A DNA stretch of 62,761 bases, the filler included, from Perkinsus olseni (taxonomy: Eukaryota), in NCBI GenBank assembly GCA_013115125.1. It is 6 parts of 6 records of this genome, joined end to end, with 100 filler letters (N's around TTAATTAATTAA, not from the genome) between each part and the next. Parts side by side here need not be neighbours in the genome. Positions count along the whole stretch, not along the records: positions 20,983 to 31,357 come from JABANN010000881.1; 5 more parts are not named here. The stretch is one strand, 5' to 3'. Shown here piece after piece: positions 1 to 62,761 of this stretch (the first letter of the stretch is position 1; each line of letters begins with the position of its first letter). Both the position numbers and the translations under genes were made by a program. The notes beneath the pieces were generated by a model. That model was not told the DNA's origin and ran no database searches. It worked only from the letters and a program-made list of their open reading frames with translations.

Positions 1-1352
1 CGCCAGCGTTCCTTAGCTCTCTCATAAGCATCTTCCAACCTCTCGAGGGTTGTTGCGTTCTGGCAATCAACTACTGGCCACAGCGCTGAGACGATGGACC
101 AAGTTCGACTTATTCCCGTAGGTATCGCTCGCGATGTCCCGCAGGGAATAAGCGCCCATGCCACTACATGGTTTATCTGACCCCTCTAACTGTGTTTTTT
201 GGTTGAAGTACTGTATCATCAACTCGAGAGAGGCGTTTTGATCAATTCCAATACTTCGAGCATCGCGTGTATCAAGGAGACTTTGTGTCGGCCTTTCTGT
301 CTGTGTCGAGCCGCGGAAGGAAGTTCCGCGTAAGTCCCGCTAGTGCCTGGAGCCTCGAGGCTCGAGGACCTCGAGTCTCGGTATAGTCGCCCTGGGTAAC
401 GGTTCTTGGGACCGGCTTTACTGGCATTCGAAGGCTTTTTCTCCTGGCTCTTCCCTTCGTTCATATTCAACCCGGCCTTCAGTTATGTCGAAGTCCGGCA
501 AGTTGCTGGCAGCAAGTAATCATTCAGATTCTGAATTTGCGAAGTCTAATCGGCGAAGAAGACCACTATTTCCGAGCTCGAGGATATCACACTGGCGAGC
601 ACCCGAACTTTCGCTGGGGAATATGATCACAACGGCAATTCTGTTTCAGGTCGCGGCTCCGAGGTGGAATGTTACCGTCAGAAAGAGCAGTTACGCTAGC
701 ACTTGCGTTATTGCATTCCCGCAGCTGCAAGTGACGGTTCGTAAGGTAAGCGACGACGCGCCCGATCTGGTCGCTGAGAGCGTGGTGACGGCGGTGACGG
801 AACGCGAACGTGAAACCTTTACCATTAGACTCGTGTAAGACTCGGCTTGATCATCGGCTTGCTTATCATGGCATTCTCAGAGAGAACAACGCATTTGATA
901 TTCACTACAAAAAGTGGTCGAGTCCGTTTACGGCCGGTTCCCTGGACCAACAAGATCCTTGCTATTCTCTCTTCGATGAGGTCATGATTATAATGAGGCT
1001 CATCCGCTCTTCCAGTCATAGGCTTATCATATCCTGATGAGATTCTATCATGAGTTTATCGTGTGGATGAGTTGTTATTTGTTGGATTTATCATGTTTTG
1101 AGTTCGGAGGTAGTAAGTTACTACAGCTATAATGTGTGTTAATACTAGTAACCTAGTCATTAACAACCGTAGTGTAATCCGGATAACACCTTGGAGAGGT
1201 TAATCTGTATTGATTTTCCAATCTCAATGAATCATCCACACTTGAATAATCACAGATCACTCAAGCCTAGCAGCAGACAATCTCACAGTACATTGCGTGG
1301 CGAGCGACAGCCGACACGACCGCACGTCGTCTACCATCCGTAGACGTGGAAT

Positions 1353-1409
1353 CTGTGGTGTCCCACCATAGACAAAAAAGCCTTTCTTGCCTATGGTGGG
1401 ACACCACAG
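1353..1409. repeat. near-perfect 28-bp inverted repeat (hairpin)
   Basis: ctgtggtgtcccaccatagacaaaaaag-c-ctttcttgcctatggtgggacaccacag; 26 of 28 positions pair. Confidence 0.9.
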
Positions 1410-1746
1410 GTGACTTCTTAGAAAGGCGCGGCTTACTACGGAGCATCGCCTAGGAATTCAGCCGCGCCACGCCACCGCACTCTGCGCCCCGAGCAGTCTC
1501 TCCACACGAAATCCTTTTTCCATCCGTCAGGCGCGGGGAAGAGAGTCATCATCGAGAGCAATTTGCCTTATCGCTGCTCAGTCAGATACCAGTAGTATCA
1601 TTATCATCTTCAAGCGTATGCAAGACCCCCTCCCACTTCCGATACGAATCATCGGAATAGATCACAAATGGGAGTAGCTCCACGGACTTCCTCTCCAGCC
1701 AGGTAACTGAGCTCTAAGTCGATACAGTTTTGACTACCCTTTCTTC

Positions 1747-2721
1747 ATGAAAATATACAAGCGCTTTCCCCTGATGACTCTCGCGGTTTGGGGCGTCACT
1801 TCGGGGCTCGCCGGCGAACTCTGGGGAACCTATTGTTATCGCGAGCAAATATTCTCTTCTTCGGGGTTGCCATTTCACCTGTTCTGTGTGACACTCACCG
1901 AGACTGAAGAAAGGAAGCAAGAAAACAAAAAGTCGCGACGAAAGCGAATCGAGGCAGATTTTCGATTCTCGACAAGAAGTCTGCCGGACGCTCCAATCGC
2001 TGCACCGAAAGTTCGCTTGAAGTGGGAAGAAGGAAAGCTCGCTGACGGCACGACGAAGTCGTTGGTTGTTAATACGAAGAAACTCGAGCATGGGGCTGGG
2101 CTGTTCGACTGGATAAAGCGAGTTGGTGCGTTGCTCAAGGTTAGAGGTGTGATCGGTGCACAGAGCATCCGAATGTATCCGAAAGCGCCCGTGGGCAACA
2201 CTCAGCTCACCGTGGATCTCGGAGGATACCGTTTGGTGTTGGATCGCGAGGAGTCGTTAGAAGAGAGTGGTTTGAAAAGGAAATGTGAAGACTCCGAGGA
2301 CCTTTCTGAGGGAGCTCCCCCTTCGAAGGTTTGTGCAAGGAGACGGGTGGAAGCGGGGTTGTATCAGGTTCATGGTCAGCCAAGTAAATGTAGATCGATA
2401 ACAGTCCGAGTCGACGAGGAGGACGGATCTTTGGCAGCCACGCTCAGTTTCGTGTTCACAGATGGCCTCGAGGACAATATCGACTACGTGAAACTGAAGG
2501 GCAAGAGCATTCTGCGAGTGGATCGAAGAGCGTTGGATGCTGCCAGCATGGCCGTTCTGGAACTGCAAGTATGGATCTTGAGGTCGAAGCTTAATATTGG
2601 TAACCTCACTATGGATACTATCGCCATCAAACACTATGGAGATGATCGTATTCTGCTGCATCTCGGGAAGACTGCGATTGGCTCACCAGCCGAGTCTGTG
2701 AGGCTTTCCAAGGTGGCGTGA
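1747..2721 (+). CDS. hypothetical secreted-like protein, paralogue 1 (WGTYC family)
   Basis: Intronless 324-aa ORF with hydrophobic N-terminus; shares ELWGTYC, LPFxxFC, YVKLxG, LTxDTIAI and GSPA motifs with the ORFs at 3348 and 9917. Confidence 0.8.
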   Translation: MKIYKRFPLMTLAVWGVTSGLAGELWGTYCYREQIFSSSGLPFHLFCVTLTETEERKQENKKSRRKRIEADFRFSTRSLPDAPIAAPKVRLKWEEGKLADGTTKSLVVNTKKLEHGAGLFDWIKRVGALLKVRGVIGAQSIRMYPKAPVGNTQLTVDLGGYRLVLDREESLEESGLKRKCEDSEDLSEGAPPSKVCARRRVEAGLYQVHGQPSKCRSITVRVDEEDGSLAATLSFVFTDGLEDNIDYVKLKGKSILRVDRRALDAASMAVLELQVWILRSKLNIGNLTMDTIAIKHYGDDRILLHLGKTAIGSPAESVRLSKVA

Positions 2722-3347
2722 CTCATCATATCATATTCATCATGTCATATTCGTATGCGTGAGCGTCTTAAGTCCAACACCCTTTCCGGGTCAGTTGGAC
2801 TCTAATGTGCTCAGCTATGTTCGTGTTCATCATACTCTTATCGATGTTTTGCTTGTCGACTTTAACGCGACGAGTTCCTCAATAGCTCGGGAACTTCCCG
2901 GCGGGGAGTAGCCCGTTTCGTCAACTAAAATGCCTGCTCGATAGAAACTGCTCGCTGTCACAGCAGGAAGATCTCACCACATCATCCTTGCGAGCTTACT
3001 GTTCAGCCCAAGCCCATTCTCTCTGCAAAAGCTAGGATGATCCCAGCTTGTGGACGGCTTAAGAGACCGCGAAGGTTGGAAGTCGCCTGCGGTAGCAACG
3101 CCGTGCGGAAAGGCTGAATTCTTTGTCTAAAACTTGCGGGATGAAGAATGCGAACATGCGAAAATTCTCAAATTCGGACGAACCGTGCGAGTGCCTCCCT
3201 CTCGCGGAATCAACTACACTATCACTACTAAATCATTCACTAGCGTCAAGCTGGGCTGAGGATCCATAGTCGTACACTTGCAGGATTACAATCGCTCACT
3301 CGATCGATAGAAAGACAATTTCGGCATTTCAGTGTTTGATACAGTCA

Positions 3348-4271
3348 ATGCTCGGCCGTCACCTCCTGACAGCACTTTCAGCTTACATTGCAGGTATACA
3401 TGGCGTGGAGCTATGGGGAACCTACTGTCACAACAAGGAAATCTTCATCTATCCAAAGCTACCATTCGATAGCTTCTGCCTTTCCCTCAACGAGAGGCAA
3501 ACTCCCGTGGGCGCAGACCTTCCGCAGCGCCTGCCATGGATCGAAGCGCTGTTCCGCTACACGACGGCAATCCCAGCCAAGGCCTTGGTCGATTCACCCG
3601 GAATTCCCTTCAAGTGGGATAAAGGAGAGCTTGCAAATACCTCTATGAACATACTGGTTGTTGATCTGTGGAGATTAGAGCATGAAGATGAACTCAGCAG
3701 ATGGCTGAGCGAGGTTGCCGAACTGCTCGGACAAGGCAACGAGACCGCTGTTGAAGGCCTCCGAATATATCCCAAGTTAAAGGGCAACTTGCCGTCTGGG
3801 AACGCTCGCCTAACGCTCTCTCTCGTCGATTATCACCTAGTGCTCGATCGGGTGGACAAAGACATCATTGCTTCGGAGAGATCCATCGAGGGGCGAGTGA
3901 AAGCTGGAACTTATCGGGCTCATGGTCGCCCGAACAAGTGCTCATCTACCACCGTAGATATTCGTGAGAGGAGGGAGGGTATGGAAGCTTCGATCGCGTT
4001 TGTGTTCTCCGATGGCAGTGCTAAGAAGATCGGCTACGTGAAGCTGGAGGGTGATAGAGTCAAGAAGGTGGACCAGAAATCGATGGATTTCATACAACTT
4101 ACCACCTTCAACCTAATATCCTACTCCGTGAGGAGGAACACGAATATCCGAAACCTTACTCTGAGTACCATCGCCATCGCGCCCAATGGAGAAAACCAAA
4201 TTCTGCTGTACCTTGGAGAGGCCCACGACGGTTCTCCCGCGGCGATGGTGAGTCTGCCCAAGGTATCATAA
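3348..4271 (+). CDS. hypothetical secreted-like protein, paralogue 2
   Basis: ORF 3336..4271, first ATG at 3348 (MLGRHLLTALSAYIAGIHG then VELWGTYC); aligns by eye end to end with paralogues 1 and 4. Confidence 0.8.
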   Translation: MLGRHLLTALSAYIAGIHGVELWGTYCHNKEIFIYPKLPFDSFCLSLNERQTPVGADLPQRLPWIEALFRYTTAIPAKALVDSPGIPFKWDKGELANTSMNILVVDLWRLEHEDELSRWLSEVAELLGQGNETAVEGLRIYPKLKGNLPSGNARLTLSLVDYHLVLDRVDKDIIASERSIEGRVKAGTYRAHGRPNKCSSTTVDIRERREGMEASIAFVFSDGSAKKIGYVKLEGDRVKKVDQKSMDFIQLTTFNLISYSVRRNTNIRNLTLSTIAIAPNGENQILLYLGEAHDGSPAAMVSLPKVS

Positions 4272-4539
4272 CCCAGTAAACGTCTCGTTTGTATCTATGC
4301 TTGATGTGCCCGCTGTCTACAAACCCGTGTTGTTCCCGTCAATCTCGCCAGGTCGGACAAAGGCGGTCAGTTCCCTAGCTCTGACGGCCTGTGAAATCAT
4401 CGACCCATGAGCTGTCCGTCCGCGAATTCCGATGAAATCGGTCATGCACTCTTGGGCCGTTCCCACCGAAATTTCCGATCAGCCATTCTCGGCAAAACGA
4501 GAGTGTAACTTATTGGGTTTCATTCGTTTAGTTCTACCA

Positions 4540-5598
4540 ATGTCGCGCCGCTTCGCCGCCTTCTCCACCGTGAGCCTGACGGCTCTCAGTGCGGTGACCT
4601 CGACTTTCGACGGCGCCACTAAGCGTTGCCACTCGAGAGAGAAGTTCTCCTTCCCTGAGCTTCCGGTGGACACCTTTTGCGTCGAAGGTAAGATCGATGA
4701 TGATAGTGCATGGATCGCTCGCTTCGCGTACTCGCTTAAAGACCACCCAACCGTGCCTCAGGAAACTCCAGTTTTACCAATGTTACAAGGGAAATACGAA
4801 ACTCATGAAGCGGACATCATCAACTACATAAGACCGGTACTCCACCAACTTAACGTGGATGAAAAGAACGCGGTGAGAGAGTGGTTCACTGAGCTGGGGA
4901 AGGCCTTCGACATGGAAGAGAAGCTAGATCCTCGCGACGTACTGGTACATGTGGAGTATCATAAGGGCAAGCCTGTGCTTGACAAGGAGGTTACGGTAGA
5001 GCTGAGCTCTTCGACTGAAGCTGCCGGAAGAACAATGGTCCTGAGCCCACTGGGTCGCAAACCTTCCGCTCCCAAGTACGTATCAAGAGAAAATGGATGG
5101 GGTTCCGTGGTCAAACGCAAACGTGTTGAATCTGACTTCGGGAAGCCATCCCGTAAGAAGCGTTTTCGGAGGCCTGCTGACCCAGTCGCGATTGCATCTG
5201 GGAACTACGAGTACATCGACCCGACGCAGGAGACTCCTAATGTCATGGTGGAGATCATAAACAACACCAAAGGAATGGTAGGAGCCGAAGTTAAGTTCGG
5301 ACTTTGCGAGGATGATCGAGGAAAGGAACTGGCCACTACGGGGTTTGTGAAACTAACGGGCTCCTACAGAGCCTTTCGCTTGGATACCAACTCGATGCCC
5401 GAAAAGAAGCGGAGGGCCGCCGAGGACAGCATCAAACGTTTGGCTACTTTCATGCCAGCGCTCGATCTCAATACCATCACTATCGAACCTCTCGAGGGCG
5501 AGAAGATTCTTTTACGCTATGGTAAGGTGGAGAACGGCAAGGCGGCGCATGCTGTCGAACTTCGCCATGTGAGAAGGAAGCTGCGATGGTGTCACTGA
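4540..5598 (+). CDS. hypothetical secreted-like protein, divergent paralogue 3
   Basis: ORF 4432..5598; likely start MSRRFAAFSTVSLTALSAV; FPELPVDTFC, GFVKLTG, LNTITIEPLEGEKILLRYG match family motifs. Confidence 0.7.
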   Translation: MSRRFAAFSTVSLTALSAVTSTFDGATKRCHSREKFSFPELPVDTFCVEGKIDDDSAWIARFAYSLKDHPTVPQETPVLPMLQGKYETHEADIINYIRPVLHQLNVDEKNAVREWFTELGKAFDMEEKLDPRDVLVHVEYHKGKPVLDKEVTVELSSSTEAAGRTMVLSPLGRKPSAPKYVSRENGWGSVVKRKRVESDFGKPSRKKRFRRPADPVAIASGNYEYIDPTQETPNVMVEIINNTKGMVGAEVKFGLCEDDRGKELATTGFVKLTGSYRAFRLDTNSMPEKKRRAAEDSIKRLATFMPALDLNTITIEPLEGEKILLRYGKVENGKAAHAVELRHVRRKLRWCH

Positions 5599-5620
5599 TG
5601 TCGGTGATGTTGTTGTCATT

Positions 5621-8600
5621 TCACGATTTGCGTTTCATGAACTGATAAAAGCCGGAACGTTGAGGCCAACTAGAAATGAGGCTAGTACGAACACAACCAT
5701 GGTAGAAATATGCATGCCTGATGCGGCCGATCTCAGCCGCAGTCTCGCCGAAGAAGCTCCTCGAGAGGACAATAGCCGCGGCCTTTTGCAAAATGTAGTA
5801 GTTAACATACGATAGAGTGACGCCCGTGAACTGATGGTAGACATCGGAAGACCGATCAATGTGGACGATCTCCTCGCCCTCATCGGTCTCATCGATCCTC
5901 AGTCTCACGATCTTCGCCCCATGCTCACGTAGGGCAACAGTGTCGAACACATCTTCCGTGTCCGAGCTGAGGAACCACTTAGTGTGAGCTGCTGAGAGGC
6001 CGAGTTCCTCTTCAACACGAGCGGCACACGCGAGGAACTCATTAAGTGTCTCCAGACCATGGCGTTTGGGGTCCCACCATTTGTCCAACTGCCTATCACC
6101 ACTTCTGAAATGTACCGCGATGAAGCTGCCCGGATTATCAGTACCAAATGTCGCCCGCGTCGCCCTCTCAATATGTCGTGCCAAGTGAATGGTCGGTTGA
6201 AAAAGACATCTCCAGATCTCGCTCGTCAAATGCTCCACCTCACGAATTGCCAGAGCTGCCGGCGACTTCCGAAAAGCCTCACTTTCCAGAATATTGCCGA
6301 TGTCGCGATGGTTGTGAGAGAATATCATCACTCGTCTCGTGTCGTTGGCGATGAACGGCAAGTCTCTGATCAAACGCTTTCGGTTATCCACATAAACGAA
6401 GACTGAAGGATGGGCTCCGACTCCGCTGGGAGGGATCCGCCAATCGATTGAGTCTGGTAGGGGCTGCAGTAGCAGGCCCAGCGGAATAGGAGAGTCGACG
6501 TCGAGCAACAGAGCACGGCCGGTGAGTAAGGCCAATACAAAAGCCGTGGATATACCGTTGATTCTGTCACCGTGTCCGCCACATAGTGACCACGGGTTGC
6601 AAGAAAAAACCAAAAATCGAGATGAGCGGGCAGTTGGATTCGCAATCATTTCGGCATGGATTGCCTTGTACTCTTCAAAGATACGCTCGAAAGAAGTCGA
6701 CCGGTTCGGAGGCCCAGGATTGACGGTGGATACGGTCATGCCGGTCGGACGGTCGGTGCTGGTTTTCCATTCCCAAGTCCGATCATCCACTCTCCACCGC
6801 TCAGTGGCGTCAATAAGGCGAATTTCCGAGCTCGATGGCCACCCACGTGGAAGGCAGTCGTTAATGAGCGCGAGAAAGCCCGGTTCCGTTGCACTGTGAC
6901 GCCGCCAGCAGAGGGACTGCCTATCACCAGAGGCCTCCAGAGTAATGCCAAGATGAGTCGGGCGGAGATTGTGATACCAGGGCTCCCTGAAGCTGTCTTC
7001 GAGCCAGAGTGTAGAATCAGACGACCGGACCAGCGGGGATGATTTGATATTGTGAATGGTGTCACGAGCTGTGAGATTTGAGATGTGTATGACCGTCAAG
7101 GTGTGGTGATGTGACGATGAGTACGCAAGACCACCGTCATTGATGAAGAGTCGCCGATCGGCTTCCTTGTATGGGAGGTCAGGGAGAAAATTGCGCTCGA
7201 CGAAAAGGTCCTGATCGAGAAGAAAAGAATAACCTAAACTCTTGCCGTGGGATGCTAATCCCAGAAGACCAACTTGAGAGGGGCGTGGGGGACTAGCTCA
7301 AATGGTAGAGCGCTCCCTTAGCAAGCGAGAGGCACCGAGATCGATGCCCGGGTTCTCCATTATATTATGGCGTTCTCTCTCGTCTTACTTGTGCTACTCT
7401 ATGCCCTCGATAGTCCGAGTTGAGCATAGCGGTGATTAACTGCAACTCGTAGACAAGCTTGGCAACTATCCGCACAAACGGCAGCACCAGACGGTCGACC
7501 AGCTGCTCCCACGGCGCGGTGTGACCCAGCGAGCTATCGTCCACCGCACTATACCAAAACAAAGGGGAAGTCAACTGAGGGGACCGTATGAAATAGAGTA
7601 GCTGAGACATTGTTGTGGCTACTTCAGTAACCCAGGCTGCATACTCGTAAGTCTCCGCAACTTGAGCCATATTCACTCCCGCTTCTCCGAAGGCCCATAT
7701 GGCAGCGGGGACACAGTAGGGGTCGACTCCCTCGACTTCACCGTAGATGAAGGCTCGGTCAACTGACAGTATCTATTAGACACTGCTGGAGAGAACAGGA
7801 GAGGAGGGAACGCTCACGTAAGTGTAAAAGGAATTGAGAGCGTTGAAAAGTTCGTTCATCTCCACCAGGCTGCTGCTGGGGTTCTCGCGAGGGAGCCCCG
7901 AGCAGATCCTAAGCCCACGGCTCAAAAGCGCAGCAGTTGATCGTTTCCGGCAGACGAACCTGCACAGTTCTGTGTCCAGAACTGCTTCTATCGGGGAGGA
8001 CTTCTCTCCACCACCGCCTGAGTACGCCTGTCTTGCCAAGGTAATGGCTTGTTGCAGAGCATCAGTTCGAATTGCAATAATTGAAGACAGGGTCTGAGAA
8101 GCCTTATCATGCGCCTCGATTGGGGTGGAGGGGAAGCGAGTTTGTGGAGACTTGAAGCGTCCACAGGAGGCGGATGCTCGAGGAGCAGTCGTGAAGGTTG
8201 CTTTCGTATCTTTCAATCTCGAAAGTTGCGCGAAGGATCTGATACTTGGTTGCAAGGGAAGGGCGGCATCTTTCTGAGGAGTTCTTCCATGCTGTCCACA
8301 ACCTCTTCAGCAATCACTAAATTGGTGGTGCGGAACTCAATGATCCCTGAGAGGTATCCGAGGGCTTCTCCCACAGCGCTGAGCATTGTATCATTTGGTG
8401 GCACGACCTGAATACACCAGGGTTCGATCCGCGCCGCAGGTATTTTTCCACACTGGTTCCACCCCAGCGCAAGCGGCTTCCAGTCGGTCGAATGCGCCTT
8501 CGAATTGAGATGAGAAGGCGGCTGCTGACGAAGACCAGCCTGCGAAGGCTGGTCCAGCACTGAGCATCTGATTTGTCTGCTCACCTCCGAAGCAGCCACT

Positions 8601-8669
8601 GTCCTTCTCCTGTTGAGCCGCGCATCGCCGAGTCGAGAGGAGTAGTGAGGAATAGAAGAGCAGGAGCAT
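5621..8669 (-). CDS. multi-exon glycosyltransferase; C-terminal fucosyltransferase-like domain
   Basis: Terminal ORF 5621..7099 has CGGHGDRINGI..ALLTGR, AVHFRSGD, WFLSSD and SFFGETA, resembling fucosyltransferase motifs I-III. The frame stays open upstream to beyond 7230. Linking to minus-strand ORFs up to a signal-peptide-like start at 8669 is inferred. Confidence 0.6.
7287..7359 (+). tRNA. tRNA-Ala(AGC), with one mismatch each in the anticodon and T stems
   Basis: GGGGGAC TA GCTC AAATGGTA GAGC G CTCCC TTAGCAA GCGAG AGGCA CCGAG ATCGATG CCCGG GTTCTCC A; cloverleaf with G3:U70 Ala determinant. Confidence 0.85.
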
Positions 8670-8948
8670 TCAATACCAGAGAATATACGAGATAGAATAC
8701 ATCATAATGATGACAAACCCCCCCTTTCTAACCAGAGAGCGTCTGTTAGACAAGTTCAAAGACCACAACTGCAGTATCGGCGTGACAGCCGTTTTCCCTC
8801 GCGCTGATATACAGTGCGATGTGTAAGGGAAGGTTCAACCTAGCTAAAAGGGTGTCTATGGTCAGTGGCTCATGTTGAGGGACACTCGAAAACCCAACGT
8901 CCTCCGTCACCATAAAGCACATCATGATGAACAACATTATCAGAACAC

Positions 8949-9917
8949 TTACGAGAGTCTGGGCAGCTTCACCGTCTCCGCAGGAGAGCCGTCTCGAACC
9001 TTCCCGAGAAGCAACAGAATTTGATTCTCTCCGTCAGGCTCGATGACGATAGTATCGAGAGTGAGATCCGGGATGTGAGTATCTTTCTGGAGGAGCGTGA
9101 CTTTCGCGCTGAACCCCATCACCTCGGCAGAGGTCATCGCCCCTCGGTCCACCTTCAAAGCGCCATCGCCGGTCAGCTTGACCCAGCCGATTTCCTTCGA
9201 CCCTCCCCCGAGGATCCCGAATGAGAACTCGGCTTCTAATGTTCCGTTCACTTCACGAATTTGTACTTTAGTTGATAGGCAATTCCTGGGGTAACCGAAG
9301 GTCTTGTAAGAGCCAACATTCACCTCTTCTGGAATTCTATCCATGAAGGTAATGGAATCCAACGCAAGTTTAGGTAGCTTTTTGTTTCTTCTCTCTGGTT
9401 TCCTCGGCACCCAAGGCTTCACCTTTTCCAACACGAAGCGGTATTTACCAATTGCTACCGTAAGACGGTACTTCACCGGTTCAGTCGATGAACACACCGG
9501 GTACAATCGAAGGGAGCTCGGGTAAAGTCTTCTTGTCAGTCCGAGCAATTTGCCCGTCTTACCCAGCCAATCGTAGAGCTCAGTCCTATTTTTAAGAGCA
9601 TAGGAATCAACATATATTTTATACAGCTGGAACCCAGGAACATCTTCCATCGTCCATGCCATGGGAACTCTCTGCAATGCGCTTTCGGTCTGATTCCGCG
9701 GTTGACAGCGAAAAGTCGCATTGGCGTCCACATCATATGGCATAGGGCCGTCGTGCCTAGTTTCTCGCTCATCACGCGGGGTAAGGTCAACGCAGAAGAG
9801 GTCGAAGGGCTGCTCCGGATAGGGAAACAATTTTTTACTGTGGCAATAGGTTCCCCAGAACTTCTCAGACAGCACTCGGCCGATGTTAACCGTAAGTAGG
9901 ATGCGGTGGCTTAACAT
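8949..9917 (-). CDS. hypothetical protein, paralogue 4 of the WGTYC family
   Basis: ORF 8949..10001, first ATG at 9917; FWGTYC, GSY..GYPRNC.STKV, LTLDTIVIEPDGENQILLLLG..DGSPA. Confidence 0.8.
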   Translation of the reverse strand: MLSHRILLTVNIGRVLSEKFWGTYCHSKKLFPYPEQPFDLFCVDLTPRDERETRHDGPMPYDVDANATFRCQPRNQTESALQRVPMAWTMEDVPGFQLYKIYVDSYALKNRTELYDWLGKTGKLLGLTRRLYPSSLRLYPVCSSTEPVKYRLTVAIGKYRFVLEKVKPWVPRKPERRNKKLPKLALDSITFMDRIPEEVNVGSYKTFGYPRNCLSTKVQIREVNGTLEAEFSFGILGGGSKEIGWVKLTGDGALKVDRGAMTSAEVMGFSAKVTLLQKDTHIPDLTLDTIVIEPDGENQILLLLGKVRDGSPAETVKLPRLS

Positions 9918-10395
9918 TGAGATAACAACGGCAAGGCTCGAGGACAGAATTTCATTCCGGAGGGGCTGAAAATGGAAATGTTGTTTTCGAGCAAGCGCCA
10001 CCCGAACAACCCGATGTGACGCTGTGACGCACGATCATCCGCCCTGCTCGGCGAGACTGCCGAGACAGCTGAGCAGCTTTGCACCGTGCAGGGAGCAGGA
10101 TCCCTTCTGTTCCTTCTAAAGGGACTGTGTGAGCAGACCACATCGACAGCAGCCTCAGCCGGAAACGGGGCCTTAGAACGTGCTTTCGTCTCATGCGTCT
10201 CCAACAGCTGCAGTCCAGCCACATTCAACGTCTCCTCACCTGGTGGCACGGCCCCTCAACGCACTGAGGAGCCCCCGGAAAAGCCCGAGGTCTTCATGGT
10301 CAGGAATCAGAATTTGACGTGAACTATACCATTCAGAAATCTATTTGGCGGATAAGGCCGCCTATTTGGGGGTCGAGGATTTCACGTTAGCGTTT

Positions 10396-10495
10396 NNNNN
10401 NNNNNNNNNNNNNNNNNNNNNNNNNNNNNNNNNNNNNNNTTAATTAATTAANNNNNNNNNNNNNNNNNNNNNNNNNNNNNNNNNNNNNNNNNNNN
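10396..10495. other. artificial contig linker
   Basis: N44-TTAATTAATTAA-N44 six-frame stop linker. Confidence 0.99.
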
Positions 10496-12149
10496 TACCA
10501 AAACTGGTGCTGCTTTGGCGAAGTTGCTGTTGGAAACAATCGAGGCGGTGGGCCTGCCGAGGGACTTCATCAAACAGAATTGCGTGAGCCTCTCCACTGA
10601 CGGCGAGTATGTGAATTTAGGCGTAGGTGACAAGCTTAATGCCCTTCTGGGATTGGAGGTGAGCGCAGAAGGCCCACAAGTCTATCATGGGTGGGACGTC
10701 GCTCATAGACTCGAACTCTGTCACTCTGATGCTCACAAGTTGGTCGATATCCGCGGCAAGTTGCATGATGAGATGCCCTCGCACTTCGGAGCGAGTTACG
10801 AGAGAATCAAGCGAGCCGCTGATGAGTTGAACACTAGATTCTACGCCCCGGTAGCATTCTGCAAAACGAGGTGGTGCGCGTCGGAGAGGCGGGTTTTCCT
10901 TAACTTCAAAAGCAACCTGCTCGCAATCCACCGGTCTGATGACGATGATCCCAAAGCCGCCTATCTGGACGTGAGATGGGTGTTCACCTTCGTCGTGATG
11001 CTCGACGTTCTTGAGCATATGAGCCGGGCGTCCTTACTAGCTCAAAGGGTGAGTCTCCGACCGTGGCAGATATGGCGGAGCCTATGTGATTATCGCGATG
11101 CACTAATCATCGTTGAAGCTGAGCTGGGCATGCTGGCTGAGGCGGCGGACCCGCAAGCGGAGCTTACTGCTGATGACTTCATCATCGAGGCACTTCCGAC
11201 CCTGAAGGAGGTCGACTTCGTAGGGTATTCGTGGATGGGGCTTGCCCTGTGGCATCCTACGAAGTACACCCTGAAAGAGGTGGTCTCATTCGCGGCAGGT
11301 AGGGCTAAAACGTGGATCGGTGCTCTGCTGCGGTCATTTAAGACACGCCTTTTCGGTGACATACCCGAGTGGCTACAAATGGCTGAATATACGCTTGGCG
11401 CCAAAGGACTCCTCGATGATGGAGACCTTTCTATCTTGCGTTATTCTTATGATAGGCCTGTGGAACTGGGTGATGGGGCTTTTGAAAGCCACGGTGCAAC
11501 AAAGGATGAGGTCTTTGGTCGCCTTGCCACGTGGGTTGGAAACTACACTGGCCAGCATCTAGACATCGAGGCAGTCGTGGGCCAGTATGCTACTCTGCGA
11601 CAGAGAGTTCAAGCTGACACTGCCAGTAGCTCCCCTCAAAGTCTCTGTATGAGCAGTCTCTGGGAGAGAATACACTCTGATAGGTCCTTCTTCGAAGGAG
11701 TGGGAGATGCCTTGTGGATAGCAGGTCACCTGAGCCTTCGGGTGAGCGCAGAGAGCGTAGTTGAGTCTATGTGCTCAACGCTGGGATCTGTGAGCGATCG
11801 TCGCCATGCTTCGGCAGACTTGCGTGCTACCACAGGTATAATATCGTGGAACAAGCTCCAGGTCGCAGATGTAGAGCCTCTCCTCCAAGGCGCTCTGCTG
11901 AGAATGCCCTCAAGTTTCTCAGGCTTTCAGCGCTCAGGCGCGCAACTATTCAGGAATCGCAAATTCAAATATTCGCAGGTCCTCGATAGAATTTTGGCTG
12001 CCGATTTACGCAAGGAAATATCAGCGGTTCCTTGGACTGTTATCAAGCGTGTACCTCGTTCAGGAGAATCTGCGTATGAACACAAACTAGACAGCGAATC
12101 ACTTGAGTCCGAATCAGACTCAGACTCGGACTCAGGTAGCTCTACTTAA
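10496..12149 (+). CDS. hAT-like DDE transposase, 5'-truncated at contig edge
   Basis: Intronless ORF with STDGEY, WDVAHRLEL (CxxH-like), KTRW and C-terminal SAESVVESMCS in the order expected for hAT transposases. Confidence 0.7.
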
Positions 12150-13168
12150 TCTTCAGTAGATGGTCCGTCACGGACTTTCATCGGTTTATGGCAGATATTC
12201 TGTTAAATTTGTCGCTTGCGATGTCATCGGATGATAGGGTACGCACGCACTCGTGGTGCCAAGGCCTCTTCGTGCCAAGGCCAACTTTTCACTTCTTAAT
12301 AGTTATCGGATTTATGAGACCTGGATTACTTTCAGTCACGGCGGTTTTGAGACTTCCAGGAATCATTTCTACCTTTTCATTGAAACCTCAGTGGGAATGC
12401 GTTCAGTCCGGGACTGTCCGACAGCAAGCGTGCTGTACTTATTTTGAAGCTCGCATGTCACATCCGGCACCCTGACTCCAAAGGAGTCTTTCAATTCGAG
12501 TCTGAAGCTTCTTCCATAAGAGCATATCACGACACGGCAGAGTGCTAGGGGGTTTGAGGAAAATGCCTCCGCCAGTGGTTGAGGAACGTGTGCAAATTTT
12601 CCCACACAATACTCAGTATTGTCATTGGTGACGGAGGAAGGGGTCGGGGGAGGTACCCCTCTATTCCCTTGCAAACTGCTTTCAACGCCTCGTATCCAGC
12701 AGCGGTCACTGACAGTGAGAATGACGTCAACTCAGAGTCGCAAGAGCGTCCAGTACTGATCTTGAATTTCCCCTGGTTTAATAAAGCAATTCTGAAAGCC
12801 AGAATCGATTCTGGAATTGATTTTAACGTGTAAAATGCGGTTCTAGAGTCGATTAAGAATCTCAATACTCTTTTATCGACGACCCTATTGACTCACATGA
12901 GAGACGCGTCTACAACACGAACTCGAAGCTGAACTTGAGTGAATCGAAGCCGAGTATACAGCAGAGTAGCATCCAATGAGGGATATATCCCACGTGGATT
13001 GCCTGCATGTCCCTCAAGTCATCGGAAGGTCCCCCGTTCGAATCCAACCCGGGTTGTTTTTCCGAAGGTTTCACAGCCACTTGCTCGTACAACCACCCTT
13101 TGTGCTTGCTAATGCCCCTACCTGGCCGAGCGAGCCGTCCATGCTTGAAAACAGCCAGTAGTGCTTGG

Positions 13169-13253
13169 GCCTCCGAAAATTAGTATAGCGACGGTCGTGA
13201 CAAGAGCGTGGCGAGCGCGAGAAAATCGGTCCCGGGTTCGAATCCCAGGAGGT
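13169..13253 (+). ncRNA. tRNA-like sequence with A/B-box-like motifs, non-canonical
   Basis: GCCTCC...TAGTATAGCGACGG...GGTCCCGGGTTCGAATCCC AGGAGGT; T-arm and end pairing present, no valid anticodon arm. Confidence 0.5.
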
Positions 13254-13777
13254 ACTCTTCAACATCACAAATTGTCTCCGCCGACTAAACCCCTTGCCAG
13301 CAGGGATTTGTGTTGGTGCAGTAGTTTGGAAGAGCTAGTGTGAATGACGTGGCACTGGTAGTGCAGCGGGAGTAGTCGATTGCAGTGGACACTCTTTCTC
13401 CGCTTTGACAATTTCCACCATTTTCGTCGCGTTCAGAGTAATACCTGGACGTATCTTAGGTCGATCATGGCATGTAACGATCGTGCTACCTACTTGCAGT
13501 TTATCAACCGAGTATCTTTCATAGTGAAGTCAGCGGAATATCCTTGTGTAAGGCTATCGCATGCCACCTGTTATTGTTGAGCTAGAATCTTTATTATTCA
13601 ACAGAGTTGTGTTCGTCCACTATTCTGATTCTTTATGCCACATTCTCGCCTGTAGTGTTAACTTTCGGGTTTTTTACATTTTCTATTGTTCAAAGTTTCT
13701 GGCACCTCTAGCTGTTCTTCAACCCAGTTTTCCACCATCGGTGTGCGTGACGGTGCTCTTTTCCTTTTTCTCCTTTC

Positions 13778-16700
13778 ATGTCGATCACCACCACTACGTC
13801 GTCGTTCGTCAACAACAACTCGTCCATCGACACGTTACAGACCCCTCTTCTGCAGCAACCCTGTAAGAACCCTGACTGTAAGTGCCGTAAGGAGTCCAAG
13901 GCCACCGGAAGTGCTGCGAGAAAGCGCTGTTTGAGTTGCTCTTGTGGAGGTAATATTGGGGCGCGTGACGCTGATCACTGTGTATCGGGGTATTGAGAAT
14001 CTTAGGTTGATCATGGTGTCCGTTGGTAGAATCTAGTATGATGTTCCTCTGTAGGATTCGCGCAATCTGCACGCATGCCCACGAGTGCATGCGTGCAATC
14101 GCACCAAATTCACCCTGTCACGCTCGAGTATCTTCTAACCCCTTCGGTGCGACGAGCGTCTCGCAGTTTGATTCTCACATTCATATTGTCATTCTCGGAG
14201 TCTTCAATCGTTTCATCACCGCCGGTCTTCCGGACCGACGAATTGGATCCTCTCTCAGACATGCAGGCGGGCGCTGTTATTGTGAAGGTCGGCGGAATGA
14301 CCTGTAGCTCCTGCGTGAGCACGGTCGAGAACGCTGTTAATGCCTTGCCATTCGTGGACTCGTGCAGTGTCAATTTGGTTACTACCAAGGCTGAAGTCAA
14401 AATTCATGCGGCTGCAGGTAATGGTATCTTTAGGTTGAGCGTGCAAGATACGAAATAACTCAAGGTGGAGTCACCATCTGTTGTTGCTTCAGTTGATTTA
14501 CAGCCCGGGTCGGAGCCTGTAGAGGAAATAGTAGACACCATAGAGAGTGTAGGGTTCGAAGCTGAAGTTGTTGGTATTACCAAATTCGAGGCTAAGGAGG
14601 CGACCGAGACCGCCGTGTTAAGTGTAGGCAACCATTCTTCCATAGCCTCTCTTCGACCTAAGATTCTCCTAGATATCTGGTATGTCCTGTGCATCCTGTG
14701 TAGCAAGCATAGAGCGCCTAGTAGGGAACATGGATGGTGTCAAGACTGTTGCCGTTGACCTCATCAAGGGTAATCATTCCCACTAGCTGGACCAATGCTA
14801 CCCTCCCTCTTCAGGCATGGCCTCGGTTACGTATATTATCGGTAAGTCCTCTGCTGATAAGGTATCGGAGGCGATAGAGAGCATCGGCTATGACGCTCGT
14901 GTGGAGCACATTGTGAAGGTAGTAGTGGTCGCACGTCAATGACCACCAAGGCGTTCATCATCCTCAGCCCGTTGCCAGTCCTAAAGGGTCTCCAGGGCAA
15001 GTCCCAGCGGAGCCCACCGTCTTGAGGGTCTGCCCAATCTCTCCAGCGGCTGGAGTTGAATTTGAAGATGCACGTAAAATTCTGAACAACACTCCCGGGG
15101 TTGTTGGCCTGTTCGAGTCGACCAGCGGCGACTCGGGCGTAGTACAAATTTCCTACGTACCCTCTCGCGAGCTCGGCGCCCGGGACATCTTGGCTGAGCT
15201 TGGTCCACAGTGGCGACTGGCTCCTCGGAACCCCTCCACAGGCTACCACATGGACCCTGTCTTGAAGCATCGTATACTGCTGGCTATCCCCCTGGCCATC
15301 ATCGTCGAGGTTCTCTCTATGTCCATGCTGGGCTCTTTATTAGGCTGCTGGTTGCCTGTTGTGCTTTTAGTAACGGCGTTCCCAGTGCAGTACTATTGTG
15401 GTTGGGGGTTCCACAAGCACGCCATCAGAGGCCTGGCCCACTGCAGCCTTTCGATGGACTTTCTGGTCTCCTTCGCGACCAACATGGCCTTCATTTATTC
15501 GGCTGTTTGGGTCTTCCTCAACCTTCCTGCGCTCATCAGTGGTCGAATGACCTCTCACAATACAGACTTCAATGACTGCATGTTCTTCGAGACCACCACC
15601 ATCCTGATCACGGTATTGTTGCTGGGTAAGGCGCTGGAATCCAGAGCGAAGGCTAGCACGGCCAGCGCCCTTGCTGAACTGTCCTCCCAGCGGCCGACGG
15701 ATGCCACCATAGTAGAGGAGGAGGACGGGTCACTACGGACCATTGATGTAGACTTGCTGCACATTGGCGACCGCGTGAAGGTCCTTCCGGGTGGCCATGT
15801 CCCTGCTGATGGTACTGTGGTGATGGCCGGTCTGAACACGGCATGTGATGAGAGTCTGTTGACTGGTGAGAGCAGGCCAGTGAAGAAGGGTGAGGGCGAC
15901 GAGGTCGTCGGCGGCTCGATCTGTGTGTCGGGTGGTATGGAGTTCACAGCCACTCGAGTGGGCTCTCAGACGGCCCTGGCGAGGATCCTTCAGCTGGTGG
16001 AAAGCGCCCAGGCGTCCAAGCCTGCGGTCCAGCGGGCGACGGACAAGGTGGCCGCGGTCTTCGTCCCCGCCATCCTGGCCTTCTGCGCCATTGTAGTTTG
16101 CGTGTGGGCCGTGGTGTCGGCTGTGAGTCCTCCCCAGAGAGCCGCTGATATGACTGATGCAGAGAAAGCCTTGCTTGTCTTCCGTTTCGCGCTGTCTATT
16201 CTGATGGTGGCCTGCCCCTGTGCCCTGGGTCTGGCCACTCCTACAGCGGTCGTTGTGGCGACGGGTGCAGCGGCTACACGCCTTGGCTGCCTGGTTAAGG
16301 ACGCCCAGGTCTTCGAGGTAGCCGGAAACCGCAAAAGGAAGATGGCTGTTGTACTGGATAAGACCGGGACCCTTACTGAAGGGAAACCAGGCGTTACCAA
16401 GACCATAGGCTTCCAAGACAGTCGGGCGAAGGCGATGCTGGCCGCGGCCGAGGCCAACTCAGAGCACCCAATAGCGACGGCCATCAGCGCTTGGGCGGCT
16501 CCGGCTGGAGTTGACTCGACCCTCACCGTCACAGGCTTCGAGAACATCCCTGGAGTTGGTGTGAAGTGTGACGTCGATGGTCATCATATTCGAGCCGGCG
16601 GCGACCTGTCCTGGGTGGTCGGCTCCGAGACCATGGCTAAGGGGATGATGGAGTATGTAGAGTGGATGCAGAGAGAGCGTGACGATGGTGCTGTGGTGGT

Positions 16701-18066
16701 GGCTGCTGCTGTTGATGGTGTGGTACAAGGATGCATAGCCCTGAAGGACAGGCTAAGGCCGGAGAGCGCTGATCTCGTTCATCAATTGAGGTGATCTTGG
16801 GTCCTGCAGCCATGCGTATTGTGCGTACGGTATAGCAGATCTTTCAAATTCTTGGTCTATGTCGTTTTCCCTCTCGCCTGCGTTTTTCCGGCTTCGTCCA
16901 GGCACGATCATCATCGCTGCTCAGATACGCCCTCGACCTGTCAGTCTGGATGTGTTCGGGAGACCACGAGGCCACCGCTAAGAAGGTTGCTGTCGACCTG
17001 GGGATCGAGAACGTGATAGGCCAGGCCAGACCCTCCGATAAGATGGCCCTCATCAGACGTCTCAAGCTCAACGGTAGTCTCAGCTTCGACTGCCTTCTCG
17101 CCATGCTCGTGTCTTAGGTAATACCGTTCTGATGGTGGGTGATGGTGTGAATGATGGCCCAGCACTGGCAGCAGCAGACGTTGGAGTGGCTGTTGGGTCG
17201 GGTGTGGACGTGTCAACTGATGCTTCTGATGTCGTCATACACAGTCTCAGAGGCCTAGCACCCTTCATAGTTTTGTCGAGGCAAACACTGAAGTAAGTCT
17301 CGGGAGGACAAGTTAGGACGGTTCGTCGCTCGTTGTTGCCCGGTATTGGTGTATGCCCCGTTGTTCCCTTTCGACACGCCAATCACTAAAACCAGTATTA
17401 TCTCAGCACATACTGCGTGCTTGTGTCTTTAACTTTAGTATGGTATGCATCGATGTGATTGTGGTTAGGTCCATTACTGATGTTAGCTGATAGGTACGTG
17501 CAGTAGTTTATACATGAATACTGTATAGAAAACTACATCTTCGTGAACAGTAGAGTCTTAATCCGAATTTGTTTGGAGTATAATGTGAGAAGTTGATTTC
17601 GCCTCAACTACTGAGAGTCTGAACCTGACTTATTAACCCGCTATTCGTCACGATGGTATTATAACATCCCTACACAAAATACCATTGGAATGAATACACC
17701 GTCCAAAGACTGTAACTAAATATCGAGCATACATAGCTGCCATGGCATCGTTGTATCGCCGGCTGTCCGCTGTTGGGCCGGCTCATCATCATCACAGTAG
17801 CTATTTTCAGGACCATCTGGCGCAACCTCTTCTGGGCCTTCATCTTCAACATCATCATGCTGCCCTTGGCAGCGGGCATCCTCTACCCGCCGACTGGCAT
17901 CACCCTACCTCCTGAAGTGGCGGGAGTGGCTATGGCCTGCAGCTCGCTGGTCGTCGTTACCAACTCGCTCAGTATTCAGTACTGGACTAAGTCGAGATAT
18001 GGTCATGATGAGGATCTTAGCAAGGCTATCCGAGAAGCGACTGGCAGGAAAGCCGGGAAGGAGTGA
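13778..18066 (+). CDS. P1B-type copper-transporting ATPase (ATP7/CopA-like), multi-exon
   Basis: HMA motifs GMTCSSC and [43 protein letters not shown]-terminal [15 protein letters not shown]. Confidence 0.95.
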
Positions 18067-18151
18067 TCATCTGAGTGACCCGGGTTCAATTCACGGCGGC
18101 GTCATTTTTTGATGAACGATATTATCTATATATTACCGTCTAGCATTGTTC

Positions 18152-20352
18152 ATGCCGTTCACGGCTGAACTGCAAACATTTGTTCAAGCTGTAAAGCAAA
18201 AGGCGACCTACAGTTTCGATACCGCTTCGATGTGGCGTTGTTCATGGTGCGTATCTTGAGGTCGATGTTGGCGCGAGACGAAATTCTGCAGCCGCTGACT
18301 GGTCATTCCGATGGCTAATTTTTTACTACACGCCCTCATTCTTGGGCCTCTAGTGAGATATCTTACTTCACCGGCCAGGACCTGGTCTCGGAGAACTGGT
18401 GAGCATCCACAGGGCTAGTCAGTCGCCGTCATTTACTGCTCAGGAATGGCGTTGGCAGTAGGCGTGCTGGCCTTGGTGGCGATGAACGAGATACAGCGAC
18501 CAGAGGAGAATTGTTATGAGCTGCTGGGCTTGGACCCTGCCGTGTCGATCACCAGTAGGTTAACCGTGTATTCCCGCGAGAGGTCTCATGAGTGCATGAT
18601 ACTCTACTACGTATATTTTCAATAAAGCGATTCATTCTCCGACCTAAGGTCCTAGTTTCTTACCGGACGTTTCTCTAATTCGAAATCATATACAACTTCG
18701 TATCAGAAGCAGCTGGCGTGATCGTCGCGCTTCGCTCGCCTAATGTGTATAAATGTCTTTGTATTTTAGAGGGGGACATGTCGAGAGCATATCGCCAGGC
18801 CTCGCTGCAGTACCATCCAGATCGCAATCCGACTCCGGAGGGCGAGGTGAGGTACTCGGGTCTCTCGTTTCTCGTCATCGTCTCTTCAGATTATGTTTAT
18901 GAAGATAGCGCAGTGCCAGGAGTTGCTCTCGGATCCGCAAAGGAGGAGAATTTATGACAGATTCGGAGCGGTCTCGAACGAGCAAATGGCAGCGGTAGTA
19001 TTCTAAGCTGGGTGCTTATTACTTCGGGACCGCGGTCGATTTACCGTCTCGGGCGACCAGGGCCTGTTGGTCTCAGATGGATGAAAACGTCTACACTATG
19101 TTGGCTTCGGTGTCGATGATAAAGTATTTCGTGGAGTTCATTCTGGGTATCCTCTTTACGGCCACATCGGACCTCACGGCGGCTCGCTACTGGATAACGC
19201 TCTATCTTGTCTTCACGTTCTCTTGTGAGGTCCTCATGAAGTTCATAGGTAGGTCAGTTGCCCTTTGAGGAGTGATCTGGGGAAGGAGTGGTACGATATT
19301 ACCGCAGGTTTTGGTGGTATGTTCTCGTTTGTGCCAGTGTTGGGGAGCTTCAGGACCTTCGAGAAGGTCGAGGCACTAAAAGACTTATTTCCGGTGAGCA
19401 TCGTCTTCCTGCCTCGCGCTGTATTGTATAAGTTTCGCTAAGCCAACCTTCAATCATGGCGGAAAGAAAGTGCGTGCTGACTTCTAAGCAGCATTATTTC
19501 AGGCGATCTTGTCTGGGAGCATCTTACTATCAAGAGCGCTGTATGTGGACAGGAAGCGAGAGGTGCAGTACGTACTAGCTCATGTAGTCAAGTCCACCAA
19601 CGACATGGCCACCTATGTGAAAGCTCGAGGTCGGGCCTTCACAGCCACTCCGCTGGTCGTAGTGTCCGCAATAGGTGACAACCCTGGAGTTGGAGAGAAA
19701 GCCTCGGTCCCTGATGCCGCTGCTGTGGGAATGATGAGAGGTCAGGGTGTGACGATCGATGCTATGTTGGAGCCATCAACAGGCCAACAATCTAAGTCGA
19801 AAGGTAGACAGATTCAGCTAGCCTTGCATCACCTTCGTCTGCTGTGGGTCCTCCTCGTTGTGGCGTCGTCATCTTCATGAAAGTGTGCAATATTCACTTG
19901 TGATAAGTATAAGACCATCAGTGTGATAGATTATAGTATATATTACATACCATAACATACGAAGCATGCTCATACATAAATTATTGTATCGAAATCAAAA
20001 ATCATTTTATGACACACCCACTTTTACCAACCTGCTTGCAGACTAATTTCTGAGGCTAAACGGACCTTCGGCGATGGCGGACATTATGAGAGGGCCAGCT
20101 CTTTTTTTAGATACTCAGCCATTCTTGGACCACACTGTCCCTGCTGGGGAGGACGAGAAGAAGAAATCTACCTCCCGCGAGCAGCAGCAGCAGCCGGCAG
20201 CTCAACCCGTGGCCCGACCTGTCGAGCCTCCGAGCACTTTTCAGAGGATACTCAACTTCATTTTCTGGCTGTATGTTGTTAACCAAGTCGTCATTCTGAT
20301 GAAGGGTTTGTTGACTACAGCAGGAGCACCATCGGAGACCGGAACAATATGA
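18152..20352 (+). CDS. DnaJ-domain membrane protein, multi-exon
   Basis: Exons encode ENCYELLGL and AYRQASLQYHPDRN (HPD), followed by hydrophobic segments; 5' end uncertain. Confidence 0.7.
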
Positions 20353-20882
20353 CTCCGTTTCCCTTCGGAGATACTCTCGTTGCGTTTCGACAAGTCTTCG
20401 TCACGGGACAAGTCTCTCCCCCTGAGTGGAAGCGCCGGTCTTGGTCTGATGGATTGGCCTTCGTAGCTCGGTCTTGCAAACTCTCTCATTTACGCTGTTC
20501 GTGAAATCTCTGTTCGCGGACAGGCTTACCTCACCTGTCGATGCGACAGTGAAGTGAACGCTGATGAAACCCTGATGCTGGCGTAGTGATACTTAGCGTA
20601 ATGAATACTGTGAACAATGACACAAAGGGTTGTCCCTTGTAAGATACACCGCCTTAAGATACGCGCTAAGCTGAGGGGCCCGATTTGAGGATCGTGCTGA
20701 ATAGTCGTTCGTTCATTTAATGTAACTTCGGTAGTATATAGGTTGTTGGATTGTGTAGACCTGACGCCACTTTGCTTGTTGCAGTTCAATTTTTATTAAT
20801 TTTGGCCTTTTCGCTCATACCGTCGTTACTATGAGTACTTCTACTGATACCAACGCTATTGCTTCTCTATTGGAGGCCGCCT

Positions 20883-20982
20883 NNNNNNNNNNNNNNNNNN
20901 NNNNNNNNNNNNNNNNNNNNNNNNNNTTAATTAATTAANNNNNNNNNNNNNNNNNNNNNNNNNNNNNNNNNNNNNNNNNNNN
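20883..20982. other. artificial contig linker
   Basis: N44-TTAATTAATTAA-N44. Confidence 0.99.
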
Positions 20983-21389
20983 TGCCCAGGCTCGCTGATG
21001 TGTCGCTTGCGCGACAGTTTATGGTTTTTGGCAAACCCGGCGCCTTACCACCAAGCAACTGCTTTCGACGAGCACTATTGCTCACGTATACTCACGCTTT
21101 CTGATACTACACGTATCAATCCAAATTACATTTGGATTGATAATCCATGATCGAACTTCGATCCTATGTACAGGCTCGGCACGACAGGGAGGAGATAAAT
21201 AGTCAAGTAGAGGCGGCAGTGCGCCAAGGCGAAAATTTTTTAGGCAAGTCGCGGAGCGGCTCCGCTATGAGTTTTTCGTGTACGAGTCTTCGATGTACGG
21301 GTATTTGGTGTACGAGTCGAAGGTGTACGAGTATTCGAGACATGAGTCGAGAATGTACGAGTTTTCGGTGTACGAGTCGTGGACATCCC
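20983..21389. mobile_element. end of non-autonomous TIR element, family B copy 1; other end not in contig
   Basis: TGTACGAG ladder ending tgtacgagtcgtggacatccc; 21160-21389 is an inverted, diverged copy of 24794-24970. Confidence 0.75.
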
Positions 21390-22690
21390 CTTCAAACACC
21401 CGGGTGTGAGTGCCATGAAGGACCTCGTTGAGCAGTTCTGCACATTCAAGAAGATTTCCCGCGAAGTGAAGAGGTTTGTCCGTTCCTGTGATGTCTGTGC
21501 GGTTGCTAAGACTGGCAAAAAGCTGAACAAGGCGATAAGTTCACCACGGTGCCGGGTTAAGCTTGATGGGGAATCATAGGGTTGGATCTGTACGGGCCCT
21601 TGCCTACAGTGGAGAAGTCTTGGGCCTTGATTGGTTGCGACTATATCACCAAGCTGGTTTCGGTCAAGATCGTTGATAATCCTTCTGGGTCAGCAGTATC
21701 GACAGTCTTATCGAAATGATAGGCGCTGAAGGCATACCGAAGGTTGTAGTATCCAATCGAGGAGGACGCTTTACCTCGGCGACATTCAAGCAGACCCTAT
21801 CACGCTACAACGTCGTTCAAGCCCTTTATCATGCGAAATACCCAGCTCAAAGGGGTTGGTTAGAACGAGGCCATAACGAGTTCGGCGCCATCTTGAAGGC
21901 GTCTACAGTCGGAGACGGTGCAACACGGCCATGGTCTCTTGATGACGCCAGTCTGTGGATCAGTATGGCTGCATTTACAATGACTTGTCTGCCATACTCA
22001 GACGCGGACGATAAAGCACTCTGCCCTTGATTATGCTGCCGAGCCTCCGCTAACATGGTCGACAATGTTCTCGGCACGGATGAGGAGGCTGTTTCCCAAG
22101 CCAGGGCTTGGCTGGGAAGTGGTTTACTATTCGACCATCTGACCTCTGACATCGCCCAGATCCGTGATACTTGTTCAGAAGAGTGGGGCCAGTCCTTGAA
22201 GGGCCTACAAGACCTATGGCAAAAACGCCGAGTACAAGTCCGCCGTCGCTTAGCTGGTAGCCGTCGCCTCAAGAACGAGCACTTGAAGGCCGGTGACGTG
22301 GTGTGGAAGAAGAACTACAACGTTGACAAGTTCGGCAACCTCTTCACCGGATCATTTACAGTGACAGCAACTGAGGGCGTGACGATCTCGATAGGCGACA
22401 AGGGTGGGCAGACGTCGGTGTGCGGTATCCATCAACTCAAACGAGGCGGAGCCAAGATCAAGATCGCTCGAGAAGGAGTGGACATTATCAAGAAGGCCGC
22501 TAGTGCCCAAACAGAGACTGAGCTTACCAGACCGGCATTAGATGAGTCCGATCTTCGCCAATGGAGATATGCAGTGATGAATGAAGAAGCTATGACTCGC
22601 AGCAAGGAGAGCTCTGGAGAAGATGGACGACGTCATCAACACCAACGGCAACAAGGAGCCCAAGGTCCGGAGACGTTAACCTCACGATGA
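21390..22690 (+). pseudogene. Ty3/gypsy integrase remnant with frameshifts and a stop
   Basis: HPGVSAM..VRSCDVC zinc finger, GLDLYGPLP, GIPKVVVSNRGGRFTS, QRGWLER and LKAGDVVWKK split over several frames. Confidence 0.85.
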
Positions 22691-22844
22691 TTCTCGGCGA
22701 CTAAGAGGCTACGGCTCTAGCAGTAGCCTGAGGGAGTGTGCCGAGAACCGAACTTTTTTACTAAGCAGCTCACGAGAGCGCCTCTGTGCATGCGTGCAGA
22801 GAATTGTGTTACACAATTTGTGTATGAGTTGAGTATCCTTAGCG

Positions 22845-23128
22845 GGGTGAGTATCATATCGTACAGTGTCAACTGGTACAGGTCTCAGCTGGTGCGCAGC
22901 TAAAGTGGTACAAGAATAATCCGTACAACCGACTTTTATCTTGTGACTGGTTGACACTGTGAGATTCGACACTGTACAGAATGATACTGTACTGAGTGCA
23001 ACAAGCCGAAATGACAATGTACAAAGCGAAACTGTACGACTGGAAACTGTATGAGGTGGAACTGTACGAATTTGTGTTACACGAGCAGAGTTTCTTCGAG
23101 TTGCAACTGTACGATATGATCCTCACCG
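22845..23128. mobile_element. 284-bp MITE, family A copy 1, with 8-bp TSD
   Basis: Termini GGGTGAGTATCATATCGTACAG / CTGTACGATATGATCCTCACCG; CCTTAGCG at 22837-22844 and 23129-23136. Confidence 0.92.
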
Positions 23129-23632
23129 CCTTAGCGTGGCGCTAGTGGTACCACAGCATCACTTAGACCTTTGATTATTGACTCTCAATTATCCTTTTTG
23201 TGTTGCGCAATTTCGGCACAGCTGGGTGCACGCTCCCCACATCGACGCAGAATGCGAGCTGAGAGGCGTCAGTGAAGACATTGAGGGTCTCCAAGCTGAA
23301 GGGCGTTCCAAGTAGTCTGGGAAAATGTCGGCGAGAATGAACCGACTCGGGGCACCTCCTTCCATGGAAGGAGACAGCGGGTCGTAGTAGCGGTTGATCG
23401 GAGAGACTGCTTGGCGTCGGCTGATACGGGATGGAACAGACTCGGGTAGGGGGTCAGGATAACGATAGCATACCGTGGCCACATCGTTGTCGGTCGGAGT
23501 AGCCCAGAGCTCCTCTCTAGTAACTACAGAGGAGCTCTGGGCAACTACAGTGTAGTTGCCGGCCGGCGAAGGGCGCGCCTTGTTGAAGGACTTCTCTTCA
23601 GTCGCCATGTCATGTAGTCGTGCTGGCAGATG

Positions 23633-24584
23633 CGGGGAACCTCCATTCATACATCGCTGTTTCATACATTGTAGGTTTCGTCCACGATTGTTTTGTCCAT
23701 GGTAGGGTTCAGCCTGCTTGTTTCGTCCATGTTACTTCTGTCCATCCTCTTTCATACACACCTCTTCCGTGCACGGGTCTTACGTACATGGTTCTTTCAT
23801 CCACGCCGTTTCATCCAATCATGCTCTAACTCCGCTTCCTTCGTCCAGGGCCTTTCGTACAAGCCTTTCGTACACATCAGTTTCGTCCACGCTACTTTGA
23901 CATATGTGACGCCGCGGCGTCACATATGTCTAAAAGTAGCGCGCTGGCGGCTCCACCAGTGCCACCCATGCCGTCTGCCCCTACCCAGATTTGAACCTGG
24001 GACCATCGTCATTCAAGCCGGGAGCTCTACCAATTCCGCTATTACCATCACCTACTACGATCTAAGAATCTCACCGCCGCCTCTCCTGGTGAGTCACCAG
24101 TGGTGACGATCTAGCACCCCCACATCAGGTTGTCTCTGTGGTGATCCCAGTGCCTAGAGGCTACAAACATGAATGGAGCCAAGTTGAATAGGTTGGGTAT
24201 CGCATGGGCGGTACTTTGTCGGAATTCAGTAGTCTTACAGGTGAGTAGGTTAGCAGCTCAAGCTCGTATTCCCGAAATCGTGGGTTCATTTCCTCCGATG
24301 AACATTTGCGTGTCGTCAGTTTCATATTTACGAACCACTATCGGACGAATGAATTTTTTTCGAAAAGATCGTGGTTGAATAGATCAAAATGAGCATATCT
24401 TTGGATTAACCGCCCATGGACGAAATAATCGTGTACGAAACCGGTTATGGATGAAAAAATCGTGACCGAAACATACACCTTTTCGATGTACGAAAAGATC
24501 ATGAATGAACCAAAATTTGTACGAAACAATCTTGGATCGAAGCTGCAGTGGACCAGTCGATCATGGACGAATCGCGGTACACCC
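23633..24584. mobile_element. 952-bp non-autonomous TIR element, family C, with 8-bp TSD
   Basis: GGCAGATG at 23625-23632 and 24585-24592; imperfect termini CGGGGAACCTCCATTCATACA / GGGTGTACCGCGATTCGTCCA(rc); inverted TTCGTMCA ladders at both ends. Confidence 0.85.
23976..24048 (-). ncRNA. tRNA-derived sequence inside element C
   Basis: rc ATGGTAA TAGCGGAATTGGTAGAGC ... GGTCCCAGGTTCAAATCTGGG; A and B boxes at tRNA spacing, acceptor and anticodon stems unpaired. Confidence 0.6.
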
Positions 24585-24793
24585 GGCAGATGACCTCGAC
24601 GAAAGTCTGACCTCGTATACAGTAGTCGCCGATGTAGACAATGATATCCGACTCCTTGGGGACGGTCGGGCCAGCAGCAGACCCCTTACCGGGCAGAATA
24701 CTCGCAGTTATAGATGGTCGGGACAAGGAGCCATCGGTCAGGGGTGGAGAAGGACTTGGGGCCGAGAGCTTGTGGAACGTCAACGGGTTGAGC

Positions 24794-25718
24794 GGGATGT
24801 TCACGACTCGTACACTGTCATTTCATACACACACCCACTTTCAACTCGTACACCGTCATTTCGTACACCCTGCGAAAATTTTTTATGCAACTTGCCTAAA
24901 AAATTTTCGCGCTCTGCCACCTCTAATTGACTATTTATCTGCTCTTTGCAGTGCCGGGCCGGTACATGGGCTATGTACCGTAGCATCGTTCTCATGTGAT
25001 GCTATGTAACATAGCATCGAATCCGCGACCTTTGAATTCGTTACCCCTCAACCTCCATACCATTTACACTACTGAATGTCCTCACAATGTACTCACAGAG
25101 TGGCGCAAACAATTCGCTCTCTATAGACAATACGAGCGGAGCCCGTCGCTTTGCTCCGGAGTCGCTTCGCTCCAATGGCGGCACTCTCAGCAGAAATGTT
25201 GTGCAGTTAGGCGTAAGTGCAAGAAAGTGTGAATTTTTCACGCGCGATGTAGTGAATGAATAGAGTTCGTGTGAGAGATGAAGGCAGAGAATGTGAATAT
25301 ACCGGCATGAATGAGGAAGCTGTGGAGTTGATTGAGACGCATGTCAAAGACGGGAAGAAATAGAATCAGAATTGTGACAAACTTGACAAATGTGAGTATT
25401 TCACGCACGATTATGGCCGCGTAGCATATGGGTATTAATTACTTCCTTCGCTCCGCCATTGCTTTCAGCGCGCGGCCCAGAAATGCGACTCAAGCAGCGT
25501 AGTGTACGAGTCGTGCTCGTGTACGCGTTGACGATGTACGAGTTTTATGTGTATGGGTTTTACGTGTATGAGCTTTATATGTTCGAGTATTATGTGTACG
25601 AGTTTCAAGTGTACGAAACGACGGTGTACGGATCCAAGGGGTGAACGAGCATTCAGCGTACGAGTCGTGTATGAAATGAAAGTGTACCAGTTTTCGGTGT
25701 ACGAGTCGTGATACACTT
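24794..25718. mobile_element. approx. 925-bp non-autonomous TIR element, family B copy 2
   Basis: Inverted termini TCACGACTCGTACAC / GTGTACGAGTCGTGA; 15-bp ladder 25502-25710; no TSD seen. Confidence 0.8.
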
Positions 25719-26831
25719 GTGTCGGGAAACCTCTAGTAGAAATTTTCCGACACACCAGTCGACTTCTTACCAATAATAGAACCACGGAGAGCCGCCAACA
25801 TCGAACACTACGGGCCACAATGTGGCCGCCACATGGTCCTTGGCGCCGCATACGAAGCAGCCCGCACTAAACTTCTTATATGGACAGTCCTTCAACCAAT
25901 GCTCACCACCACATAAAAGGCACTTCTTAGGAAGCGTTACGGCCGCGAGCCTTCTCTCTCGCTGGTCAAACAGCTTCTCTAGCGAACCGACCAAAGCTTG
26001 GACCACACTAGAAGGAGGCCCCAGACCATCATCACTACCCATAGTAGCGTCTGCTTGCGATGCGGCTGCAGGCCGACTGGGCTGGGAGGGCGGGCTAAAT
26101 TTTTCCTTGTAAACCTCAAGCTCGACGCGGAAGTACTGGCTTGGCCGCATCCGGAGAGTTGGCGATCAACCTATCCATAACCATCTGGTCCATGGTATCG
26201 GCACTGAGATTTTTATCACTGGGTGAGGACTTGTTATAGTGGTTCATACAACGGTGAAGAGAAGTCAAGAAACGCCACCAAACGAGTAATACGATCCCAA
26301 GTCATACCGTTAAATTTAGCGAGAATCTCATCGGGCCGAACCGGGGAGAGCATTGCCAAAAACGATAAACGATCCGCCTTAAAGTCCTTCTTAGTACAGT
26401 GTTGATGCCACACATCGAAATAGACGTCACAGAGATGATTACCAAGACGCTCAGCCATTCGAGGATCAGTCCAACCCGACCCACGAGCATCGGCTTCATA
26501 GCGACGTAGCCAATCCTCGAAGTTAGTAACACCATCGTAACGCTCAGGCATAGGCGTCTGCATTACTTGAATCACTGTAGAACCAGCGGGACCAGACGAC
26601 GAAAGGAAAGTAGGACGGGTCGAAGAATCAGCGGAACCTCAGAATCAGAATCAGAATCATAACCGGCCTCTCTAAAGGCCCTCACTACCTCGTTGTGAGC
26701 TACGGCACTAGGTCGGGCCGTATCGCGAGCCACACCGGCCACTTCACCAGAGGCTCCTACCCTCTTATACTGGTCGAAGGTGGCTCGCAACTTCATCCAC
26801 ATTCTTCTCAATCGTAGGAAAGTCACCAGAT

Positions 26832-27645
26832 CGGTGAGGATCATATCGTACAGTTGCAACTCGTAGCAACTCTGCTCGTGTACCACAAATTCGTACAGTT
26901 TCACCTCGTACAGTGCCAAATCGTACAGTTTCACCTAATACAGTGTTAAACCGTACACCCTACTCTCGTACTCCCACGATCTCGTACAACCCCGCCAATT
27001 TTTTAGAAAATTAGAAAATTGGCCGAGCGCGCTTAGCGCGCGCGCCACTGCCCCTGCCGCGTCCACCGTCGACATCGGACAACCAATTTTGGAGCACCCG
27101 CGAATTGAACCTGGGAATACCGCTTGCCAGCAGGCCCCCCGTCCGCGCGAACACTTTCCCTCACCGAAACTCTCGTTTCCGCCAGCGAGATTCACAGCTC
27201 AGTAAATGGCAGCAGCGCTCCGCCTGATGGGAATAATTTTTCATTCCGCATTTCAAGAAAATGTGTACGCATCGTGTCTAGTCATTTTCCCTAAAGTTAC
27301 TTCGCATTGTACATGTAGAATTTACTAAACAACACTGTATCCGTTGCAACTGTACTGAAGGAGACTGTACGTGCAGCAAGTGCACTGAACGACACAGTAC
27401 CTGCAGCAACTGTACGGTTCAACACTGTACGAAATGACCCTGTACTGACTGCAACAAGATGAACTGACACTGCACCATAAGACACAAAATGAGTTGCAAC
27501 TGAACCAGTTGACACTGTACGAGTTGCAACTGTACCATATGTCAGAAGATGAAAGTCGGTTGTACGGATTATTAATGTACCACTTCTCAGCTGCGCACCA
27601 GCTGAGACCTGTACCAGTCGACACTGTACGATATGATACTCACCC
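26832..27645. mobile_element. 814-bp TIR element, family A copy 2, opposite orientation to copy 1
   Basis: Termini CGGTGAGGATCATATCGTACAG / CTGTACGATATGATACTCACCC; about 90 bp at each end match 22845-23128; no TSD seen. Confidence 0.88.
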
Positions 27646-28100
27646 GGCTGCCAATGGAAGCTAGAACTGTCGTGTTCAGTCGCGTGGTTGATGTGACGGT
27701 CACTCAAGGATTAATATCACGTCACGACCTAAAACGGATAAGCCTCATGTTTCGGTGATTTAATTGGATAGCCACGGAAGAGCAGACGGGGACAGAGTCT
27801 AGTAGACTCAGTCTATGCTACTACGTGATGTGCGTGCGGGACATGGCGTCACCGCGGGCCCTGGGCTTACACGCGTACAAGGCTAAGCTATAGCAGCTTA
27901 GTTATGACACCTCCACCCTCAGAAACACATGCACCGATTTAAGGTAAAGGAGGTAAGGGCAGCAGCAGGCCGCTAGCTCGATTGGCAAGCGAATACTTCT
28001 TGCCTCTAAACAGCCGGCACACAGGTTGTACACGCGCAATGCACAAGAAATCGATCAAAATTGCGCAAAGGCAGTCGCAGGTTCGAAGGTGAACCGCAAA

Positions 28101-28230
28101 AATCTAAGGAGAGTGTAAGTTTTCTAAGGAGGTCTGCATTTTCCAAGGAAGCCGGAAAAATCTAAGGAGAATGTGAAGAATTCTGAGGAGGTCTGCAAAG
28201 TCTAAGGAAGGCTGCGTCACACCTAAGGGA
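28101..28230 (+). repeat. approx. 20-bp-period tandem motif CTAAGGA, about 7 copies
   Basis: tctaaggag, tctaaggag, tccaaggaa, tctaaggag, tctgaggag, tctaaggaa, cctaaggga. Confidence 0.75.
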
Positions 28231-28567
28231 GTAGTCGTGCACGCCCAAACTAACCACACGCACATATGCACACTGCACTTCTACACACTGCTCATATGAT
28301 ATGAGTAATATTAAATTAGTTAGCACATATTGAGCAATTCGGGGCCGAGTCATCAGCGGCTGCCATGTCGTCTTCGTAGGGGTGATTTCCAAGAAATGGC
28401 GCCACCGGTGATTTACCATTTGAGGGCGGAGGGAGATGGCCTAAAGAGCTGAAGTCTCGACTCCAAACACTCTTCGACACCCGCCTGCAGGAGGCTTACA
28501 CGAGCAAAAGCACGGAGACGGGAGTATACAAGGTCTACAAGTGTTGCAGCCACACCGAATGCCCTTT

Positions 28568-28658
28568 CCGGGTAGGCTGTTATCCGGGTAAGAGCTTATA
28601 GCCGGGTTAACGCTGTTATCCGGGTGAGAGCTGATATCCGGGTTAAGGCTGTTATCCA
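28568..28658 (+). repeat. approx. 18-bp tandem repeat, 5 copies (CCGGGT..GCTGTTAT)
   Basis: Direct inspection; two alternating unit variants. Confidence 0.8.
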
Positions 28659-28927
28659 AGGCCTCAGAGAAAAAACCCCAATAGCAAGGCAAGACCATAA
28701 CCTCCGTGAACCCGAAACCCGACTCAGGTCGCCCTCCGGGCGACGATCACCCAAAACCGGAAGGGGGGGCAGTGTGAGAGCTGAGAGGTTTCCTTAGGAA
28801 AAAAAATGAAATTCCCTGAGGAAGTGCCGAATCTCCCTGAAGTAGGATGCGCTGTGTTGTGTGTTGCAGTTATTGAGATTTGGTTAGTGGTCAAGTTAGT
28901 CTTCTTTAACGTGAGTGCTGTAGTGTC

Positions 28928-29782
28928 ATGTCCGCCATTAAGCTTGAACAAGTTCTTAAAAGGTATAACGGTGCCACTTCCGAAGAGGAGGGGGACACGT
29001 TTCAGCACTGGCTCACCAAGTTTGAGCTGGTAGGTGGTATTCAGGATTGGAACGAGGAGAAGCAGCGCGAGTATGTGCCCTTGTTTTTCGAGGGACCTGC
29101 CTGGGACGTTTATGAGTCTCTTCCTGCCGCTACTACTGCTACTAAAGGAGCTCTGGTTACGGCGATGGAAGCTGCGTTTAGCCCTACTAAATCGGATGCG
29201 TGGGTTCAGTTCCAAGCTCGCGATTTCAGGGAAGGTGAAGGAGTCGACTCCTACTTGAGTGAGTTGAGGAGACTATTACGGTTGTCAGGGACTGATCCTT
29301 CCACTGCCCCTAGCGTCCTGGCGGAACGTTTTGTCGCTGGTCTGCCCTCTTCCGCTGCCGAACAGATTCGTCTGCTTGCGGCTCCAGAAGGTGAGCTTGA
29401 CTTGTCTGAAGCCGTGTTGCGTGCACGAACTTTGCTTCCTCAGAATATGCATTCTGCTACTGTGGTTGCTGGTACTAACTCTCGCCACGCTGGCCATTCC
29501 TACGATCGTTCACGAAAGGATAATAGGAATCGGTCTCAGGGTTCGAGATCGTCAAAGGTGATATGCTATAAATGTGGTCGACCCGGGAATATTCGTCGGA
29601 ATTGTCCTTTGTCAAGGCATTCTGCTTCTGGTAATGTTCCTCGTGATGAAGCTCCCTCTACTCCCTTTACTGCTGCTATTAGCACCTCTCAAGGTGATGC
29701 TCCTGTTCAGTCTACTGAGTCGGGAAACGGTCAGGGACTCCCGCGTGCTCAGGGGTGCGAGAGTCCGTCAGATGTACTATAG
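28928..29782 (+). CDS. Ty3/gypsy-like Gag
   Basis: YNG..FQHWLTKFE, F.AR....GEGVDSYLSELRRL, CYKCGRPGNIRRNC knuckle (His replaced by Asn). Confidence 0.88.
   Translation: MSAIKLEQVLKRYNGATSEEEGDTFQHWLTKFELVGGIQDWNEEKQREYVPLFFEGPAWDVYESLPAATTATKGALVTAMEAAFSPTKSDAWVQFQARDFREGEGVDSYLSELRRLLRLSGTDPSTAPSVLAERFVAGLPSSAAEQIRLLAAPEGELDLSEAVLRARTLLPQNMHSATVVAGTNSRHAGHSYDRSRKDNRNRSQGSRSSKVICYKCGRPGNIRRNCPLSRHSASGNVPRDEAPSTPFTAAISTSQGDAPVQSTESGNGQGLPRAQGCESPSDVL
29722..29766 (+). promoter_or_regulatory. -1 programmed ribosomal frameshift signal
   Basis: G GGA AAC in gag frame, 6-nt spacer, stem GGACTC-C-CGCG...TGCG-A-GAGTCC; -1 frame open into pol. Confidence 0.8.
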
Positions 29783-31357
29783 GTGCTTCAGGCCCCATTA
29801 GTCATAGTAAATCCCCTCGTGTTTATGTTCAAGTCCAGTCGAAGCTGAAGTGTGTGTCTGTATTAGACACTGGAAGCGCTGTTAGTCTGGTCTCATCTGA
29901 GACGGTGAGTAGACTAGGTTTATCAGGGTCAGTTCAACGACATGCTACTGGTGATTGTAGGTTATGTACTGTTGATGGGACTTCTTTACGGTGTTTCGGT
30001 GAAGTATCACTGAAGGTTCAGCGCGATAGTGATTCGGTTCGACTTGGTGATTTCACATGGAATTTCCATGTAGTAAGTTCATTGGAGGCTCTTAAATGTC
30101 AGCTCCTAATCGGTGCTGATATTATCTCAGAGTGCTTCCATGGTATTCAGTTGTATTACTCTGGTGGCCGGTTATCTGGCGTTGTGGCAGCTCATGTTTC
30201 TACCACCACTAATGTGAGTAATGGTTCGGCTGTTGCTGGTGCGGAGCAGGAAAAACGCCCCGCAGGTGCACTTCTTAGTGTATTGTCGTCTTCTTTTGAG
30301 GCGTCATCGACGGTACGGTTATCTCGTCATGTAGCTGTCCAGGAGGAGTTTTCAGGAACTACTGAAGCTTCTGGTAAGAACGATTTGAGGAGCGTCAAAT
30401 TGTCTATGCAAGATTTTGATACTTGGTGGTCTAAGTCCGATGGATACTGGACTTTCAGGTGGCATTGGAAGGATGACCAGCCACCTCTGAACCCTATTTA
30501 CTCTCGGTTAGCCAAGTATCCGGTGAAGTTGACTGCGCAGCAGGAGCAGCAATATGACCAAGAACTGTCATCATGGATCTCAAGCGGTTGGCTTATACCG
30601 TACGATGAAAAGAAGTTCGGTCCGGTCAAGGTAGAATTGCCTTTTCTGCCAGTGGTTCAAGCCCATAAAAGCTCATCCCCGTTACGGGCTTGTGTCGATG
30701 CTCGCCGATTGAATGACCTGGTCATCAACACGCCTGGTTATTCTACTATATCTTGCCCTGATAAATTGCGGCAATGGCGGCTTCGATGTAGTCAAAATCA
30801 TGAAGGTGCTTTGGTCGACCTTCGCAAAGCGTACCTTCAGGTGCGCTTGGACCCTTCTTTATATCCTCATCAAGTGGTGCGATATCGAGGCTCCCGGTAT
30901 GTTCTATCTCGCATGTGTTTTGGACTTTGCACATCGCCTCGGGTGCTTACTTGCATTGTTGCATATATATTACAACGTTCGGGACTGCCCGTCTCTCTTG
31001 CAGATTCCTATGTGGATGATATATATGTGGCAGATAAGGCTCTGGTACCCAAGGTTGTAGAGCAATTCCGGCTATTCGGACTGCCCTGTAAGGAGCCTGA
31101 ACCTCTTGGTGCTGGAGCTCGAGTCTTAGGCCTTGAGCTCGTTGATGACCATGGTGACTTATGTTGGACTCGCCGGCCTGATGTAGATCTGTCTCTTCCC
31201 TCCCCGCTTACGAAACGTTCTCTGTTTCAGTGGTGTGGAAGGTTGACCAGCCATTATCCTATATGTGACTGGCTAAGGCCGGCCACTTCCTATTTGAAGC
31301 GCATCTGCTGTGAAGGCCTTGGTTCTAATGCTGCTTGGGATCGTCCGGTTTTACCTG
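29728..31357 (+). CDS. Pol (aspartic protease plus reverse transcriptase), truncated at contig end
   Basis: VLDTGSAVS protease; DLRKAYLQV, RMCFGL..SP, YVDD RT motifs. Confidence 0.92.
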
Positions 31358-31457
31358 NNNNNNNNNNNNNNNNNNNNNNNNNNNNNNNNNNNNNNNNNNN
31401 NTTAATTAATTAANNNNNNNNNNNNNNNNNNNNNNNNNNNNNNNNNNNNNNNNNNNN
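31358..31457. other. artificial contig linker
   Basis: N44-TTAATTAATTAA-N44. Confidence 0.99.
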
Positions 31458-31891
31458 TCAAGTTCTGAACTGTTGGGTTCAGTCAATGTCTGACAACCCT
31501 CAAGGGAGCGGAACACCTGCCGTTAATAGTCGCGGCACTGAAACGGCGTCGTAGCTCATCACTGATGGGCAGCCTCACCGAGTTGAACCCTTGGAGTTTG
31601 CGGAACCTAGCCCGAGGGCGAATACGGTGTTTGACTGGTAGAACACTCGTGCTATCAGTTCCGGTTCCCTTCTATCTCGTGCATAAGGCGAGGCACAACC
31701 TCTGTCGCCTTCAGCCTTAGCAACTGTTTTCCTGTTAGTATTCCTGGGCATCGACCAACACTACTTCTATTCGGAGCGGGAGCGCTCGATGATCATCGAG
31801 GTGTATTGCCTGTTGACTTCAACGACAACTGCCTCACTCAAAAACAGCGATGCTGATGCAGAAACAATAGAAGTTGATGGTACAGGTGGAC

Positions 31892-34675
31892 TTAGTTTTC
31901 ACTCCCGATATTTTTATCGAACAACTTAACATCATCTTCGCCCAATATCTTTTCAAGAAGCTTCTTCGGAACCACCCCTTCAGTGTAATCATCAGAAGCC
32001 AACACGCTGAAGTCCGACGGCCGGGGAACTCTCAGAACGTTCGGGCAGATCTCCTCGACGCCTTCCGGTCGCCCTGTACCAACACAGTGATAAAACAACT
32101 TGAACAGGACTGTTGCCGTCGTGTCTGCAAGAAGGGCATCGGCCGCGGCCTGCACGGTGGCCAGGGACGCGCCTTGGCCCTCCTCTGAGAAATACGTCAA
32201 CCACCAGCCTTCCTTATCGCCACCGTGAGAGACCACCGTCTGTAGCACCGAGACAAGGGAGGGCGAGGCGACATCTGCTGAGCGCGAGGGAAGAGACATC
32301 ACGGCAAGGCGATACGGAAGCTGCTGATTCTCGCCAGGAAGTAAGGGCTTGTCTGTGCAAAAGACCGCGCGCCACGAAATTGTGTGGTTGGACTGCTGCG
32401 AGGGCACGTAGTCAGCCGAGATAACTGCGTGTTGGCAACTAATAACCTGGCCACTCTCGGTGGTGACTTCCACCGACCCTTCACTGGTCGAAGATGCGCT
32501 TCTTGGAGTGCATCTCAGAACGTGCACGCCGGACTCGACGGCACAGCGACGAGCGAAGGCTTGGACGATATCACCTGTGCCGTACGTTGGCAGCAGAAAG
32601 GCGCATCTGAAGGGGCACGCGAGCTCGAGATTAATCCCATGCGCAATATCCAACTATTTTGTCGAAGCACGAACCAAGATATTGTGGGCTGTTTCCTACC
32701 ACTCCTCCCACAAATCGTAGTTCGGCGTTATCGGCTACGCAAATGACCACCAGCTAGCAGCTATTCGGGGACAAACCAATACTGAAACTTAAAATCGATT
32801 CTGGAAGCACCTTCATCCCTGGCTTGATGAACAGGGCCTTTTCGAGGGGCTGAACTGTTCCCCAGAAAAAATTATATCGGCGGTCGTCTAAGCCGTAGTG
32901 TCACCGCTGGACTTTAAACTCGCACACACCTCCGCGCGTGCGAAACAAAATCACGATCGATTCCGAACTTCAGAATTAGCCCAACAGTTCTCGCTTCAGA
33001 TGCACAGACTAGCAGAAACTACGACGAAAAAAACGCAGAAGCCGCCCCCCCCCACCCCCCCACGGTCCTCACCCGTCGCTATCGTAGACTTGCAAGGACT
33101 CCACGAACTGGATGAGCCTCCGCTGCAGCTCCACACTCTTGTTATTCGACCAATCGTCTTCATCCACATCGAGGCAGACAGCATACTTGAATCCATCTAC
33201 CAATCTGCTTGGCAACGTAGACAAGTCAAGCTCGGCCGCTCGATGTAGCAAAATCTTGCTATCTTGCTCTTCCTCAATGCTATTGTACGTATCAGTTCCT
33301 ACCGCCGCTGCACTCTGGAACGCCAAAGTCGGCGGAAGGTTCGCCGAAGACGTGAGGAATTTCATCAGCTGCCGTTTTTCGAGCAGCGATAATCCCTTGT
33401 GCTTGAAGATCTGTTGCCGGGTCACCGGTACCGTGAGAGTATCAGACAGACGTAGCTGAGATCTTGCACTCTTGCCATCACTTGAACTTTCTCCACCCTC
33501 TGGTGCAGTCCATACCATAAGCGTATCTTTGAGTTTTTGGAACTCCAAGTACGCAGCACAGCCACTCTCTAATAGCAGATCGACCATTCTGCTTTTACAG
33601 TATCTGCAAAAAAGGCGAAGCGATGCGCGATAGTTCTCCTGTCAAATACGACGCCTTCTTCAATCCTAGGAGCCCCATCGAAACTGAGGCGACTATCAAA
33701 CACCCTATTCGTATTCCACTTCCCTCATCCATATCGAACTGCTAGTTGGACTCCAATCACGGGTCATCTAGAAGCGTGCCAGTTTGACGGCCGTTTTTAC
33801 GTCACAACTGACAAGTACGTATTTGATTTCCCGTCCATTAACACGATTGTTGACGAGAAGATTCAACTTGGCGTTGCGTCCGAAAGTCGAACGAAGAAAG
33901 TTTCTGCTGATTCTCAACATCAGCTCACGAGCGTATGTTTCCCTTACGGTTTTCGTCCTCTGTTTCTACTCCGAGAAGTTACGGAAACCATTTGCGTCAT
34001 TCACACCCCTTGCATACTTCGTGATTCCAATTGCGGTGTATCAACATCAGAGACAGACACTCTTTGGTTCCTCGGAATCGGAAATCGTCACGCGCCACGA
34101 AATTCGACCTTACAGAATTCGCGGGTTGAGGTCGATAGAGAATCTGCTGGAGTATCTTTCGAGCTCCTCCCGCAACGTAGCATCATCAGTGATCTCGAAT
34201 GACCGGTCCACCAAGTATCGCTGACGGCCATATCCTAGGTTGACCCCTGATCATCACGATCAGAATAGATTCTTGCAACCGAGCCAACTGCAGGCCAACT
34301 TGAACTCTTGCATTTCCCTAACGCTCTCAACGACCAGTTATACACTATCTGCCCCCAGCAGTATTACGGTTAACTTGGCGCGCCACGAAATTGTCAGACT
34401 CGCTCGGCTCCTCCGCCGCCCAGTCCCGCAGCTCTCGAAGAGACAGCGATGCCGAAGACCCGCCGTAATAACTGTTCGAGTCCAGATGAAGCACCTGATG
34501 GACTTTCCCGCGCGCCACGAAATTCTCCGTCACTCACCTTCTTCCCTTTCGCCGAGAGAGAAGCTCCCAGAATGCACTCTGTCAGTCCGGTACCGACTAT
34601 AACCACATCAACGTTCCGAGTGGCTTCATCGAGCAAGGGCTCGCTGGTCTCTTCAGACGTATCAGAGGAGGTCAT
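31892..34675 (-). CDS. Rab escort protein / GDI family protein, multi-exon
   Basis: DVVIVGTGLTECILGASLS, VLHLDSNSYYGG, SIDLNPRIL, LLEKRQLMKFL, FLLPTYGTGDIVQAFARRCAV. Confidence 0.9.
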
Positions 34676-34991
34676 ACAGAATCAACAACTGCGAGTGATG
34701 TTCCTTCTGACAACTCAGTGCCACTTGGAACGAAGGGGAAGTCCAACTGAAGTGTGTGTGCCTTTACAGTCCAACGCCGACAGTACGGCAACCGCAGTAA
34801 TAATGATACTAGCCTTTTATTCAAGGCAGAGGCACTCAGGTGAGGCAATCAGTCAAGACTGTGAAATGCAATCAAGAGTCTCCGTCACTCAACATATCAC
34901 AACTAGGAACCAAGAGACGCATCAGAGTTGCAGAGAAAACCCCGAGGAACTCTACTCACAGCTAAAGGTGCCAGAAACGAGTCTGGTAAAA

Positions 34992-49121: not shown

Positions 49122-51780
49122 TTATGAAGGACGAGCGTTGATTGAACTCCCAAGGTTATCTCCATCGGTGTCCCAGCTGATTACTGACATCACGCAATAC
49201 ATCAATATCATCATGACAAGAATGAGGACAGTCCCATGAAACTGCAATACCACTAGTTGGCGATTGCTGGATGTGAATAAATGAATGCTGAAGAGTGTGA
49301 CTGGTTGATCCAGACATGATACAAGTCTATCTGTGAAGTCTGAATAATGGGCTTGTTGTTCTAGGTGGAGTGCTAGAATGGGCTTCCAAAGCCCATGAAT
49401 CAGGCTTCGGAAGGCTACTGCAAGGCTCACATTCTATAGACGATCCTTGGCATATGGGATGTGGAATAGAATGAGTGTTGCAATAAGCACCATTATCCCT
49501 TGGAGCGACTCTATCACAAAAGGCATCACCACAGGAATCATCATCATCATCATCATCGTTGCTGCTGCTGCCTTTGCTGCTTTTTGAAGTAGTGGTTTTA
49601 GGGATGACTACTGTCGAGGGCGATTTCGTCGTAGTGTCTACTCTTTCAAGGCCCTTTACAATAATCTCGAGTGCTCCATGTGCATTCAATATGCCACTTG
49701 AGACGCACTAGGTAGAAACAGAGAAAGGATCATCATCATCATTCTCCAGTCTGCTAGATCCTCCTCACTACCTTCATTTCTAGAGATGGATCGACATGCA
49801 CAGAATTAATTATTGCACTTTTAATATCCTCAGGAGTTGCATAGAAGTTGATTGATCTAATTAATGCAGCAACACCAGCAACCATTGGTGCTGCTTGAGA
49901 TGTTCCACTTTTCCATCCGTACCTGATAACAACAACAACAGCATCTTCGTCGTCGTTAATAGTAATCTAGTGATACTATCCTTGGTATTACTTCGAATTG
50001 GGTTTAGTTGAATAGATGGATCTCCCTGGTGCGGCGAGATGAACTGATGTCTTACCCCAATTGGACCAAGTAGTGTATTTACCAGCATCATCAGTAGCCC
50101 CAACACATATGATATTATCCAATTTGAATGAACACGGTATGGTTGGTACTAATGGGTTATCATTATTAGCAGCTTTATTACCAGCACTGGCTACATAAAC
50201 ATGTCTGATGATAATAATAATGAGAGGAGAGAAGGGTAATTATTAGGAGTATGGCAATGAGTTTAGTTGTTATTATTACCCATGAGCACTGCCCGCCTTC
50301 TGTATTGCCATTCTTATGGCAGTATGCTCACAGCCATGACATGTCCATGAATTCTGCGATATTGTTGCTCCCATTTGTATGGCATAATTAAGGGCTCGCA
50401 TGGCATCAGATACTCGACCAGATCCATTAGCATCCAGGAACCTGTCAACTACTATTTGTGATGATGATGATGATGATGATGATGATGTTGTTACTTCAAT
50501 GGCATGATAGCAATGTTCCAAGCAATACCGGTAACACCTATAGCATTAGATCCCTGTGCACCAATGATACCACTTATATGGGTACCATGGCCATTACTAA
50601 CAAGGCGTTGCAAGTGTTGGATAGTTGGACAGTAGCATTATTACTCATCCATAATATCATTATTGTTGTATATAAAGTTCCAACCGTAGACATCATCAAT
50701 GAATCCATTACCATCATTATCGATGTTGTCATCTATTGATTATACTATCACGTGCTTCTCGTTGTTGTTAAGTTACTACTACTACCAGGTATCTCATGTC
50801 TATTAATCCAAAGGTTGCCTAATAAGTCAGGATGTTCATAATCAATGCCGGAGTCAATAACAGCCACTATCACAGCTCCATCACCTAAAGGGATGGTAGA
50901 GAAGGGGGGCGCTAGAATTGTGGTGGTAGTATAATAATCATCATCACCTGTTGTTCTTCTCCAAGCCATATCAGTTCCTATAATATTATGATGCCATTGT
51001 TTTTGGTATTTTGGATCCAGCGGATGGATTGTGATATCATCCTTATCATTATTGTTCTTCTTGTTGTTCTTGTTGTTCTTCTTGTTGTTGTTGACGGTGC
51101 CGTTGAGTTGGTCTGAGTTGATCATAATGGAGGAACTTCAAATCACCAACGAGAGTAAGAACAAGAGTAAGAATAAGTGGTAGGGTATTATGCTACTTCC
51201 TACTAGTATGTAAAATCCCTTCCATTGCTGTTCCCTGTCCTTCTTCGTCATCATGCTCCTCATTAATATTCTCAGTATATTGTTGATCGATAAATGAATC
51301 CATAATACATGCCTCCAGTTTGTCATAATCATCATCATCATCATCATCGCCTTGGTTCATGCTGTTCAATAAGTCCTCCATCATATGCTAACAACATGTG
51401 GATTATTATGATGCTACTAATAATAATTGTAGAGTTATTCGGAGTATATTGGGAGTAATGATATTTATCTCACAAATAAATGGCATAATTGTGATGTAGT
51501 CTTGATCTTGCATTCCGGTCTTGCTTCAATAATCTCTGCATCAATATTTGATAATGGCTACAACAAGGCAACAACAACAACGAGTAGATGCAGCAGCAGT
51601 AGTAGGAGGAGGATAATGAGCTGCTCGACTTACTAGTATATCATCAACACATTCAACCAAATCTACTAATGCTTCACGGAGAGATATCTCCTCCTTCTCC
51701 TCATCATCATCAGCTGCTGCTAAGCCCCTACCTCCGGTATGATATTCATCTTCCAATAGTTCACCTATCCCAATAGTAGC
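49122..51780 (-). CDS. subtilisin-like (S8) serine protease, multi-exon; ends approximate
   Basis: VAVIDSGID, NGHGTH, QNSW, AGN, SGTSQAAPMVAG catalytic motifs in order. Confidence 0.9.
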
Positions 51781-52164
51781 TGAGGATATAGATGGTTATA
51801 CGTGATTGATGATGGATACTGTACTGGGTAGTAAGAGGTTGTGAGTACCACACCATTTCCAGACCTACTTAGTAGAACCCCAGAGCAATTTAGTCGGCAC
51901 GCGCGTGCCGCACGCAGGACGCATCCAGATCGTCCCTCCCCCAGGGCTGGGGACTCCAGCTATGAGTGGCAGGAGAGGCGATAGGACGAAGTCAGAGAAC
52001 CCTCCTGCCGTACTGTGAGTCTCACAGAGTGAGGTACTGCTCCGAGAAGGTAGTGCAGCGATTTCTATGCAACTTTGTATACGGTGTCAGTCGGAGCCTC
52101 AGTGTGAATGTTCAACGCTTGAACTTTGACGACGTTTAGGATATCGGGGGTTTTGAGCCCCGGG

Positions 52165-52301
52165 CTTACCTCATGTAGACACCCTCCTCATGTACCTTAC
52201 CTCATGTAGACACCCTCCTCATGTACCTTACCTCATGTAGACACCCTCCTCATGTACCTTACCTCATGTAGACACCCTCCTCATGTACCTTACCTCATGT
52301 A
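52165..52301. repeat. 31-bp tandem repeat, about 4.4 copies, running off the contig end
   Basis: Unit cttacctcatgtagacaccctcctcatgtac; copies identical. Confidence 0.95.
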
Positions 52302-52401
52302 NNNNNNNNNNNNNNNNNNNNNNNNNNNNNNNNNNNNNNNNNNNNTTAATTAATTAANNNNNNNNNNNNNNNNNNNNNNNNNNNNNNNNNNNNNNNNNNN
52401 N
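52302..52401. other. artificial contig linker
   Basis: N44-TTAATTAATTAA-N44. Confidence 0.99.
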
Positions 52402-53089
52402 ATCGACATACTATGACTATGTTGTAGTGAATCCGGATCGAGTAAGCTTGAGAAGATTTGGATGAATCTTACTCGGACCCTCAGGAATGTGCTCAATTCC
52501 TTTTGGATATTTCTGCACTTATCGTTATCTGCAATTAATGCGCAGGTCGCCCTGCCGTGCGTGCGTGCACGATGTTCTACGCCAATGACGGAACCGGATT
52601 AGTGAGACTCCCGCAGATGTGCTCATTTCCTCGGGAGCTTTCTGCACACATCGCTTCCACAGCGTATTCTGTCTCGAGTTCGCCGCCCTTTGCCGTTCGG
52701 CTTCCCGGTGCTCACTCGCACGCTCGCTCCAGGCTTCCTCAGCGAACTCGGTTGGCAGGTTCACGTGTATGTAAACAACTTCTTCTGCCCAATGGCCGAC
52801 CAAATTATGGGAGATCTTTGTCGAGAGTTCGGTCGTGTTGATAGAGATGACGATGGGCGAATCAAAGGAGGTGAGTTCGTTAATTGAGTTTCTGCGATCA
52901 TCCGATCATTTTTTCTCTCAGGGTCGCTGAAGCTGCACTATTCGGTTGGCCCCGCCTACGCTTAGCACCGCACAGGAAGCGCTTCATTTTTCCACGTTTT
53001 CATCATTGCATTTTCAGAATATCCACGTCGTTGTTGTTGCTTTCTCTTCTCCGCCGTCGTGCCCATCAGTTTCCTAGTTTGTTTTACGC

Positions 53090-55350
53090 ATGGCGACTAA
53101 GGAGGCTCGAGAAGACAAAGCTCTCAAACAAGCAGTCACGGTCGGACGCCAATCAGCCACTTCACCGGTCATTCTGGAACGCCTTTATTTCCTCCTCAGA
53201 TGCTCGTTTGTATGTATCGTGAATTCTTCTCGTCGGCAGACCCGACCAGTCCTAGTGACGGCGTCGATATGTTTCGAGCTACGGCACTTTGTTTTCTTCA
53301 CCTATACTCGTTATCCCAGCCCTACGCCATGCTTGTTTCCGAACAGCACAAAGTGAGACGGCGAGTACTTGAATGTTCTCATCATCATGGCCATGTTTCA
53401 GTCGACTATTCCGCTGACTTTGGCATGCATCTGGCTGGCATATAAAGTAACGGACTCGAGCGAGAAGTATTCTCTTCGTATGAGAGACCTTGTCCGTTCT
53501 CACAACAGGTTGGTCGTGGGGCCTCTCCAGGCGCTGTTTCCAGACGATAACAGTGGGACTTTGCTGCTCCTTTCAGGTGGGCCTCGGCAGTTCGACGAGT
53601 TCAAATGCGGCAGGAAACGGTAGGGGACGTATGCTCTTCGGAAAGCACAACGTTATTGTGTCGTACACACCTGTGGTTTGACGAGGAGATGCCTTCGAGT
53701 GTCCGGTCGAACTCATGGTCTACAAAATCCCTGCTTTATTAAGGAATGAAATTCTCTTTTTTCGAAGTGAAAGTGCCGTCAACTTTCGCCCAGGCTCGCT
53801 CATGTGGCTCCTCACGAACCCAGTTTCCGCCGGTCGGCTGAAGCTCTCCTTCGTTGAAGAGAGCGGCGTATCTTCAGGTTGGGCAAGTGGGCGGAGTTAC
53901 AGCAGTGAACCCTCCTGAGGAGGAGATAGTAGAGAAGATATGCATTATGGTGGATCAGCGATCCCGATGATATCCTCCATTCCTTGTCGTGTTCAGGAAG
54001 GAGTTCTACTAAGAATTTCCAAGTGCGAGTTCGATCGAGATCTGGATTTGCCCGGCCGCACGCTCAAGGTTATTCTAACATCGGTGAGTTCCCGTGTAGT
54101 TGATCCGCATTTCGTGATGGCTCAGTGTGACTGCTGCGTCCCGAATGGAAGTGTGTCTCTGTTAGAGTCCCGAAACTGAGAATCAGGTCCTACCTCCCGG
54201 CATTTCATCCGAAGTGCGTTCGTCACTAGTCGCCAAATGCTACCAGCTTGTCAATTCGGCCTACTTGTCGCCCAAGATCGTTACCGAAAGGAGTGGTATA
54301 CTAATGCGTCATTTAATTTTTCCAGCCACTCCATCTCAGGGGAGCTCGTAGCGGTCGCATGCACTTTGCTGTCCCTTCGGTTGCACGGCGTGCTTCCTGT
54401 ACAACAGAGCGATGTTGTTGGAGGAATGGTAAGGGCGCCAAGGGCGACACGGCTCGCGCTATTCTGATAAAAGAACTGTCACATGGTTCCTCGTTTCCAC
54501 GACATCAGTACTTTCGCTGTATCGCGTATCTCTCCGTTCATATTGGACTGTGGAAATCGATTATGATTCGTCTTCAAGGCAATTCTCTCGTCTCAGTATT
54601 CAACTTGGTATGAGCCATTCCTTGCTAAGCCTTGCCGGGCGGAAGAGGTGGAAGAGGTCGCCCGCGAGGTCGTCCTGGCGTAGGTCGAGCATGCGTGTTA
54701 TCGCCTCGGAGCTGCTGTTGCTCAGATACACGTTAAATGAGAAGACGCTTGAAGTAACTTCTGCTACTGTGACCAGTCCACCACCTTCGCCTGCATTGAT
54801 GAGCCAATCAACCTCGTCGGGGGTGTCTGATGTTCACAAAGTTTAGTGACCACTCGTTCGGCCCTTGTGTTTCCCAGCGGTGCGGCCCGCTAGAGGCCGT
54901 AACTCCTTCGCAATGAGAGGCTATTGGGTGGGCCTTTTAATGGTCTGCAGCATGAAACCCTCCCTGATAGATCTATGGCCACCTGTTAAATCAAGTAGAA
55001 CTGTTTGTTTCTTCGTGTACCAGTATCGAGGGATGAATTCATGAAGTATCCAGACTGGCTTTTAGGAGTCTTTAGCCGCTCGATTGGTCCTCGCCAAGCT
55101 TTTTCTACTCCGAAACTCGAGGTCTGGTCGCTCATAGTTGTAAGTGTCCACTGTGATGCTGACGTCCCCACAATGGCAGAGGACCCTCACGGCTGCGGGT
55201 CGCCATCGAGTGCCGCCGAGTAGGACCCCTAAGCGATGGCTTTTCTCGAGAAGTCGGCCGAATCAAGCGACCGCTTCGGCCTGGGTCGACGGCTTCTTTT
55301 CTAACGGGATGGAGAGCAGTAGGGGACGAGCCCGTCGCCCTCCTCTGTGA
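53090..55350 (+). CDS. divergent transcription-type cyclin (K/L/T-like), multi-exon; 3' end uncertain
   Basis: RATALCFLHLY, LACIWLAYKV..RMRDLV, EGVLL..EFD, VAVACTLLSL resemble cyclin-box helices. Confidence 0.6.
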
Positions 55351-57133
55351 CATCTTATGAACTCATCAGTTGCCAACAGTTCTCCGTTGTGGGTGATGAA
55401 GATTGTGTCTGAGGTGCTTTTCTGGCCTACCTTCGCCTGGAATTACGTAAGAAGCCTCGATTAGGTTGCCCTGGTTCAATTCGTAATTCCGTTCTTGCAC
55501 CGATCTTCCTGAGTTTCCTCCTATCCACCCGGAGATGCGGCTGCAGATTTCGGTGAAGTGTGCTGTCCGAGTAGCGCCGTGAGCGGCAACCAGTGCTTCG
55601 CCATCGTATGCCGGTATAAGGAAGCATGACCCCCTTTCAGTTGCTCTACATCCGATCGAACGATGGCTGGTATTCGATCATTGCGGAGCTTCCAACGGGG
55701 GGCAAGCTCCTCCTAGGGCCTGCTCCTGTCTTCGCGGTGAGTTCCTATTCTCCTTTACGATCACTCGGATTCCGCTGCCGGTGTATGAACCAGAGAAGGA
55801 CTTGTGGTTTTTTTTTCGTTTTGAGTTCAAGAAAGACGTCACTGTAAGGTGATTCTCGTATCGTCGCTTGTCTATGATTGGCGTGATTACCGCCATTCGA
55901 GGGTTTACTTTTCCCCAGAGTAACTTCTTTTAGCCGCGTTGCCGGTACCGATCATTTACTCTTCCCTTCGTCAGTCTATGCGAGAGATACTAGTAGAGCA
56001 AGCCGGCGTGTCCGTATTCGTGAGTACACTGGATCGGGACTTTGCCGGCCCCTCGGTGGAGTCCCGATCATTCCCCATGACGGACTTCGTGTCTCCTGAC
56101 CTGCCCACTGTGGAGGCCGCTGTCGAGTAAGCTGTTATTATGTTCTCATTTGCAACGCGTTTTTGATCCGTTACCAGTCGGTGTGGTCCTTCGTGTAACG
56201 CTGTTTTCTCCCTAGTTACATCGATGAGCAGCTCGAAGCTGGCAAGAGCGTTTACGTACACTGCAAAGCGGGGAAGGGCAGGTGAGCTCCTCATTGCCGT
56301 TGATATCACCGTGAAAGGAAATCTCTCAGGTCGGGCACCATCGTCATGTGCTGGTTGATGAAGTACTTCCGCATGACACCCGAGGGTGCCCAAGCTTACT
56401 TGGCGAAAGCAAGGCCGCAAATTCTCAAAGTAGATCGACTTCCGTTTCTTCGCGATGAAATTTGTGCCCATGGGGGCCGCTGTCTCCTTTCATGCTCCCA
56501 TTAAGCCCCCGATACTTGAGGGGGGTTTTGAAACCTCGTGAGCACTTTCGAATACGCATGAGTCAGTGCTGCGTGAGAGCGAACCCGAAGTCAGCCGACT
56601 CTCGATTTACGCAGGGCCAGCCACTTCCGAGTGCGCGTTGAACGGTCATATATTTCGTCACGCGCCACCTAATTCAATGAGATTCGACTCTCTAGTTCAT
56701 GAGGATGCTGGCCATAGTCCCCAAAAATTTTGTCTTAATACTTTCACACGGCCCTGACTTGCGCGTATCCAAAAGTGCGCGCTGGGTTTTGAAACAGCCT
56801 TTACTACGCAGCAGAGGTGTGTCGGAGCGCTTCAGTGTTGCCCTCTTGACCAGGTACTCTACAAACGAGAAGTGGTGCGAGAATATTACGAGAAGCACGT
56901 AGCTTGTTCAGATAATATATAGTCTTTCCATAGGGACTGTGGTGTTCAACAACTTCAATTGAAAATGCGCATTCGTGTATCACTTCGCTCCGCTAGTTGC
57001 AATCGCGCGCGCCCTGATAAGAGATTACCGGCTCGCGAAGCAAATGGAATGTCGTTTCGTGTTAGTGTTACGAGTGGCCCTTTTCGCAGGTGGCCCGTTC
57101 GCCTTCTTCTTCTTCTTCCTTTCCCTTTGAAAG

Positions 57134-57997
57134 ATGCCGGCCGTCGGAAGGAACACTAAGATGCAGCAGTGGCTCAACTACCGAGTTAGAGTCACTCTAC
57201 ACGATGGCAGGATAATGGTAGTGGGACTTATGTTATGGTTGGAATAATAAAAAAGTTTCATATCATCAGATTGGGCAATTCATGGCGTTTGATAAGCACA
57301 TGAACTTGGTGTTGGCGGACACAGAGGAGTTTCGAAAAGTAACATCACTAGCATTGCCGCTCCGACCAGTGTTGCTGAACCCCCCAGGTGCGATCGAAGG
57401 GGGAAGCCGGCCTTGGTGAGGAGAGAGAAGTTAAGAGGATGCTCGGTTTATTGGTATTAGCATTGGGCGTCGTATGGGAGGGTGGTATCTTTATTACAAC
57501 AGATTCTTCGCGGTGAGAACATCATCTCGATGACTGCTGAGGCCCCTCCGCCTAATGTGAAGAAGAGCGAGGGCCCTATGGTAGTGAACCGTGTGGAGCG
57601 AACTGGAAGCGCAACGGTTGGTATCTCAGGCTGGCCCTGGCCGTGGACAGGCAGCAGGTCGCGGTGTTCCTATTGCACCCTTGGGTCATGCTCCTCGAGG
57701 ACTCACTGGACCGGTACCACTCCTTTCGCAACTCTCGTGTAAGTTTCCTTCTGTCAGATACGTGGTGTTGGCGGTCCTGCCCCGGCTCAGATGGCCCCTG
57801 GTGCTCCTCCGGGTAGTATACGGGCTTCGGAAGTTAACGTTATGGAGGTATCTTTATGTCAGGCATGCCTCCGATGCCCGGCTTCCCAGGGATGCCCCCG
57901 CCCCCTCCCGGAATGATGCCAGGCATGCCAGGAGTAATAAGATACGCCTCGCCTTTGCATTGGCCACTCGTGCTGTCTCGTTCAGCAACAACACTGA
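57134..57997 (+). CDS. SmB: small nuclear ribonucleoprotein SmB, multi-exon
   Basis: Spliced KMQQWLNYRVRVTLHDGR.MIGQFMAFDKHMNLVLADTEEFRK..LRGENIISMT plus PGM/PPP tail. Confidence 0.93.
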
Positions 57998-58155
57998 GTC
58001 GTAACGTCTGTCGCTATGAGGGAAGAGAAGCAACTATTAGCTGGATAATAGTAGTAGAACACACTCGAAGGAGTCTCATAAGACGGTCTGTAGTGTTATA
58101 GTGGTGAATGTTGCCGGGGTGATAGTAATCGTTGTCATCGTCTCCATTGCTCCCG

Positions 58156-60362
58156 ATGTTCGGCGGTGGTGACCTCGGTGGCTTCGGCGGTTATGGAGGC
58201 TTCGGAGGTGAGGCTGGTCATCAGGGTTCCTCACCACACGCGTCAGCACCCGTCGTTATCGTGAGGGGCCGAAGGTGAAATTTACGGTACTTTCGGAATC
58301 GCCCATCCGTTTTTATTGTAAGATGTGATCTTGCCAATCGTTAATTAGCGTTATCGTCCCCGCTTGTTAAAGGAAACTCCTCAGAGTCAACAGCGTGTTA
58401 TGGCGGGGAGCATCTTTGAGGTCGGGCCTGAGCCACGCCCGGGGTAGATCGCTCGGAGAGCCTATTAATTTACAGTGAGAAGGTCGGTAGAAGAGGTCTT
58501 GGGTAGAATCGGAGCACTCGTTTACAGAACTTTCAACTCGTTGGGGTGCCATTCAACCCCTGTGCTGGACACAGCTAATACGTCGGCTCTTCATAACGGG
58601 ACGAAGGCATTAAGAGGAGTGGGCGTAGCGCGCAGGGCTGACTATGACTGGAGATTAATGATATCTGACTGCTAGTCTTCTCTATTACTAAGCACACTCG
58701 CCGAGGCCGTCCTTCGTGGTGCATCTTCGGTCACCGGTCTCTCACGCTGCAGGTTTCGGTGGAACCCAGGGTGGTGGAGGCTTCGGTGGAGGTGGTATGA
58801 CGCAGGGCATGGCAGGAGGAGGAGGTGGCTTCTATAACAGTCCCAACAGACGTACTACTACGAGAGATACGGATTTTATGGTATGTATCTTTCATAGAGT
58901 CCGTTGGGGGCTTCGGGAGTGCGCCGATATCCCCGGGTACTGGTCGCGGGAAGACAGATTTCTCGGCCAGGGAGTCCATGGGCCTTATCCCAGTCACAGC
59001 AGCCATGATTAATAACGCTATGAATGAGATGGAGGTTGGGGATATCAATTTCAAGTAGTAACCGGAACGCTCGGTTTCTGACACCTCTAGCTACGATTTG
59101 TGCAGGTTCCACGGCAAGGAAGCTTCCATGGTTGAGATTGTCGGAGCGGTGATAGACATACAGAGACGAACTGATAGGTAGCCCCTCGTCCATCAACCTT
59201 CGTCGTGGCAGTCCGACTCCTTAGTGGTATCGAGTACACCATTGACGATGGTACTGGCTGCGTGCAGGCCAAGCGGTTTGTGGATAGCAGTCTATCGGCG
59301 ATGACGGGTGATGGTGGAGAGCTGCTCCGGTGTGGTGCATTCGTCTTAGTGATCAGGTGCCCCACCGACCGATGATATCCAAGTCGGGCAATATGTGTCA
59401 GTGGTGGGTCGACTGAGACGCTTGAACGTGGAGAGCAACATCAATGCTCATCACATAGAGGTCCTCTCAACGTAGTGTGGGGGGAGGCTGAGCATCCATG
59501 TGCTCGCGTGGATAGAGTCTACTGGCGTATTCTGCCGTAGGACCCGGTTTGTTAGTGAAGGGCGCTCGTTCCTTGAGGGCGACTGCGTCCTACTGAAGCG
59601 CCTTAGGTATTTCAATATTAGCATATCGATTACCCTGCTATTGATGCTACTGATATGAGAGGGTGTGAGGAATCGGTCGCAACCAACAGTCCGCGATTCT
59701 GCCAATTTCCTGGTTGCTTTCGGAAATTCCCCTCCTGAATACCTAGTGACGTCGTGATGGTAGAGCTTGCCACAGGCCGGATCGTATCGCCTACCACATG
59801 ATCGCCGTGGCCCACGCTATGGTGATGCTCACGGACGAGATACCAAAGATGAAGGCGGCCCTGCAGGGTTCAGGGAATCCCCAGCCTCCGCAGACTAATC
59901 AGGCTATGAAGACGCCACAACAACAGAGTAATGGTCGCTGTTCTTCCAGCGTCCTGCATCGCTCCGCTCAGATTTCGGACAGACGAGTACTTACCAGACC
60001 CAAGCCAGCCGTCCGCTGATGCAGAGGATGAGTAAGCTTGAGAGTGGCCCTTCGTATTGAGTCGCTGCAATTGGCCATATCAAGGTTCGGCTGGCGGTAA
60101 TGCGGTCCTCGCCAGAGCTCGGCAGCTGCTCTTGCCTGAGCTGCGTGCGGCCTTTGGCGGGATGAACGCAGCGTTCTCTCGACAGCAGGTTCTTATGAGG
60201 TTCAGCACTCGGTTCCACCATGATGAGGTAGGGAGTATCTAAGGTCGAAGCAAGGTCAGTATAAGTGCATGCCAGATTAATCAACTTCTGCAAGCTTTGA
60301 CGGATGATGGGCAGCTTTACACGACTGATGATGACGATCATTTCAAGATGTCCGGTGCCTGA
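58156..60362 (+). CDS. RPA2: replication protein A 32-kDa subunit, multi-exon
   Basis: Gly/Phe-rich N-terminus, LIPVT, YTIDDGTG, GQYVSVVGRL, C-terminal DGQLYTTDDDDHFK. Confidence 0.88.
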
Positions 60363-60951
60363 TAATTAGCCTCTACGACTTTCCCTTGTCTGCAGCTATC
60401 TTGCTACACTTGTTCTCTCTCGTTTTCTCAACGTCGTCTTGCGTTCGTCAGTAGAATCGAGGTGCCCCTACGTCGCATCACTGCCTCTCTTCGAACCACC
60501 CTTCCCTGACCAATTCTCCTTCTGCTGTCATCGTCGACTGAAGACGCGCGTCTTTACTAGTGGTGAACTCATCTCTGGAAACGAAGGCGTGAACAGCCTC
60601 AAACGGTCATCGTATCCGTGACGTTACACTGGGGACCACGGCACAATTTTTGGAGCAACACACAAGCTGTCCCATGCGGGGACAACCTTTGGCGAGCCGC
60701 GACGTGCTGCCCGGACAACGTTCTGACTCTGGACATTAATAGAGGGTGGTAGCGCTCACTCGAGTCCATAATACTCGGGAGGTTGAAAGAAACTACGACT
60801 TTGATTGGCGCCAATGAACGATGCTTGGTGTGAACACAATGCGTCACAAGGGTGTCCCCTTAGCGGCTGTGGCTAGTGCTGTGCATCGATACCAATACCA
60901 ACTTATCACTTTACAATTGATTTTAAATTTGTCTATCAAATCTTCCCACAT

Positions 60952-62103
60952 ATGTCGTCTTGCAAGGAATTGATTTTGAAGTTGCACACTACTGAGGAAA
61001 CTCTTCGAGTGCGTGTACAGGCTGAAAGCTGTAAGGATATGGCTCAGATCAAGGGTTACATCGAGCAGGCCTGGCCTGAACTGAAGGACAAGGAGTATCG
61101 TATCTACTACGTGGATGACGCCGACGAGATGTGCTTATTGAACGACCTCTCGGTTGCTGATGCTGTGTCTTTGCCTGGTAAGATGCTCAAGTCGAACGAC
61201 GAGAGCGCAGTACCAGTCCTTGACCTCTTCATCAAAAGAGATACTGATAGGAGTGTTGCTGCTGTGCAGCGTGCTGATGATGCTTCTGCGAGAAATCTCG
61301 CTCGGTGGTTGACCGACTTCGACTACATGAACACCTTCGATGATGCTTGGCAGTTGGTCGACAGTATGCTCGCCACTGGCCAGGACTTGGACAGTGTTGC
61401 AAGACATCTCGAGAACAGGCAGAATGAGAAGAAGTCTGTTATTGCTGCTGCTGTTCCTAAGGCTCAGAGGCCTGCCAGAGGAGAGAAGCGGACTGCTAGT
61501 GAGATGGAGAAGGAGAACGACGCTAGTGCCATTCAGCCTCACGTCCAGACCAGCGGTAAAGTCTCGGCTACCAGTCGTAAAGATGGCCATGAGTATCATA
61601 TTGAGCGGAATGTGAAGTCGGAGAAGGAGGCTGTGGATACCATGGTAGATATGCTTACAGAAATGGGTTTCGTCGAGAGCAAGGACAAGGCTAAGGAGCT
61701 TGTGAATGGTCTGGTTGGTTCTGGCAAGGACCTTCAGCGTGTTGCTGATCATATCATGTCTCGGGCCTTAGAGCAAGAGCAAGACTCCTCTCGCGCTTGG
61801 AAGGATATCGCCGATGAGATGAAGATGGTTGATGATGATGAGACTGCCCGAGACTTTGCAGATATGCTCGACGACTTTGGCTTTGTTGAGAGCCACGATG
61901 CGGCCCGCGAATTGGTTGGGTCGCTGATGGCCACTCAGCAGAATCTGAGCCGTGTAGCTGACCACTTCATGCGTCATGCTCGCACAAACTCTCTGAAGGG
62001 AGCCAAGAAGGTTGCCGATGCTCAGAAGAAGGCTGTTGGTGACGCCGCTGGAAAGAAGAAGACCGATGGTCAAGGCCAGCAGCAAGAGCAAAAGACTGCG
62101 TGA
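60952..62103 (+). CDS. PB1-domain protein with three UBA-like helical repeats
   Basis: LILKLH..IYYVDDADEMCLLND; repeats LTDFDY, LTEMGF and LDDFGF each ending L..VA.H. Confidence 0.8.
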   Translation: MSSCKELILKLHTTEETLRVRVQAESCKDMAQIKGYIEQAWPELKDKEYRIYYVDDADEMCLLNDLSVADAVSLPGKMLKSNDESAVPVLDLFIKRDTDRSVAAVQRADDASARNLARWLTDFDYMNTFDDAWQLVDSMLATGQDLDSVARHLENRQNEKKSVIAAAVPKAQRPARGEKRTASEMEKENDASAIQPHVQTSGKVSATSRKDGHEYHIERNVKSEKEAVDTMVDMLTEMGFVESKDKAKELVNGLVGSGKDLQRVADHIMSRALEQEQDSSRAWKDIADEMKMVDDDETARDFADMLDDFGFVESHDAARELVGSLMATQQNLSRVADHFMRHARTNSLKGAKKVADAQKKAVGDAAGKKKTDGQGQQQEQKTA

Positions 62104-62761
62104 ATCCTATTATAATTGACATCAGGATATTCTGTTGAATATCAAACTAAATACCCTTCTGTGGTTCTTATATAAATTATTACCAAAGCTATATTATAGC
62201 AATGTTTCAAGAATAGATTCCGAGCTCGGGGTTTGTGTTGAGTCTTAGTTGAGCCTGGATGCCGTATCACAAAACATGATGGGCTGAATGGCGGGGTAAT
62301 AGGGCTATTGCTTCACATAGCCCCAAATGAGTCTAAATATATCGTCTTATTCAGCCTTATTTAGCTTCGACGGCCTTGGACCTACGATCCCAATAGAAGG
62401 CCTCGTGATCACCGCATGTTATGTGGTGTGTATCATCACGTATCACCACGGAATCTGGAGACAACTGCGGCAACCAGTTGGCAAGACTCAGTGTCCATGA
62501 CGCTGAAGAGCTCCTGGTCATCCACCTTAACAGAGTGAACAACCCGTAATGAGTTTTGTATTCGTGAGCGATTCCTAGATCCAGACCTCGCCAAGATCCT
62601 TCTTGGACGACGATCTTGGATGGTCCATCCACAAGATGGAAATAGGTGACGATAAACTTGACGATAGACTTGACGATAGAGTTGACGACGTACAGTGTGT
62701 GCCATTTTGATATGCAAATCGCTAAAATTGAGATAACTCTGTTGGTACGAAGCTTTGACAT

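Follow-up and report, generated by a model that had tools for sequence, protein, structure and literature searches.

Do the small cut-and-paste transposons of Perkinsus olseni carry working RNA polymerase III (Pol III) promoters, or fragments of host tRNA genes that were swept along with them? The question is raised by a window of 62,761 nucleotides (filler included), in which six unlinked 10.4-kb pieces of the genome of this organism are concatenated. The initial annotation had proposed that tRNA-like cassettes with their TFIIIC-binding boxes were repeatedly retained in class II elements here, either to express a small RNA or to insulate against silencing. We found this to hold in part: the quoted motifs are present, and the one in element C is the only convincing tRNA relic among them; likewise, in TIR elements here tRNA-like sequence is indeed a family trait and not a private insertion, whereas its repeated retention is not borne out.

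All the elements concerned lie in the third piece, which starts at 20983 and holds A1, A2, B1, B2 and C. Element C (23633..24584) is a 952-bp non-autonomous TIR element with the ends CGGGGAACC... and ...GGTACACCC, an exact 8-bp direct repeat (GGCAGATG at 23625-23632 and 24585-24592) as its target duplication, and a core of about 400 bp between inverted arrays of short subterminal repeats of the TTTCGTCCA type. In family A, A1 (22845..23128) is a complete short copy of 284 bp, with the TIR GGGTGAGTATCATATCGTACAG / CGGTGAGGATCATATCGTACAG and an 8-bp duplication, CCTTAGCG, at 22837-22844 and 23129-23136; it has neither a core nor a tRNA-like piece. A2 (26832..27645) is a long copy of 814 bp, inverted relative to A1, with 15-nt subterminal repeats having a GTACAG/GTACGA core and no target duplication, its flanking 8-mers being different (CACCAGAT on the left versus GGCTGCCA on the right). 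These two had been taken for the arms of a single transposon; one large element reaching from A1 to A2 is ruled out, as A1 is enclosed by a duplication of its own and the outer flanks differ, and they are two separate copies. The family B copy B2 (24794..25717) is about 920 bp long. Its left end reads GGGATGTTCACGAC..., its right end is degenerate, 15-nt repeats of the GTGTACGAG type form inverted arrays in it, and no target duplication is seen at its ends. Because A2 and B2 are without target duplications, their ends are less certain. B1 (21163..21390), near the start of the piece, is a partial family B copy in inverted orientation relative to B2, which it matches solely over 21163-21252 and the repeat array (local alignment score 93, z 32). 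The ends of the elements read GGGTGAG, CGGTGAG, CGGGGAA and GGGTGTA, and the arrays are of 15/30 nt.

The DNA around them is of a different kind. A Pfam search of the third piece gave an Integrase_H2C2 match at 21346-21576 (E 7.9e-9) and, at 29755-31357, matches to RT (E 0.0011) and to a protease (E 0.0049) that are weak and under the Pfam cut-offs. Between B2 and A2 lie decayed Gag-like reading frames (25767..26638, minus strand), the zinc-knuckle matches of which are weak and below Pfam's cut-offs (E 0.077 and above); this stretch is retrotransposon DNA that received insertions of the small elements. One ORF in the window has 84% identity to a P. chesapeaki protein. Domain and ORF searches recovered no transposase from the third piece, and no autonomous partner of the elements lies within the window.

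The argument turns on the core of C. On its minus strand, 23976..24041 holds a tRNA gene relic in canonical register, from nt 8 (T8, at 24041) to nt 73 (A73, at 23976). A motif search places the A box, TAGCGGAATTGG, at 24030-24041 and the B box, GGTTCAAATC, at 23988-23997, both on the minus strand; the tRNA-like spacing that had been claimed for them is exact, as is the register from nt 8 to nt 65. The anticodon-loop position, CTTGAAT, falls in register at 24011-24017 on the same strand, and of the 18 positions of the D arm (nt 8-25), 15 agree with the tRNA-Ala gene of the window. That gene, tRNA-Ala(AGC) at 7286-7360, is the sole call in the window by ARAGORN at default settings and by Rfam RF00005 at gathering score. 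The relic is called by neither and does not look like a functional tRNA gene in its stems, which are largely unpaired: in register, the acceptor stem has one Watson-Crick and two G-U pairs of seven, the anticodon stem one of five, the D stem two of four and the T stem four of five. Its MFE is no better than that of shuffles (z +1.46; 188 of 200 fold at least as well). None of the tRNA-like pieces considered here is a tRNA.

Could the resemblance then be fortuitous, with short GC-rich motifs happening to look like tRNA boxes? The tRNA covariance model, a check that had been suggested along with the original claim, gives no match at E<=10 over 12000-29000 or over 23940-24100, and the motifs had been chosen after they were seen. 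Alignment to the window's tRNA-Ala and relaxed ARAGORN searches, which we rejected as support, count against a tRNA origin: in the former C ties for the top score of 26 while shuffle maxima average 27.9, and in the latter the hits to C (at -ps90) and A2 (at -ps80) are noise (3 hits at -ps90 and 45 at -ps80, versus means of 0.77 and 38 in 30 shuffles). The box pair of B2, moreover, is found only by the loosest pattern, with four matches, a number that 26 of 300 shuffles reach. Set against this, the strict A-box...B-box pattern occurs once in the window, in C with its exact register, while no more than 4 of 300 dinucleotide shuffles contain it, and a 17-nt T-arm pattern with up to three mismatches has five matches versus 0.34 expected (0/100 shuffles), two of the five having defined the pattern.

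The family form of C argues further against chance. Copy number was read as a depth ratio in public contigs of the same organism (run X1), with a single-copy reference of 75-97 from four zero-difference contigs over unique parts of the same stretch (run X1). Several public contigs have loose ends at 23633, the left boundary of C, and past 24636 the depth is that of single-copy sequence. A 386-nt contig over 23914-24299, tRNA relic included, has a depth of 744.9 (run X1), and the core together with the relic stands at about 8-10 times the single-copy depth in these contigs. The copy in the window differs from this high-depth contig at 6 of 386 nt, three of the six falling in or beside the 66-nt relic. 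The high-depth form has G at nt 57 (23992), which makes the B box GGTTCGAATC, and C at nt 36 (24013), which makes the anticodon TGC; both changes go towards the tRNA consensus. The restoration of G57 and C36 suggests that the founder was more tRNA-like and that the window copy has decayed. The boxes are thus present in the majority form of C, whereas their absence from the family form had been named as refuting the initial reading, and are more canonical there; with A TAGCGGAATTGG and B GGTTCGAATC, they are close to the A and B box consensus. Taken together, we regard chance as very improbable and, as judged from the sequence, a host-type (tRNA) origin of the C relic as likely.

It is a separate matter whether the boxes were kept by selection, as a Pol III promoter for a small RNA or as a TFIIIC boundary shielding the element from silencing. 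In favor of such a role, the majority form of C combines near-consensus boxes at tRNA spacing with decayed surrounding stems. A and B boxes that match the consensus at the approximately 30-60 nt spacing of type-2 promoters were found in C only. Downstream on the minus strand, 34 nt from the relic, lies a near-perfect palindrome (23889..23942) with a fold of -40.7 kcal/mol (z -9.05), as stable as which none of 200 shuffles was; its Rfam match is to a hairpin-type miRNA model only. Past the relic, a T4 run is first met at 23932-23935 (minus strand), in the 5' arm of this palindrome and 41 nt beyond nt 73; it is possibly a Pol III stop. With this run, the boxes could serve for TFIIIC binding or for a Pol III transcript some 120 nt long, and Pol III or TFIIIC use is accordingly a possibility for C only. 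Run X10, the RNA label of which is only a guess, has a depth of 0-3.3 over the bins of the C core and 0 over 27050-27191, values that have no bearing on expression. Metagenome scans with a 30-nt pattern of the C relic and with the family A TIR pattern gave 0 matches each.

On the other side, the window copy has lost G57, and the clustering of three of its six differences in or beside the relic does not suggest constraint. With only 6 differences in 386 nt, the copies have diverged too little to reveal selection on the boxes relative to their flanks. The other two elements also speak against a retained function, both boxes being found in only one of the three. In A2, the minus-strand motif that had been reported is indeed there, as a 26-mer (27090-27115) in the core that resembles a T-arm and 3' acceptor piece and includes the B-box-like GGTTCAATTC (27102-27111); its surroundings hold no A box, D arm or anticodon arm. 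It has the exact 11-mer CCCAGGTTCAA in common with the C relic, as had been noted; with up to one mismatch this 11-mer has four matches in the window versus 0.84 expected, a count reached by 2 of 100 shuffles. A contig over the A2 core (27037-27292), 26-mer included, has a depth of 355 (run X1), or about 4-5 times single-copy. We rejected the A2 piece as a primer binding site of an LTR-retrotransposon, and likewise as having been copied from a mature tRNA with its CCA tail: its final CCA is in register with nt 71-73 of the gene (compare the 3' end of the window's tRNA-Ala), so that no added CCA is implied. Family A also exists, with a target duplication, without any core, as A1 shows.

The weaker T-arm-like piece reported for B2 is likewise present, at about 25013-25029 on the minus strand, where it lies together with an A-like TAGTGTAAATGG (25060-25071, minus) inside a 122-bp segment (24968..25089, minus) with ATGTAC on both sides. 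This segment is not part of the family form: other B copies in the public contigs skip it (joints 24967->25090 and 24940->25092), local alignment finds no match to it in B1, and the contig that carries it (24861-25119) has a depth of 97.1 with 0 differences, which is single-copy; B2 thereby fails the refutation test set in the initial annotation. The cores themselves are not homologous. When those of C, A2 and B2 were aligned locally in pairs, the scores did not exceed those of shuffles, and a common ancestry was rejected; the best match, the 15-nt T-arm of C versus A2, scores 25, equal to the shuffle maximum. Since the cores are without mutual similarity, there is no conserved cassette. What does recur in all three, on one strand, is a layout of a tRNA-like piece, 35-110 nt, and a palindrome with a T4-T6 run, which would speak for functional boxes. 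On balance we hold selection for Pol III or TFIIIC use, itself proposed from sequence features, to be unlikely.

Did the pieces instead enter the founder copies as nested SINEs or tRNA retro-pseudogenes? The 122-bp segment of B2, between its ATGTAC copies and skipped elsewhere, could be such a unit, and in C the 8-mer CACCAGTG (plus strand) at 23954-23961 and 24095-24102 flanks 133 bp that include the relic. However, the B2 case is equally well explained by microhomology deletion in the other copies, and a shared 8-mer has by our own rough estimate a chance of about 0.06, with three elements tried. The relic is not at the 5' end of the 133-bp unit, and, in agreement with the initial annotation, which had seen no SINE-like tails, no A-rich or simple-repeat tail follows any of the tRNA-like pieces. 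The summed depth of the relic bin (941) versus the rest of the core (826; run X1) was judged to be no higher, so the relic is probably not part of a commoner family at 80% likeness or more. A nested origin is in our estimation quite improbable.

Box-like motifs also occur beyond these elements. GGTTCRANNC is found 12 times in the window versus 3.9 expected, an approximately threefold enrichment that 0 of 100 shuffles reach and that would favor functional boxes. Some of the B-box-like motifs are in coding sequence (14553, 30654). T runs follow 3 of 12 B-box-like motifs elsewhere (8421, 18083, 37171), which is about chance by rough estimate. T-arm-like motifs are present outside the TIR elements at 13028, 13228 and 18076, a further point against the initial reading. 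Two further motifs had been placed in a hAT-like region at 13028 and 13169. The first stands; the second is at 13228-13245, and 13169 is roughly where the second unit begins. These plus-strand look-alikes (13028-13045 and 13228-13245) are 200 bp apart and identical at 16 of 18 positions, and the second has a perfect B box, GGTTCGAATCC. They lie between the hAT-like ORF (10515-12149), a candidate known from an Atlas lead only, and a copper-ATPase gene, and were not placed within any transposon; no GTACGA-type repeats follow this ORF. The region does not belong to the same setting as the elements, as it is in the second piece, which is unlinked to the third.

The second piece does bear on another explanation, namely that a Dada transposon had interrupted a tRNA gene, of which the C relic is the right part, the junction having later been carried into the C core. 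In P. marinus, Dada transposons insert at nt 8-13 of tRNA genes, and the duplications described for them there read TAGCTC or TAGTCT (PMC3706591; PMC8869645). The tRNA likeness of C begins exactly at nt 8 (TAGC...), with nt 1-7 unpaired with nt 66-72; like starts are seen in B2 (TAGTGT) and in the unit of the second piece (TAGCGA at 13187), where the distance from TAGCGA to GGTCCC is 41 nt, the same as in C. Yet the anticodon and D stems of C are decayed too, and the missing acceptor stem may be simple decay; furthermore, C, B2 and the second piece show no obvious likeness ahead of nt 8. We consider a Dada split improbable, to much the same degree as a nested insertion.

We favor, with somewhat better than even confidence, the view that the pieces are captured and decaying fragments of host tRNA genes, carried passively in small non-coding TIR elements. 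The stretch would be a pile-up of separate short cut-and-paste elements, C, B2 and A2, with A1 and B1 nearby, that probably inserted into decayed LTR-retrotransposon DNA. Each appears to consist of short TIRs starting with (C/G)GG, inverted subterminal arrays of about 15-nt repeats, which are probable transposase binding sites, and a family-specific filler core, and to leave an 8-bp target duplication wherever the ends are intact. Movement would have been in trans, presumably by a hAT-type or Mutator/Foldback-type enzyme, the transposase being absent from the window. The tRNA gene relics may have joined the filler through capture during repair or through an old insertion in a founder copy, to be copied together with the element thereafter. 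In C this would be nt 8-73 of a tRNA gene, which the majority form shows in register as alanine-UGC; in the long A subfamily it would amount to a T-arm and 3' acceptor piece at most, and the B2 piece would be private to one copy. The lack of relationship among the three cores is what filler DNA would lead one to expect. For P. marinus, tRNA genes in the hundreds, with 349 copies of tRNA-Leu-CTT as an example, are reported along with Dada (PMC3706591; PMC8869645), and tRNA debris beside mobile DNA is hence to be expected in this lineage. Two observations sit uneasily with passive filler: the piece-spacer-palindrome layout of all three cores, which pure filler does not predict, and the intact boxes in the majority form of C.

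We deem it rather improbable that the MITE-like transposons of Perkinsus carry working tRNA-derived Pol III modules, with the C core giving an RNA of about 120 nt that ends at the T run of the palindrome or acting as a TFIIIC boundary. In that case, the hitch-hiking of tRNA-derived units on cut-and-paste elements would be one route to the numerous tRNA-type sequences entangled with mobile DNA in Perkinsus. Were the boxes to work, a class II transposon would have borrowed the promoter logic of SINEs, and would supply further TFIIIC sites to an alveolate parasite with little-studied Pol III biology. Unless backed by conservation across the family or by expression, box-like motifs alone do not establish function. 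For annotation, the locus adds three previously unnamed families of TIR elements with 8-bp duplications, one of which preserves a tRNA gene relic in its core. Among titles and abstract openings in the literature, we found nothing on tRNA-like cassettes in TIR transposons or on Perkinsus MITEs.

Several known systems offer points of comparison. First, the elements resemble MITE-like and Pack forms of the hAT, Mutator and Foldback types in their short TIRs, subterminal inverted arrays and 8-bp duplications, and in being non-coding, with family-specific filler that can hold host gene fragments. As in hAT elements, an 8-bp duplication is found in A1 and C, though it is not seen in A2 and B2; the hAT terminal motif is YARNG, whereas the TIRs here start with (C/G)GG. 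Pack-MULE and Pack-TYPE elements are the gene-fragment-carrying forms of such elements (for example PMC8903248); they carry protein-coding DNA, while the cargo here would be a tRNA gene relic. Second, tRNA-derived SINEs share with C a decayed, multi-copy tRNA-like module in which A and B boxes are kept while the stems erode. Here, in contrast, the module has no tail and is not at the 5' end of its unit, and it spreads in a TIR element with 8-bp duplications, being by contig depth apparently no commoner than its host core. Third, ETC sites and tDNA boundary elements, on which the insulator idea of the initial annotation draws, are comparable in that B-box-like sequences stand alone there, at a distance from functional tRNA genes (for example PMC3395662); the motifs here differ in being degenerate and at times in coding sequence. 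Finally, Dada elements (Kojima & Jurka 2013, PMC3706591; Kojima 2022, PMC8869645) are DNA transposons of this genus that are physically linked with tRNA genes, with a junction at nt 8-13 in the A box, which is where the likeness of C begins. Dada, however, sits between two tRNA halves, while here it is the element that encloses the tRNA piece; the duplications described for Dada are 6-7 bp of tRNA sequence, while those here are 8 bp (CCTTAGCG, GGCAGATG) and not tRNA sequence; and the elements here have TIRs, of which none were found in the Dada-U6 families as these are described (PMC3706591; PMC8869645). A TIR element that bears a tRNA gene relic in its core is in keeping with the picture of Perkinsus drawn in PMC3706591, and takes it further: that of a genome where the entanglement of tRNA genes with DNA transposons is unusual.

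The window's 62,761 bases are made up of six ~10.39-kb pieces separated by linkers of the form N44-TTAATTAATTAA-N44 (10396-10495, 20883-20982, 31358-31457, 41833-41932 and 52302-52401); because the pieces have been joined in this manner, features on different ones cannot be assumed to be neighbors. The five short TIR elements considered here, C, A1, A2, B1 and B2, all lie within the third piece (20983-31357). The 'hAT-like region' that the initial annotation had grouped with them belongs to the second piece, and its linkage to the third is not established. The host DNA of the elements is decayed LTR-retrotransposon sequence. It includes a zinc-binding domain of an integrase (21346-21576; E 7.9e-9) and, on the minus strand at 25767-26638, Gag-like frames whose zinc-knuckle matches are weak and sub-threshold. 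From 28928 onwards there are gag-pol-like frames, in which the zinc-knuckle, protease and RT matches are again weak and under the Pfam cut-offs (E 0.001-0.009). Upstream of the latter, a 59-bp tandem repeat in two copies (28094-28210; 83% matches) may be part of an LTR. The fifth piece (41933-52301) is AT-richer than the others (GC 0.38-0.44 vs ~0.50) and, unlike them, carries many long trinucleotide runs (TTG, CTT, ATC). A perfect 31-bp tandem repeat at 52165-52319 extends into the assembly gap and produces a false, near-threshold ARAGORN 'tRNA-Leu' at 52104-52184.

Comparison of the window against itself, together with a reading of the element ends, resolves three families with a common design of (C/G)GG ends, subterminal repeats 15 or 30 nt long in inverted arrays, and a core; GGGTGAG...ATCGTACAG is an example of the TIRs. 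What had been treated as a single 'element A' comprises two separate copies: A1 (22845-23128; 284 bp), which is complete, bounded by TIRs of 22 nt with CCTTAGCG as its exact 8-bp duplication, and A2 (26832-27645; 814 bp), which is longer, inverted relative to A1, has a core of ~400 bp and shows no matching flanks at its ends. C (23633-24584) has the exact 8-bp duplication GGCAGATG on both sides, and the third family is represented by B2 (24794 to ~25717) and a partial copy, B1 (21163-21390). Coding capacity is absent from all three families, and the window holds no partner element with a transposase. The combination of 8-bp duplications and subterminal repeat arrays is what we take to indicate a transposase of the hAT or Mutator/Foldback type. 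A 544-aa ORF of the second piece (10515-12149) is truncated at the edge of the piece and matches nothing in Pfam up to E 10. Its nearest clusters in a protein atlas are hAT-dimerisation / FAM200-ZBED5 (scores 0.90-0.93); it may be the C-terminal part of a divergent hAT-type transposase.

The motifs reported in the initial annotation as Pol III promoter boxes are all present in the window, and those in C form part of a longer tRNA-like register. On the minus strand, from TAGC at 24041 to 23976, the sequence fits the canonical tRNA numbering without gaps: an A box (24030-24041, nt 8-19) is followed by GGTAGAGC as the 3' side of the D arm, CTTGAAT as a 7-nt loop (nt 32-38), a 5-nt variable loop and the B box GGTTCAAATC (23988-23997, nt 52-61). 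Across nt 8-25, the D-arm stretch, 15 of 18 positions are identical to the tRNA-Ala(AGC) of the window, and the strict A-box...B-box pattern has its one match in the window at C, having been seen in 4/300 dinucleotide shuffles. That tRNA-Ala is the sole call by ARAGORN at default settings and by Rfam at its gathering threshold; the Rfam tRNA model has no match at E<=10 over 12000-29000 or over 23940-24100 alone. The acceptor and anticodon stems of the C piece are unpaired, and it folds no better than shuffles (188/200 at least as stable). Relaxing ARAGORN brings up matches at C (with -ps90) and at A2 (with -ps80), which do not rise above shuffle level (means of 0.77 and 38 over 30 shuffles). 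Since detectors, stems and fold all speak against a working tRNA, C carries no tRNA but a stretch resembling a decayed tRNA gene. The tRNA-Ala(AGC) itself (7287-7359), the only detectable tRNA of the window, scores just 39.3 bits, with an A at nt 54, a T loop ATCGATG and no T4 run within 40 nt downstream.

Whether such pieces belong to the families was examined with contigs of four public runs from the same organism, compared with 23500-27750 at 80% likeness; the contig sets containing the stretch hold ~42-45 million letters under a single organism label. Only contig-to-contig depth ratios were used, summed depths not being copy numbers. In one run, X1, four zero-difference contigs on unique parts set the single-copy reference (75.4, 97.1, 82 and 78.5). 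There, a 386-nt contig of the C core that includes the relic (23914-24299; 6 differing letters) has a depth of 744.9, ~8-10x single-copy, and a contig of the A2 core (27037-27292; 8 differing letters), which connects to the A-type array over a 71-nt skip (26965->27037), has 355.4, ~4-5x. The cores of C and the long A subfamily are thus multi-copy, and their tRNA-like piece travels with the element, bearing out its proposed status as a family feature for these two. Both differences that the high-depth C contig shows inside the relic bring it nearer to the tRNA consensus: T>C at 23992 creates GGTTCGAATC, and T>G at 24013 places TGC (alanine) at the anticodon position. A second run, X7, has the same two letters in 482.3/531.3 and 684.1/702 of depth. 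The founder of C was hence more tRNA-like than the window copy. The claim does not extend to B2: its contig with the box piece (24861-25119) is at single-copy depth in X1 (97.1, 0 differences), other B copies jump 24967->25090 (depth 277 in X1, 117 in a third run, X3) or 24940->25092 (154 and 48, respectively), and B1 shows no similarity to the box segment. The box of B2 thus falls to the refuting condition that the initial annotation itself had set.

A2 has a 26-mer (27090-27115, minus) in which a T-arm look-alike is followed by GTGCTCCA, equivalent to nt 66-73 in the tRNA register; an A box is absent. Its 'CCA' is ruled out as a sign of a processed tRNA, as the tRNA-Ala of the window itself ends GTTCTCCA. 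In B2 the T-arm-like piece is weak, the A-like TAGTGTAAATGG sits 4 nt beyond the canonical spacing, and the box pair fits only a loose pattern, the observed count of which was reached by 26/300 shuffles. Aligned locally in pairs, the cores of C, A2 and B2 yield nothing above shuffles, the best match being the 15-nt T-arm of C and A2 (score 25, the maximum of 200 shuffles). What the three share is minus-strand order: a tRNA-like piece, 35-110 nt, and a palindrome with a T4-T6 run. The near-perfect palindrome of C (23889-23942) has ~25 pairs in its predicted fold (-40.7 kcal/mol, z -9, 0/200 shuffles as stable), and analogous AT-run palindromes are at 24873-24912 in B2 and 26995-27048 in A2. This layout is the chief point in favor of something more than passive cargo. 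The boxes and T4 run of C could yet allow TFIIIC to bind or Pol III to make a ~120-nt transcript. Even so, we regard a selected Pol III/TFIIIC function, for which the pieces had been proposed to be retained, as improbable.

T-arm-like motifs also occur outside the elements. A 17-nt T-arm pattern, defined from two of its own five matches, is found with <=3 mismatches at 13028, 13228, 18076, 23988 and 27102 (0.34 expected), and GGTTCRANNC has 12 occurrences where 3.9 are expected. At 18076-18112 a T-arm look-alike, CCCGGGTTCAATTCACGG, and a T6 run directly follow an in-frame TGA, which from our reading of the frame we take to end that of the copper-ATPase; this second-piece ORF has 84% identity to a Perkinsus chesapeaki protein, the following matches being at ~42% or lower, which points to a Perkinsus-like alveolate as the source. 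The three occurrences of the 14-mer CCCNGGTTCAATTC (18079 +, 27102 -, 55469 +) lie in contexts unrelated to one another. A unit at 13170-13262, upstream of the ATPase gene, combines TAGCGA at 13187 with a perfect B box, GGTTCGAATCC, at 13235; its TAGCG-to-GGTCCC distance of 41 nt equals that in C, and its flanks AGTATAG / AGGTACT allow 5/7 acceptor pairs. This unit, too, may be a tRNA gene in decay.

We lean, with some reserve, towards the tRNA-like pieces being passive cargo: fragments of host tRNA genes would have entered founder elements and been copied passively thereafter, with an unseen transposase binding the subterminal repeats and moving the elements in trans. The remaining weight is shared by a nested SINE-like insertion, chance likeness and an origin from tRNA genes split by Dada, the DNA transposons that insert into tRNA genes of Perkinsus marinus.

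In titles and abstracts of the literature searched, we found no description of tRNA-like modules within TIR transposons; well established, on the other hand, are the uptake of host sequence by non-autonomous DNA transposons and, in Perkinsus, an association of DNA transposons with tRNA genes. Kojima & Jurka (PMC3706591) report that P. marinus has tRNA genes in very large numbers (349 tRNA-Leu-CTT, 116 tRNA-Gly-GGA, 46 tRNA-Ile-ATT, 23 tRNA-Tyr and 9 tRNA-Ile-ATA) and five Dada families that target tRNA genes, duplicating A-box sequence such as TAGCTC; Kojima 2022 (PMC8869645) places the duplications at nt 8-13. The tRNA likeness starts at nt 8 in C, B2 and the second-piece unit (at 13187), which is notable given that placement and offers a possible lead on the origin of the relics. 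By definition the elements described here fall outside Dada: they end in TIRs, their 8-bp duplications are of non-tRNA sequence, and they contain the tRNA piece internally instead of being flanked by it.
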